DNA of 58,963 bases, filler included. It is 7 parts of 7 records of this genome, joined end to end, with 100 filler letters (N's around TTAATTAATTAA, not from the genome) between each part and the next. Parts side by side here need not be neighbours in the genome. Positions count along the whole stretch, not along the records: positions 6,200 to 16,824 come from SRR31156797_21214; 6 more parts are not named here. One strand, 5' to 3'. Within the stretch, counting starts at the first letter, position 1; every line of letters begins with the position of its first letter. Of this stretch, positions 1 through 58,963 are shown piece by piece. Under the pieces are notes generated by a model. It made no database searches. It had not been told where the DNA came from and worked only from the letters and a program-made list of their open reading frames with translations. The position numbers and the translations under genes were made by a program.

Positions 1-95
1 AATTTGTCGGTGAGAGCCGATTTCATATAGAAACATAGCCGGTTTTGTCGAACAAAGCCCAATGATCCAGGACTATTTTTCTCCAATCCATAAAC

Positions 96-2153
96 CTATA
101 AGCGCCAAATCAAGTTGACACCGATTTCTCTGGGACGCGAATAGATAGTGTAGTAACCACTGTAGTAACCGTCTGAATCATACTCTTTATCAAAAAGATT
201 TTTAGCATAGAGGTAAAAATCAAAATGCTCTGTTTCATATCCAATTTTGGTGTTAATAAGCTGATAGGCATCCCGTGAGAACTGGTTGGCTTTGTCAAAG
301 TACATTTTGCCATAACCGTTAAGATCTATTCTGGCATAATAGCCATCCTGATGTCGATATTGAGCCCCAATATTATAATTATATTTTGGAGCGTAAGGGT
401 TGGTATTGCCCTTGTAGTCACCATCATCATCACTGAAACTGTCAAATGTCGTGTCATTATATCCATAAGAAGCAAAGAGACTCAGGGGTTGGCTAACATT
501 ATACCTAATTTCTACTTCCACCCCTTTAGAAGTGGCCTTGGCAGCATTGGAGCGATATGACTGAACCGAATCTACGGCAGTGTTCACCTGCATGTCATCA
601 ATATCCATATAGTAAAGAGCGGTGTTAAAGATTATCCGGCCATCAAAAAAAGAGGTTTTACTGCCAACTTCATAGGACCAGAGCGTTTCCTCTTCATATG
701 CCAAAGGAGAGCCTTCAGGGGCCAGAGAATTAAAACCACCTGACTGATAGCCTTTGGTAACGCTTCCGTAAAACATAGCTGCGGGGTTTATCCGATACCG
801 AAGGGATAGTTTAGGGGAAAATTCACTGAAGTCTTCCTCCAAATTAACCCCAAGATCATCATCGACAAAACTTTTTTCTTCAAGATCATAGCGAAGACCT
901 GAAATAAGGGATAAAGAATCTGTCAAGGCCCAAGTGGTATGAACATAAGCTCCGACAGACTCGCCATCAAAATCTCGATCGACAAACCTTGTACTGCTAC
1001 TTGCGGAGATCTTGGTTTTGAAATTATTTCTGTCACCATCTCCATAGATTCCCGCAAGCCAGGAGAAACGAGCTCCGGCACTGCTAATGCGAAATTCTTG
1101 AGAAAATTTCTTATACTCACTATCGTTGTTTGAATGGGACCCCACAGCCGGCGAGAAATCCCAATCTCCACCCGCGTCAAACCTAAAGGTTCTGGCGGTG
1201 GTGATGGACTCAAATTTATAGTTTGAAAATTCATAATCCATTTTTAATGCCCCCATGGTGGAGCTCGAATGATTGTATCCTTGAAAACCGGACGAAACCT
1301 CTCGGCCTTCTATACTGGACCCAAGGCCCATATTTGAATCGCCATCGTCATATTTAAGATAGGAAACAATAGCCGAAATGGAAAAATCGTCGCTGGGAGT
1401 TGAGCGAAGGTGGATTTTACCATAGTTGTGCTCCCTGTCATCACTATTTCCACCGAGAAATGAGTTGTGAATATAACCGTCCTTTTCATAGTGCAGCCCT
1501 GAAATACCGATAAATAGTTTGTCCTTAATGATCGGGCCACTGGTGCTGAAATGATATTGTCGTTTGCTATCCTCCCCACACTCGAGCCCGATCCCAGCTG
1601 TCACATCATTGCTTGGGGTCCGAGTGATCACGTTGATAACACCAGCTTCTGCATTTTTCCCATAGAGCGTTCCCTGTGGACCTTTCAACACCTCCACCCG
1701 CTCTACATCCAATAAAATTTCGTCAAAACCTATCCCAGTGAGGACAGGAATGCCATCCACATAGAGTCCCATTGTGCTATTATTGCTATCAATATCAGTC
1801 GAAAGCCCCCGAACAGAGGGAGGAGTCTGGCCTGATATTCCATTATCAAAGATCATAAGGTTAGGAACAAAAGGAGCGATATCTGAAATGGAGTCTACTT
1901 GAAGATCCTCCAGGTCAGCTGCGTCAAACACGGAAAGACTGATGGGAACATCTTGAAGATCCTCCTCTTTTTTCTGAGCAGTGACGGTGATCGTTTCGAT
2001 TTTAGAGTCCTCCATACTTTCCTGCTTTTGATTGATCGTTTCCGCCTGAAGTGATGTCAAAAATGTCAGTGACAAAATCAAAACAACTGCCGGAACCGCA
2101 ATTTTTGTTGCAAGACTTGCTCTTGCCAAGAATACAGCTACATTCTTCTTCAT
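96..2153 (-). CDS. TonB-dependent outer-membrane receptor (FyuA/pesticin-receptor-like)
   Basis: Signal peptide, TonB-box-like ETITVTAQK, plug motif ERVEVLKGPQGTLYG, beta-barrel C-terminus. Start moved from 2243 to ATG 2153 (MKKNVAV), which has an AAGGA RBS; the longer ORF start runs into the promoter repeat. Confidence 0.93.
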   Translation of the reverse strand: MKKNVAVFLARASLATKIAVPAVVLILSLTFLTSLQAETINQKQESMEDSKIETITVTAQKKEEDLQDVPISLSVFDAADLEDLQVDSISDIAPFVPNLMIFDNGISGQTPPSVRGLSTDIDSNNSTMGLYVDGIPVLTGIGFDEILLDVERVEVLKGPQGTLYGKNAEAGVINVITRTPSNDVTAGIGLECGEDSKRQYHFSTSGPIIKDKLFIGISGLHYEKDGYIHNSFLGGNSDDREHNYGKIHLRSTPSDDFSISAIVSYLKYDDGDSNMGLGSSIEGREVSSGFQGYNHSSSTMGALKMDYEFSNYKFESITTARTFRFDAGGDWDFSPAVGSHSNNDSEYKKFSQEFRISSAGARFSWLAGIYGDGDRNNFKTKISASSSTRFVDRDFDGESVGAYVHTTWALTDSLSLISGLRYDLEEKSFVDDDLGVNLEEDFSEFSPKLSLRYRINPAAMFYGSVTKGYQSGGFNSLAPEGSPLAYEEETLWSYEVGSKTSFFDGRIIFNTALYYMDIDDMQVNTAVDSVQSYRSNAAKATSKGVEVEIRYNVSQPLSLFASYGYNDTTFDSFSDDDGDYKGNTNPYAPKYNYNIGAQYRHQDGYYARIDLNGYGKMYFDKANQFSRDAYQLINTKIGYETEHFDFYLYAKNLFDKEYDSDGYYSGYYTIYSRPREIGVNLIWRL

Positions 2154-2214
2154 GGTTTTTCCTTTTCCAAAGCCTTTGGTAATATTCGTTATACAAATCA
2201 AAGTTACCTCTTCA

Positions 2215-2304
2215 TAACTATTATTATATATCAAGAAAAACAACCACTATGAGATATCGCAAACGGATTTCTATTTGCCTTAAACGGATTCACCACGGAT
2301 GATA
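2215..2304 (-). promoter_or_regulatory. Promoter module copy 1 with tandem AAACGGATT half-sites (putative AraC-family binding site) upstream of the receptor
   Basis: 73/90 ungapped identity to 4734-4823 by manual alignment. AAACGGATT at 2261 and 2282 (21-bp spacing). TATAAT on the minus strand at 2223-2228. Confidence 0.75.
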
Positions 2305-2379
2305 GGGCAAGATGTGCTCAAAATTTTCATTAGTGCGAATAGTGCTTTTATCACCAGCGAAAGTAGCAATTTCGTTGAT
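2290..2379 (-). pseudogene. Decayed 3' remnant of an AraC-family gene
   Basis: Translates INEIATFAGDKSTIRTN...KF*AHLA..YHPW*, versus VKEIAYAVGYKSTSRFS...KFGARPTRYHP* in the intact AraC (4812-4913). Contains a deletion, an in-frame stop and a frameshift. Confidence 0.75.
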
Positions 2380-2405
2380 AACGTAGTCTAAAAACATAAA
2401 GGCCC

Positions 2406-3683
2406 TTAATTGAACCCCAAATAGCGATGCATTATTTTGCTGCCTGCAAAAAGGGTCAGGAAAGAGAAAAAAAATAGACCTCTAAAAAAAGCGGGATATC
2501 CAGTAGAGTCACACACAAAACCGGCAAGGGGAAGTACGCCCAAAAGAATTACATGATTCATACTGCACAATACCGCATAATTAGTGGCCGACTGCCTCCC
2601 TACGCTCAAATTCATCATCATATTATAAATAAGTACCATCATAGCGCCTTCCAAAAATTTGGCTCCTGCCAACATTATTCCTGCCCCCCAATTAAGATCG
2701 AACAATTCTTTAGGGATCACGGATGAAACACAGTGCAACCCGGCAATTAGAATACAACTCAGAATGAAACCGTACCGATTGCCCTTTTTACTTAATATCC
2801 ATCCCCAGACCAAAGAGCCCAGCACGGACACTGGAAAGCCTGCCCATAAGAGCAATTCGCCTAAATTACCAATATTGATCCCTTGATCTGTCAGCATAGT
2901 GTAACGTAATTGGTTTCCCCCGTTTTTAGATATGCCCAGTAAGAGCAAAAAAAATAAGAACCAGCGTGTCCGGGGCAATCGCAAAATGGCCTTCGCACTG
3001 GGCGCAAAATTGAGTATTTTTTTATTTGATTCAGTTTTGTTTATTATAGGCATCTCCTTGTGTATTAAAATGGGGAAAAAAAGAATCAAGTATAAACCTG
3101 TCAGTAAAAACAAAGTCAACGTCCAACCGTAAGCCTGGTAAAGAATTAAAAACACCCCCGCCCCCAGCATATGGCCGGTAACATAGCCAACGCTTTGGGC
3201 TGTATTTCCCATGGACATCTCTTTGGGATGCAAAATATCGGTGGCATAGCCATCAACGGCGATGTCAGTAGTTGCAATGATCAGGTTTAAAATAAATATA
3301 ACCGCCAAAATCATAGGTAACTGTGTTTGAGTATTCATAATCCCTAAAAGAGGAATCAGAAACACAGTCAGTCCGGATAAGGGTGCAATCCAACTCTTAC
3401 GCCTACCCCAGTAAGGATGATAGTGGCTATCAACTCGGGAGGCCCATAAAAATTTTAGCGCCCAAGGACTAAAGACCAAGGCACTAAAGCCTATTTTTGA
3501 CAAACTTAATCCCTGTTCGCGCAATAACAAGGGAAGCAATACCCAAGTGAATCCCAATGAGATATTCTGCATGAGATACATAATGAAGAGCAGTCCCAGT
3601 TTTTGGCATAGAGGTGTTTGGTCTGAACGATTATTAAACACGATAAACAGCCCTTTTGATGATGCAAAATAATTACCTGGCAA
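2406..3683 (-). CDS. MFS transporter, AmpG/RhtX/FptX-like (probable siderophore permease)
   Basis: About 12 hydrophobic segments; PWALKFLW, GRRKSW and TDIAVDGYA motifs typical of the AmpG-like family. Exact start uncertain. Confidence 0.85.
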   Translation of the reverse strand: MPGNYFASSKGLFIVFNNRSDQTPLCQKLGLLFIMYLMQNISLGFTWVLLPLLLREQGLSLSKIGFSALVFSPWALKFLWASRVDSHYHPYWGRRKSWIAPLSGLTVFLIPLLGIMNTQTQLPMILAVIFILNLIIATTDIAVDGYATDILHPKEMSMGNTAQSVGYVTGHMLGAGVFLILYQAYGWTLTLFLLTGLYLILFFPILIHKEMPIINKTESNKKILNFAPSAKAILRLPRTRWFLFFLLLLGISKNGGNQLRYTMLTDQGINIGNLGELLLWAGFPVSVLGSLVWGWILSKKGNRYGFILSCILIAGLHCVSSVIPKELFDLNWGAGIMLAGAKFLEGAMMVLIYNMMMNLSVGRQSATNYAVLCSMNHVILLGVLPLAGFVCDSTGYPAFFRGLFFFSFLTLFAGSKIMHRYLGFN

Positions 3684-4715
3684 CTATTTGAAAGCCACAT
3701 CTAAATCCATGGGACCGCAGGAAGTTTGCAGGGTGCGAGAACGTACCTGTTTAAATCCGGCCTTTTGCATAGCCAGAGCAATTTCGCCCTGATGAAATGA
3801 ACTCATCTGGCCTTGCAGGGTACCTACCAGTGCCCCCAAGATCATCTCCTTGGGTTGAGTTCCTTGACAGGTCAGCCCATCTTGAAGGCAAACAAAAATT
3901 GCACCGGGCTTCAGAGCTTGTTTTATTTTTTTTAATATGGGGGCCAGGTCGTCGTGGTAGAAATTCAGTGTGGCACTGGCCCAAATTAGATCATACTCTT
4001 TTCCTATATCATCCGTGGCATAATCCGCGCCTATCGTTTTGACCTGATCGGACATTTTATAAAGGTCTATATATTGCTGAGCCACTTTAACCACGGCGGG
4101 CCTATCCAGAACGATAGCTTCCAATCCGGGGTTTGCCTCCGCCAGCGCCATGGCCACTAAACCCGGCCCTCCGCCTAAATCCAGCATCTTGCCCATTGAA
4201 TTGAAACCCGGCAGGGAGGATAATTGCTCAACCGCCAATTGGGCCAAGCCTGCCCTGGCATATTGGGCATTAACATTGGCCATCTCAGCCCAAAGCTCTT
4301 CTTTGCCGAATTGGTCATTACCTTTGGGTTTGTAACTCTGCTTGAGCATTTTCTCAGCAAATGCCAATGGCGCGACCTGCCTTTCCCACAATACCTGTAG
4401 AAGATCCCCTATATAAGCGCTGCCACTTGAAGCCAAATGATTTTTGCTCAGGGTGGTATTGAAATAAAATTTTTCTTTCTTGCAAGCATAGCCACAGGAT
4501 ACCAACGCATTCAACAAGGTCCGGCAATTATGTGGTGAAGAATCTATTGCTTGAGCCAATTCAGTTGCAGTTACGGGCCGCTCCAATTGATCAAAAATTT
4601 TCATTTTTAAAGAAAGCATCAAAAGGTGCCCCTGAATTGCCGTACAAACTAACTCGTTAAGCTCTTTGAAATCTGTATCAAAATCAGGCAGAAAAGACAT
4701 TTGTTTTACCCCCAT
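3684..4715 (-). CDS. SAM-dependent methyltransferase (O-methyltransferase-like, N-terminal dimerisation domain)
   Basis: LDLGGGPG SAM-binding motif, LDRPAV and YDLIWAS motifs. Start could be 4700. Confidence 0.88.
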   Translation of the reverse strand: MGVKQMSFLPDFDTDFKELNELVCTAIQGHLLMLSLKMKIFDQLERPVTATELAQAIDSSPHNCRTLLNALVSCGYACKKEKFYFNTTLSKNHLASSGSAYIGDLLQVLWERQVAPLAFAEKMLKQSYKPKGNDQFGKEELWAEMANVNAQYARAGLAQLAVEQLSSLPGFNSMGKMLDLGGGPGLVAMALAEANPGLEAIVLDRPAVVKVAQQYIDLYKMSDQVKTIGADYATDDIGKEYDLIWASATLNFYHDDLAPILKKIKQALKPGAIFVCLQDGLTCQGTQPKEMILGALVGTLQGQMSSFHQGEIALAMQKAGFKQVRSRTLQTSCGPMDLDVAFK

Positions 4716-4733
4716 GTGTTTGTATTTAGCTAC

Positions 4734-4823
4734 TAACTATTATCTTTTATCAAAGACCACAACTCCCATGAGATATCGTAAACGGATTTTTATTTGCCTG
4801 AAACGGATTGCTCAAGGATGATA
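4734..4823 (-). promoter_or_regulatory. Promoter module copy 2 (tandem AAACGGATT half-sites) upstream of the methyltransferase
   Basis: Ungapped homolog of 2215-2304; its last 12 nt overlap the araC stop region. Confidence 0.75.
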
Positions 4824-5681
4824 CCGGGTGGGACGTGCCCCGAATTTTCTTTTAAAAGCGTCACTAAAGCGGCTTGTGCTTTTGTAACCAACGGCATAAG
4901 CAATTTCCTTAACGCTTTTTTTACCCTCTTTTATATGCTGGCGGGCTTGCTCCATGCGGTAATCATAAAGGCATCCAAACACAGTGTTGCCAAAAACCCT
5001 TAGAAAACCTTTTTTCAATTTAAACTCATTTAGCCCTACTTTGCGGGATAATTCTCCAAGAGAAGGAGGACTCCGATAACAATCAAGGATAATTTTTCTT
5101 GCCTCATAAATTCGATCAGTCTCAAACTTCTGGGATGGGTTGGTGGCCCCCCCAGAATCATGGGTAAATATTAGAGCATCCATCTGCAGAGCGACGAGTT
5201 CTAAAACTTTGCTCTCAAGGTATATTTTACGGGTGATTCCTTGAAAAGGGCAACCAAGCATTTGGACAATAGCCATTTTTGCAGCATATGAAATTGTTGT
5301 TTTATCATAGTAATGGTCTGTTTTTTGATTCAGAACAGGATAAAATTTTGAATTTATTTTTTCCTGTGCACCGGTCATTAGTTCATCAAATAAAAAAGGC
5401 TCGATCATTATATGAATAAGCTGCAATCGATTTTGGGCACAGAATTCCCCAGCCCCGGAAATTTTTTGGAAATAAGAGATACCGCAATCCCCCTTCCTTC
5501 CATTAAAGAGCATCTTTTTGCCTGCATCCGTTTTGACCAAACTTTTACCCATACCTGAAAAAAAGAAATCAAAAGTAATCAAACTCGTATAATGGTCAAA
5601 GCGAAAGGTCAAATTGTTTGCCAGGCTGGTGTCAATAGTATGAAGGGTCAGTCCTGGTTTAAGTTTTATTTCCTGTATCAT
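4812..5681 (-). CDS. AraC-family transcriptional regulator (PchR/YbtA-like)
   Basis: C-terminal double HTH: PPSLGELSRKVGLNEFKLKKGF...SVKEIAYAVGYKSTSRFSDAFKRKFG; YLESKVLEL motif typical of PchR-like proteins. Confidence 0.93.
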   Translation of the reverse strand: MIQEIKLKPGLTLHTIDTSLANNLTFRFDHYTSLITFDFFFSGMGKSLVKTDAGKKMLFNGRKGDCGISYFQKISGAGEFCAQNRLQLIHIMIEPFLFDELMTGAQEKINSKFYPVLNQKTDHYYDKTTISYAAKMAIVQMLGCPFQGITRKIYLESKVLELVALQMDALIFTHDSGGATNPSQKFETDRIYEARKIILDCYRSPPSLGELSRKVGLNEFKLKKGFLRVFGNTVFGCLYDYRMEQARQHIKEGKKSVKEIAYAVGYKSTSRFSDAFKRKFGARPTRYHP

Positions 5682-5759
5682 GAATAGTTAGCCTATTGTT
5701 ATTTCCTAAATCTCACTATGAAGCATCTATATGGCTTTGTTGCTTAATTCATAGCTTTT

Positions 5760-5783
5760 GATAAGATAAAAATCATTTCTTAA
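5760..5783. promoter_or_regulatory. Possible Fur box upstream of the AraC gene
   Basis: GATAAGATAAAAATCATTTCTT partly matches the GATAATGATAATCATTATC consensus; iron-uptake context, but the region is AT-rich. Confidence 0.3.
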
Positions 5784-6099
5784 TTCTGACAAATTAAATT
5801 AGACACATCTAACATGAGGTGCGTTTCATCGTCAAGGTTTCTTATTTTACTGTCAATATTTGAGTGTTAGGCATTTCAGTTTCGAGAAAGGGACAAGCAC
5901 AAAAGCCTTGTGTGGGGGATCAACTCTGTAGACTACATCAAAAATAAAATTCCATCAATAATGGGTTCGGAAGCCCAGGCTATTATTACCATTCAACATC
6001 CAGAAACCACTTATTTTTACGGATTTTTTATTTAAGTAATGAGCGACACATGTGTCTATTATCGGTCACTTTTTTTATAATTCTCCGACCACAATATAT

Positions 6100-6199
6100 N
6101 NNNNNNNNNNNNNNNNNNNNNNNNNNNNNNNNNNNNNNNNNNNTTAATTAATTAANNNNNNNNNNNNNNNNNNNNNNNNNNNNNNNNNNNNNNNNNNNN
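6100..6199. other. Artificial contig linker
   Basis: N-run with central TTAATTAATTAA (stops in all six frames), 100 nt. Confidence 0.99.
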
Positions 6200-6390
6200 A
6201 AGATTCGTTCCATTAGAAAATCCGTTGCAGAAAACCTAAGATGGGTGCCGAAATGGATTGGAAGGCAAATTACAACCCCGATATCTTGAAACAAGGTGCG
6301 GGGTTTTTCTGTTTGTGCTGTGATATGTCAAAGTGGGAAAATTCTGTTTTGTAGCACTTTAGTGAACCGGCCGGACGGCCTTGGATGCAC

Positions 6391-6438
6391 GTCCCGTTTC
6401 CCTCCTCACTGTGCGTAAGGGGCTCTTATACGGCGTTC
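6391..6438 (-). mobile_element. Degenerate group II intron domain V-like remnant
   Basis: Minus strand reads GAACGCCGTA-TAAG-AGCCC-CTTA-CG-CACAGTG: CGC triad, paired upper stem, CG bulge, partly paired lower stem. No RT gene present. Confidence 0.4.
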
Positions 6439-6543
6439 GTCTGATCAGGCAGGCCAATCGAGGAACGAAAATCCGCGTGAATTGAAATAGGTATCCGGCA
6501 AAAAAAGGGGGGCATACGTTTGACTGTTCTATGCGACAAGATA

Positions 6544-6586
6544 GGTCAAACGTAGATTTGACCCCTTGTACCCCTTGTACTTGTAC
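6544..6586. repeat. REP-like palindrome GGTCAAA-N6-TTTGACC followed by ACCCCTTGT tandem copies
   Basis: Inverted repeat and short tandem duplication visible in the intergenic DNA. Confidence 0.45.
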
Positions 6587-6800
6587 TGTCATGACAAGAC
6601 CCTAGGCCGTCCCTTTTGCATAAAAGCATGGGTTCTTCGGCATAATTATTGCGTTTATGAACAACACTTCATTTTGGATATTGATTGGACTGAATCTGTC
6701 CCTTCAATAACTTGTTAGGTTACTACTCGCCTTTGTTTCGGCATCCTTAAATCAATTCATAATTTCTGTGCTCTTATGAAAAAACAGGGGAAACTGTAAA

Positions 6801-9551
6801 ATGAGCAAAACTGAAACTCAAACTCGCTCCGAGCTTATTAATATGCAACTTGCTCGATCAGGTTGGTTTGGTTCCAGATTTTCTATCATAGAAGAAGCCC
6901 CTCTGTCAGTCGCCGAGGATAGTCCCCCCTATGGATATATACCTGCAAACAAAAAAGCAGAACGATTGGGTTTTGCTGATTATCTTCTTCTTGGTACAGA
7001 CGGAAAACCTCTTGCTGTCGTTGAAGCGAAGCGTACATCACGAGATCCGCTTGCAGGAAAGCGTCAAGCTGACGACTATGCAGATGCAATTACAGTTGAA
7101 TATGGACAGGCCCCCTTTATATTTTTAACCAATGGCAATGAAATACAATTCTGGGACAGAGAACGCTATGCACCAAGAAAGGTGGCCGGATTTTATACGC
7201 GTGATGATCTGGAACGATTAAACCATCAAAAGAAATATGCCCGGCCATTAAATGAAATACCGATTGCGTCAACTATAGCGGGTCGTGTTTATCAAAACGA
7301 GGCTATCCGAAGAGTTACAGAGGGAATTGATGCTGCAAAACGTAAATTTCTTCTGGTTATGGCTACCGGAACGGGTAAAACCCGAACGACCATTGCTTTA
7401 TCGGATGTGTTGCTTCGTGCCAAACGCGTTCAACGCATTTTGTTTCTCGCAGACCGCCGGGAATTAGTTCGACAGGCAATGTCGGAATTTAAAGCACACT
7501 TACCCCACGAGAGCCTTGCCCGTATCGAAGGCGGCCAAACATCCGGAGCACGCATCCAGTTTTCCACATATCCAAGCATGATGCAGGTATATCAACAGCT
7601 TTCCGTGGGTTATTACGACTTGATTGTTGCGGATGAAAGTCACCGTTCAATCTACCAGCGGTACAAAGCACTTTTTGACCACTTTGATGCAATACAGCTT
7701 GGTTTAACGGCTACTCCAACGGACTACATAGATCACAATACATTTGAGCTGTTTGACTGTGGTGACAATACGCCCAGCTATTATTACAGCTATGAACAGG
7801 CTATAAAAGATAAGAATCTTGTGAATTATCGGGTTCTCGACGCGCAGACCAATTTTCAATTAAAAGGGATTCAAGGCGATTCATTACCGGAACCTTTAAA
7901 ACAAATGGTTCTGGATCAAGGGGTGGAGCTGGATGAACTCAACTTTGACGGTTCCGAGATTGAAAAAAGCTTTATCAACAAAGGCACAAATGATGCCATG
8001 GCACTGGAATTCATGGATAAAAGCCGCAAAGATGCCCGTGGCTTGCCCCATAAATCAATTGTATTTGCAGTCAGTCACGCCCATGCAAAACGGTTGTATG
8101 AAAGTTTCAACCGGCTTTATCCGGAACTGCAACGGCAGGGGATGGCGGAAATCATCGACAGCCATATGGAAAGAGCCGATTCAACCCTGAATGACTTTAA
8201 ATATAAAAGCATGCCGCGCGTCGCCATTTCGGTTGACATGTTAGATACCGGCATCGATGTCCCCGCTATCCAGAATCTCGTTTTTGCCAAACCTGTATTC
8301 AGCAGGGTCAAATTCTGGCAAATGATAGGCCGCGGCACACGGTTACACACAGAGAAGGCAACGGGTGAAGTAAAAAAAGATTTCCTGATTATCGATCATT
8401 GGAAGAACTTTGCCTACTTTAAACTAAATCCGGATGGTGAAATAGATCACCCCAGCGAACCGCTGCCCGTGCGTTTATTCCGGCTGCGTCTTGAAAAATG
8501 GCAACTCATGCAGGCACAGCAGCTGGACACACAATCTGTAATCGATGAATTAAGATCCATGCTAAAAGCGTTGCCCCGTCAAAGTATCAACGTTAGGCCC
8601 CATTGGGATGAATTGGATGCATTGATCAACAAATGGCCGGCCCCGGACCAGGCCATCCTGGAACATCTCACTATGACCATTGCACCTTTAATGCGGTTAT
8701 CCATTTCGGCAGGGTTGGATGAACTCCAGTTTCATGTCTGGTGCGAGCGTTTTGCAATTGCATGGTTAAAAGGCGATACAAGTGATCAGGATAATATAAA
8801 AGAGCGCATCCAGGCAGCGGTTGCCGGTTTGGCCGAAAATATTCCGGATGTGAAAGATGCGGCTGAAGAGCGGGCATGGATATCTTCCGCTGAGTTCTGG
8901 CAACATATTGACCTGCCACGTTTAAAATCAATTCAAACGACGTTTGCCCCCCTTATGCGCTATCGAACCACCACACCTGGGAATACCATCGAGGTCAATC
9001 TGCCCGACAGCATTACCCGGAGAAGTTGGATTATCTATGGCCCCACCGGTGAAGGGGCATTTGCCGAAAGCTATCGCAAGCAGGTTGAGGCTCTGGTCCA
9101 TCGGCTTGCTGACCAGATCCCCGAGCTTGACAAGTTGAAACAAGGCCATTCTCTAACTGAAGAGGAATTGGAGAATATCAGTCAAACCCTGAATCAGGCG
9201 GATCTGTTTATCACCGAGACGACACTGCGCAAAGCCTTTGAGGTACCCTCCGCATCATTGGCTGATTGTTTGCGCCACATTCTTTGTGAAGACGTGCATC
9301 TTCCAAACAGAGAAGAAAGAATAAATGATGCGTTTGATACGTTCATATCCGATCATGGGTATTTGCGTGCAAACCAATTGAATTTTCTACGTGCCGTGAA
9401 GGCCGCCGTCATCAGTCATGGCCGCATCACACGAAACACACTCAGTGAGCCCCCGCTTTCCCGGGTAGGTCGAATTGAAATCCTCTTTCCTGAACAGGAT
9501 ATTGATGAACTGATTTATTTTGCCAACCAACTTTTAGAAGAAGTTGCATAA
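6801..9551 (+). CDS. hsdR: Type I restriction enzyme R subunit (EcoEI-like)
   Basis: Nuclease motif ADY...VEAKR, Walker A MATGTGKT, DESH box, QMIGRGTR helicase motif VI, EcoEI-type C-terminus. Confidence 0.95.
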   Translation: MSKTETQTRSELINMQLARSGWFGSRFSIIEEAPLSVAEDSPPYGYIPANKKAERLGFADYLLLGTDGKPLAVVEAKRTSRDPLAGKRQADDYADAITVEYGQAPFIFLTNGNEIQFWDRERYAPRKVAGFYTRDDLERLNHQKKYARPLNEIPIASTIAGRVYQNEAIRRVTEGIDAAKRKFLLVMATGTGKTRTTIALSDVLLRAKRVQRILFLADRRELVRQAMSEFKAHLPHESLARIEGGQTSGARIQFSTYPSMMQVYQQLSVGYYDLIVADESHRSIYQRYKALFDHFDAIQLGLTATPTDYIDHNTFELFDCGDNTPSYYYSYEQAIKDKNLVNYRVLDAQTNFQLKGIQGDSLPEPLKQMVLDQGVELDELNFDGSEIEKSFINKGTNDAMALEFMDKSRKDARGLPHKSIVFAVSHAHAKRLYESFNRLYPELQRQGMAEIIDSHMERADSTLNDFKYKSMPRVAISVDMLDTGIDVPAIQNLVFAKPVFSRVKFWQMIGRGTRLHTEKATGEVKKDFLIIDHWKNFAYFKLNPDGEIDHPSEPLPVRLFRLRLEKWQLMQAQQLDTQSVIDELRSMLKALPRQSINVRPHWDELDALINKWPAPDQAILEHLTMTIAPLMRLSISAGLDELQFHVWCERFAIAWLKGDTSDQDNIKERIQAAVAGLAENIPDVKDAAEERAWISSAEFWQHIDLPRLKSIQTTFAPLMRYRTTTPGNTIEVNLPDSITRRSWIIYGPTGEGAFAESYRKQVEALVHRLADQIPELDKLKQGHSLTEEELENISQTLNQADLFITETTLRKAFEVPSASLADCLRHILCEDVHLPNREERINDAFDTFISDHGYLRANQLNFLRAVKAAVISHGRITRNTLSEPPLSRVGRIEILFPEQDIDELIYFANQLLEEVA

Positions 9552-9566
9552 TAAAGGACCCAATAC

Positions 9567-12014
9567 ATGTTATCCCCACATATAAAAAAGAGAGTCGATG
9601 AACTCTGGAACCGGTTTTGGGCGGCAGGACTGACCAATCCCCTGGTCGCTGTCGAACAGATTACCTACCTGCTGTTCCTGAAACGGCTTGAAGATATTGA
9701 TTTGAAACGCCGGGAACGTGGTTTGACATCCATCTACAAAGACCATGAAACCTGCAAGTGGAGCTACATACGTCAGGAGAAAACAAATCCGACGCATCTG
9801 ATTGATGTGGTCTTCCCCTGGTTACGTGATCTGGACAAGCACTTCCAGTCAGATGCTGAAGAAACCAGTGAGCTGGCAAGTCTTAACAATCGGATGGCCG
9901 ACGCCTACTTTCAACTCGACCCCAACAAAGGCAAGGTGTTATCGGACGCCATCGACGCCATTGATCAACTCTTTGCCCGCACAGGGGACAGCTCCGCTGC
10001 CCAGGATATCATGGGGGACACCTTTGAGTACCTTCTCAGCGAAGTGGCGACTGCCGGAAAGAACGGGCAATTCAGAACGCCCCGCCATCTGATCCGTTTT
10101 ATGGTGGAACTGCTTGATCCGGAACCGGGGCAACGCATCATTGATCCGGCTGCCGGTACCGGAGGGTTTCTCTTTAGCGCACAGCTATATCTGATGAGAA
10201 AATATTCCGCGCAGGACAACCTGGTGCTGGAATGGGACGGTACACCCTATAGAACTGATGGCGCAGCAGCCACTTCGGATCAATATACCGCCATTCACAC
10301 CGGCGCAAACTTTGTCGGTCTCGACAATGACCGCACCATGGCCCGTATTGGCTGGATGAATATGGTGCTGCACGATATGTCGGACCCCCACCTGATCCAG
10401 GGTGATTCTCTCAGCAAGCGGGACGGAAAACCGCAACTCGCACACTATCTGGAACCGGAAGCTTACGACTTTGTTCTGGCCAATCCGCCATTCACCGGTA
10501 CGGTGGATAGTAACGACCTTGAACCGGATGCGGTTTTGTTTCCACGGGTTGGCGGAAAAGGGAAAAAAAAGGACAATGCCATCACCAATAAAAGCGAGCT
10601 CCTCTTTCTTTGGCTGATGCTTGATTTGATTCAGGTGGGGGGACGTTGTGCGGTGATTATCCCCGAAGGCGTTTTATTCGGCAATACCGATGCCCATGTG
10701 CGTCTCCGACGGGAACTCCTCACCGAGCATGTGGTTGAAGGTGTCATTTCCCTGCCGGGTGGCGTGTTCCAACCCTATACCGGGGTGAAAACCTCCATTC
10801 TTGTTTTCCGCAAAGAAACACGGCGCGATGACAAACAAACCTTTACCGGAGGAACCGAGCCACGAACCGATCATGTCTGGTTTTATGAAGTCGAGGAAGA
10901 CGGTTATACCCGAGATGCAAAACGCAATCCCCGACCCGGACAGACCAATGACCTGTGGGATGCCATCGAAAAATTCAAAGCATGGTCAGCAAGTGGAAGA
11001 GACGCAGCAAAACAGAATCAAAAAACCTTGCTTCAACCCTGCTTTCATATTGAACGCTGGCGTCATGCCTTGCTGCGTGATACCGCCGATAAACTCACCC
11101 CTGCCGGTGAAGCATTCTCCGGTTTGGCGGATGCCAGCATGTGGGACGGTCAGGTTTGGGGTATCCATGAACTCTTTCCTGAACTTCCGGCCGACCCGCA
11201 AGAGGCGGAAACACAAATCCGTGAAGCCGTAAGAGAAGTTCTCCGCCGGCTGGCGGAACGATTCTTTACCCCAACCCTAAAACCGCTGTGTCAAAAATGG
11301 GCAAAAGCGAAAAAAGAAATAACACCGGATAAAGCCTTAAAAGAGTGGCAGAAAGCAACGCGCATCCCGCAACAGGATTTCAACCGCGCTGCCCGGGAAG
11401 CTCATAAATATTTTGAAGCCAGCGACAGCCCGTCTCTGCCCCTGTGGAAAGAACTCACAATAGAAACATTAAGCAACGCCCTGGTCTTTGATGAATCCGT
11501 CGACATCAAAACCATAGCCGAAATTCCCGATCAGGAACCGGTTGCTGATTTGACGGCTGAGATGGCAGCCATCGCCCGCGAAGCCGCCAAGCTCGACGGT
11601 TTTGACATCACCCTTCGAAGTCTGGAAATCAACCAATCCCTTGAGTTGAAAGAAACCAAGCACTGGGTCGTGCCGGTTCGAGACTGGCTAAAAAATGACG
11701 AATGGCAATCCGACGACGGTCAACTAAAAGGCTCCCACGATGCCGATGGCATGGTGCGTCCGGCCTATGTGGACGCCATGCTTACCGAAGGGCTCTACGA
11801 TGACAAAGGAAAGCTCAAGGACGACCTGCTTGATCCGGATTGCATCGAAGCCCGCGACTGGAATCTCTCTGCCGGACAATACAAGCCCTTTGATTTCACC
11901 CAGCTCAAAAGCGATAAAAGTGTTGCGGAGTTGATCGCTGAACTTAAAAAGACCGAGTTGGAAATTATTAGTGGCTTGGACACCCTATTGGCAATGGTGG
12001 AGGGGCGGGCGTGA
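9567..12014 (+). CDS. hsdM: Type I R-M N6-adenine methyltransferase subunit with a large internal insertion
   Basis: EQITYLLFLKRL N-terminus, GQFRTPRH, DPAAGTGGF (motif I), NPPF (motif IV); 815 aa. Confidence 0.95.
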   Translation: MLSPHIKKRVDELWNRFWAAGLTNPLVAVEQITYLLFLKRLEDIDLKRRERGLTSIYKDHETCKWSYIRQEKTNPTHLIDVVFPWLRDLDKHFQSDAEETSELASLNNRMADAYFQLDPNKGKVLSDAIDAIDQLFARTGDSSAAQDIMGDTFEYLLSEVATAGKNGQFRTPRHLIRFMVELLDPEPGQRIIDPAAGTGGFLFSAQLYLMRKYSAQDNLVLEWDGTPYRTDGAAATSDQYTAIHTGANFVGLDNDRTMARIGWMNMVLHDMSDPHLIQGDSLSKRDGKPQLAHYLEPEAYDFVLANPPFTGTVDSNDLEPDAVLFPRVGGKGKKKDNAITNKSELLFLWLMLDLIQVGGRCAVIIPEGVLFGNTDAHVRLRRELLTEHVVEGVISLPGGVFQPYTGVKTSILVFRKETRRDDKQTFTGGTEPRTDHVWFYEVEEDGYTRDAKRNPRPGQTNDLWDAIEKFKAWSASGRDAAKQNQKTLLQPCFHIERWRHALLRDTADKLTPAGEAFSGLADASMWDGQVWGIHELFPELPADPQEAETQIREAVREVLRRLAERFFTPTLKPLCQKWAKAKKEITPDKALKEWQKATRIPQQDFNRAAREAHKYFEASDSPSLPLWKELTIETLSNALVFDESVDIKTIAEIPDQEPVADLTAEMAAIAREAAKLDGFDITLRSLEINQSLELKETKHWVVPVRDWLKNDEWQSDDGQLKGSHDADGMVRPAYVDAMLTEGLYDDKGKLKDDLLDPDCIEARDWNLSAGQYKPFDFTQLKSDKSVAELIAELKKTELEIISGLDTLLAMVEGRA

Positions 12015-13942
12015 TGTTTCCTGAAAGTTGGAGAGAGACAACTGTTGAAAACGTTATTCTTGATCTTCAGCCAGGCTTTGCTCAGAAACCTGGCGAAGAA
12101 AATGACGGCACAACTCCACAAATTCGCACACACAACATCACGCCTGATGGCAAGATTTCTCTTGAAGGAATTAAACACATTTCAGCCAGTGACAAAGAGT
12201 CCCAGCGTTATGCCCTGATAAAGGGTGATGTTATATTTAACAATACCAATAGCGAAGAGTGGGTGGGTAAATCCGCTGTATTCGACCAAGAAGGCGAATA
12301 CGTTTTCTCAAACCATATGACTCGATTACGGGTAAATCCTGAATTAATAATGCCAGAATACTTGGCTACGTATTTACACCTATTGTGGTCAATGGGGTAT
12401 TCGAAAACACGAGCCAAGCGATGGGTTAGCCAGGCTGGGATAGATGGTAAGGCTTTGTCCTCATTTAAAATCCTACTCCCCGCACTGCCCGAGCAAAAAC
12501 GAATCGTTGGTGTATTGCAGCAGGCAGAAACGATTCTTCAAGCAAAACAATCCGTTAACGATCAAATAGACAGGCTTGTTCAAACTGCCTATTGGGATCA
12601 CTTCAACGATTTTTACGCAGCCGATGGTTTACGTGGTCCCGTTCGAATCTCTGATTATGTGGAAGACTCGCAGTATGGCGTGTCTGAAGCTATGGCTGAA
12701 ACAGGATCGCACATCGTATTGAGGATGAACAGTATCACCACAAGCGGTTGGCTGAATCTAACTGATTTCAAATACGCCGATTTATCCCCAAAGGATATTG
12801 CAGCAACAAAGCTGAAAAACGGCGACCTACTTTACAATCGAACCAATTCCAGAGAGCTTGTGGGAAAATGTGCATTATGGAGAGGTTCAAAAGGGTCTTT
12901 CAGCTTTGCTTCTTATCTTGTTCGTTTTCGGTTGAAAGACGGAATGCTCCCTGAATATCTGTGGGCAACGCTGAATAGCGCTTACGGTAAATATCGCTTG
13001 TTCAACGCGGCCAAACAGGCCGTAAGTATGGCCAATATCAGCCCGACGGATTTAGGACGTATTACAGTTCCCCTCCCTCCTGAAAATCTACAGAAAAAAT
13101 TTGCTGAATTAATCAAGGAAATCGAACAACTGCGTGAAAAGATACTCTCCAGGTTGGACTCATTTCATGAGTTACAAGCGTTGGTGACCCAAAACGCATT
13201 ATTAGGGGAGCTATCAGAAAACTGGCGTGAGGCCAACAAAGAAGAAATTGCAGCTGCCGCTGCTGTTCGGGATGCATTGTTACGTGAACGCGGTGTGAAA
13301 CTAAAGACAGCGACGCCGGAACCTTCAGTTCCAGAAACCAAAGCAATTGAATCACTGACTCCTGCCCGGCAGTGGGTTGTTGGAGAATTAAGCGGATTCC
13401 AGCGTCAGGTGCTGGAGGCTTTTCTCAGCTACCCGGATCAGCCGCTTATTGTCGAAGATGAGAATGCGTTTATCACGTTTTGTGACAGTGATGAGGTAAC
13501 TGAACGGCTGCAAGATTTCGGGGCTGCATTGAACAATCGAATTCGACGGACCTTGAGCCAATTGGCGGCATTGGGATTGATCGTCAAGGTGGCGCTACCG
13601 AAAGATAACGAGGAAACAGGAGAACGGGAATATTTGAAAGCCTTTAGACCGTTTCGCGAAACGGATTTTTCCAAGTTAAGCGACATCAAATCGATCAAAC
13701 GGGCACTAAACCCACAGTCGGAAGAGCAGTTCTATTTTTTGGTCCATTTGGATTACGAAGCGTCTGAAAGTGCCGGTGCAGGAGGGATGTTCCAGGTGAT
13801 CTCGATCAAAGATGATGATGAAAAGGAATTTACCCATTTAATCAATCAAGGTGTTCATTATTCGTCTCTGGATGAACTTAAGGAGGACATCGCTTCAGCT
13901 CTCAAGGTATCTTCCCATCAGATTGAACTGGAGGAAGAATAA
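12011..13942 (+). CDS. hsdS: Type I R-M specificity subunit with C-terminal extension
   Basis: Two TRDs (GDVIFNNTNS / GDLLYNRTNS) each followed by conserved helices (LPALPEQKRIV / VPLPPENLQKKF). GTGA overlap with hsdM. Confidence 0.92.
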   Translation: MMFPESWRETTVENVILDLQPGFAQKPGEENDGTTPQIRTHNITPDGKISLEGIKHISASDKESQRYALIKGDVIFNNTNSEEWVGKSAVFDQEGEYVFSNHMTRLRVNPELIMPEYLATYLHLLWSMGYSKTRAKRWVSQAGIDGKALSSFKILLPALPEQKRIVGVLQQAETILQAKQSVNDQIDRLVQTAYWDHFNDFYAADGLRGPVRISDYVEDSQYGVSEAMAETGSHIVLRMNSITTSGWLNLTDFKYADLSPKDIAATKLKNGDLLYNRTNSRELVGKCALWRGSKGSFSFASYLVRFRLKDGMLPEYLWATLNSAYGKYRLFNAAKQAVSMANISPTDLGRITVPLPPENLQKKFAELIKEIEQLREKILSRLDSFHELQALVTQNALLGELSENWREANKEEIAAAAAVRDALLRERGVKLKTATPEPSVPETKAIESLTPARQWVVGELSGFQRQVLEAFLSYPDQPLIVEDENAFITFCDSDEVTERLQDFGAALNNRIRRTLSQLAALGLIVKVALPKDNEETGEREYLKAFRPFRETDFSKLSDIKSIKRALNPQSEEQFYFLVHLDYEASESAGAGGMFQVISIKDDDEKEFTHLINQGVHYSSLDELKEDIASALKVSSHQIELEEE

Positions 13943-15663
13943 TGCGCCTGCGCTACCTGCATCTACAGAACTACCCACCGATTTCGGACATTAAAGTCCG
14001 CTTTGCAAGCGGCTCCCCTCTGGGCCGTGAGTGCGCCATCCGTTTTGTGGTGGGGCTTAATGGAAGCGGGAAGTCCAATCTTTTGCGTGCCGTGGCGGAG
14101 CTGTTTCTGGCGCTGTCCGATGAACGGATTCCACCCTTTCCCATAACGCTGATCTATGAGTTGGGAATACGCGGCAGGTCCCGCCATTTTACCTTTGTCG
14201 TGGACTGCCCCGGCACAAAAGCCGAAGCCGCTGTCTGGGTGGCCGAAGGCTGGCATTGGCCGGACTCGGAAAATATTGAAACCTTTGAGTCGGCTGTGGA
14301 ACAGCTTCGTGAGACGGGTCAATATAATCATTTTCGCTACCACATCACCCGCGGAACCTGGCCGCAGCAACCGGGCATTGCCATGCCTGCTGCTATATTG
14401 GCCTACACCACAGGTGACCTGCGTCCATGGCAATCTGTCTGGGACCGGAATCAGGACGCTCAGGGTATCGTCACAGACTCAAGTGGGGAGACCGATCTGA
14501 ATGATGAACGACCGGCAGGGTGGAGTATCGACAAGGAACGGGCATTCCAGATATTGAGGGATGAACAAGACCTTGAAACCGATGGCCTTTCACTGCAAAA
14601 GAAGGCGAAATCACCGCTCTATCGTCGCCCGTTTTTACTGGATGCAACATTGCTCAAATGCGCTTTGTTGGCTTTGGCGTTACCACAGGCCGTCAATGGA
14701 GAGGAAAGCCAGAACAGTGAACTCCAGGAAATGCTAAAACGCGGGAACTGGCATCACCTCGTTTCAGTGGTTTTCCATTGCCATTTGCAAACCGGAAAAT
14801 GGAGTCCTCAATTATGCGAGACCGCTCATGATTTGTGGCATTGCGCCGGAGAGGTGGTTGCTGAACCGCATCCGGTTGAGCCCCGGCGTGCCGTATTATT
14901 TGACATAAAAGGTCATTTGGAACCACATGACCTGAAAACATACAATGATGATCTTGCATCATGCGCAACCCAAGGCGAAGCTTTATGGAATTTACTGGGA
15001 GGGGCCGGCGCCACCCCATTTGAGATGTTCACCCGTTTGCTGGAACTGAATCAATCCGGATTGTTCGATGAAGTCTTATTGCGTTTGCGCAGCCAACCCG
15101 CTCCGGAAGCAGATGTTGAAAATGAAGGTATCGATATCGGCGTGTTGCGCTATGAAGAACTTTCGGACGGAGAACAGATGGTATTGGGACGCATGGCGCT
15201 TTTCCATCTGTTGCAGAACCAACACGATGCGTTGTTGTTGCTTGACGAGCCTGAAACCCACTTTAATGATAAATGGAAACGTGAGATTGTCGACATCATT
15301 GGCGATGCCATCGGTAACACCGCAAATGACGTGCTGATTTCAACTCATTCCGCCATTGTCTTGTCTGACGTGTTTAACGATGAAATCGTGATGGTTGAAA
15401 AAACAGCCGAAGGTACCGGGGTGCGTTCTGTCGGAGAACTGACGTTTGCCACTGACCCGAGCGCCTTAATGATGACCATATTTGAGGCAGATGACAGTAT
15501 CGGAAAAAGGGCTCAGGAATATATTGAAAGAAAGCTTAAACAAAAGACAGGCACAGCAGAAGATATTGCCGATTTGGAACAATTGATTTCCCGAATGGGT
15601 ACAGGGTTTTATAGAAGTGAGCTGCGGACCTTAATAAACACATGGAAGGGGCAAAATGCTTAA
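13942..15663 (+). CDS. ABC-type/AAA ATPase associated with the restriction system
   Basis: Walker A GLNGSGKS, signature LSDGEQ, Walker B LLLLDEPETH, H-loop STHS, no transmembrane segments. TAATG overlap with hsdS. Confidence 0.9.
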   Translation: MRLRYLHLQNYPPISDIKVRFASGSPLGRECAIRFVVGLNGSGKSNLLRAVAELFLALSDERIPPFPITLIYELGIRGRSRHFTFVVDCPGTKAEAAVWVAEGWHWPDSENIETFESAVEQLRETGQYNHFRYHITRGTWPQQPGIAMPAAILAYTTGDLRPWQSVWDRNQDAQGIVTDSSGETDLNDERPAGWSIDKERAFQILRDEQDLETDGLSLQKKAKSPLYRRPFLLDATLLKCALLALALPQAVNGEESQNSELQEMLKRGNWHHLVSVVFHCHLQTGKWSPQLCETAHDLWHCAGEVVAEPHPVEPRRAVLFDIKGHLEPHDLKTYNDDLASCATQGEALWNLLGGAGATPFEMFTRLLELNQSGLFDEVLLRLRSQPAPEADVENEGIDIGVLRYEELSDGEQMVLGRMALFHLLQNQHDALLLLDEPETHFNDKWKREIVDIIGDAIGNTANDVLISTHSAIVLSDVFNDEIVMVEKTAEGTGVRSVGELTFATDPSALMMTIFEADDSIGKRAQEYIERKLKQKTGTAEDIADLEQLISRMGTGFYRSELRTLINTWKGQNA

Positions 15664-16759
15664 GCCCATCCATCGTGTCTGCGGCCGTGCTTTAGCAGCC
15701 TGTCAGCAATTGATGACAAATCTGGCTCTTTGGCTGACCGATTCGGGGGATTCGGGGGAAACATCGGCCGGTATTACGCGACAAAATATGCACGCCCCCC
15801 GATTCCCCACTGCCATTGAAGCGGACTGGCTTTGGAATTTTTTACAGAAAGTAGAGGATAAGAAACCACTTCTCGATCGAGCTAACATGATCGCAGATCT
15901 ATCAGTTGATGGGAAAAATGCCCTAAAGGATTGGATAGAAAACGTATCTCAATTAGCACTACAGTTTCGACCATCACCACCTATAGCTTGGCCAGTTACA
16001 CGTCCGAACTTAGATTCCACAGTATGGACAGCTTTCAAAATTTTAATGGAATCGTTTTATAAAAAGGGACTTCGCAGCGGTTTGCCCTATCTCGCAGATG
16101 GAACACCGGTCGCTTCTGGTGGGGTTAATTACAAAGTGTTTGTAGAAACGTTTCGGAATATGCATCGTTCAAATGCCAACCCAAACGCCCGGGAGGTGTG
16201 CGTATTGTGCGGCGGCCCTTTGGAACAACCTGAAGTCGATCACTGGATTGCAAAGAATGCTTTTCCATTACTCAGCGTCTGTGCTGACAACCTCCTTCCC
16301 ATTTGCGGCAAATGTAACTCAAAATCCAACAAGGGCGAAAAACCAGTGCACAGCAATGGCTGTTTTGATGACTGGTTTCATCCCTATCACAGACATGCCA
16401 ACGGCAGATTGTGTTTGGATTATGTTTTGCAAGCTATGAAAGTGGAATGCAACGCAAAACAACCGATTGATCAACCAAAGGTAATCAATCTCGATGGTCT
16501 ACTCAACTTATCAAGTCGCTGGACACGTGAATTCAAGGCAGAGTATGCCAAACATCAAAATATTCTTCGCCGGAGAGAACAAAACCGCATCGACAGTGAA
16601 AAGAATAGACATTCTCAAGCTGATATCCAAAATTACGTACAAGGCTGGAAAGATGATCTGCTCCCGAGTGAACCCCATTATGAAGTGCATTTGCTTCTTT
16701 CCGATGCCCTTTTGGAACCAAACTGCCTTGCAGCATGGACAACCGAATTGAATTTTTAA
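15656..16759 (+). CDS. HNH endonuclease (zinc-binding)
   Basis: CVLC...EVDHWIAK...NLLPICGKCN motif; 8-nt overlap with the ATPase stop. Confidence 0.85.
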   Translation: MLKPIHRVCGRALAACQQLMTNLALWLTDSGDSGETSAGITRQNMHAPRFPTAIEADWLWNFLQKVEDKKPLLDRANMIADLSVDGKNALKDWIENVSQLALQFRPSPPIAWPVTRPNLDSTVWTAFKILMESFYKKGLRSGLPYLADGTPVASGGVNYKVFVETFRNMHRSNANPNAREVCVLCGGPLEQPEVDHWIAKNAFPLLSVCADNLLPICGKCNSKSNKGEKPVHSNGCFDDWFHPYHRHANGRLCLDYVLQAMKVECNAKQPIDQPKVINLDGLLNLSSRWTREFKAEYAKHQNILRRREQNRIDSEKNRHSQADIQNYVQGWKDDLLPSEPHYEVHLLLSDALLEPNCLAAWTTELNF

Positions 16760-16824
16760 TAGAAATGGGCCTAGGGTCGGACCAAGCTAACATGTTGCAA
16801 TGATAGTAAATAGCGTGAAAATAT

Positions 16825-16924
16825 NNNNNNNNNNNNNNNNNNNNNNNNNNNNNNNNNNNNNNNNNNNNTTAATTAATTAANNNNNNNNNNNNNNNNNNNN
16901 NNNNNNNNNNNNNNNNNNNNNNNN
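16825..16924. other. Artificial contig linker
   Basis: N-run with TTAATTAATTAA. Confidence 0.99.
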
Positions 16925-17337
16925 TAACTGCTGAAGAGTTTGAAGAGATGAAAAAGCATACCATCTATGGAAGAGATGCATTAATTACAGCTGAAAACGA
17001 ACTTAAATCAAATTCATTCCTGCATTATGCCAAAGAGATTGCATATACTCATCATGAGAAGTGGGATGGTTCCGGTTACCCTAGAGGTCTGGTAGGAGAG
17101 GAAATTCCTATTTGTGGTCGTCTGATGGCTCTTGCTGACGTTTATGATGCTCTTATTAATAAAAGAGTCTATAAACCCTCTTTTACGCACGAAGATGCTA
17201 AAAAGATAATCCTTGACGGGAAGGGGAAACACTTTGATCCTGATTTAATTCAAGCATTTATTGAATTAGAAGATAAATTCAAAGAGATCGCTGATAAATA
17301 TAGAGATAATTCACAGGATGCTAAAATTGAAAACTAA
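16925..17337 (+). CDS. HD-GYP phosphodiesterase domain protein, 5'-truncated
   Basis: HHEKWDGSGYP and ADVYDAL motifs; frame is open to the contig edge. Confidence 0.92.
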
Positions 17338-17340
17338 ATT

Positions 17341-17386
17341 AAAATAAAAAAATAGAGTCTCGATTGAGATTCTATTTTTTTATTTT
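17341..17386. terminator. Bidirectional intrinsic terminator between the HD-GYP gene and truB
   Basis: AAAATAAAAAAATAGAGTCTC-GATT-GAGATTCTATTTTTTTATTTT hairpin between convergent genes. Confidence 0.75.
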
Positions 17387-18244
17387 AAAATATTTATACG
17401 GCTTAAGTGATTCTCTATTTGAAAGAGCTAAACCAAAAAACTCATTATCAAGATAAAGTCTGTACTTCCCATCTTTGATACCGAATACTTTAATTGTATT
17501 TCCATTTATAAGTAGTTTTTTCTGTTTTTCATCTTCTATTTTTATTTCCGGATAAGTAAAAGTTTCCTCTACCGATTTAATAAACTCGGTATTGTTATCT
17601 TCCATCATATTTTCTATTTCATCAAGTGTAAAAGAATTATTAATATTATAATTCCCAACTTCAGTTCTTTGCAAGTTAGTCATTGTTGCAAAAGTTCCTA
17701 ATTCTTCCCCTATGTCAAATATAAGAGATCTGATATAAGTCCCCTTTGAAACTTTACACTCCAAAACAGCTTTTTTTCCGTCAAATTCCAAAATATTTAT
17801 ATAATCAATTTCAACGTCTCTTGATTTTCTTTCTATTGTTTTACCTTCTCTTGCTAACTCGTAGAGTTTTTTTCCATCAACTTTTATGGCTGAATACATT
17901 GGAGGAACTTGTTTAATTTTTCCAATAAATTTTTTACTAACTTCCTCAAGCTGATCTCTAGAAACTGAAAACTCCTCTACTTTATCTATAACAGTTCCTT
18001 CTGTATCATAAGTATCTGTCTTATATCCTAAATCTAACTCCGCTATATATACTTTACTTGCTGCCTCTATCTCTGATGCTAATTTTGTTGCCCTTCCGGC
18101 ACAAATTACAAGTACTCCTGTAGCTAAAGGGTCAAGGGTTCCTGTATGACCTAGTCTTCTCTCTTTTAAGCTTCTTCTTAAATTTCTAATTACATCAAAA
18201 GAACTTATTCCTTTTGGTTTATTTATGTTTATAATACCTTCCAT
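17372..18244 (-). CDS. truB: tRNA pseudouridine(55) synthase
   Basis: GHTGTLDPLATG, QVPPMYSAIK and SKGTYIRSL motifs. Confidence 0.97.
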   Translation of the reverse strand: MEGIININKPKGISSFDVIRNLRRSLKERRLGHTGTLDPLATGVLVICAGRATKLASEIEAASKVYIAELDLGYKTDTYDTEGTVIDKVEEFSVSRDQLEEVSKKFIGKIKQVPPMYSAIKVDGKKLYELAREGKTIERKSRDVEIDYINILEFDGKKAVLECKVSKGTYIRSLIFDIGEELGTFATMTNLQRTEVGNYNINNSFTLDEIENMMEDNNTEFIKSVEETFTYPEIKIEDEKQKKLLINGNTIKVFGIKDGKYRLYLDNEFFGLALSNRESLKPYKYFKIKK

Positions 18245-18291
18245 TTTTTACCTCTCAATATTTAATTTAAATGCAACACTTATATAATAAC

Positions 18292-18337
18292 AAAAAAATA
18301 AAAAAACCTCAATATTAATAAATTAATACTGAGGTTT
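18292..18337 (-). terminator. Intrinsic terminator after the NCS2 permease
   Basis: AAACCTCA..TGAGGTTT stem followed by a U-tract on the minus strand. Confidence 0.7.
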
Positions 18338-18349
18338 AATAATCTATTT

Positions 18350-19663
18350 TTAGTGTGCTAATATACTAAATAATGATAAAGCTGCTATAACCCACATTGC
18401 AGGTTTGATTTTATGTGCATCTCCTGCAGCAGCTGTAACTAATACATATGAAAGGAATCCAAAGCTAAGTCCTGTACTGATGCTATAAGTTAAAGGCATT
18501 AAAACAATTGTGATAAATGAAGGAATAGCTACTTCAAAATCTTTCAAATCAATATCTTTAACATTTTTAAACATATAAACTCCAACGATTATTAAAGCCG
18601 GTGCTGTAGCGAACGCAGGCACAATTCCAATAATTGGAGTAAATAAAAGTGCTAATAGGAAAAATACAGCTGTTACAACTGACGCTAATCCTGTTCTAGC
18701 TCCTGCTGCAATTCCTGAAGCAGCTTCAATATAACAAGTAGTTGTACTTGTACCAAGTACTGATCCTGCAACTGTTGCAATTGCATCAGCTTCTAGAATT
18801 TTTCCTACTTTTTCAATTCTTCCATCTTCTTTAACCATTCCAGCTTCATACGAACAAGCCATGATTGTTCCAACAGAATCAAATAAATCAACAAACATAA
18901 ATGAGAAAATTGCACCCATCATGCTGAATTTTATAGCTCCCATAATATCTAATTTAAAAGCAATCGGCATAATTGAAGGTGGAGTTGATATAACTGCTCC
19001 CGGAAGTTGTACTTGTCCAGTAACTAATCCTAAAATTGTAATAACAACGATCCCTATCAATAAAGAACCTTTTACTTGTTTAATCTCTAAAATCGTAATT
19101 AATATTAATCCAATTAATCCTAAAACTAGTGGTGTAGTAAATGCTCCTAACCCAACTAAAGTTGCCGGATTATCAACTACTAAACCTAAATTTTGTAGTC
19201 CGATAAATGTTATGAAAAGTCCAATTCCTGCAGATACAGCAAGTCTTAATGATACCGGAATAGCGTCTACTATTTTTTCTCTAACACCAATTAGTGTTAA
19301 TATTAAAAACATGATTCCTGATAGAAATACTACTCCAAGCGCTTGCTCCCAAGATGCTCCTTTTCCCATAACTAATGTATATGTAAAAAACGCATTAAGT
19401 CCCATACCCGGTGCCATTGCAAATGGTACATTACACCATAAACCTGTAATCATCGTACCAATAAAAGAAGCTAAACATGTAACTGTTATTAATGCTCCCT
19501 TATCCATTCCTGTTGCTCCTAAAATATTAGGGTTAACAAAAATGATGTACGCCATAGTGATAAAAGTTGTAAGTCCACCGATCACTTCAGTTTTAACATT
19601 TGTGTTGTGCTCAGTTAACTTAAAAAAGTTGTCCAAAAAACCTCTCTTCATTGTTTTTTCCAT
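18350..19663 (-). CDS. NCS2/AzgA-family guanine/hypoxanthine permease (PbuG-like)
   Basis: TTFITMAYIIFVNP, APGMGLNAFF and GARTGLAS motifs; preceded by a purine riboswitch. Confidence 0.95.
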   Translation of the reverse strand: MEKTMKRGFLDNFFKLTEHNTNVKTEVIGGLTTFITMAYIIFVNPNILGATGMDKGALITVTCLASFIGTMITGLWCNVPFAMAPGMGLNAFFTYTLVMGKGASWEQALGVVFLSGIMFLILTLIGVREKIVDAIPVSLRLAVSAGIGLFITFIGLQNLGLVVDNPATLVGLGAFTTPLVLGLIGLILITILEIKQVKGSLLIGIVVITILGLVTGQVQLPGAVISTPPSIMPIAFKLDIMGAIKFSMMGAIFSFMFVDLFDSVGTIMACSYEAGMVKEDGRIEKVGKILEADAIATVAGSVLGTSTTTCYIEAASGIAAGARTGLASVVTAVFFLLALLFTPIIGIVPAFATAPALIIVGVYMFKNVKDIDLKDFEVAIPSFITIVLMPLTYSISTGLSFGFLSYVLVTAAAGDAHKIKPAMWVIAALSLFSILAH

Positions 19664-19719
19664 TTCTCCTCCTAAAGATTATTATATTTTAAAAATTGAA
19701 AAACAAAATTGGATGAAAT

Positions 19720-19769
19720 AAAAAAAACTTAATTAAACCCACTAAAAAAGTGGAATATAATTAAGTTTT
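19720..19769 (-). terminator. Riboswitch-controlled terminator
   Basis: AAAACTTAATTA..CCACT/AGTGG..TAATTAAGTTTT plus U-tract. Its 5' arm (ATATTCCACTT) can alternatively pair with the aptamer P1 3' strand (AAGTGGATAT). Confidence 0.8.
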
Positions 19770-19777
19770 AAAAATAT

Positions 19778-19842
19778 CCACTTAGTAGGCTATTTCCGGT
19801 AGCCTGTAGAAACTCCTGACCATATTACAGGATTATAAGAGG
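19778..19842 (-). ncRNA. Purine (guanine-sensing) riboswitch aptamer
   Basis: CCTCTTA-TAATCCTG-TAATATGG-TCAGGA-GTTTCTAC-AGGCTA-CCGGAAA-TAGCCT-AC-TAAGTGG; the discriminator base is C. Confidence 0.95.
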
Positions 19843-19867
19843 TTTAATTCTATTTGATTGTCGACCA

Positions 19868-19896
19868 ATTATATCATAATTATATAATATTTACAA
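19868..19896 (-). promoter_or_regulatory. Sigma70 promoter for the riboswitch-permease transcript
   Basis: TTGTAA-17 bp-TATAAT with extended -10 TG. Confidence 0.7.
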
Positions 19897-19925
19897 TATC
19901 TTTTTCCCGTTATTCATTTATTTGA

Positions 19926-20801
19926 TTAATCATTCACTAACTCAATAAACTCTTTAGGAATATCCAGTTCGACATTTATATTTAGCTCTTTTATCTCTAA
20001 TTTATAGGAAAAAAGACACATATTTTTGCTTCCTGACACACCATATTTTCTATCACCCAAAATCGGAAGTCTATTTGATGCAAGTTGGACTCTAATCTGA
20101 TGTTTTCTTCCGGTAAGTAATTCTGCTTTTAAAATTGAATATGAGTTATTATGAGAAATTACATCAAAGTTTGTTTCTGAGTATTTTGCGCCTTCTTTTT
20201 CTGTTTTAAGTGCAATTATTTTTTTCCCGTTATTTAATAAATAATTTTTTATTGCAAATTTTTTCTCAGTAGGAACTCCTTTTACTACAGCATAATAGTA
20301 TTTTGACACATTTCTATCACGCATAAGTTCAGTTAATTTTCGAAGAGCAGGTAAATTTTTGGCACCAATTATAAGACCCGCTGTTGCTTTGTCTATTCTA
20401 TTAGCAAAAGCAAAATCATTATTTTGTAAATGAGCTTTAATCATCTCAGTTATACCATAGTCAAATCCACTTCCCTTATGCATAACCATCTCTGAAGGTT
20501 TCTTAAAAACTAAAACATCTTCTGTTTCATAAACAATATTAGCTTTAGTAAATTTATTCTCTTGTTCAGAAAGTTTTATAAATTCTATCTTTTTTTCAAC
20601 TGAATTAACAGATTCAAAAAAGGTTTTAATTATATCACCTTTTTTCAATCTATAATTTTCTTTAGACTTTTTTCCATTTACTTTAATTTTTCCCGTTCGA
20701 AGATACTTAAAAAGCATTCCTAACGGAACATCTTCAAATTTTTTACGAAGATATCTATCTAATCTTACACCATCATAATTATTGTCTATTATATACTCCA
20801 T
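19926..20801 (-). CDS. RluA-family pseudouridine synthase (S4 domain, RluC/D-like)
   Basis: RLDRYL S4 domain, NRIDKATAG catalytic Asp, TGRKHQIRVQ. Start set at ATG 20801 with an AGAGGG RBS. Confidence 0.92.
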   Translation of the reverse strand: MEYIIDNNYDGVRLDRYLRKKFEDVPLGMLFKYLRTGKIKVNGKKSKENYRLKKGDIIKTFFESVNSVEKKIEFIKLSEQENKFTKANIVYETEDVLVFKKPSEMVMHKGSGFDYGITEMIKAHLQNNDFAFANRIDKATAGLIIGAKNLPALRKLTELMRDRNVSKYYYAVVKGVPTEKKFAIKNYLLNNGKKIIALKTEKEGAKYSETNFDVISHNNSYSILKAELLTGRKHQIRVQLASNRLPILGDRKYGVSGSKNMCLFSYKLEIKELNINVELDIPKEFIELVND

Positions 20802-20861
20802 TTTCCCTCTTTCTAATTCATCTATATAAATCCACATAAAAATAAGCAGTAATATTACTGC

Positions 20862-21989
20862 TTATTTTGCTCCATATATTCTAATACTCTGCACAACTCC
20901 AAGCATCATAGCTGAAAATACAAGTGAACTCCCACCGTAACTCATAAGTAAAAGTGGAAGACCTGTAACAGGCATTATTCCTATTACCATTCCGATATTT
21001 ACAAGAGTATGAAAGAAAAATATACTTGCAATCCCATATGCTAAAAGCTGGCCATATTTATCTTCTGATTTTTGTCCAATTTTTATTATAGTTAATATTA
21101 AGCTTAAATACAGTAAAATTAATAACATTGACCCTACATAACCTGTTTCCTCTGATAAAACCGCAAAAATAAAATCAGTATGAGATTCCGGTAAAAATTT
21201 TAACTTATTTTGGGTTCCCTGGAAAAATCCTTTTCCTATAAGACCTCCGGATCCAACCGCTATCATTGACTGAATAACATTCCAACCACTTCCAAGAATA
21301 TCTGCTTCCGGATTCAAAAAAGTAAGTATTCTTTGTCTTTGATAACCTCTTAAAACAAAAAAATACGCAACCGGAATAAAAGCTAAACCACTAAAAATTA
21401 TAGTAAAATATGTTTTATAATCAATGCCATTCATAAAAATAAGTACCATATATAAAAATATTATTACCAGTGATGTTCCCAGATCAGGCTGCTTAATTAT
21501 TAAAAGAAATGGAGGCAATATATGTAATCCACATGTTATTACAGCCCTAAATCCTCTAAATCTGTTTTTATAACCATTAACTAATAACTCAGAAAATGTC
21601 ATAACTATAAATAATTTAGCAAATTCAGATGGTTGAATACTTAACGGGCCCACTCTTATCCATCTTGTTGCTCCCAATATTGTACTTCCAAATATATATA
21701 CTGATATCAAAAATAAAATATTAAACACATATATTATTTTTGAATACTTTGAATACAATCTAAAGTCAATAAATGAGAAAACTACAAAAACAATCGCCGC
21801 AACAACTGCAAAAATCGATTGTTTAATAACGAATATACTGGTTTTATTCAATGTTGCACTATAAATCGAAGTTAAGCTAATCGCAAATATAAATAAAATA
21901 TTTAGTATTAATACATTATCTACTTTTTTTAGTCTTCTAAAAAAAATTGATACACTTCGACTTCTTGAACTAGTCTTCATCGAGTACAT
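20862..21989 (-). CDS. rodA: Rod shape-determining protein RodA (SEDS family)
   Basis: GATRWI, IQPSEFAK, QPDLGT, PESHTDFIF and SYGGSS motifs. Confidence 0.93.
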   Translation of the reverse strand: MYSMKTSSRSRSVSIFFRRLKKVDNVLILNILFIFAISLTSIYSATLNKTSIFVIKQSIFAVVAAIVFVVFSFIDFRLYSKYSKIIYVFNILFLISVYIFGSTILGATRWIRVGPLSIQPSEFAKLFIVMTFSELLVNGYKNRFRGFRAVITCGLHILPPFLLIIKQPDLGTSLVIIFLYMVLIFMNGIDYKTYFTIIFSGLAFIPVAYFFVLRGYQRQRILTFLNPEADILGSGWNVIQSMIAVGSGGLIGKGFFQGTQNKLKFLPESHTDFIFAVLSEETGYVGSMLLILLYLSLILTIIKIGQKSEDKYGQLLAYGIASIFFFHTLVNIGMVIGIMPVTGLPLLLMSYGGSSLVFSAMMLGVVQSIRIYGAK

Positions 21990-22281
21990 TACCCTTTGCT
22001 ATTACTTTTACTTTTTTTACCGGTATTGAGATAGAAAGTCCCAAACTTCTTTCTCTCTCAGAGTGAACGTTATATTCAAGTCCACCTTCATCTATAATCA
22101 AATATTTTCTAAATACTTTTATCATATCTTTTTTTAAATCTTCTAATACATCTTGATTAATACTAGCTCTGTCCTGAGTGATTACAACTTTTAAACGATT
22201 ACTTGCAATACTTCCACTTGCTGAACTTGTGGCTCTTTTTGGTTTCGAACCTCCAAATAATGATTTAAACATTCCCCTCAT
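21970..22281 (-). CDS. minE: Cell division topological specificity factor
   Basis: IASNRLKVVITQDR...LKKDMIKVFRKY; lies directly after minD. Confidence 0.88.
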   Translation of the reverse strand: MRGMFKSLFGGSKPKRATSSASGSIASNRLKVVITQDRASINQDVLEDLKKDMIKVFRKYLIIDEGGLEYNVHSERERSLGLSISIPVKKVKVIAKGNVLDED

Positions 22282-22284
22282 CTC

Positions 22285-23079
22285 CTACTTTCTAAAAATA
22301 CTAATTAGTTTATCTACAAATCCTTGTTTTCCAGCTAAATCAAGGAAAGGAATATCTTCTCCCAATATTCTGCTACAAATATCATTATACGCTCGCGCAG
22401 CTTGAGTTTGAACATCTTTAATTACAGGTTCACCTCTATTGGTTGAAATAATAACAGCTTCATCATCAGGAATTAATCCAATCAGATCAACCTCTAAAGT
22501 ATCTTTTATTTCATCAACATTAATCATTTCACCTTTTTTAACCATATCAGGTCTGATTCTGTTTATTGCAAGTTTCATATCAGTTTTTCCATAAGAATCA
22601 AGTAAACCAATAATTCTATCAGCATCTCTTATTGCAGAGAGTTCCGGATTTGTTACGATAATTACTTCGTCTGCTCCAGCCACTGCATTTCTAAATCCTT
22701 GTTCAATCCCGGCAGGTGAATCAACAAATACAAAATCAAAATCTTCTTTTAATTCCTCTGTTAATTTAGCCATAGCTGCAGGTGATACAGATGTTTTATC
22801 CTTTGTTTGAGAAGCAGGTAACAATTGTAATTTTGACTTTAATTTTTTATCTTTAATCATTGCTTGTTTAAGAGTTGCTCTACCTTCTATTACATCTACT
22901 AAATCATAAACAATTCTATTTTCAAGCCCCATAACTAAATCCAAATTCCTAAGACCAATATCTGCATCTATAACCGCTACAGAGTATCCTCTTAAAGCTA
23001 AACCAGTACTTAAATTTGACACTGTTGTCGTTTTCCCAACTCCGCCCTTTCCAGACGTAATGGCATATACTCTACCCAT
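22285..23079 (-). CDS. minD: Septum site-determining ATPase
   Basis: SGKGGVGKTT, DIGLRNLD, IRDADRIIGLL and a C-terminal amphipathic helix. Confidence 0.97.
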   Translation of the reverse strand: MGRVYAITSGKGGVGKTTTVSNLSTGLALRGYSVAVIDADIGLRNLDLVMGLENRIVYDLVDVIEGRATLKQAMIKDKKLKSKLQLLPASQTKDKTSVSPAAMAKLTEELKEDFDFVFVDSPAGIEQGFRNAVAGADEVIIVTNPELSAIRDADRIIGLLDSYGKTDMKLAINRIRPDMVKKGEMINVDEIKDTLEVDLIGLIPDDEAVIISTNRGEPVIKDVQTQAARAYNDICSRILGEDIPFLDLAGKQGFVDKLISIFRK

Positions 23080-23138
23080 GTTTCCTCCTCATAATTTAAA
23101 TCAAAATAAACTTAGCTTTTTCAACCAAATTTATATAT

Positions 23139-23279
23139 CTATTTCCCTGTATGACCAAACCCACCGTGGTCTCTTTTAGTTTCTGATAGTTCATTTACTT
23201 CTTTCCAGTCACATTTATAAACCTTTTGAAGTACTAGTTGTCCAATACGTTCCTTTGGTTTTATATTATACGCCTCATT
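23139..23279 (-). CDS. dut: dUTPase, C-terminal fragment (5'-truncated; not in the ORF track)
   Basis: Translates ...KERIGQLVLQKV...ELSETKRDHGGFGHTGK* (motifs IV and V). Confidence 0.9.
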   Translation of the reverse strand, partial: NEAYNIKPKERIGQLVLQKVYKCDWKEVNELSETKRDHGGFGHTGK

Positions 23280-23379
23280 NNNNNNNNNNNNNNNNNNNNN
23301 NNNNNNNNNNNNNNNNNNNNNNNTTAATTAATTAANNNNNNNNNNNNNNNNNNNNNNNNNNNNNNNNNNNNNNNNNNNN
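23280..23379. other. Artificial contig linker
   Basis: N-run with TTAATTAATTAA. Confidence 0.99.
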
Positions 23380-23402
23380 AAGAAAATTAAAATAGAGAGA
23401 TA

Positions 23403-24692
23403 TTATCTCTCTTTTAAAGCTTCATCTTGATATCTGATCATTGGAGAGATGATATACTCTATCAATCTTCTTTTTGAAAGTTTGATATCAACTGTACACG
23501 TCATCCCTGGAATCAATCTAATAAATCGATTATCTACTTTCATAGTATCACTTTGAAGCTCAACAGTAATAGGATAGATCTCCCCTAATTGCTCATCTTT
23601 AATTGAAGCATGTTCAATATGGGTGATAATCCCTTCTATATATCCATACTTTGTAAATTTAAAACTATCGATTTTTACTTTTACTTTTTGTCCTACTGAG
23701 ATAAATCCTATATCTTGATTAAGTACCTTTGCCTCAACTTCCAAAGGAGAATTTGATGGGATAAGTTCCATTATGGTACTCCCTGATTGAACGATTTTAT
23801 TGGATAAATACTCTCTTAAATTATGGATCATCCCATCACTTGGCGCATGGATAGATTGGGATTCTAAAAGATAGTTCATCTTTTCAACTTGTGGTTTTAA
23901 GATATTAAGCTCCTTTTCAATCTCATAGAGCTTTTGTCCATACTCTTTTAGGATATTGTTTGTATTTTGTTCCATCTCATTTTTTGTAATGATTTGATCG
24001 GAGAGGAGTTTTTGGACTTGGAGCTGTTTGATTTGCAGATCTTTTTCTATTGAGATATATTCAGCTTCCATATCTTTTAAAGTATTATCCGATTTAAGTC
24101 CTTTTTGCACTAGAGGAATTAGTTGATCCACTTTCCCTTTTGTAAAGGGAAGAAGCTTGGTGAGTTTATCCACTTCCAAACGGGCTATCTCTATCTCATC
24201 TTCCAATCTTTTGAGTTTTGATTCATATGTAGTCATATCACTTTTATATGAAGCGATATAACTATTTAAAATTCTACTAGTGTTTTTATCTTTTGTATCG
24301 TGTGAGTTTTTATCTATAAAGTCTATAAAGCCTTGTAAAAGGGTTTGTTCAAACACTAGATTATCATATTGTGCTTTGGTTTGTTTATATTCAAAGCTTT
24401 CAAGGTCTTTTTTAAAAGATACTAACAAATCCCCTTTTTTCACATTTTGACCATTTCTTACATAGATCGTCTCAATAGTACTTAACTCTTTTGTTTGGAT
24501 AGGTATCATTTGAGATGAAGTGATTATTTTTCCTTGAGATGGAACAATCACATCAATCTCACTCATAGTAAGCCAAATCACTACTGTTATAATAAACAAT
24601 CCAATAGAAGATGGGATCATCCACAATAAAAAAGAAGGTTTTTTAAAAATAACCGATTCAATACCTGGGATAAATTCAATATTTTCTTTCAT
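23403..24692 (-). CDS. hlyD: HlyD-family type I secretion periplasmic adaptor
   Basis: Single TM helix, VRNGQNVKKGD, coiled coil, DIGFISVGQ, PGMTCTVDI and IEYIISP motifs. Confidence 0.93.
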   Translation of the reverse strand: MKENIEFIPGIESVIFKKPSFLLWMIPSSIGLFIITVVIWLTMSEIDVIVPSQGKIITSSQMIPIQTKELSTIETIYVRNGQNVKKGDLLVSFKKDLESFEYKQTKAQYDNLVFEQTLLQGFIDFIDKNSHDTKDKNTSRILNSYIASYKSDMTTYESKLKRLEDEIEIARLEVDKLTKLLPFTKGKVDQLIPLVQKGLKSDNTLKDMEAEYISIEKDLQIKQLQVQKLLSDQIITKNEMEQNTNNILKEYGQKLYEIEKELNILKPQVEKMNYLLESQSIHAPSDGMIHNLREYLSNKIVQSGSTIMELIPSNSPLEVEAKVLNQDIGFISVGQKVKVKIDSFKFTKYGYIEGIITHIEHASIKDEQLGEIYPITVELQSDTMKVDNRFIRLIPGMTCTVDIKLSKRRLIEYIISPMIRYQDEALKER

Positions 24693-26839
24693 TATTTGAT
24701 CTCACTTAAAATATTTTGTGCCTTACAAAGTGCTCTAAAGTAACCCTTTGGTTTTCCTAAAAGCTCCTCTTTTGTTCCTGATTCTATGATCTTTCCTTGA
24801 TGCAAGCTAATAATACGCTCAGCAATTTTTAAAACAGATACCCTATGGGAGATGATAAAAACTGTACGATTTTTACAGATCTGTTGAAGATTATTTTGGA
24901 TAAGCATCTCTGATTCAAAATCGATAGCATTGGTCGCTTCATCCAAGATCAAAATTCTAGGATCATTAATCAAAGCTCTTGCTATAGCGATACGTTGTCG
25001 CTCACCAGTAGAGAGGAGTGAGCCTTTTTCTCCAACAATAGTATCATAGGCCTGAGGCAGTTTTTTTATAAAGGTATCAGCTCCACTTAATACACACACT
25101 TTTTCGATCTCTTCCATTGTAGCATTTGGATTGACAAGAGTAATATTATCTTTTATAGATTTATTAAGTAAGACATTATCTTGCATCACCATACCCATCT
25201 GTTTTCTAAGCCAATTAGGATCAATATTCGCAGTATCGATACCATCAATAAGTATTTTTCCAGAGGTTGGCATATAGAGTCTTTGAAGAAGCCTTAAAAG
25301 GGTTGTTTTTCCAGAGCCAGAATGCCCTACAATACCAACAATTTGACCTTTTGGAATAGTAAAATTTACTGAGTCTAACACTAAAGGAAGCTCCTCATTA
25401 TAACGAAATGAGACATTTTTAAAAGTGATCTCCCCTTTTATTGGAGGAAGATTAGAGTTTACAGCATTGATAGCGATCTCTTGGTTTGTACGAAAGATCT
25501 CTTTGATTCTATTTGCTGAGATCTTCACTTGATAGATCTGTTGGAGTGTTTGAGCGATTCTTTGTGCTGGAGCCATAATTCTTCCAATAAGCATATTAAA
25601 AGCGATAAGCTGCCCTGCTGTCATTGAATCATTTAATACCGCTAAAGCTCCTATCCATAGACATAATGCTACAGTTAGTTTATTAATAAGTCCTGCTATT
25701 TGAGTGATATTCCCTGAGATACTATTTGTTTTATCATTGTATTTTACTTGTGCAGAGAGATTCTCTTCATAGTCCCTTCTTATAGTTGGCTCGATCGACA
25801 TCGATTTAATTGTCTCAATAGAGCTAACACAATCAAAGAGATACGATTGAGAGTCATTAGCTAACTGCATCTTTTTTTTCAGTCTCTCTTTTAACATCGC
25901 ATTTCCAACTCCATAGAGTAAAAACATCAAAACAATAGCCACGATCACGATCCCTGTAAGTGCAGGAGAAAACATAAACATCACAATAATAAAGATCACT
26001 CCAAAAGGAAAGTCAATCACTACTGCTAAAAACCCTGAACTTATAAAGTTTCTAATATATTCTATCTCTTTAAATCTAGCTACCGTATCTCCTGATTGTT
26101 TGGCACTAAAAAAACCTAAAGGTAGAGAGGTCAGATGCCTAAAAAACTTTGATACCATGGTCACATCAACAATATTGGTCACATGACTTAAAAGATGTTT
26201 TCTAAAATACCCGATAATAAAATCAAATAAAGCAATAGCAAATAATCCAATAATAAGCACCTCTAAAGTACTACTTCCACTTGAACTAAAAACCTTATCT
26301 ATAATGATCATAGTAAATAAAGGGGTGACAAGAGCAAATAACTGGATCACAAAAGCAGCAAATAAGATATGATAGATCACCTTATTATGTTTAAAAAACT
26401 CTTTGATAAACCATCGAAGTCCAAAGTTTGGGATAGCTGTAGAATCAGCATCAAACTTATTTGAAGAGAGTAGAATCACATGGGAAGTATAGAGTGTATC
26501 AAACTCTTCATGGGAGACTCTTTTACGTTCATGATGTTCAGTATCATAGATAAGGCACCCTTTTTCATCGATCTCAAATAAGATAGTAAATTGATCATTT
26601 TCAAGCTCAATTAAAAGTGGTAAAGGGTTTTTATAAAGTTTCTTTTTACTTATGGTCGTAGGTTTTACTTTTAAGTTATAATACTCTTTTGCCACATACA
26701 AGATATCTTTTTTTGTGATCTCTTTAGTCCCTAATTTATGGATAAGGTCATCGTATCGTATATCTATATTTTGAAGTTTTGTGATCAATAAAAAACAATC
26801 GATCAAACTATTATTTAAAGCAGGGGTATTATTTTTCAT
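24692..26839 (-). CDS. hlyB: HlyB-family type I secretion ABC transporter with N-terminal C39-like domain
   Basis: LVTPLFTMIIIDKV, GQLIAFNML, Walker A GHSGSGKT, LSTGERQR and ILDEAT motifs. Confidence 0.93.
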   Translation of the reverse strand: MKNNTPALNNSLIDCFLLITKLQNIDIRYDDLIHKLGTKEITKKDILYVAKEYYNLKVKPTTISKKKLYKNPLPLLIELENDQFTILFEIDEKGCLIYDTEHHERKRVSHEEFDTLYTSHVILLSSNKFDADSTAIPNFGLRWFIKEFFKHNKVIYHILFAAFVIQLFALVTPLFTMIIIDKVFSSSGSSTLEVLIIGLFAIALFDFIIGYFRKHLLSHVTNIVDVTMVSKFFRHLTSLPLGFFSAKQSGDTVARFKEIEYIRNFISSGFLAVVIDFPFGVIFIIVMFMFSPALTGIVIVAIVLMFLLYGVGNAMLKERLKKKMQLANDSQSYLFDCVSSIETIKSMSIEPTIRRDYEENLSAQVKYNDKTNSISGNITQIAGLINKLTVALCLWIGALAVLNDSMTAGQLIAFNMLIGRIMAPAQRIAQTLQQIYQVKISANRIKEIFRTNQEIAINAVNSNLPPIKGEITFKNVSFRYNEELPLVLDSVNFTIPKGQIVGIVGHSGSGKTTLLRLLQRLYMPTSGKILIDGIDTANIDPNWLRKQMGMVMQDNVLLNKSIKDNITLVNPNATMEEIEKVCVLSGADTFIKKLPQAYDTIVGEKGSLLSTGERQRIAIARALINDPRILILDEATNAIDFESEMLIQNNLQQICKNRTVFIISHRVSVLKIAERIISLHQGKIIESGTKEELLGKPKGYFRALCKAQNILSEIK

Positions 26840-28097
26840 TTATATATCCATTAAGTGTTGTTATAAAGTGTTCATCTAATTTATCAGTTTCATAATATAA
26901 ACTTGCAAGTTCGCTTAAAAGTAGATATTTATATTCTACATATTTATTATATTTTTCAAAGTATTTATTGGTCTCATCTAAAAGCTCAACCAAAGACTTC
27001 ATCCCTGAATTAAATTCCTCTTTTAAAGCAAGAAGACGTAACTCTTTAGCATCAATAATTCCAGGGTAAAGCGCTAGGATCTTTTGATATGTAGTGATCT
27101 TTAGATGACTGTTTTTGAGCTTCTCATATTGCTCCATTTTTAGATCCTCTAGCTCTTTTTGTTGCTGCTTTTGTTTAAGGCTTGACTGTTCAAGGTTGTG
27201 GTATTTTGAAAACCCTTCAAAAAGAGGGATCGTCAATACTAAACTTACAGTATTACTCTCACTACTTGTACCAACATCTAGATCAAGATATTCATAGTTT
27301 GCACTGAGTGTTGGCTCAAATTGAGTATATGCGATACTTTTATCGATATTTGATTGTTCTATTTTAATATGGGTGGTTTTTATCTCATAGTTATTCTCTA
27401 AAGCTGTTTCAAAATAATGAAAGTTTTGAATCTTTGAGGGGATCATATGGATGTTGTTATATACATCAATACCTTTTTGTAAAGTAAGTTTTTCTAAAAG
27501 TACTTTGAGATTTTCAAGCTCAAGTTCAAGCTCAAACTCAGAAGCATCTTGTTCATACTTTTGACTTAAACTCTCTTGATACTCTGCTTTTGAGATAAAC
27601 CCATGTTTATATTCAAGCTCTGCTTTTTGTACGATCTTTTCTATATGGTTTTTTTTATGACCACTAAGCTCTATTTGTTTCTTTTTAAAAAGAGTTTTTA
27701 AATAAGTTTGGATCACTTCTAAGACTAACTTTGCTTTTTCATTATGCATATCAAGCTGTGTTAAAGTAAAATTACTTTTCTCTTTTTTAGAGTTTAAGTA
27801 TTGGCTTCTATCATAAATAACCTGCTCTATATTTAAAGTTCCCTCTACACTTTTATTATCATCTTGCAAAGTTTTATCCCTAAAGCTAGTCTGAACATCA
27901 TAACTAAACTCTGCGGATGCGCTAGGATAATAAAATGATTTACTCTTATCTAGCTCTTTTTCTTGAATCTTATGAAGTAGTGTAGATATCTCAATCTTTG
28001 TACTATTTTCAAGAGCAAGATCTACAACCTCTTGAAGAGTATAAGTTTTTGAAAAAAGAGATAAAGAGAAAAATAGTAAAAAAATTACTATTTTCAT
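26829..28097 (-). CDS. TolC-family outer-membrane channel
   Basis: Signal peptide, duplicated OEP pattern (YYPSASA / FEPTLSA, TIPLFEG, SGMKSLVELLD), position in the T1SS operon. Confidence 0.88.
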   Translation of the reverse strand: MKIVIFLLFFSLSLFSKTYTLQEVVDLALENSTKIEISTLLHKIQEKELDKSKSFYYPSASAEFSYDVQTSFRDKTLQDDNKSVEGTLNIEQVIYDRSQYLNSKKEKSNFTLTQLDMHNEKAKLVLEVIQTYLKTLFKKKQIELSGHKKNHIEKIVQKAELEYKHGFISKAEYQESLSQKYEQDASEFELELELENLKVLLEKLTLQKGIDVYNNIHMIPSKIQNFHYFETALENNYEIKTTHIKIEQSNIDKSIAYTQFEPTLSANYEYLDLDVGTSSESNTVSLVLTIPLFEGFSKYHNLEQSSLKQKQQQKELEDLKMEQYEKLKNSHLKITTYQKILALYPGIIDAKELRLLALKEEFNSGMKSLVELLDETNKYFEKYNKYVEYKYLLLSELASLYYETDKLDEHFITTLNGYINEK

Positions 28098-28570
28098 GCT
28101 AGAGGCTTTTCATCAAGAATTTTATTGTTTTTCCCATCATATGTTACAATAGTTTGTTTCCCCTCTTTTGTGGTACTTTGGTATCGAAAGATCTTATCTT
28201 TTAACACACTTGTTCTAAGTGTTTCTATCATATACCCCTCTGTCTTATTAAGACTGATTAGATCAACGATCCAGTAGATATCTCCACTATCCCAGTCATC
28301 ATAAGCAAGTTTCCCTAGACCCATCTCAAGTCTTCTATTCACCTCTTCACTTACATTTGCCCAAAAAGCTATCCCTACACTTTTTTGATTATCATCTTTA
28401 AAAAGACGCAGTCTTTGTTTCATAAGTGGTGCTATTAAAAGCCACTCTAGATCACCTACAAACATACTATATCTATGTGGATTTGAATGGAGGATCACCC
28501 ATAAAGCCTCCCCTAAGATCTCCATCACTTTTGGTTTATTTGTATTACTGTTTTCTACTGGTTTTTCCAT
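28094..28570 (-). CDS. hlyC: RTX toxin-activating lysine acyltransferase (HlyC/CyaC family)
   Basis: LGEALW..HSNPHR (catalytic Ser/His), FWANVS, DWDSGD.YWIVD motifs; overlaps both neighbouring genes. Confidence 0.88.
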   Translation of the reverse strand: MEKPVENSNTNKPKVMEILGEALWVILHSNPHRYSMFVGDLEWLLIAPLMKQRLRLFKDDNQKSVGIAFWANVSEEVNRRLEMGLGKLAYDDWDSGDIYWIVDLISLNKTEGYMIETLRTSVLKDKIFRYQSTTKEGKQTIVTYDGKNNKILDEKPLA

Positions 28571-31500
28571 TATGCTATAAGCTCCTCTTCTATGGTTGTT
28601 TCTTCTTCTATATTATTACTTGATTCTACAAACTGCTCTGTATTATCCACCTTTGCTCCTTGATCGTATGCCAGCTGTTCATTGATAATGATCGCTTGTT
28701 TGTTAAGTGTCATATCTTTATCTTCCTCAGGCTCTATCTCTTCTACCGCTTCAATAACTGGGATAATCTCTATCTCTTCTGGTTCCACTTCTTCTACCGT
28801 TGTAGATATCTCTTCATTTTCTAGTGTAGTATCACTTATTTGCTCTTCTTGATCAAGTTGCTCTAAATCCTCACTTTCAATAGCTTCAGTTTGTTCTTGG
28901 GTAGTATCACTTAACTCTTCTACTTCAAGGATCTCTTCCTCTTGTTGCGTAGCTTCAGAGTCCTCTTTTTCAAGAACCTCATGTGAAGTTTCTGTTGTGC
29001 TATTTGTTTCTTCTTCATATTGATCTAAGACCTCTAAGAGTGTTTGATCTGCTTCCCATTCCTCTTCTTGGTTTTCAAAAGCTTCTGTATCATACTCAAA
29101 AAGCTCCTCTTGTAGAGTCTCTTCACTTGATAAAAGATCTATAGTATCAATTGTTTGTATCTCTATCTCTTCTAGTGCAATCTCCTCAGATATTTGCTCT
29201 ATCTGTGCTTCCTCACTTAATTGATTTTCTTCTTCAGTTAAAATCTCCCCTTGATCTATTGTATCTTCAGTAGATAGCTCATCATCTATCTCCTCATATT
29301 CAAGTGCAGTATCATAAACACCCACTTCACTTTCATCATTGCCACTTGCTCCACTAACTCCATAAACAATAGCATTTCCACCAGCTACACTTTGTAAAGA
29401 ACTAGTAGTATTAAGATCAATTTGTGTAATACCAGCATCACTTAGTGAGACAAATTCTCCATCATCGGTAATACCATTTTGATTGGTATCTTGCCAGATT
29501 CCAAACTTTGACCACTCTTGATCATTAGCATCTAAGATATTATCCCCATTGGTATCAAAATATTTTAACCCTTCCATATCAGTAATGATCCCATTTTGAT
29601 CCCTATCAAAATCACTTTGATCCACTACTCCATCGCTATTAAAGTCTTTTGTAGTATCTTGTTCAGCTTCAGCCTTATCATACCAAGTGGTAAAAACGAG
29701 TTCTTCTGTTTGATCTACCTCTTCATTTCTATTTTGATCATATACTAAAAACCCATCTTCAGGATTGATCCAAGCATTCAGTTTTTCTGCTTCCCCATCT
29801 GAGTCTATATCAAAAAGAATATTTTCATCTTCGCTATTATGGAGAACTTGGGTATCATTGTTTATATCTAATGCTATGGGATCTATATAATATGCAATTT
29901 CTCTATCATAATCGAAGCCCCAATAATAAGTTTCTCCATCTACAACAATTTCTAATCTATCAAAATCTGCATATTTTTTATATATATCATCATTAAACTT
30001 ATCCATATATTCTCGTCCATGATAAGTACCTTCAAACTTTGCATAGTTCCATCCATTTTCACTATAATTTGTTCTTCCTTCTGATAATGTTCCATTTCCA
30101 AATTCTGTCGTAATGCTACTTACATTAATATCTTCTGCCTTTGTATCAATATCCTTTACTGTAAAATATATATTATCAACAGAGTTTCCTGATCCCCCTT
30201 GTGTATAACCATAATACCTAGAATCCCCTAATGGTGTCGCAGGTTCAGCTGCATCATCTACAGCATTGATAGTTACATATTCAGTATACCACTGTGTAGT
30301 GATTTGTCCATCTGTTACCCTATATTGAAATCCCACATCACTAGCAGCCCTTACACCAAAATCATAAGCACCGCCTGTAGTATTTATATTATCTTCACCT
30401 CTAAATAAGATATTGTCCCCAGAGATTGCAACTTCTAAGTTTGATGGATCTATCGATTGCACTTCTAAATTTAATTGTTCAACATCAAAATCATAAAACT
30501 GACCAAGAAGAGAATCTACACTCTTAATTCCAATAGTATCTTCATCTACAATAAAAGATTCATTATGTGATAATACTTTTAGAGGAGCATTATTAGTCCC
30601 ATCAAGACATATAGTATAATCTTCTAATTGAAGCCTTTCAATATTTGTAAATGTTATTTGATCTTTATTAGTCATAAACTCAAAAGTATCAGAAGGGTTA
30701 TCAGCCTCTATTTGCCTACCTAAATCAAAGCCTTCTGGTGTATCTCCATATATATCAAAAACATCTCGAATTGTCATCCCATATAATTCAAGGGTATCTG
30801 TTCCATTTTTCCCATCAAAATAGTCATTACCTCCATTTTTATAGATAAAAGTATCTCCGTTATAACTTCCATAAAAGCTATCAGTATATCTAGAGTCTAT
30901 AAACTCATCGATATTATGAATCTCAACTGAGTCACTACTTGTTGAAAAGTTTATAGCACTTGTATAAATAAAAGCACTTAGACCTTGATCAACACTACTA
31001 AAATCAAGAGTATTTCTTCCAGCACCAGCATCTATGTATGCCATACTTTGATCATACTGTAAAACATCATTATATGAGCCTAATTTAATGTATTCTACAT
31101 TATCAATATTATCAATATTTTGAGTCACTCCAGTGCTATTTGTCTCTAATATAAGACGATCATAACCAGCCCCTCCATCAATACTTAAGCTTTGGCTTAA
31201 ATCTTGATGATCAACATAAATAGTATCATCTCCTGCACCCATTGAGTAACTATCTGCCCCACTATTTCCATAGACTTCATCATTTCCATCTGAACCAATG
31301 ATCATTTCATTACCATCACCACCATGAACCTCTTCTATATCTGTAGCATCCATATCAAAGGTATAAGAGTTGCCACTAGAGGTTGAGAGGTACGCTTTAT
31401 CATAACCATCCCCTCCACTAATATTGTATATGATATTATTTGATTGAAAATCATCAGCATCTATGATCAGCGTATCATTACCACTCTCACCATCTAATTT

Positions 31501-34500
31501 ATCAGTTCCACTTCCTCCATCTAAATAATCATCCCCACTTCCACCAAGGAGATAATCACTCCCACTTTCCCCATAAAGCTTATCATTTCCACTTCCGCCA
31601 TATAGTTTATCATTTCCACTTCCTCCTGTTAAAAGATCATTTCCACTTCCTGAACTTAAATAATCATTTCCATCTTCTCCATGTAAACTATCATCACTAC
31701 TTTCATAATCTATATGAAAGTTTTTTTCAAAAGAGAGAGTATTATTACTAGTATCAGTAGAGGTGATGCTTAGATTCATATCACTTCTAAAAGGATAGAG
31801 TATCTCTATATTTTGAGTATTGACAGGATTGTTTATACTACAAGTTCCATTTGTGATAGAAAGCGTGGTTCCATTACTGAGTATCTGTGCTCCATTTGGA
31901 AGACCTTCGATAGTAACATTTTTCGTAGTATTTGAGCTATTTAAAGTAAAGCTAGATTGCACATATCCATCTGACATATCTGTATAGATAGAGTCATTTC
32001 CCCCTCTTGCATATACTGTATCTTTTCCTGCCCCTGTGATGATCGTTTGCGCACTATTATTTCCAGTGATAGTATCATTACCACTCATCATACCAACGGT
32101 AGAAAACTCTTCCATTAAAGGTCTTACATCAAGATCAATATCAAGTGAGATCTCCTTGGTATTATTATTTTTAAGCTCCTTTGAAATAGCTGTGATCTCT
32201 ATAGGAGTAGTTATAGTATTATTTAAAAGACTTGAAGAGTTATCTGTGATCTGAAGCCCATCTAGCTCCTCTTTTGAAAGATGCCAGATATTACTACTAT
32301 CTTTATATCCACTACTTAAAGAGGTCGTTGAGGGGAGGTTTTTGATAAGTATCTCTAAGGTTTCACTGCCATCTATATCATTAAGTACACTATCTATTGT
32401 AAATGGGATCGATGAGTTTTGTAAAAGCAGAAGATTATGTGAGCCTAGATCTGGTGTATCTGCTCTAGAATCTACTGTCACCTCAATAGTTTTTCGTACA
32501 CTATTGATCATCTCACTCTCTCTATCTTGAGTGATAAGCTCCACATCAAGGGTAAAATCCTCATCACTATCATTTGGTGGAGTGATAGTAAGATTTGTGA
32601 TATTTCCATACCCCTCTACCTTATAAGCACCCTTGTCATTATCATACACTCCATTTGAAAGAGTTGCACCATTTGGCAGATTATAGATAAAAAGCTCTAT
32701 GGTCTCACTCCCATCAGTATCAGGGATATCAAAGTCTAGATCAAATGAAGCCCTAGTATCTTCTACAAGATCAAGAGTATCTGCATCGATAGCGACTACA
32801 TCTGTCACCCCTTTGATATCCACTTCAATACTCTCAAAAATAGAATTGGTAATATGACTCTCCCTATCTTTGGAAACTATCTCCACAGTGAGAGTAAACT
32901 CCTCATCACTTTGTGGTGCAGGGATCAGTTGAAGTCCAAGGAGATCCTCCTCTTCTACTCTCCACTTTCCATCGACTCCTAAAGCCCCTTTTGAAAAAGT
33001 GGTCCCTTGTGGAAATTGATCCAAAAGTACATAAAGCTGTTCACTTCCATCAGTGTCTGTTAGACTAGGATCAATATTGATAGCTACTGCTATATCCTCA
33101 TCACTAGAAAGTGTTTCATCTATACTATTTATGATTGGAGTATCTGCTACCCCTTGGAGATTTACATACAGAGGTTGAATAGTTGAACTTGGGGTATCAC
33201 TCTCTCTATCTTGGGCAAACGATTCGATTTGTAAAGTAAAATCCTCATCACTATTATATGGTGGGGTGATACTAAGATGATCCAACTCATCAAGTTCCAC
33301 TCTATAAGATCCATCTTCTTGAAGAACCCCATGGGAAAGCACTGCACCATTTGGTACATCATGGATAAGCAGATATAAAAGCTCCTCACTTCCATCTGTA
33401 TCACTTAAAGCTGTTTGTATTTCAAGGGCTACTGAGGTATCCTCATCGGTAGTGCTATCCGTAGTTTGTAGTATAGGAGCATCTGAAACCCCTTGGACTA
33501 TCACCTCTATACTCTTAGTATCACTAGTGATACTATCACTCTCCCTATCTTGTGCAAAGATCTCTGCTCGTATGGTAAAATCCTCATCACTATTTGGAGG
33601 TGGAGTGATGCTTAGGTTTTGAATCGTTTCATACCCCTCTATCTTATACGCACTTTTTTCATTATCATACACTCCAGCTGAAAGAGTCGCTCCTAGAGGA
33701 AGATCATAGATATAAAGAGTTACATTTTCACTTCCATCTACATCTTCACTAACAATACCTATATCAAAAGATGCTCTAAGGTCTTCAGATAGACTCAGGG
33801 TGTCTTTTTGGATAGAGATATCATCAGTGACCCCTTTTATATCTACTTCTATAGTATCAAAAGTAGAACTTGGAAGATTGCTCTCCCTATCAAGAGCCAC
33901 TGCTTCAACCTTTAGGGTAAACTCCTCATCACTATTTGGAGCTGGAGTTAAAAGAAGTCCTTCTATCTCATCTGCCTCTACTCTCCATGTTCCATCATCT
34001 TGTAAACTTCCTTTTGAAAAAGTCGTCCCTTGTGGAAAATCATCAAAAAGGATATATAAACTCTCACTCCCATCAATATCACTAAGCTGTGGATCTACTA
34101 CTATCTCAATAGCCCTATCTTCATCACTTTGAAGCGTTTGGGTAATGATATCAAGAGTTGGGGTATCACTCACCCCTTGGAGAGTTACAAAAAGAGGTTT
34201 TAGGGTTGAATTGATCGTTTCACTCTCTTTCTCTTTTGAAAAAAGCTCCACTTGTAAAGTAAAGTCCACATCACTATCTTTAGGAGGTGTTAGACGAAGA
34301 TTTTGAAGCTCTTCAATACTCAGGGTATAAGAACCATCAAGATTGAGTGTACCTTGAGATAAAACGGCACCTTGTGGGATATCAAAGATCTGAAGATATA
34401 AAAGCTCCTCACTCCCATCTGTATCAAATAAAGAGGTCTCTATCTCTAAAGCAACCTCTATATCCTCATCTGTTATAGTATGTTTAGGAGTTAAAATAGG

Positions 34501-37500
34501 GGCATCACTTATTGGATTTAGAGTGATATCGATAGTATCGAAAGTGGATTGGCTAAGGGTACTTTCACTATCTTGTGCAATGATCTCAACTCTTAAGCTA
34601 AAATCCACATCACTATTAAGAGGTGGGATCAAAGAGAGATCTGCTATATCATCATATTCTACCCTCCATTGATTTGTACCACTATCATACACTCCTCTAC
34701 TTAAAGCTCCACCCTCAGGCATATCATGGATCAAGATATACACATATTCACTTCCATCTGTATCTACAAGCTTAGGATTGATCACAAGAGGTACTTTGAT
34801 ATCTTCATCTGTGGTGCTATCTTCTACTTCTATATTTGGAATATCAGTGACACCTGTAATATTCACTTCGATAGTATCAAAGATTGAGCTTGGGATATCA
34901 CTCTCCCTATCAAGTGCTACTACTTCTACTTTTAAAGTAAACTCCTCATCACTATTTGGAGCTGGATATAAAAGGAGATTTTCAAGAAGACTAGCATCTA
35001 CTCTCCAAGTCCCATCCTCTTGTAAACTCCCTTGGGAAAAAGTGGTATCTTGTGGAAAATCATGAAATAAGATATATAACTGTTCACTTCCATCTGTATC
35101 ACTTAAAAGGGGATCAATAGTAAGAGATACAGAGATATCTTCTTGGGTTGCTACATCTTTTTGGATACTATTGATACTTGGGGTATCACTTACTCCTTGT
35201 AAAGTCACATGAAGTGGTTTTATTGTAGAGCTTGTTGTATCACTCTCCCTATCTAAGGTCACCGCTTCAATATTTAAAGTAAAATCCTCATCACTATTAA
35301 GAGGAGGTGTGAGTAAAAGCTCATCAAGTTGCTCAATCTCCAAACGATAGGAGCCATCATCTTGTAAGATCCCATGAGAAAAGCTCGCTCCAAATGGGAG
35401 ATCATGGAGAAGAAGATAGATATCTTCACTCCCATCATCATCTTTTAAAGTGGGTCTTATATCTAAAGAGATAGGGGTATCTTCATCTGCTTTTGTATCA
35501 CTCACAATTAAAGCAGGAGCATCAGCCATACCATATACTGTGATATCCATAGTGGTTGTAAAACTAGTGCTATCTCCATTTTTCGCTTCACTGTTAATAG
35601 CTTCAATAGTAAGGGTAAAATCCTCATCACTATCCATTGCTGGGATAAGTGTAAGATCTTGAAGATCTTCTTGTGTTAAGGTCCAGATATTTGATAGGGC
35701 ATCATACTCCCCATTGGATAAGCTGATCCCTAAAGGGGCATCTTTTATCAAAATAGTAAGGGTTTCACTTCCATCTATATCATTGAGTGTTTCTTGTATT
35801 ATTAGCGGTATCTGGGTATCTTCTAAACCTTCTGCATCTTGTACAATCAACTCAAATGGATCTATCACACTATTGATAGAGACTTCTAAAGTACTAAAAG
35901 TAGAGATACTACTTTGAGAGTTACTCTCTTGTGCCACTGCTTCGATACGTAAGGTAAAGTCTTCATCACTATTTGAAGGTGGGGTGATAAGAAGATTTTC
36001 TATCTCTTCATAGGATATTTTCCAGCTTCCATCACTTTGTTTACTTCCTTGATTAAAAAAAGCTCCATCTGGTAGATCATGGACCAATAAGTAGAGATAC
36101 TCACTTCCATCTGTATCACTCAAAGAGGCTTCTATATCAAGCTTTATGGCACTATCCTCATCTGTAGTGGTATCTTGTGTAGTTATAGTTGGAGTATCTG
36201 CTATAGCATTGATGCTAAGGGTAATGGTATCAGATACTATACTCTCTTCTATACTCTCAGCATCTTTTACGATCATCTCAACTCTAAGAGTAAAACTCTC
36301 ATCACTATTTTGAGCTGGTGTTACACTAAGAGTTAAGATATCTTGGGCTTCTACTCTCCATCCCCCTTTGATAGGGTCATACTCCCCATGGGAGAGTGAA
36401 GCACCCTCTTGTAGGTCATAGATATAATATATGGCACTTTCACTTCCATCTGTATCAAAAAGGGTTGGAGTGATATTAAGTAAGATCTCTATATCTTCAT
36501 CTGTAGTACTATCTTCTACTACAAGTTCAGGAGTATCACTCACCCCTTGGACTTCAATAAAAAGGGGCTGTATGGTTGAACTTGTACTACCACTATTGAT
36601 ATCAGTAGAGACTGCTTCTATATTGAGAGTAAAATCCTCATCACTATTTGGAGGTGGGGTGATAGTAAGCCCTGCTAGGTCATTTAGAGTCAATAGGTAG
36701 CTATTATCCTCTTGTAAGATACCAGCTGATAAGAGCGCTCCTTCAGGGATATCATGGATCAAGATATGAAGGGTTTCACTCCCATCTGTATCACTTAAGG
36801 TGGGCTCTATACTAAGAGGTATCTGTGTATCTTCTTGGGTAAAGGTATCATTGAGTATTAAAAGTGGAGTATCTGCTTCCCCATAGACTGTCACATCTAA
36901 GGTGGTACTAAAAAGGGTGGTGTCCCCATTTTTTTGCTCTCTTGTAATAGCTTCTATGGTGATAGTAAAATCTTCATCACTATTAGTTGCTGGGGTGATG
37001 GTAAGATCATCTAGATCATCAGGGGTTAAGATCCAAGTATTTGTTGTACTCTCATAGACTCCATTATTTAAAGTGGCTCCTAAAGGGAGATCTTTTATGA
37101 AGATGTTAAGATCTTCACTTCCATCGGTATCACTTATCTGCTCTTGGATAAAAAGAGCGATAGAGTGATCCTCTAAGCCACTTGCATCAGCTGTTTGGAA
37201 GCTCACCATATCAGCTACACTATTAAGGCTTACTTCTAAAGTGCTAAAGATAGAGCTTGTTTGACCTGAGCGGCTCTCTTTAGAGACTGCTTCTATACTA
37301 AGAGTAAAGTTTTCATCACTATTAAGAGGAGGTGTGATATAAAGGGTATTGATATCTTTTTGTTCTATCTTCCAGCTTCCATCACTTTGTTTTGTTCCAT
37401 GATTAAAAACCGCTCCATCTGGTACATCATGGATAAGAAGATATAAGCTTTCACTTCCATCAGTATCATTTAAAGCGGCATCTATATCTAAAGCGATTGC

Positions 37501-39224
37501 TCTATCTTCATATGTAGAGGCTGAGCGTACTTGAAGTGTAGGAGCTAGGGCTATGGTATCTATATCTTCATCTACACTTTTAGACTCTATGAGTGTTTGT
37601 TGGGTTTGGGTATCTGTGAGTATGGTATCAACACTAAAGCTTGTATCTGCTGTATATTCTTCATCTATGATCATAGTAAGGTTTGTAGTATCTTCTACTA
37701 GCCATACTCCATCATACTGCTCAGTGGCTCCTACAAAGCTTATTCCTGTAGCTGAAGTATAGATGATATGATCTATTGAGGTGGTATTTGGATCATTTGG
37801 GTTAGTGGTGGTGAGTTCTATTTTTATTTGGGTAGAGTCTATTGCTTTAGTAGAGATGGTAGTGCTTGTTTCTTGGAGTGGGAGGGTTTGTTTTTGTACA
37901 AGGGCTTCATTGGTAATCTCTTCTTGTGTAGTTTCCACTAGGGTATCATCTTCTTTATATTTATAGATCATCTTTTCATAATCTGTGAGGTTTGTTTGTG
38001 TTTGTGGATCTGTGGTAAGATAAGAGAGAAGATCATCATCACTAGCTTCTATGGTGTTTGGGGCTACTGTTGCTCCATACATCACAGCTGTTGCTACTGC
38101 TGCTGCTAGATTATTGGCTTCACCACTTCCATAGTTTTGATTTGTAAAGGTGGTATCTCTATAGCTTGATAAACGAAGGGTTTCATTATAGTAGGTATGA
38201 TCTATATTAGAAAAAGGGATCCTTTTTAGGCTATTATTCTCTTTTTGGTATTTTTTATTTCCAAACTGTAGAGTATCTACATCTTTTAGAACATCTTTAT
38301 TTCCATTTTTATCTTCTACGATGATATAATTATTTTGATGGATACTTATTGTATACTCTGAGATATCTTGTGCATAGATAGCAGTATCCTCTCCACTTCC
38401 TCCATAAAAAAGATCTGAGCCATCTCCTGCTTTAAAAGTGGTATCACCACTTTTAGAGATCACGGTATCATCTCCACTCTCCCCTTGGATATAACTGCTT
38501 CCATCTTGGGTGATGGCTAGGTCATCTCCACTTCCTAGGTTTGCGTTATTATCTCCCTCTTTTAGGTGAACTTTATCATCTCCATCTGCTGTAGTAAAGC
38601 TATTATCTTGATCTGCGATAATCGTATCATCATATTGAGTAGTGGTGATATTTTCTATATTTTTAATAGTATGCTGGGAGCTTTGATCTTCGGTGTTTGT
38701 AAACACTGTTCCACTTTGAAGATCTATATTTACTCCACTCTCAATATTTGAGAGATCTAGGGTATCTCTCCCCTCACCTCCATCTATAGTGTTTTCTCCA
38801 CCTAAGAGGGTAATAGTATCATCTCCCTCTCCTGTATCGATAGTGTTTTTTCCTCCATATATCTCTACACTATCATCCCCTTGTGCTGTAGATATATTTG
38901 AATTCCCACTATTGATTGTGACTTGATCTTTTCCTAAGCCTGTATCGATAGTGTTTTCTCCATCATTGATAGTAACTATATCATTTCCACTTTTAGTAGA
39001 AATACTTATATCACTATTTATACTAAGGGTATCACTATGGTTTGTTGTATCTATATGTTCTATATTTGTTATGGTATGGGTAGTCGTTGATCCATTTTGT
39101 TCTTGATCTTCTATAGTATGTGAGAGTATGATCTCCTCTTGGGATATCTCTGCTGTGATTCCACTATCAAACTTACTATAATCAACCCTATCACTCCCTT
39201 CTCCTCCATCATATAGATCATCTC
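28570..39224 (-). CDS. Giant T1SS-secreted RTX/Ig-like repeat protein (probable adhesin), 5'-truncated, at least 3550 aa
   Basis: Manual translation shows the frame stays open from 38706 to the contig edge with more GGxGxD repeats. Contains 15 tandem ~113-aa repeats, an RTX nonapeptide block, an FrpC-like self-processing module and an acidic tail. Confidence 0.92.
29410..29883 (-). other. FrpC-like self-processing module (Asp-Pro at 29878-29883) within the giant protein
   Basis: DPIALDINND...FDIDSDG...WINPEDGFLVYDQN...FDTNGDNILDAND..W..FGIWQDTNQNG...GEFVSLSDAGITQIDL follows the FrpC SPM pattern motif by motif. Confidence 0.85.
31465..31690 (-). repeat. RTX Ca2+-binding nonapeptide repeats (GGxGxDxLx)
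   Basis: GEDGNDYLSSGSGNDLLTGGSGNDKLYGGSGNDKLYGESGSDYLLGGSGDDYLDGGSGTDKLDGESGNDTL. Confidence 0.92.
32460..37545 (-). repeat. 15 tandem ~339-bp (~113-aa) Ig/cadherin-like repeats
   Basis: Recurrent D(T/I)DGSE and PxxNSDEDFTL motifs counted 15 times, plus degenerate flanking units. Confidence 0.9.
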
Positions 39225-39324
39225 NNNNNNNNNNNNNNNNNNNNNNNNNNNNNNNNNNNNNNNNNNNNTTAATTAATTAANNNNNNNNNNNNNNNNNNNN
39301 NNNNNNNNNNNNNNNNNNNNNNNN
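39225..39324. other. Artificial contig linker
   Basis: N-run with TTAATTAATTAA. Confidence 0.99.
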
Positions 39325-39346
39325 GCAATTCATGAATTGCCCCTAC
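39325..39346. repeat. GTAG-family REP palindrome, truncated at the contig edge
   Basis: Minus strand reads GTAGGGGCAATTCATGAATTGC: GTAG tetranucleotide plus a perfect 16-bp palindrome. Confidence 0.75.
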
Positions 39347-39405
39347 CGTTCTTTATTTTCTATTTTACATTAATTATAAAGAGAACTCATTAAAGTTTTA
39401 AGTTT

Positions 39406-41097
39406 CTATACTTTTATAGCCATAACAGTTATATCGTCAGTCTGTCTTTGACCTTTTTTATGCTCATTTAATTCATTTAGTAATATTTTCTTTTGTTCTT
39501 CTAATGGTTTATCCTTAATTTGAATTAAATTCTGAGAGAAATTACTATAAGTTATTGATTTATTTTCAGTATTTAATTGATCTACATATCCGTCAGTAAA
39601 CATATATATATAATCAATTTCATATAAATTCAAATTATGAACTTCAAAATCTATTTTTCTTTTTTTACGCTTATCTCCTATTGATCTTCTGCTTCCTTTA
39701 ATTCTATTCAATTTACCGGATTTAGAGATATAGACTAATGAATTCCTTGCTCCGGCAAAAGTTAGCAAACTATCTTTTTTATTAATTTTACAGATACTTA
39801 AATCCATTCCTTCAGAATATTTTGAACCTTCATTTGTTTTTAAGATATCTTTAAATTCACTATCAATTTTTTCCAATATCTCATCTAATTCTGTTAAATT
39901 TTGTTCATGGATATATCTGTTCAGAAGCATATTTCCCATAGCTGCAAGCAGTGCACCAGGTACTCCATGACCCGTACAATCAACTGTTGCAATGAAAATA
40001 TCACTACTATTTTTGTGATACCAAAAAAAATCTCCGGAGACGATATTTAGCGGAAGATAAATTAGTGAAAACTCTTTGAAATTCTGAGCGATTTCACTTG
40101 TTTCCGGTAAAGTAGCACTTTGAATTCTTTGTGCATAATTAATGCTGTCAGTAAGATAGATATTTTTAATATTTAATTCTTCCGTTCTAAGTTTTACCTG
40201 TTCTTCCAATTCACTATTCCAGTCTAATAATTTTTTTTGCATAGTAGCAAATGAGATTATAATTATGGCAATTATAAAGAATACAAGTAAAAAAGAGATA
40301 GATAAAAACAGAATAATTGCTTGTTTGGTAATATCTAATAGTATGATCAAATTCAAACTATTTGTAAGATTATAATTTTTTAATTGAAAAATTTTATTTT
40401 TATATACAATCTTTTTAGTTTGACCAGAACTCAAATCAAATGGAATTAAATCTACTAACTCGTCATTATTACCAAATGTTTTTCCTATAATATTAGTATT
40501 TTCAACGAATAATACTTCAATCTCTTCATTATGCTTGAGTGTATTTGCAAAAGCATCATCTAGATGATATCCACTGCTTGCAAAACCAATAATCTTTTCT
40601 TTGTTATAAAGAGAAAAAATTGGAACTGAAGCAATTAATACTAATCCCTCTTCGGTGTTGGTGATTACCGGTTCAATTTGTTTTTTTAAATAAAAAGCAT
40701 TTTTTACATAAGTTTCATCACTTTCATCATTAAAAAATTCATCAGGTTTATGAATTTTGCTCAAAGAGAAACCATCTAAATCATGTATAACTCCAAAAGA
40801 GATATCCATGAGCTTAGAATATTCCAGCATTGACTCTTGGATAATAGATGTTTTAGTTTTAGTTGTTCCTTTTATTATTTGCGTATCTTTTGCAATTAAC
40901 TTTGAAAAAGTAAAAGTTCTGAGTTTTGTTTTTTCAAAGTGTGAAACGATATTATTACACTCTAACTCTATTCGCAGTTTAATTCCATTTTCCATCTGAC
41001 GATAGAATAAAAATAATATTAAAGATGCTAAAATTGAGAGAGCAATAATTATTTTATGTGCTAATTTATGAAGCTTTTTTCGGATTGGATTTTTCAT
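39406..41097 (-). CDS. Membrane-bound SpoIIE/PP2C-family phosphatase with extracytoplasmic (Cache-like) sensor region
   Basis: Two TM helices; VSGDFFW, VDCTGHGVPGA, GMD, FTDGYVDQ and DDIT motifs. Confidence 0.9.
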   Translation of the reverse strand: MKNPIRKKLHKLAHKIIIALSILASLILFLFYRQMENGIKLRIELECNNIVSHFEKTKLRTFTFSKLIAKDTQIIKGTTKTKTSIIQESMLEYSKLMDISFGVIHDLDGFSLSKIHKPDEFFNDESDETYVKNAFYLKKQIEPVITNTEEGLVLIASVPIFSLYNKEKIIGFASSGYHLDDAFANTLKHNEEIEVLFVENTNIIGKTFGNNDELVDLIPFDLSSGQTKKIVYKNKIFQLKNYNLTNSLNLIILLDITKQAIILFLSISFLLVFFIIAIIIISFATMQKKLLDWNSELEEQVKLRTEELNIKNIYLTDSINYAQRIQSATLPETSEIAQNFKEFSLIYLPLNIVSGDFFWYHKNSSDIFIATVDCTGHGVPGALLAAMGNMLLNRYIHEQNLTELDEILEKIDSEFKDILKTNEGSKYSEGMDLSICKINKKDSLLTFAGARNSLVYISKSGKLNRIKGSRRSIGDKRKKRKIDFEVHNLNLYEIDYIYMFTDGYVDQLNTENKSITYSNFSQNLIQIKDKPLEEQKKILLNELNEHKKGQRQTDDITVMAIKV

Positions 41098-41126
41098 ATA
41101 AAACTCCTAAATAGTTGGGTTTAAAA

Positions 41127-41999
41127 TTACCTGTTATATTCACCGAGGATTCGGTTTGTATTTCTAATTATATCGTAAAAACTATCTTCTCTGGCATCAA
41201 AACCAGACCAAGTGATACCATTACCGGAAAAAACTTTTTTACCATAGTTTGTTTTAGTATCTGTATTTAATGCTATTAAAGCACTCTTAATTTCTTTTTT
41301 ATTTATTTCATCCATGCTGGAAGAGACTGCAATTGCGTCTAAAGGAATATTTTTTACAATGGCAATAACTTCAAAGTTATTTGGATCAAGTTTAGCTAAT
41401 CTTGCAGTATGATTTAGTTCTCCCATAGCACCAGCACTAATAACACCATTATCAATTGCTTTTAAAACATTTGGATGAGAACCTAAAAAGAATATTTTTT
41501 TAAAGTAATTATTTGGATCAATATTCCATTCCGAAATAATATATGTAATGGGAAATTTATATCCCGAAGATGATTTTTCATCAACAAAGCCAATTATTCT
41601 ATTTTCTAATTCTTGATAGTTATTAATTCCACTTCCTTTTTTAACAACTATATTACTTTCATAAAATGATTTTCCAGATTTTAAGTCTTTTGCTGTACAA
41701 AGATATTCAATTAATTCCTTATGTTTATTTTTTGCATTTACATATGCACTGGAAGGAAAAATTCCTATATCAATAAACCCTTGGCTAACAGCGCTACCAA
41801 GCTCTTCATAATCAGAAGTAGTAGCCATTTTAACATTTAAATCCGTTTTCTCTGATAGATAATCAACGAGAACTTCGAATTTTTGTTTCATTTCATTGGA
41901 ATCTCCTCCCCAAGGTGGAATTCCTAAAATAACGGTTTCTTTTTTTCCAAAAGCAACTAAAGAGATTAACACAAAAATTACAGATAAATATTTTTTCAT
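41127..41999 (-). CDS. PhnD-like phosphate/phosphonate-binding periplasmic protein
   Basis: Signal peptide; DYEEL, YESNIVV, FVDEKSSSGYKFP and GSHPNV motifs. Confidence 0.85.
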   Translation of the reverse strand: MKKYLSVIFVLISLVAFGKKETVILGIPPWGGDSNEMKQKFEVLVDYLSEKTDLNVKMATTSDYEELGSAVSQGFIDIGIFPSSAYVNAKNKHKELIEYLCTAKDLKSGKSFYESNIVVKKGSGINNYQELENRIIGFVDEKSSSGYKFPITYIISEWNIDPNNYFKKIFFLGSHPNVLKAIDNGVISAGAMGELNHTARLAKLDPNNFEVIAIVKNIPLDAIAVSSSMDEINKKEIKSALIALNTDTKTNYGKKVFSGNGITWSGFDAREDSFYDIIRNTNRILGEYNR

Positions 42000-42181
42000 A
42001 AACAGACACTCCTTTCTTTAATTCTCAAATAAGAAAAAGCCAGACAAAGCTCTATAGTAGTATAACATAGATTACAGTTAATTATATAGTTAGTTTTATA
42101 AAAAAAAGCTTGTTTTTAGTAAAAATGTCATACTTTACTACTTTCGTATAACTATAATTTAGAATATTTATATGATAAAAC

Positions 42182-42223
42182 AAAAACATCGTTTAACTTG
42201 AAATAAGCCGGAACGATGTTTTT
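42182..42223. terminator. Hairpin directly after the truncated HEPN gene
   Basis: AAAAACATCGTT...AACGATGTTTTT inverted repeat. Confidence 0.55.
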
Positions 42224-42299
42224 ATTTAAATTCATAAATACTATTAATTGAATCAATCATATGTCTAACATAAACAGAATCATCTCTTTTACGCTTCAT
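42222..42299 (-). pseudogene. Truncated HepT/DUF86 (HEPN) toxin, 25 aa
   Basis: MKRKRDDSVYVRHMIDSINSIYEFK* overlaps the MNT stop; resembles DUF86 N-termini but lacks the RX4-6H motif. Confidence 0.7.
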
Positions 42300-42585
42300 A
42301 GATCACCTCAGCTTCTTGTAAAACTTTCTCTTTAAAATAAGGACTTAATGATTTTTCAGTAAGTAAGTCTACATCAGTGTGAAGTAAATCTTCCAATTTA
42401 TGTTTTACCCCAATTATCTTAAACATACTAATTTTATTTTGAAAAGTTACTAACAAGTCAATATCACTTTCATTTGTACTTTCATTATTTAAAGTTGATC
42501 CAAATAACATCAGTTTTTTAATTCCTTCTGATTTACAAATCTTCGAAATATCATTTTTATAACTATAAAATTCATTCTTTAGCAT
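42289..42585 (-). CDS. Minimal nucleotidyltransferase (MNT) antitoxin
   Basis: LFGS-X10-DIDLLV and VDLLT motifs, 98 aa. Confidence 0.9.
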   Translation of the reverse strand: MLKNEFYSYKNDISKICKSEGIKKLMLFGSTLNNESTNESDIDLLVTFQNKISMFKIIGVKHKLEDLLHTDVDLLTEKSLSPYFKEKVLQEAEVIYEA

Positions 42586-42702
42586 TATTTAGCCACCTCA
42601 ATTCTTTAAAGCTAAGTTCGTTTCATATCTTTCTTTATTTTACATCAATATACTACATAAATCAATAACTTGATTTTATATTAACTTTTTTAGAATAAAA
42701 CT

Positions 42703-42734
42703 AAAAAATCCTCTCCTAAAAAAGAAGAGGATTT
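42703..42734 (-). terminator. Intrinsic terminator after metH
   Basis: AAATCCTCT..AGAGGATTT stem with a U-tract on the minus strand. Confidence 0.65.
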
Positions 42735-42748
42735 ATATAAAATTAATT

Positions 42749-45121
42749 TTACTTCACTTCGAAGAACTCATTTGCTACAACAACTGATTCTCTGGCATCT
42801 TTACAATACCAGTCAGCGCCGATCTCTTTTGCGTATTCCGGAGTTAATACTGCTCCTCCGACGAATATTTTTGTATCAAGTCCTGCTGCCTTTATCGCTT
42901 CGATAGTTTTCTGCATATTATCAACAGTAGTTGTCATTAATGCACTTAGTCCCAATAATTTGATGTTGTTATCTCTACAGAAATCCACTACATAATCTAT
43001 GTCTACATCTTTTCCAAGATCATGCATTTTGAATCCGTAGTTTTCTAATAATACTTTTACGATGTTCTTACCGATGTCATGAACATCTCCTTTTACAGTA
43101 GCTATTGCAATATCACCTTTGTTAATGCTTGCATGTCCGCTCTCTACTAATTTTGCTTTGATCTCAACAAAAGCTGCTTTTACTGCATCAGCAGATTTAA
43201 TAAGTTGTGGCAGGAAAAATACACCCTTTTCGAATTTTTCTCCTACGAAATCAAGTGCAGGGATAAGTTCATTGTTGACGATATCCATTGCTTCTCTTGA
43301 TTCAAGTTCTTTTGCTGTTCTATGTCCGGCTTCATCTTTCAGACCTTTTATTACTACTTCTTTAAGAGAAATTTCTTTAGTTGTTGCCTGTTGAGCAGGT
43401 GCTACATTTTCCTCTTTTGAGAAATATTCTATATAATTTTCAGAGCCAAGATCTTCACCTGATAACACTTTATATGCCATGATAGTATCTTTGATCTCTT
43501 TATGAGTTGGATCAGTTATTGGTGCGTCCAGACCATATTCAAATGCCATAGTCATGTACACAGTGTTAATAAGTTTTCTGTTTGGAAGCCCGAATGAAAT
43601 ATTACTTGCTCCAAGTGTTGATTTAACTCTGTATTTATTCTTAAGAGTTCTTATTGCTTCAAGTGTTCCCCTTACTTCTTCCTGTTGCGCAGATGCAGTT
43701 AGTACAAGAGTATCAACTATGAAGTCTTCCTCTCTGATTCCGTATTTAGCACCTTCGTTTATTATCTTCTCAGCTATATCTACTCTCTCCTGAGATGATT
43801 TAGGAAGTCCCTTCTCCATACAAAGAGCTATTAATAAACATCCGTATTTTTGTGCTATTGGCAGGATTGCGTCAAGGCTTTCCTGTTTAGCATTTACTGA
43901 GTTAATAATTGCTCTCCCACTGTAGTATCTACATGCTTCTTCGATTACTTCAGGGTTCGAGCTGTCTATTTGAAGAGGAGTTTTAACTATAACCTGTAGT
44001 TCTTTTACTAGCTCCTTCATCATTGTTTTTTCATCTATTCCCGGCATTCCTAAATTTACGTCTAAGATATCTGCTCCGGCTTCCTCTTGTGAGATAGCTT
44101 CTGAGATTAGATAATCATAGTCATTTTCTTTAAGAGCTGCTTTAATTTTTTTCTTACCTGTTGGATTGATTCTTTCACCGATGATTCTTTTTCCGATTCC
44201 AAGTTCTACAGTAGTTGTAGTTGATGAAACCAGTGTTCTGTGTTTAGCTTTGTGTTCAACAAAAGCTACGTCTTTTACAGCTTCGATAGTTTGTTTGATA
44301 TATTCAGGAGTTGTACCGCAACATCCACCGATGATATTTACTCCTAATTCAACTAACTCTTTTACAGCTTCCGCATATTCAGTAGCTGTCATATCATATA
44401 CAGTTTTACCATCTTTGATAGCAGGAAGTCCTGCATTTGCCTGCATCATTACAGGTATTTCCGCGTATTCGATTATCTCTTTGACAATAGGAGTTAATTG
44501 TTTTGGCCCAAGTGAGCAGTTAACACCCACTGCATCTATTCCAAGGTTTTGAAGGATATTAACCATAGTTTTCGGATCAGTACCAGTTAATGATCTACCG
44601 TTTTCTTCAAAAGTAACTGTACAGAATACAGCTTTATCCGAGTTTTCTTTTACTGCTAATATAGCAGCTCTTGCTTCTGCAATATCCGTCATAGTCTCTA
44701 TAATAAACAGGTCAGAACCAGCTTCGTTACCAATCAGAACCTGCTCTTTGAACATCTCATAACACTCATCAAAGCTAAGCTCACCTAAAGGCTGCATAAG
44801 TTTCCCGATAGGGCCCAGATCCTGAGCAACTAATACTTTTTGATCCACTTTATCAGCAGATTTTCTAGCAACTTTGATTCCGGCTGAAATTAACTCTTTT
44901 ACGCTATATTTTGAATCTTTCATTTTATATGAGTTTGCACCAAATGTATTGGTAGTAATCACATTAGAACCAGCCTCGATATATTCGTCGTGTATCTCCT
45001 CTAATATATGAGCTTTATCAATGTTGTACTCTTCAGGTATCTCTCCTGCAACCATTCCCTTAATATTAAGCATCGTTCCCATTGCTCCATCAAAGAACAA
45101 GTGTTTATTTAACTTCTCCAC
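42749..45121 (-). CDS. metH: Cobalamin-dependent methionine synthase lacking the AdoMet reactivation domain (split MetH)
   Basis: FDGAMGT, GVNCS, GGCCGT (homocysteine domain); IGERINPTG (pterin domain); GDVHDIGKNIV and SALMTTT (B12-binding domain); ends at 790 aa. Confidence 0.93.
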   Translation of the reverse strand: MEKLNKHLFFDGAMGTMLNIKGMVAGEIPEEYNIDKAHILEEIHDEYIEAGSNVITTNTFGANSYKMKDSKYSVKELISAGIKVARKSADKVDQKVLVAQDLGPIGKLMQPLGELSFDECYEMFKEQVLIGNEAGSDLFIIETMTDIAEARAAILAVKENSDKAVFCTVTFEENGRSLTGTDPKTMVNILQNLGIDAVGVNCSLGPKQLTPIVKEIIEYAEIPVMMQANAGLPAIKDGKTVYDMTATEYAEAVKELVELGVNIIGGCCGTTPEYIKQTIEAVKDVAFVEHKAKHRTLVSSTTTTVELGIGKRIIGERINPTGKKKIKAALKENDYDYLISEAISQEEAGADILDVNLGMPGIDEKTMMKELVKELQVIVKTPLQIDSSNPEVIEEACRYYSGRAIINSVNAKQESLDAILPIAQKYGCLLIALCMEKGLPKSSQERVDIAEKIINEGAKYGIREEDFIVDTLVLTASAQQEEVRGTLEAIRTLKNKYRVKSTLGASNISFGLPNRKLINTVYMTMAFEYGLDAPITDPTHKEIKDTIMAYKVLSGEDLGSENYIEYFSKEENVAPAQQATTKEISLKEVVIKGLKDEAGHRTAKELESREAMDIVNNELIPALDFVGEKFEKGVFFLPQLIKSADAVKAAFVEIKAKLVESGHASINKGDIAIATVKGDVHDIGKNIVKVLLENYGFKMHDLGKDVDIDYVVDFCRDNNIKLLGLSALMTTTVDNMQKTIEAIKAAGLDTKIFVGGAVLTPEYAKEIGADWYCKDARESVVVANEFFEVK

Positions 45122-45140
45122 AAATGTCTCCTCTCTTCCT

Positions 45141-45240
45141 NNNNNNNNNNNNNNNNNNNNNNNNNNNNNNNNNNNNNNNNNNNNTTAATTAATTAANNNN
45201 NNNNNNNNNNNNNNNNNNNNNNNNNNNNNNNNNNNNNNNN
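45141..45240. other. Artificial contig linker
   Basis: N-run with TTAATTAATTAA. Confidence 0.99.
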
Positions 45241-45372
45241 ATGTCCAGCCGCAGCGAAGGGGAAGAGGCGATTTCCGCGCTCAACGGTAAAGATATGGAC
45301 GGCCGTCAGATCAAGGTCAATGAAGCCAGGCCGAGAAATAACGACCGCGGCGGCGGAAGAGGCCGTTACTAG
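45241..45372 (+). CDS. RRM RNA-binding protein, C-terminal fragment (not in the ORF track)
   Basis: ..AISALNGKDMDGRQIKVNEARPR..RGGGRGRY*. Confidence 0.88.
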   Translation: MSSRSEGEEAISALNGKDMDGRQIKVNEARPRNNDRGGGRGRY

Positions 45373-45535
45373 TTTTAAAGGCTGAACGGGTGAGAGGGTG
45401 AGGGTCGGTTTTTAATGGGCCTTCATCCTGCCTTAAAACGGTCGTTAAGCCGGCAAGACGGCCTTTTTGATGTTTGTTTGGATTTTTTCTTAATAAAACA
45501 AAAAATTAAAGCATTAATTACCAGGACGGGTTTGT

Positions 45536-45934
45536 TCAGGTCATAATCATAACTTTGACCTGGCTTGGGACCAGTTGCGCTCCAACAATGTTGTTGTCAT
45601 TGTGGGTGGTTGGACTGGTCATGCGGACGGCTTCCGTGCCTTGTATCTTTACTTTTACGCTGCCCATCTGGTATTCAACTTTGCCCATGTTTTTACCGGA
45701 GGCGACGCCGCCGATGGCTCCGGCTTCATCGCCATTGCTGGTATTGTATTTTGATTTTTTAGTCAGGGCGGGCATTCCGCTGCAATACACTTTCGTTGCT
45801 GCGTCAGTGGCCAGGGGGCAATTGACTACGTTCACATATGGTATGGGCGCCTGGCCGACCGGCGGCGGGACTGTTGTCTTGCATACATCAGGGGCTCCGT
45901 TACACATACCTTTTTCGGTTGTTGAAGCATACAT
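45536..45934 (-). CDS. PAAR-like spike-tip protein (DUF4150)
   Basis: PDVCKT..P..PIPYVN, SNGDEAG and GSVKVKIQG motifs; last gene of the vgrG cassette. Confidence 0.88.
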   Translation of the reverse strand: MYASTTEKGMCNGAPDVCKTTVPPPVGQAPIPYVNVVNCPLATDAATKVYCSGMPALTKKSKYNTSNGDEAGAIGGVASGKNMGKVEYQMGSVKVKIQGTEAVRMTSPTTHNDNNIVGAQLVPSQVKVMIMT

Positions 45935-45954
45935 TTATCTATCCCTCTATATGA

Positions 45955-46599
45955 TCAGCCTAACAGTATCTTGTCCGCATCCACTTTAACCCGGTCCTTT
46001 GACCTGATGGAAACGGATTTGGAATTTATGGAAAATTGCTGTTTGATCCTCAGACTGGCCCTGCCTATCAGGGAATCTTCAAACTCGTCAATTCTGCGGT
46101 AAAGGCGTTTGAAATGTTGCATAGCCGTTTCCGCTCTGTTTTCAATAAAGTCAGCCGCCAATTTATATATTCGGGTTTTACCTGTGATTGAATCGCCTTT
46201 AAAGGAAAGCTCGTTAAAATCGGCTTTACCGGTATGACAGGAAACGCCGATTTTGTCTGCTTCTATTTCCATGTCTTGTCTGCTGCTTGCCGTAATGCGA
46301 TCGGCGTTTAAGTCCAGAGCCCCGGATACGTCTATGGCCGCGTCGCCGGAAAAGGACAGGACAGCCCTGGCGCTTGAGGCGCCGCGTTTTAACACGTTAA
46401 GGATATAAACTTCATTTTCGTCAATCCACAAAAGGAGCACCCTGTCCCTTATTTCAGGGATAAGCAGGCAGTCGGCCGAACGTTCGGCTTGTACAAGTCC
46501 GAATTCCGTGCGCACTATGAATTTATGTTCGCTTTGCCCGACTATAAGGCCTTTTTCCAGGCTTAAGTCCGTATTATCCTTTTTCTTAAGCGGCAGCAT
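45955..46599 (-). CDS. DUF3540-like T6SS accessory protein
   Basis: AERSADCLLIPEIRDRVL..YILNVL, beta-strand repeats, VKVDADKILLG C-terminus; position in the cassette. Confidence 0.78.
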   Translation of the reverse strand: MLPLKKKDNTDLSLEKGLIVGQSEHKFIVRTEFGLVQAERSADCLLIPEIRDRVLLLWIDENEVYILNVLKRGASSARAVLSFSGDAAIDVSGALDLNADRITASSRQDMEIEADKIGVSCHTGKADFNELSFKGDSITGKTRIYKLAADFIENRAETAMQHFKRLYRRIDEFEDSLIGRASLRIKQQFSINSKSVSIRSKDRVKVDADKILLG

Positions 46600-46639
46600 A
46601 ATATGTGGTCCTTCCTTTAAACCATGCGGCTGGCTTATT

Positions 46640-47695
46640 TTATTTCTGTAATCCCCAGTCTTCTGCCTTGGCGCGAAGCGGGTCGGTTAAAAGAGCTTCA
46701 TCCTTGTTGGCGCCTTGCCAGAGAGCGTCCTTATCCGCGGTCCTGTGTAGGTTTGTGCGGGTAAGATCGCAATTGCTGAAATTTGCGCCGTTTAATTCCG
46801 CATGGGACATGTCGGCATAGGTTAGTTTGGCTCTGCTGAAATTTGCATTTTTGGCCGCGGCGTTCATGAACCGGGCTTGAGTCAGATCGGCGCCGCTAAA
46901 GTCGGCGGTTGCCAGATTGCACTTTTGAAAGTCGGCCCCTTCCAGGTATGATCCCTGAAACAAGACGCCGCTGCAGTCCGCGGAATTAAAAGAGGCGGCA
47001 TAGCCCGAAATTCCGGATAAATCCGATCCGGCCAGGGCGGCCCTGCTGAAATTGCACTGGGTCAGGTCGCAGTTTTTGAATATGGTGGATGATAGGTCGG
47101 TATCATTAAAATGGCACATTAAAAATGATGCACCCGAATAATCCGCGCCCGACAGGTCCGTATCGATCAAGAAGGCTTTATGAAAACGGGTGTTTTCAAC
47201 TTTTATATCCTTTAAAACAGCGGATTCAAAATAGGTTTGACGGCAAATGGCGCCGGAAAGGTCGGCGCCGGTTAAATCAGCGGCAGCCAGGTTGGTCATG
47301 GTCAAATTTACGTTTATCAGTTTTGTTTGGTGAAGATTGCATGCGCCCGCTTCCGCTTCGCTGAAATCGGCGTCCGTCAAATTAGCTTGCGCCAAAACCG
47401 TATTGTCAAATGTGGAACCGGCCAGGTTGACGCCTTGCATGTTGGCGCCTGAAAGATCGACCTGGATCAGCATGCAGTTGGAAAGATCAGCGCCGGAAAA
47501 ACCGGCGCCCTGTAAATCAACCTGGGTCAGTGTGGCGCCGGACAGATTTGCTCTTTCCAGGTTGGCATTTTTAAATGATGTCTTTTGAAAAACGGCGCCT
47601 GACAGGATCAGGCCGGAAAGGTCAATACCGGTAAGATCCAAGCCCGAGATTACCTGGCGCGATTCAATCGCTTTTATTATTTCTTCCCTCTTCAA
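46640..47695 (-). CDS. Pentapeptide-repeat protein
   Basis: Nearly continuous A(D/N)LxG-type pentapeptide repeats. Confidence 0.92.
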   Translation of the reverse strand: MKREEIIKAIESRQVISGLDLTGIDLSGLILSGAVFQKTSFKNANLERANLSGATLTQVDLQGAGFSGADLSNCMLIQVDLSGANMQGVNLAGSTFDNTVLAQANLTDADFSEAEAGACNLHQTKLINVNLTMTNLAAADLTGADLSGAICRQTYFESAVLKDIKVENTRFHKAFLIDTDLSGADYSGASFLMCHFNDTDLSSTIFKNCDLTQCNFSRAALAGSDLSGISGYAASFNSADCSGVLFQGSYLEGADFQKCNLATADFSGADLTQARFMNAAAKNANFSRAKLTYADMSHAELNGANFSNCDLTRTNLHRTADKDALWQGANKDEALLTDPLRAKAEDWGLQK

Positions 47696-47701
47696 TTTTC
47701 A

Positions 47702-49849
47702 TTACTCGTTTCTCAAGGCTGTTATCAGTGTGTTATCCAGGTTGGCCTCGTTTAATTTCGCCCCTCTTAGAGCCGCTTTAAACAGGTCGACGCCGTACAG
47801 GTTGGCGCCTCTCAGGTCGGCTTCCACCAGCACTGCTTTTCGTAAAGAGCCGTTCATCATATTAACGGACGGCATTTTTGCATTTGACAAATCGCTTTTT
47901 GAAAAATTCGCGCCCACGGCCGCGGCTGCCGTATAATTCGCTCCGGTTAAAACGCAACGGTCCATTTGGCTGTTTTCAAGGTTGGAACGGCTGAAATCCG
48001 ATTCCGTGAAATCAGCGTCGCTCCAGCATGTATCCGCAAGATTAGCTCTGGTGAAATCGCAGGAAACGAGAGACGTTTCCTCGCCGGCCCTGCTGCCGTG
48101 CATGTCTGACTCGCTGAATTTAACGCCTTGGCCTTTGGCGCCGTACAACTTCAAATCCCCGGCTATTACCGCAGTGAAATCGGCATTGTCCAAAACCGCG
48201 TCGCTCATATCCGCTCCGGTCAGATCAGCTTGTTTCCATATGGTGTTGGACAGGTTTGCCCCTTCAAACTCGGCCTGCACGGCGTTTACACCTGATAATT
48301 CCGAACCAGCCAAAACGGCCTGACTGAATTTGCAACCGCTTACGTTAGCGCCGGCAAGCTTTGCTTTTGATAATTCCGTCATTGTGAAATCCGAGTTGCT
48401 CAGGTCGGCCTCGGTTAATTCGGCTGCAGTGAATTTAGCCTGAAAGGCGACGGCGTCGGATATTGTTGATGAATTCAAGTTTACTCCGCTCAGGTCGGAA
48501 CCGGTTAAAACCGAGCCCGTCAAGTCAGCCCGGCTCAGATTGCTTTTATTGAACCTGACATTTTCCATGATTGCGCCGGACAGATTGATTCCGGAAAGGC
48601 TGCATTCCGAAAGATCGAGCCCTGACAAATTAACGCCGGAAAAACTTTTGCCGTCGGCATACATTTGCAGGACGTCTTCGCGTGACAGTTGATCCGGGGA
48701 ACGGATTGCGGCCGGTTTCGGTTTTTCAGCGGCGGGCATATCAGAAGCCGCGTCAACCATTGCCGCCGCAGCCGCGGCAGAGGGCTTTTCAGCATCCGCT
48801 TTTTTTTCCGGGACGCTCTTTTCAACTTTTTCTTCCAATTGGGATTTATAGAATTCAGCAGGTTTCGGTTTTTCGGAAGAGGGTTCGCAAAAGGCCATGA
48901 TGCTGCCGACATCCGCGGCTTCATCGTCATCAACTCTGGCTGTTCCATGCCAGATAAGCAAACCCATGTCCAGGTGTGGAATCAGGTACACGGTATCAAG
49001 ACGGGTTTTTACTTCATTGAAGGCGTCGTTGTTGGGAGCTTTACGATCAATGAACAACCTGCATCTCAAAGCCGGCAGTTTGCCCTGTATTTGTTCAACT
49101 TCAGGGTGCATGCCCTTGATCAGATACTGTTCGTCGCCCTTAAAGACTTCCTCAATGCGCTGGTCCTTTGGGGCAATATTGAAATATTCAAAATCGAAAT
49201 CATCAGGCAGGCCCGGCCAACGTTCAAGGAGCCAATTCTGGTCAAAGGTTCCTGTATTTTTTAACCTGGCCGGCCAGTTTAGCCCGAGAGGCGCAAAACC
49301 AGCCGGTTCTGGTTTATCATCCGGAGACCTGGTAAGCTGGTCCGGATTTTCGATATGGGGCCTTGGTATCAGTCGATCCCCTTTCTCGGTTAACGCTGGC
49401 GTTATGCCCATGCCGTCGGGGTTCTTATCATACCTGGGCCCTCCAAAAGCATTGGCCCAGGTTATATCAATCTCCTTAAAAGGTTTGATATCCGTGGATT
49501 CATTCTTAATAAGGCCGGTTTTAAAGTACCGGTCTCCAAATACGACCGCTCTTTTTTCAATTCGGCCCAGCCTGAAAGAAGCTTCGGACCGTTGAACTTC
49601 CTTCCCCATGTGTGCAAAGCACTTGCCCAATACCAATACTTCACTTTTGGGTTTGGGCATGCATAAGTCCAGGATTCCCTGGTCTCCCATGGCCGTGGCA
49701 GCCTTGTCCCAGAGTTCGGCTTCATCGTAAAGGGTTTGATTGTCCTGCAGGGAAAAGGCCGTTAAAACGGCAACGGACAGGCGGTCCCGCCCTTTCCAGC
49801 CAAAGACCTGGTAAAGGAGAGACAACTGTTCATTTTTGATGATATTCAC
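47702..49849 (-). CDS. DUF2169 domain plus pentapeptide-repeat T6SS adaptor
   Basis: MPKPKSEVLV, VFGDR, WANAFGG..NPDG, YFNIAPKDQ and LDTV motifs, followed by pentapeptide repeats. Confidence 0.88.
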   Translation of the reverse strand: MNIIKNEQLSLLYQVFGWKGRDRLSVAVLTAFSLQDNQTLYDEAELWDKAATAMGDQGILDLCMPKPKSEVLVLGKCFAHMGKEVQRSEASFRLGRIEKRAVVFGDRYFKTGLIKNESTDIKPFKEIDITWANAFGGPRYDKNPDGMGITPALTEKGDRLIPRPHIENPDQLTRSPDDKPEPAGFAPLGLNWPARLKNTGTFDQNWLLERWPGLPDDFDFEYFNIAPKDQRIEEVFKGDEQYLIKGMHPEVEQIQGKLPALRCRLFIDRKAPNNDAFNEVKTRLDTVYLIPHLDMGLLIWHGTARVDDDEAADVGSIMAFCEPSSEKPKPAEFYKSQLEEKVEKSVPEKKADAEKPSAAAAAAMVDAASDMPAAEKPKPAAIRSPDQLSREDVLQMYADGKSFSGVNLSGLDLSECSLSGINLSGAIMENVRFNKSNLSRADLTGSVLTGSDLSGVNLNSSTISDAVAFQAKFTAAELTEADLSNSDFTMTELSKAKLAGANVSGCKFSQAVLAGSELSGVNAVQAEFEGANLSNTIWKQADLTGADMSDAVLDNADFTAVIAGDLKLYGAKGQGVKFSESDMHGSRAGEETSLVSCDFTRANLADTCWSDADFTESDFSRSNLENSQMDRCVLTGANYTAAAAVGANFSKSDLSNAKMPSVNMMNGSLRKAVLVEADLRGANLYGVDLFKAALRGAKLNEANLDNTLITALRNE

Positions 49850-49876
49850 TAAAAAAATCCTTTAAGCAACTTGTTC

Positions 49877-52800
49877 TCAGCCCAGTTGAATCGTTTTCCC
49901 GTCAATTTTGGCTCCGGTTACGGACAGAGTTAGCTTGTTTCCATGGCCTTCCACTTCGGCCCCGGACAAATCCACTTTCACATTCCCTTTGCCGGCGGAA
50001 AGATCGCAGCCTGACGCAGTGAGTTCAAGGGTGCTGCTTTTGTCGCCGAGAACGGGTTTGGTTTCCAGCTTGATTCCATCTTTTTTTGTTGTAATTTGAG
50101 AGTCCGACGTCGCTTCGATAGTTACTTCATTGTCTTTGACGGTGATACTGTTGTCGCCCACGTATATCTTGACTTCGTTGTTTGAGTTAAGGGTTATTTT
50201 TCCGTCATTGTTCATGGCGGCCTGCATTAGTTCAATGTTGTGATCCTCCCCGGCCACTATGCGGATTCCGTCCGGGATGGACGGGGAATCTGTCGGAGGT
50301 TTGTTCAAGTGGGACGGCTTGTACCCGGTTCTCAGTTCAAGACCTTCCTTGGAGGATATTCTCTGATGCTTGGCGAACAGGGTGGTTGTTTCTTCACTGG
50401 CAATATCTGTCTGCTTGGCATTTTGCCTGTTTATTTCACCGGAACTGACTTCAAAATTCTCTTCCGAGCAAAAAACCTGGGAGCCTCTGCCTTCAAAAAA
50501 CAGCATGCCCTTGGGGCGCATTTTGGGTTTCTTGAAATACATGTACAAGGCTTTCCACTTCCAGGGCAAAAGTTTTGATACCGCGAACTGGGATTTTTGA
50601 GAGACAATCATACTGCCGTCTTTGTGCACGACCGTATAAATAAAGTCGTCGACATCGTAATCCGTTATTTTTCTGTGCAACAGGAACTTGTGAAGGTAAC
50701 TCATTATTTCATCAATGAGCGAGGCCGTAATGCCAAGGGCTGCGGTTATGACTCCACCCGCGATTGAAGATCCGGTCAGATAAGTATCGGCTTTTTCATC
50801 CTCTTTTTCAGTATATTTTTCAAGTTCGGCTTTTTCTTCTTGTATGGCTTCTTTTAGAATTTGCAATTGCTGATACATCTTGGTTCGGTCGGCGTCGGTC
50901 AGGTTCTCGCCTTTGGCATGAAGATCTTCCAACTCCTTGATCGCGGCCTCGGCGTCGTCTTTCGCGCCGTCGAATAAATCCTTGTACCCTTTTATTTTGT
51001 TTATATCTTCCGTGGTAATCGGAGTTGTCTCGTTTTCGTCATGAACGTTGGGCTGTATTGTTTCAATATGGTCTATGGCGGCAACGCATTTTCTCCAGTT
51101 TTCCTTAACCTCTTGAGCCCCGGCCTCATGGTCTCCCAAACCCATGGATGATTTCAATAATCCGGGAAAAGCGCCGGAAACGGCGCTAACGGCGCTCATC
51201 AAAAGGTTCCATCTGAACATGCCGGTGACGGTGACATGGGAAAAGCCGGCGAACACGTTTTTGGCGCCTCCGATCAATTCCAACCCGCCGCCTTTGACAA
51301 TGTTGGTCAAATGGTGGGATGAAGTGAAAATCTCCGACTCGGGTGAACTTCGGCCCATCTTGATCATCGAATCCTGATCCCCGGTTTGCATGATGATCCG
51401 TTCGCTGCCCTCTTTATCTTCCATGTGGATGGTGTTGCCGCCCGCGGTGCGGAAGCCGGCCATGGAAGCGTTTGTATCATTGACCATGCTCGGGGTTGCG
51501 GCATTGGGCACGGCCCCGGTTATGATCGGGCGATCGGGATCGCCGTCCATGAAGCTCAACAGGACTTCCGTCCCTTTATGAAGGGGGAAATGCATGCCGT
51601 GATCCGCCCCGGCATACGGCTGGGTCATGCGCATCCAGGCCGATGCTTTCAGGTCCTTGCGGCCGCTGAGGTCGAAAGGCAGAATAACTTTGTACCGCCC
51701 GACATCGTCCAATTCCGCGTACTGGCCGCTGCCGGCCGAGTCTATTTTTGCGTTCAAGGAACCGTGAAACCTGGGCTTGTCGCTGGCGCGCTCCGGCCGG
51801 AATTGCACTTGTTCAGGAATAGCGGAAAAACTGTTGCGGTAGTAGAATTGTTTTTCCCGGTCGGCCAGGGCTTCCTGCAGGCCGGCCACCATGTAATACG
51901 ACTGGTCGCCTTCGTGGGTCAGTGTTGTGGTCAGGTATTTTTGATTGAAATCGTTTCGATAATGGTCGGTCAATTCGTATATGTAACCGGGGCGGAGCAG
52001 GGGAATGGAGCTTTCTCCGTAAAACACGGTCTGTCGGCATAGGTGTTCTTCGGCCCTGATTGCGGCCAGGCGATTTCCTTCTTCAGGGGTAAGAAAGTGC
52101 TCGCCGTAAACATAGTCTTCCCCTCGGCCGTTTTCCTTGCTCACGTCGGCCCGGCCGCTCAATTCCATGGACGGGGTTTCATAGTTGTAGTCCTTGAGCA
52201 GCACCCTGCGCGGGGTCATCTGCTGCCTGCAGACGAATTGCTGGATAACCTCATCTTGCCTGCCTGAATCAAGCCCGCTGGGTGGGGAATAGATCATGGT
52301 TTTTCCTTCAGGCATTTCGGTGTGAGCAATTTTCGTGTCGGTAAAAACAACAACATCGCGCTCTTCTCTATGATCGAAATAAAAGTATATGCCTTCCCGC
52401 TCCATCCAGCGATACACGAAATTAAGATGGCTTTCCTTGTATTGACAGACATATTCTCGCTCGGGGTAGTCCTTATGCAGTTTTATTTCAAAATCCCGGG
52501 TGGTCAGGCCGCCGTCCTGTAATACGGCTGTCAGGATGTCGGGCAGGGTCATGTCGAGGAAAACCTGGTTATGGCGGGTCAGGGATAGCCACCATAATTT
52601 GGGCATTATCTTGATACGGTAGAAAACATATTTGCCAAAAGCATTCATTTGCTCGAAAAAGGACGGGTACCCGTGAAAGGGAATGTCGCCCCCTTCATCG
52701 CGATGAATTATGAATGTGGCCGAAGATTTCATAACCGCGGCCAGATCGATTTCCGATTCCCCTGAAACCAGCTCAATATCAAATTCAAAGCAACGGGACA

Positions 52801-52900
52801 GAGCTTCCGATCCTTTGAAGCCGACCACGGCAAAGGTATCTTCGTTTAAGCCCGGGGCGGCGGAGTAAAATGAAAACTTGGTCTTGTTGAAAAATTCCAC
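49877..52900 (-). CDS. vgrG: Type VI secretion spike protein VgrG with a large non-canonical insertion
   Basis: REYVCQYKES..F..RWMEREGIYFYF, GRYKVILPFD, GMHFPLHKGTEV..F.DGDPDRP motifs. Start set to GTG 52900 (GGAGG RBS 8 nt upstream) rather than 53062. Confidence 0.93.
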   Translation of the reverse strand: MEFFNKTKFSFYSAAPGLNEDTFAVVGFKGSEALSRCFEFDIELVSGESEIDLAAVMKSSATFIIHRDEGGDIPFHGYPSFFEQMNAFGKYVFYRIKIMPKLWWLSLTRHNQVFLDMTLPDILTAVLQDGGLTTRDFEIKLHKDYPEREYVCQYKESHLNFVYRWMEREGIYFYFDHREERDVVVFTDTKIAHTEMPEGKTMIYSPPSGLDSGRQDEVIQQFVCRQQMTPRRVLLKDYNYETPSMELSGRADVSKENGRGEDYVYGEHFLTPEEGNRLAAIRAEEHLCRQTVFYGESSIPLLRPGYIYELTDHYRNDFNQKYLTTTLTHEGDQSYYMVAGLQEALADREKQFYYRNSFSAIPEQVQFRPERASDKPRFHGSLNAKIDSAGSGQYAELDDVGRYKVILPFDLSGRKDLKASAWMRMTQPYAGADHGMHFPLHKGTEVLLSFMDGDPDRPIITGAVPNAATPSMVNDTNASMAGFRTAGGNTIHMEDKEGSERIIMQTGDQDSMIKMGRSSPESEIFTSSHHLTNIVKGGGLELIGGAKNVFAGFSHVTVTGMFRWNLLMSAVSAVSGAFPGLLKSSMGLGDHEAGAQEVKENWRKCVAAIDHIETIQPNVHDENETTPITTEDINKIKGYKDLFDGAKDDAEAAIKELEDLHAKGENLTDADRTKMYQQLQILKEAIQEEKAELEKYTEKEDEKADTYLTGSSIAGGVITAALGITASLIDEIMSYLHKFLLHRKITDYDVDDFIYTVVHKDGSMIVSQKSQFAVSKLLPWKWKALYMYFKKPKMRPKGMLFFEGRGSQVFCSEENFEVSSGEINRQNAKQTDIASEETTTLFAKHQRISSKEGLELRTGYKPSHLNKPPTDSPSIPDGIRIVAGEDHNIELMQAAMNNDGKITLNSNNEVKIYVGDNSITVKDNEVTIEATSDSQITTKKDGIKLETKPVLGDKSSTLELTASGCDLSAGKGNVKVDLSGAEVEGHGNKLTLSVTGAKIDGKTIQLG

Positions 52901-53308
52901 TTTAAAAACCTCCGGGTTAATGTTTTCATCAATAAAGGGACAAAATAGTAAAATTGTAGCCGGATTGCCGGGAGATAGGTTTAAAGGTCGATTGTTATCA
53001 AATATGTCGTGATAAATGTATTTAAAAGCTTGAATTAAAAGGAACTTTATATAAATCTTCAAAGGATGTCAGAGTTTGTCTGAAATTGACGGATCAAGTT
53101 TGATAAATTGAGCCGTCGATGGCGCCGGTTTTAATCTCCGGGTTTTCCGGACAATGACTATCCACTGGATATGAATATAATATTAGACGGTAACCCTGCC
53201 GAATGCTGAAAAACTCGTCGACGCCGTTCCTGCGTTAGTTGGTTAAATTTCAATGGAAACACTATATTTTACACATATTGGACAGCCGTAGTCAAGGCGG
53301 GGGAAGAT

Positions 53309-53408
53309 NNNNNNNNNNNNNNNNNNNNNNNNNNNNNNNNNNNNNNNNNNNNTTAATTAATTAANNNNNNNNNNNNNNNNNNNNNNNNNNNNNNNNNNNN
53401 NNNNNNNN
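53309..53408. other. Artificial contig linker
   Basis: N-run with TTAATTAATTAA. Confidence 0.99.
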
Positions 53409-54258
53409 ATGGGGATTTTTCAAAAAAATTATAATTGCAGATAATGCCGCAATTATTGTAAATGAAATTTTTGCAGATTATGGAAATGCTTCACCGGTTG
53501 CCTTACTATTTGGAATTTTTCTTTTTTCATTTCAGATTTATGCCGATTTTTCGGGTTATTCCGATATTGCCATTGGTACGGCCAAACTATTTGGCATTCG
53601 TTTAATGACCAACTTTAAAATGCCGTATTTCTCATCAAGTATTCGCGAATTCTGGAATCGTTGGCATATTTCATTATCTACCTGGTTTCGCGATTATATA
53701 TATATTCCATTTGGAGGAAACAGGCGTGGATTAACACGACATATAATAGCCATTTTTTGCACATTTTTACTTAGCGGATTATGGCATGGGGCAAATTTTA
53801 CATTTCTTTTCTGGGGATTTATTCATGCCTTACTTTACAGCATTGAAATTTATTCTGAAAGATTATTCTTCGGAAAATTCAAATTTTCTGATTTTTTGCA
53901 TAAACCTGTCATTTTAATTAAAACAGCAATTACTTTATTTATTGTAATGTTTGCCTGGGTATTTTTCAGGGCTGAAACAATTAGTGATGCGTTTTTATAT
54001 TTAAAAGGAATAGTAAATGAACCAGAATCGGTAACCATTTATTTTACCATGTTAAAAACCAAAGAACCTTTTATAGTGGCTACTATCTCAATATTTTTGA
54101 TGTTACTTTTTGAGAAAATCACTCAAAAACAACAACACCCTTTTAACGATTTAAAAAAATTACACACAGCAAGATATTTTGTATATATCGTTTTTATAAT
54201 TATTATTTTTCTGTTTGCACCGGGTGAAAAATCCGACTTTATCTATTTTCAATTTTAA
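53409..54258 (+). CDS. MBOAT O-acyltransferase (AlgI/PatA-like), 5'-truncated
   Basis: WGFFKK..IADN, QIYADFSGYSD, FWNRWHISLS, SGLWHGA and FIYFQF motifs; frame open from the contig edge. Confidence 0.93.
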
Positions 54259-54264
54259 AAAGAA

Positions 54265-55203
54265 ATGAAACAATTTGGATTTAAAATATTACTATTTGGC
54301 TTAATTTCCGCAATATTTATTTTGGGTTTTCTTACGTACTACCATTTAACACAAAAAGCTACGCTCGATCCTTTCTACCACCGCTTTACCAGCGGAAGAT
54401 TTTCTACTTTGTTACTTGGTAGTTCCAGAACTGCCCAGGGACTGCGACCCGATGTTTTCGACAAGGAACTGGGAGCATATTTCGGCACCCCGGCTTTTAA
54501 CTATTCATTTACAATGGGAACTTCGAACATTGGCCCCACATATTTAAGGAAAATTAAAAAGCGAATTAAAAATTCTGAAAAGGGTTTATTTGTTCTTTGT
54601 GTCGATCCCTGGATTTTAACCCGGGAAACAGAGAATACAAAACATGAAAAATTTAAGGAAGAAGATACTTATTTTGCAAAGCAAATTACTCAAAATATGT
54701 CGCCAAATATTGAATACATGCTTTTTCACGACGACAAAAATCAATCTTTTTTCAAAAAAATATTTTACCCCGATTCTTCCATTTATTATCTTCATAAAAA
54801 CGGCTGGCTTCAGGTAAACTACGACATTTCAACCACCGATGCAATCGACAACAGTAACTGGCAAATTAGAAGATACCAGGGCGATACAAATAAATATGTT
54901 TTATCTGAAAAAAGATTTGAATATCTGGATGAAATGATTTCCTATATGAAATCGAAAGGAAAAGTTGTACTGGTTCGATTACCTACTGGAAAAGAAATTA
55001 AAGATATTGAACAAAATACATTTCCTGATTTTGATTCACGCGTAAATTTAATCGCAACGGAACAAAAAGTAAACTATATTAATTTAATTTCAGAAAGTGG
55101 TAATTATCAGACAGTCGACGGAAATCATATTTATAAAGATGAAACTGAAGAACTATCGGAAAGAGTCTGTAATTTGATTAAAAAATATGAAAAACTGCAT
55201 TAG
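54265..55203 (+). CDS. SGNH-like membrane-anchored protein, probable MBOAT partner
   Basis: N-terminal TM helix, LLLGSSR and DGNH motifs; starts 6 nt after the MBOAT gene. Confidence 0.7.
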   Translation: MKQFGFKILLFGLISAIFILGFLTYYHLTQKATLDPFYHRFTSGRFSTLLLGSSRTAQGLRPDVFDKELGAYFGTPAFNYSFTMGTSNIGPTYLRKIKKRIKNSEKGLFVLCVDPWILTRETENTKHEKFKEEDTYFAKQITQNMSPNIEYMLFHDDKNQSFFKKIFYPDSSIYYLHKNGWLQVNYDISTTDAIDNSNWQIRRYQGDTNKYVLSEKRFEYLDEMISYMKSKGKVVLVRLPTGKEIKDIEQNTFPDFDSRVNLIATEQKVNYINLISESGNYQTVDGNHIYKDETEELSERVCNLIKKYEKLH

Positions 55204-55292
55204 AAATAATTCAATTTACTAATCGTATTTTTGCCAATCGTTTTAGAATATTTAATTTCGCAAACCATTCAGAATAAAACAGAAAAGAAAAT

Positions 55293-55475
55293 ATGGGAAC
55301 CGTTAAAAGTACTTGTTTTGTTTGTCGTAAAAATATAACTGCTGAAAATTCGGAAATGAATACAACGGTTTACCTGCCCGTTTGCCTGGAATGCAAAAAC
55401 ACAGAAGAAGAAAAAAAGGCAGTAAAAGAACAGCTCGACAGTTTAGCCGATGGTTTGGTTTGTGGATGTATATAA
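55293..55475 (+). CDS. Small cysteine-rich (zinc-ribbon-like) protein
   Basis: CFVC, CLEC and terminal CGC in 60 aa; followed by a terminator. Confidence 0.6.
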   Translation: MGTVKSTCFVCRKNITAENSEMNTTVYLPVCLECKNTEEEKKAVKEQLDSLADGLVCGCI

Positions 55476-55477
55476 AC

Positions 55478-55503
55478 AAAAAAACCGCAGTTTCCTGCGG
55501 TTT
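55478..55503. terminator. Intrinsic terminator between convergent genes
   Basis: AAAACCGCAG-TTTC-CTGCGGTTT. Confidence 0.75.
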
Positions 55504-55525
55504 CAAAATGCTGTTTTACTATTCT

Positions 55526-55996
55526 TTAATTTAAAACGTGTGTATAATTATCGTTTACCATTTCTGGCAAGAAACTGGCAATTAATCCCAAAGCCATTTT
55601 ATCATCTACTTTATTTGGAGTTATTACCTGCTGACGTTCCAATTCCTGCGCGTTTAATACCGCATTTGAAATCTTTTTTGAAACATTTCTCCATGAGTTT
55701 CTAACTTCTTTTGCACCAAAACCTTCAGCAGTTGCAGCATAACTTACATCAAAATATTTTGAATGAACAACGTATTCAGTGCCTTCCGCAGTATTACGTT
55801 TAACAACTGTAACAGGAGATTCTTCAGAACTATAACTTATAGTCCAAATTTTCTGAATACTTTTTCCCATATATAAATCATCAACAGAAGAAATTTCATA
55901 CGAATTGAATTCTGTTCTTAGTCCGGTAGCATTTGCTGATACTGACCATACAAATAGCGATACAAAAAGAATGGATAATAAACTTAATTTTTTCAT
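55526..55996 (-). CDS. Secreted hypothetical protein
   Basis: Clear signal peptide (MKKLSLL...ANA); no recognisable family. Confidence 0.75.
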   Translation of the reverse strand: MKKLSLLSILFVSLFVWSVSANATGLRTEFNSYEISSVDDLYMGKSIQKIWTISYSSEESPVTVVKRNTAEGTEYVVHSKYFDVSYAATAEGFGAKEVRNSWRNVSKKISNAVLNAQELERQQVITPNKVDDKMALGLIASFLPEMVNDNYTHVLN

Positions 55997-56264
55997 GACA
56001 TTTGAATTTTAATTAATAATTGTTTTCTGTTTTCGTTTTCATTTGTAACCATAAGACGAACGAATTACAAAGCTGTTTCACCTAAAACTTCTGTTATAAA
56101 ACAGATAGCATTTGTCTAATAAATTTGCTTTTTATAAATCAATATATATTTAAATTCAGTCTAAATAATCATAATTATATATGCATTATTATTATTAAAT
56201 TGCAAGTTAAAATCAGATTTTACTTTCAATGTAAAAATCAATTAAATACTTAAAAGTCTTAAAT

Positions 56265-56777
56265 ATGAAATTACAATCAATAATAAGCCACCGTTTTTCA
56301 GTAAGAAAATATAAAAACACAATTGTAGAGCATGAAAAAATAATACAGATTTTAGAAGCAGCGCGCCTGGCACCTTCAGCAGTAAATTTCCAACCCTGGC
56401 ATTTTATAGTCGTTGAAGATCCAAAAAACTTAGCTAAAATTCATTCTGTTTATTCCCGCGAATGGATTCAAAGCGCACCGGTAGTAATAATTTCCTGTTC
56501 CGATCATTCACAGTCGTGGAAAAGAAAATCGGATGGAAAAGATTCGGCAGATATTGATATTTCGATTGCTGTTGATCATATGACATTGCAAGCCACAGAA
56601 CTGGGGCTCGGAACTTGTTGGGTTTGTAATTTTGATGTTGAAAAATGTTCTGCTCTTTTTAATTTACCTGAGCACATTGAACCCGTTGTTATTCTACCGC
56701 TGGGATATCCTGATATTTCGGTGCCTCCAAAAAAGCGCAAACCGATTGAAGACATTGTCCACTGGGAAAAGTTCTAA
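56265..56777 (+). CDS. Nitroreductase-family protein
   Basis: RFSVRKY, APSAVNFQPW and LGLGTCWV motifs. Confidence 0.93.
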   Translation: MKLQSIISHRFSVRKYKNTIVEHEKIIQILEAARLAPSAVNFQPWHFIVVEDPKNLAKIHSVYSREWIQSAPVVIISCSDHSQSWKRKSDGKDSADIDISIAVDHMTLQATELGLGTCWVCNFDVEKCSALFNLPEHIEPVVILPLGYPDISVPPKKRKPIEDIVHWEKF

Positions 56778-56778
56778 T

Positions 56779-57927
56779 TTATTTATTAAAATATTCTTTC
56801 AGGTACTTTTCCAAACGAATTAATCCCTCCTCGATATTTTCTATTGAATTTGCATATGAAAAGCGTAAAAATCCCTCTCCGTTTTCACCAAAATCTATTC
56901 CGGGTGTTACACCAACATGTGCTTTTTCTAAAATATCGAATGCCAATTTATAACTGTCGCCCGACAGGTGTTTGGCATTTACAAATACATAAAACGCCCC
57001 GGTAGGTGGCACCAAAATTTTGAAACCCAGTTTTTGCAATCCGTCAACTAAAAACTTTCTGCGTTTATTGTATGTTTCCTTCATTTTTGCCACATCACTT
57101 TGTGCATTCCGAAGTGCTGAAATACCTGCTCGCTGTGCGGTAGAACTGGCACAAATAAAAAGGTTTTGCTGTAGCTTCTGCATCGGACGAATACATTCCT
57201 TTGGAGCAATTACATACCCAAGCCGCAAACCGGTCATGGCATATAATTTTGAAAAACCATTTAAAACGAAAGCATTTTCAGAATATTCTAATATGGAATG
57301 AGCCCTGTTTTCGTATACCAAACCATGATAAATTTCGTCGGAAATAATGGGTACATTAAATTTAGTAATTTCCTTCATTACTTCGGGCGACAACAAATTC
57401 CCGGTTGGATTCATCGGGCTGTTTATTAAAATTGCTTTGGTTTTTTCCGTAATTCGTTTGCCAATTTCTTCGGGTCGATACTGAAAACCATCTTCTTCAA
57501 AAACCGGAATTTTTACCGGTTTCGCTCCAATAAATTTTATGAAATTCTGATAACAGGCATATCCGGGATCAGATAAAATAACCTCATCATCTTTTTCACA
57601 TAAAACGCCAAGAGTTAAAAGAATTGCCGGCGAACTTCCTGAGGTAACAATAATCTGCTCAGGCGAAACAGAAACGCCATATTCTTTTTTATATTTTGTT
57701 GCAATTTCTTCTCTTAATTCAGGATCGCCCAGGCTGTGTGTATAGTGTGTACGTCCTTCATCAAATGCATTTTGTACCGATTCAGAAACACAAACAGGCA
57801 CATTAAAATCGGGCTCACCCACTTCCAGGTGAATTACTTTTATTCCCTTTTTTTCCATTTCAGCTGCTTTCTCCAGCACTTCCATAACAATAAAAGGAGT
57901 TATTTCTTTTGCCTTTTGTGTAATCAT
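56779..57927 (-). CDS. PLP-dependent class I/II aminotransferase (AspC-like)
   Basis: GEPDF, NSPMNPTG, SDEIY, GFSKLYAMTGLRLG motifs. Confidence 0.95.
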   Translation of the reverse strand: MITQKAKEITPFIVMEVLEKAAEMEKKGIKVIHLEVGEPDFNVPVCVSESVQNAFDEGRTHYTHSLGDPELREEIATKYKKEYGVSVSPEQIIVTSGSSPAILLTLGVLCEKDDEVILSDPGYACYQNFIKFIGAKPVKIPVFEEDGFQYRPEEIGKRITEKTKAILINSPMNPTGNLLSPEVMKEITKFNVPIISDEIYHGLVYENRAHSILEYSENAFVLNGFSKLYAMTGLRLGYVIAPKECIRPMQKLQQNLFICASSTAQRAGISALRNAQSDVAKMKETYNKRRKFLVDGLQKLGFKILVPPTGAFYVFVNAKHLSGDSYKLAFDILEKAHVGVTPGIDFGENGEGFLRFSYANSIENIEEGLIRLEKYLKEYFNK

Positions 57928-58009
57928 GAATTATACCTTTGGTTTTGTTTCTAAAAGTAAAGAGAAATAGAAGATTCAACAATATTAAATCTCATATTTA
58001 TATATAAAA

Positions 58010-58915
58010 TTAACCGGCAAAATAACGTGCAATATTTATTGCCTGGGTTTGATAAACACCGCCAAACAAATAATAATGATTTAAGACATGATACAACTGA
58101 TACAACCGGTTTCTTTCGTTCCAATCGGCTGGTAATGGATTTTCGTGATTATATGCATCGAAGAATTTTTGTGAAAACCCACCAAACATTGTAATAATTG
58201 CAAATTCCATTTCGCGGTCGGCAAAATAAGATGCCGGATCGATTAAAGCCGGTCCTTTTTCTGTAATTATATAATTTCCCGACCATAAATCGCCATGAAT
58301 AAGTACAGGGGTCGATTTTTTAGGAATAAGTTCAGGAATTTTGTTTAATAATAAATCGTAAGTTTTCATTTCAGAAACTGGCAGTGGTCTTTCTTTTTGA
58401 ATTAGTTGAAGTAAAAAACGCAATCGGTTCTCTCTAAAAAATTCGGACCAACTTTTCACCCGATTATTATTTTGAAGCGTTGCACCACAATAATTATCCT
58501 GAGAAAAACCAAATTCTGAATTAGAAAATTTATGAATAACTGCCAATCCCCGCCCCAGTTTTTCATCGTCGCCCGAATTTGAATAACGGGTTGGCAAATA
58601 TTCCTGAATAAGAAAACCAGGTGTTTCATTCACTTCTTTTGATGCAAAAACTTTTGGAATTATTATTTGACCATTGGCAGCCTTATACAATTCATTTAAA
58701 CTTTCTGCTTCTCTTATAAAAATATCTGGTGCACAATTTGAATTCCACTTTAGAAAAAATACACCAACATTGGTTTCAATTTTAGATGCATGATTAATAC
58801 AACCTCCGCCTAATTTTCCTGAAGATTGAATGGTTACATTTTGTCCAAAGCAATCAGAAAGTTGTTTTTCTAATTCAATGTTCAAAACATTATTTTCATT
58901 TTGAAAATTCTTCAT
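58010..58915 (-). CDS. Fructosamine/ketosamine-3-kinase family protein
   Basis: GGGCIN, LIHGDLWSGN, IDPA and YQLYHVLNH motifs. Confidence 0.93.
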   Translation of the reverse strand: MKNFQNENNVLNIELEKQLSDCFGQNVTIQSSGKLGGGCINHASKIETNVGVFFLKWNSNCAPDIFIREAESLNELYKAANGQIIIPKVFASKEVNETPGFLIQEYLPTRYSNSGDDEKLGRGLAVIHKFSNSEFGFSQDNYCGATLQNNNRVKSWSEFFRENRLRFLLQLIQKERPLPVSEMKTYDLLLNKIPELIPKKSTPVLIHGDLWSGNYIITEKGPALIDPASYFADREMEFAIITMFGGFSQKFFDAYNHENPLPADWNERNRLYQLYHVLNHYYLFGGVYQTQAINIARYFAG

Positions 58916-58947
58916 GTCCTAAATTTTATGAACGTTAAAGGATGTCA

Positions 58948-58963
58948 TCCGTCAGCTGACGGA
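58948..58963. repeat. Perfect 16-bp palindrome TCCGTCAGCTGACGGA (REP-like) at the window end
   Basis: Self-complementary GC-rich sequence in AT-rich intergenic DNA. Confidence 0.55.

Follow-up and report, generated by a model that had tools for sequence, protein, structure and literature searches.

Type I restriction-modification (R-M) operons can carry further genes, and the locus described here raises the question of whether an ATPase-HNH nuclease pair located behind hsdS is functionally coupled to the R-M subunits or only shares their operon. The window analysed is a stretch of 58,963 nucleotides, filler included, in which contigs are chained via N44-TTAATTAATTAA-N44 linkers. The five-gene operon is the sole occupant of a 10,625-bp contig (6200-16824) with a GC content of 0.478, versus 0.31-0.42 in the adjacent contigs, and assembly joints mark its left (6100..6199) and right (16825..16924) ends. 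Since these are separate contigs, genes beyond 6200-16824 are not the genomic context of the operon. No experimental paper on this ATPase-HNH/type I family was found in the literature, where it is catalogued only generically.

Gene content of the operon

ORF calls placed five intact genes on the + strand at the coordinates proposed in an earlier sequence-only reading: hsdR (6801..9551, 916 aa), hsdM (9567..12014, 815 aa), hsdS (12011..13942, 643 aa), an ABC-type ATPase gene (13942..15663, 573 aa) and an HNH nuclease gene (15656..16759, 367 aa). As read from the sequence, hsdR and hsdM are separated by a gap of 15 nt, while the last four genes overlap stop-to-start, as had been claimed, with GTGA at hsdM/hsdS, TAATG at hsdS/ATPase and ATGCTTAA at ATPase/HNH. 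The start codon of hsdS is GTG, or ATG one codon downstream. ORF content and comparison with relatives identify the 5' part of the contig (6200..6800, + strand) as a non-coding leader; conservation with the closest relative, L033, is confined to its last 42 nt, a promoter scan of the leader stayed at chance level and no Rfam family matched the operon contig. On the contig (6200-16824) there was no small ORF between or after the operon genes and no further long ORF; nor was there a reverse transcriptase, in agreement with the earlier reading.

Features of a type I enzyme were present. HsdR is type IB-like, with a PD-ExK nuclease, an SF2 motor and an EcoEI_R_C tail, as seen from Pfam (ResIII, 6e-34; EcoEI_R_C, 1e-25; HSDR_N), NCBIfam and PADLOC matches and from the intact motifs D..EAK, GTGKT and DESH. 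Against the EcoAI/FtnUII equivalog NF046051 it scored 265.7 bits with a cut-off of 550, and by its sequence it is a relative of the EcoAI family, not an equivalog. HsdM, an N6-adenine methyltransferase by profile matches (HsdM_N and N6_Mtase, 1.5e-50) and motifs, has a core of aa 1-490 and retains motif I (DPAAGTGGF) and motif IV (NPPF). Methylase_S matched HsdS in two stretches, and two target-recognition domains lie within aa 1-420. Judging from these domains and motifs, the three proteins probably form a working type IB-like R-M enzyme.

HsdM and HsdS are also enlarged, as noted before, with 815 aa versus a PADLOC profile of 491 positions and 643 aa versus 392-461. Along the family-specific HsdM extension (aa 491-815; 11037..12014, + strand), a long helical hairpin and a conserved AKLDGFD...GSHD block precede the canonical C-terminal helix, and a known fold was not found for the extension. 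In HsdS, a winged-helix-like domain is appended at about aa 451-550 (13361..13660, + strand), a call made from weak Foldseek matches (best E 6e-3). It is followed at about aa 574-642 (13730..13936, + strand) by a small, optional alpha/beta tail domain, present in part of the relatives only and missing from L033.

The ATPase matched the ABC-type Pfam models AAA_15/AAA_21, and its Walker A (GLNGSGKS), signature (LSDGE) and Walker B (LLLLDE) motifs are intact. Its top PADLOC match was the PtuA model PDLC00293 (E 4.7e-31, residues 1-492), and it reached 30.4 bits against the curated PtuA model NF041760, the cut-off of which is 500; on sequence, it is only a distant relative of PtuA. The sequence-only reading had pointed to a TIGRFAM family of restriction-associated ATPases with this neighbourhood. 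This family, TIGR04435, was the top NCBIfam match and shows the same neighbourhood theme, but its curated cut-off of 300 excludes the ATPase, which scored 108.3 bits over two stretches. Other PADLOC matches covered only residues 427-551 (PDC-M01A, E 4.8e-13) or were partial (AriA, E 3e-14, residues 360-474), and no PrrC model appeared among the best 25 of 97.

In the HNH protein, uncharacterised regions flank a PtuB/PDC-M01B-like core on its N- and C-terminal sides. The protein matched Pfam HNH with E 0.009 at best, PADLOC PDC-M01B with E 2.9e-12 and weaker (core 173-313) and PADLOC PtuB with E 7.4e-7, and there was no TIGR02646/PtuB match in NCBIfam at E 1e-3. PtuB chains in the PDB were matched with E 0.009-0.045 over a 40-residue core only, and the ATPase matched the ATPase chains of the same entries with E 5e-4. 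The HNH/zinc-finger active-site core CxxC...DH...N...CxxCN (aa 182-221; 16199..16318, + strand) includes residues C182, C185, D195, H196, N212, C217, C220 and N221, which are invariant in all 41 aligned homologues. The earlier impression of intact catalytic motifs was thus borne out by direct reading for R, M and ATPase and by the match to these invariant positions for HNH. Membership in MADS was rejected, since the scores for MAD2 (123 versus 720 bits), MAD3 (22 versus 420) and MAD5 (38.5 versus 400) were all far below the curated cut-offs.

Linkage of the pair to M and S subunits

In a search of 185,579 species genomes, relatives of the ATPase turned up at 528 places. The layout survey covered the 80 best of these loci, 60 of them with enough flank, and in 44 of the 60 the segments R, M core, M extension, S core, S extension, ATPase and HNH followed each other in this order on one strand. 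Each of the other 16 missed at least one segment: ten only S or M-extension segments that had diverged, five hsdR, and one R together with the M and S cores. For 127 of the 133 readable loci, the HsdS-extension profile gave a match lying at most 400 nt ahead of where the ATPase starts, and the S frame ended at a median distance of 3 nt from that start; four loci (L068, L070, L074 and L166) had no HsdS extension by profile, in L078 the match was weak (E 0.0027), and in L023 it lay about 1 kb upstream. Where at least 3 kb of upstream sequence was available, hsdR directly preceded hsdM in 96 of 102 loci. In the opposite direction, a metagenome survey that started from the HsdM extension yielded 59 loci, of which 54 carry the ATPase downstream; the remaining five are accounted for by an integrase, a Mutator transposase, an IS66 element or a deletion. 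Within the family, type I R-M is a near-obligate companion of the ATPase-HNH pair. The outcome that had been named as speaking against a coupling, homologues usually found without type I R-M, is not what these surveys returned, and the NF041760 score also sets the pair apart from ordinary stand-alone Septu, with no TIGR02646/PtuB match in NCBIfam. Among the 80 best loci, only L017 lacks R, M and S core altogether; it is nested in the crown clade and is probably a deletion remnant.

Over 51 loci, pairwise identity of the ATPase correlated with that of R (rho 0.76), M core (0.83), M extension (0.77) and HNH (0.66), and only at rho 0.13 with that of the S target-recognition domains. Divergence is thus shared by R, M, ATPase and HNH, whereas the target-recognition domains of HsdS are shuffled. 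The cassette tree cuts across phyla and one copy resides on a Pantoea plasmid; the cassette is clearly mobile.

A group of five Pseudomonas loci (L050-53 and L063) has no hsdR within 10 kb and keeps M, S, ATPase and HNH. In two genomes of this clade the operon's HsdR gave motif-level matches only, and with TIGR00348 there was no match in G004 and a single weak one in G001, at a distance of 1 Mb. Among 126 loci with a readable motif IV, NPPF/NPPY was missing only from these five, which read DLPF, DLPF, DVPF, DLPL and DLPH, and motif I was degraded too in three of them. The degeneration of motif IV implies, by analogy, a probable loss of methylase catalysis. The Walker motifs of the ATPase and the HNH residues are intact in these loci, S diverges in step with M, and domain swapping is absent. 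Since a nuclease aimed at unmethylated sites is incompatible with a dead methylase, M and S probably serve the pair here in a non-catalytic role. The five loci form one deep clade nested among hsdR-bearing loci, and this single event, restricted to Pseudomonas, counts once.

In six proteins of 1025-1135 aa (P0152-P0157), a full HsdS is fused to a full TIGR04435 ATPase (305-609 bits, cut-off 300), and TIGR04435 is a sister family of the ATPase studied here. The coupling to the R-M complex that had been proposed finds support for M and S, and not for R, in these fusions and in the hsdR-less clade with its degenerate motif IV.

With regard to where the pair might dock, the hsdR-less clade keeps just the last ~125 residues of the HsdM insertion, and in cyanobacterial loci only the canonical tail of the extension is detectable. 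The insertion can therefore not be a universal docking site, which leaves the HsdS extension as the only consistent candidate. The winged-helix extension of HsdS is also the feature most consistently tied to the ATPase across the family.

A proposed guard of the restriction enzyme, and alternatives

We propose, with about equal chances of being right or wrong, that the five genes form a composite defence unit in which the ATPase-HNH pair depends on M2S1 and guards the restriction enzyme. A Septu-type effector pair would have become dependent on the M2S1 core, to which it is probably held via the HsdS winged-helix domain and perhaps also via the conserved block of the HsdM extension. At rest, the nuclease would be kept silent by the M/S core. 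What triggers the pair and what it cuts we purely infer: infection would perturb the core, most plausibly through DNA-mimic anti-restriction proteins filling its DNA groove, the perturbed core would release or switch on the pair, and the active pair would cut either tRNA, as Septu and retron-Eco7 PtuAB are reported to do, or DNA, so that the phage is stopped at a cost in growth. The R-M complex may thereby replace the retron in restraining a PtuAB-like pair. In the Pseudomonas lineage without hsdR and methylase catalysis, the M/S core could act as a pure decoy sensor comparable to Ronin. A more specific version is tentative: the HsdS winged-helix tail would cage the pair, DNA mimics closing the M2S1 clamp would free it, and the core of the one old Pseudomonas lineage would have lost restriction as well as methylation and persist only as a pseudo-enzyme decoy. 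If true, Ronin-style decoy immunity would have arisen a second time, independently and with another effector, and bacteria would possess a counterpart to the integrated decoys of plant immune receptors.

The pair might instead be a second restriction effector, recruited by M2S1 at unmethylated sites and cutting DNA independently of HsdR, so that one specificity and methylation module serves two nucleases and inhibitors of HsdR would not disarm the cell. HNH domains are commonly DNases, the five-gene form combines intact methylase motifs with shuffling S target-recognition domains, as would fit a role for DNA specificity, the four-gene M-S-ATPase-HNH loci superficially resemble R-M with another nuclease, and the HsdS-ATPase fusions fit recruitment to DNA-bound S. 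We nevertheless consider this reading unlikely, because where the pair is the sole nuclease motif IV is degenerate in five of five loci and swapping of S domains is gone, a site-directed nuclease without methylation would attack the host chromosome, and the closest solved relatives (PtuB) are reported, in the accessible part of the sources cited below, to cut tRNA-Tyr. For the hsdR-less clade at least, degenerate M/S might read modified or unusual phage DNA and direct the pair in a type IV-like, modification-dependent manner, given that these loci keep an altered base-binding motif IV alongside intact effectors and two recognition domains in S; we know of no precedent for HsdM as a modification reader, however, and motif IV is not uniform in the five loci, the aromatic position being F, L or H, and looks relaxed rather than newly constrained, which makes this idea very hard to credit.

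Quite improbable, in our judgement, is an autonomous Septu-like system at the end of the operon, sharing transcription and transfer with R-M and having no physical or regulatory coupling to it. The PADLOC PtuA and PDC-M01 models do match both proteins, and independent defence systems are often embedded in type I R-M, BREX, DISARM and Hma loci, according to the accessible part of Payne et al. (bioRxiv 10.1101/2024.01.29.577857). Against autonomy stand the near-obligate linkage with family-specific changes in HsdS and HsdM, the co-divergence with R and M, the persistence of M/S, its methylase motif dead, in loci that have lost hsdR, the fusions in the sister family TIGR04435 and, among the 80 best loci, the lack of any stand-alone copy except L017. 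We give equally little credence to an addiction or maintenance module that, by post-segregational killing, kills or arrests cells losing or imbalancing M/S, or that tunes restriction while the cassette becomes established in a new host, and does not respond to phage. Mobility across phyla and the Pantoea plasmid copy agree with it, and restraint of a toxic nuclease by M/S would yield such behaviour as a by-product, but both proteins have known relatives in anti-phage systems and type I systems have establishment control of their own.

Comparison with known systems

The guard or decoy arrangement that we favour resembles PrrC and Ronin, combined with an effector of the PtuAB kind. PrrC and PARIS are described as R-M guardians in the accessible text of PMC12707154, according to which PrrC is thought to be silenced by R-M proteins and unleashed when phage inhibits them. 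Like PrrC in EcoprrI, the operon embeds within type I genes a nuclease with an ABC-type ATPase part, which would here be latent. PrrC, however, is one polypeptide with its own anticodon-nuclease domain, located between the hsd genes of a type IC system, whereas here separate ATPase and HNH proteins are encoded behind hsdS in a type IB-like system with dedicated HsdS and HsdM extensions. In PARIS, the same text has an ABC ATPase scaffold hold a nuclease that is released when Ocr appears; AriA/AriB senses Ocr directly, without R-M proteins. Membership in PARIS was rejected, as AriA matches were partial only and the partner is an HNH protein and not a Toprim effector.

Septu and retrons Ec78/Eco7 likewise encode an ABC ATPase and an HNH nuclease, PtuA and PtuB, as an overlapping gene pair, which in the retrons is restrained by a third component. 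According to the accessible parts of PMC13096335 and PMC12673091, Septu and retron-Eco7 PtuAB cleave tRNA-Tyr. The HNH protein of the operon is ~150 aa longer than PtuB, and its pair is tied to type I M/S instead of standing alone or beside a reverse transcriptase. Assignment to Septu was rejected on the NF041760 score (30.4 versus 500 bits) and because the loci do not take the stand-alone two-gene form, with an HsdS extension in 127 of 133. The 'restriction system-associated AAA family ATPase' TIGR04435 is of similar length, although the ATPase here falls below its cut-off, and the matches to PDC-M01 are confined to the HNH core and, in the ATPase, to the C-terminal third; both families are catalogued without tested function. 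Payne et al., in the text accessible to us, find many unrelated defence genes within type I operons without mechanistic coupling, which speaks against our proposal.

Experimental precedent for our proposal includes Ronin, which, as described in the accessible part of Silas et al. (bioRxiv 10.1101/2023.04.06.535777), consists of an hsdS-hsdM core that lacks hsdR and restrains a toxin, is triggered by Ocr, ArdA or Aop1 and can dispense with methylase catalysis. The operon itself was rejected as a Ronin member, having an intact hsdR and no small ORF between or behind its genes. Its effector is an ATPase-HNH pair, while RonA is a 61-aa membrane protein, and its HsdM and HsdS carry extensions that the accessible part of the Ronin report does not mention. 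The likeness lies with the hsdR-less Pseudomonas relatives, which share with Ronin the absence of hsdR and show a degenerate motif IV.

Organization of the operon and its contig

The ORF list contains five long frames on the forward strand at the positions where the sequence-only reading had placed a defence operon: hsdR (6801-9551), hsdM (9567-12014), hsdS (12011-13942), an ATPase gene (13942-15663) and a fifth gene coding for an HNH protein (15656-16759). As read from the sequence, hsdR and hsdM are spaced by 15 nt, and the overlaps described for the last four genes were found again: GTGA between hsdM and hsdS, TAATG between hsdS and the ATPase gene, and ATGCTTAA between the ATPase and HNH genes. 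In domain searches, HsdR matched ResIII, EcoEI_R_C and HSDR_N, HsdM matched HsdM_N and N6_Mtase, HsdS matched Methylase_S in two stretches, and the ATPase matched the ABC-type models AAA_15/AAA_21. The fifth protein stayed under threshold with Pfam HNH (E 0.009) and was matched by the PADLOC models PDC-M01B and PtuB; its residues C182, C185, D195, H196, N212, C217, C220 and N221 are kept in 41/41 aligned homologues. The catalytic motifs of HsdR, HsdM and the ATPase (Walker A with K44, Walker B with E436) were likewise intact by sequence, and by its domains and motifs the operon encodes a complete type I system together with a PtuAB-like ATPase-HNH pair. That HsdM and HsdS are enlarged, as had been claimed, was borne out by protein length, since the 491-position type I methylase profile covers residues 1-489 of the 815 aa of HsdM, and the profiles of HsdS (643 aa) reach only to about residue 415.

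The five genes are the only content of a contig of 10,625 bp (6200-16824, GC 0.478), and the contigs on either side have a GC of 0.31-0.42; being alone on its contig and differing in GC from its neighbours, the operon has no real flanking context. The contigs are joined by spacers of the form N44-TTAATTAATTAA-N44 (6100-6199, 16825-16924, 23280-23379, 39225-39324, 45141-45240 and 53309-53408), and gene neighbourhoods spanning these joints are not real. The GC of the seven contigs is, in order, 0.416, 0.478, 0.308, 0.352, 0.309, 0.493 and 0.332, and because it spans 0.31 to 0.49 the assembly may mix organisms or be a mixed bin. On the operon contig, no Rfam family matched; the promoter scan gave 14 candidates versus 13.2 expected by chance, terminator-like elements numbered 21 versus 12.5 expected by chance, and the terminator scan revealed no convincing internal terminator in the operon.

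Two other contigs carry secretion genes. A 3378-aa ORF with RTX calcium-binding repeats (28570-38706, minus strand) is adjoined by an ABC exporter with ABC_membrane and ABC_tran domains (24692-26839) and an outer-membrane efflux protein (26829-28097); together these resemble a locus for type I secretion of a giant substrate. A type VI secretion spike and accessory cluster occupies 45955-53062, on the minus strand of the other contig with a high GC (0.49). It comprises a VgrG-like protein of 1061 aa (Phage_GPD), after which come a DUF2169 protein bearing pentapeptide repeats and another pentapeptide-repeat protein.

Extensions of HsdS and HsdM

Pfam gave no match for the extension of either HsdS or HsdM. 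The HsdS extension consists of three parts, of which the first is a poorly conserved linker modelled with low confidence. The second, made of helices and a beta hairpin (model residues 31-130, pLDDT ~90), resembles winged-helix regulators and the winged helices of Orc/Cdc6 and no other structures, with all matches being weak and the best Foldseek match being 6cmv (E 6e-3). The third is an optional alpha/beta tail of 70 aa (aa ~574-642, window 13730-13936, consensus ..LDYETSE.AGAGGMFQV..), which is present in roughly half of the aligned relatives and absent in many, among them the window's closest relative, L033; our searches with this tail found neither a fold nor a function. By profile search, the winged-helix-like domain is the constant feature across the family: it was recovered in the hsdR-less loci described below at E 1e-13 to 1e-23, and cyanobacterial loci and several from Chloroflexota gave partial matches. 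A complex prediction of the ATPase with residues 28-223 of the HsdS extension scored 0.00, without control predictions, and is uninformative either way.

The model of the HsdM extension (pLDDT 79.8) begins with a long helical hairpin, continues with a less confident conserved block (AKLDGFD..LRS..HW..PVR..W..GSHD), and ends with the usual NLS..QYKPF motif and a C-terminal helix. Foldseek returned no match to it at E 1e-3 or better, and a wide VIA-align search gave only generic helical-bundle matches over residues ~51-160 (Z 6.8 or less), for which reason the fold is left unnamed. In profile searches, only the last ~125 residues of the insertion were left in the hsdR-less loci, and only the canonical tail in cyanobacteria. 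The conserved block occupies residues ~186-260 of the extension (window 11592-11816), where model confidence is low, and its invariant positions are G188, R194, K208, W210, R215, W223, S233, H234 and Y244. Nothing else of the insertion survives in the hsdR-less clade, so this block may serve as a second contact site or form a small active site.

Spread and linkage of the cassette

More than 1,300 relatives of the ATPase were detectable, with identities of 60-91% among the first 120, and a scan of 185,579 genomes, one per species, revealed 528 places encoding it. We examined the best 80 of these 528 and, from a reverse survey of metagenome contigs in which the HsdM extension served as seed, the best 80 of 98 confirmed loci (79 distinct loci kept), reading them by tblastn and two home-built profiles. 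The cassette was found in Pseudomonadota, Thermodesulfobacteriota, Acidobacteriota, Chloroflexota, Cyanobacteriota, Bacillota and Deinococcota. Sixty of the best 80 genome loci had flanks of 7.2 kb or more upstream and 1.1 kb or more downstream; in these, R, M core, M extension, S core, S extension, ATPase and HNH served as seven tblastn queries. All seven were present, ordered and on one strand, in 44/60 loci, and at least one was missing in 16/60; ten of these 16 missed only the hypervariable S core or diverged S- or M-extension segments, five were without hsdR, and one was without R, M and S core. The HsdS-extension profile, which is more sensitive than tblastn, matched no more than 400 nt upstream of the ATPase start in 127 of the 133 loci with at least 600 nt before that start, the median distance from the end of the S frame to the ATPase start being 3 nt.

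In the reverse survey, 59 loci extended 2.6 kb or more downstream, and 54 of them had the ATPase; 40 extended 5.2 kb or more, and tblastn found both ATPase and HNH in 36. In the remaining four of these 40 the ATPase is longer, and the fifth gene, though diverged, keeps CxxC..(D/E)H..N..CxxCN. The five loci without the ATPase showed an integrase (L106), a Mutator transposase (L107) or an IS66 element (L138), or had lost it by a deletion fusing M to the ATPase tail (L130 and L131). In a sub-family made up of L114, L120, L126, L163, L032, L036 and L081, the ATPase is longer (654-679 aa) and the HNH gene has diverged. Next after this HNH gene lies a YhcG/DUF1016 PD-(D/E)xK nuclease gene in L114 and a second AAA_21 ATPase in L120; the cassette seems to have gained additional modules.

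In 51 near-complete loci, pairwise ATPase identity tracks that of R (rho 0.76), M core (0.83), M extension (0.77) and HNH (0.66), but not that of the S recognition domains (0.13), values that are descriptive only, as the pairs are non-independent. These comparisons indicate that the cassette is inherited as a single unit while specificities shuffle, and that the pair and the family-specific additions to S and M are passed on together. The ATPase tree crosses phylum borders, and the window's nearest relative is a Desulfamplus MAG (ATPase 85%, R and M core 91-95%). A plasmid search retrieved one full five-gene copy, on a Pantoea plasmid and under generic PGAP names; complete E. coli genomes gave no DNA match to the operon, and viral contigs no relative of the HsdS extension. 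Cultured, non-pathogenic bacteria with the five-gene form include Shewanella baltica OS223, Citrobacter murliniae and Serratia sp. Ag1.

The locus without R, M and S core, L017 (8166-18471 of an Acidobacteriaceae MAG contig), is the only one of its kind among the best 80 of 528. Its two effector genes are intact, a 236-aa ORF with only the HsdS winged-helix domain overlaps the ATPase start, and the flanks encode a patatin-domain protein of 1532 aa and a SMODS-like nucleotidyltransferase of 347 aa. The idea that the winged helix is a free-standing adaptor was rejected after a short-protein search, whose 31 matches were mostly contig-end fragments. Since L017 is nested in the crown clade of the ATPase tree, it is probably what a deletion left behind within a defence island.

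The hsdR-less clade and the role of the ATPase-HNH pair

In 102 loci, 3 kb or more of sequence precede hsdM, and hsdR lies directly upstream of it in 96 of them. Five Pseudomonas loci (L050-53 and L063) have hsdM-hsdS-ATPase-HNH, and no hsdR was found within 10 kb on either strand; Pseudomonas danubii JDS02PS016 is one carrier of this form. In two of these genomes, the window's HsdR as query gave only motif-level matches (E ~1e-4), and TIGR00348 gave a single sub-threshold match, at a distance of 1 Mb, in one genome and no match in the other; because what remains is motif-level or sub-threshold, absence here means 'not found with these queries'. A ResIII probe was too general, hitting 14-19 places per genome. 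L071, considered as an hsdR-less locus with NPPF, was discarded, as a different hsdR lies ~3-6 kb beyond it on the same contig. Among 126 loci with a readable methylase motif IV, only the five Pseudomonas loci deviate from NPPF/NPPY (DLPF, DLPF, DVPF, DLPL and DLPH), and three of the five have also lost the motif I glycines. Walker A and B of the ATPase and the HNH residues are intact in them. S diverges alongside M over its full length (S/M identity 94/89, 39/45 and 50/50%), and M is less conserved than the ATPase, whereas in the five-gene form the opposite holds. A quick, midpoint-rooted tree unites these loci (SH-aLRT 100) in a single clade whose internal branches are long and which is enclosed in a larger clade, the other members of which have hsdR wherever readable. 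The loss of hsdR is thus one event, old and stable, after which, on these sequences, M/S and the pair persist without the methylase motifs. A nuclease aimed at unmethylated sites is incompatible with a dead methylase. Given a dead methylase and a retained pair, the role of M/S for the pair in this lineage must, judging from the motifs, be non-catalytic.

We propose that the methylase/specificity core (M2S1) would hold and silence the pair, most likely via the HsdS winged helix, that phage anti-restriction proteins would perturb M2S1 so that the pair fires, and that growth arrest would follow through tRNA or DNA cleavage. We give this reading as a whole an even chance. There are experimental precedents: PrrC is latent under EcoprrI and activated by T4 Stp, and Ocr sets off PARIS (PMC12707154); Ronin, which consists of hsdS and hsdM without hsdR plus the RonA toxin, answers Ocr, ArdA and Aop1, with methylase catalysis being dispensable (bioRxiv 10.1101/2023.04.06.535777); and tRNA-Tyr cleavage has been reported for the PtuAB of Septu and retron-Eco7 (PMC13096335, PMC12673091). 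The main rival, in which M2S1 directs DNA restriction by the ATPase-HNH pair, is consistent with the five-gene form but at odds with the hsdR-less clade, and we regard it as unlikely. Still less probable is an autonomous pair that is simply embedded in a type I operon, which is contradicted by the linkage, by the S and M extensions and by HsdS-ATPase fusions. A search for longer proteins found six such fusions (1025-1135 aa), each with a complete HsdS and a complete ATPase, whose ATPase part passes the TIGR04435 cut-off (305-609 bits); from a sister family, they lend Rosetta-stone support to S and this ATPase class forming one machine.

To our knowledge, few guards that punish phage anti-restriction proteins have been described (PrrC, PARIS, Ronin and EcoR22I). 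If the operon is a guard, back-up immunity built into type I enzymes would be a common feature and not an exception, since the cassette is widespread across genomes and phyla, and the operon would illustrate how a Septu-type effector can be moved from a retron to an R-M core. As a natural experiment, the hsdR-less clade with its dead methylase motif opens the idea to direct testing. Such operons would bar phage therapy and DNA transfer, and anti-restriction genes could not simply disable them.

Compared with known families, the ATPase falls outside PtuA (30 bits, curated cut-off 500), TIGR04435 (108 bits, curated cut-off 300) and MAD3, where it also lies under the curated cut-off, and MADS and MANTIS were rejected as the family of the operon. 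The likeness of the HNH protein to PtuB is limited to a 40-residue core, the models of the PADLOC candidate PDC-M01 match the ATPase and the HNH protein partially, and in the ESM Atlas only 'HNH endonuclease' clusters were matched. Payne et al. listed such candidates by 'guilt by embedding' in type I R-M loci, and the sections of the preprint that we consulted describe no tests of PDC-M01 (bioRxiv 10.1101/2024.01.29.577857). A literature search turned up no experimental or comparative study of type I operons that carry a PtuAB-like pair; the supplements of Payne et al., which define the PDC candidates, and of Silas et al. may bear on whether the operon was catalogued before. With its partial family matches, catalogued candidates and no paper found on it, the operon falls within known kinds, an R-M guard or decoy with a Septu-type effector, and is not a new category; new here are the constant HsdS winged-helix link, the result of the reverse survey and the hsdR-less clade with its degenerate methylase.
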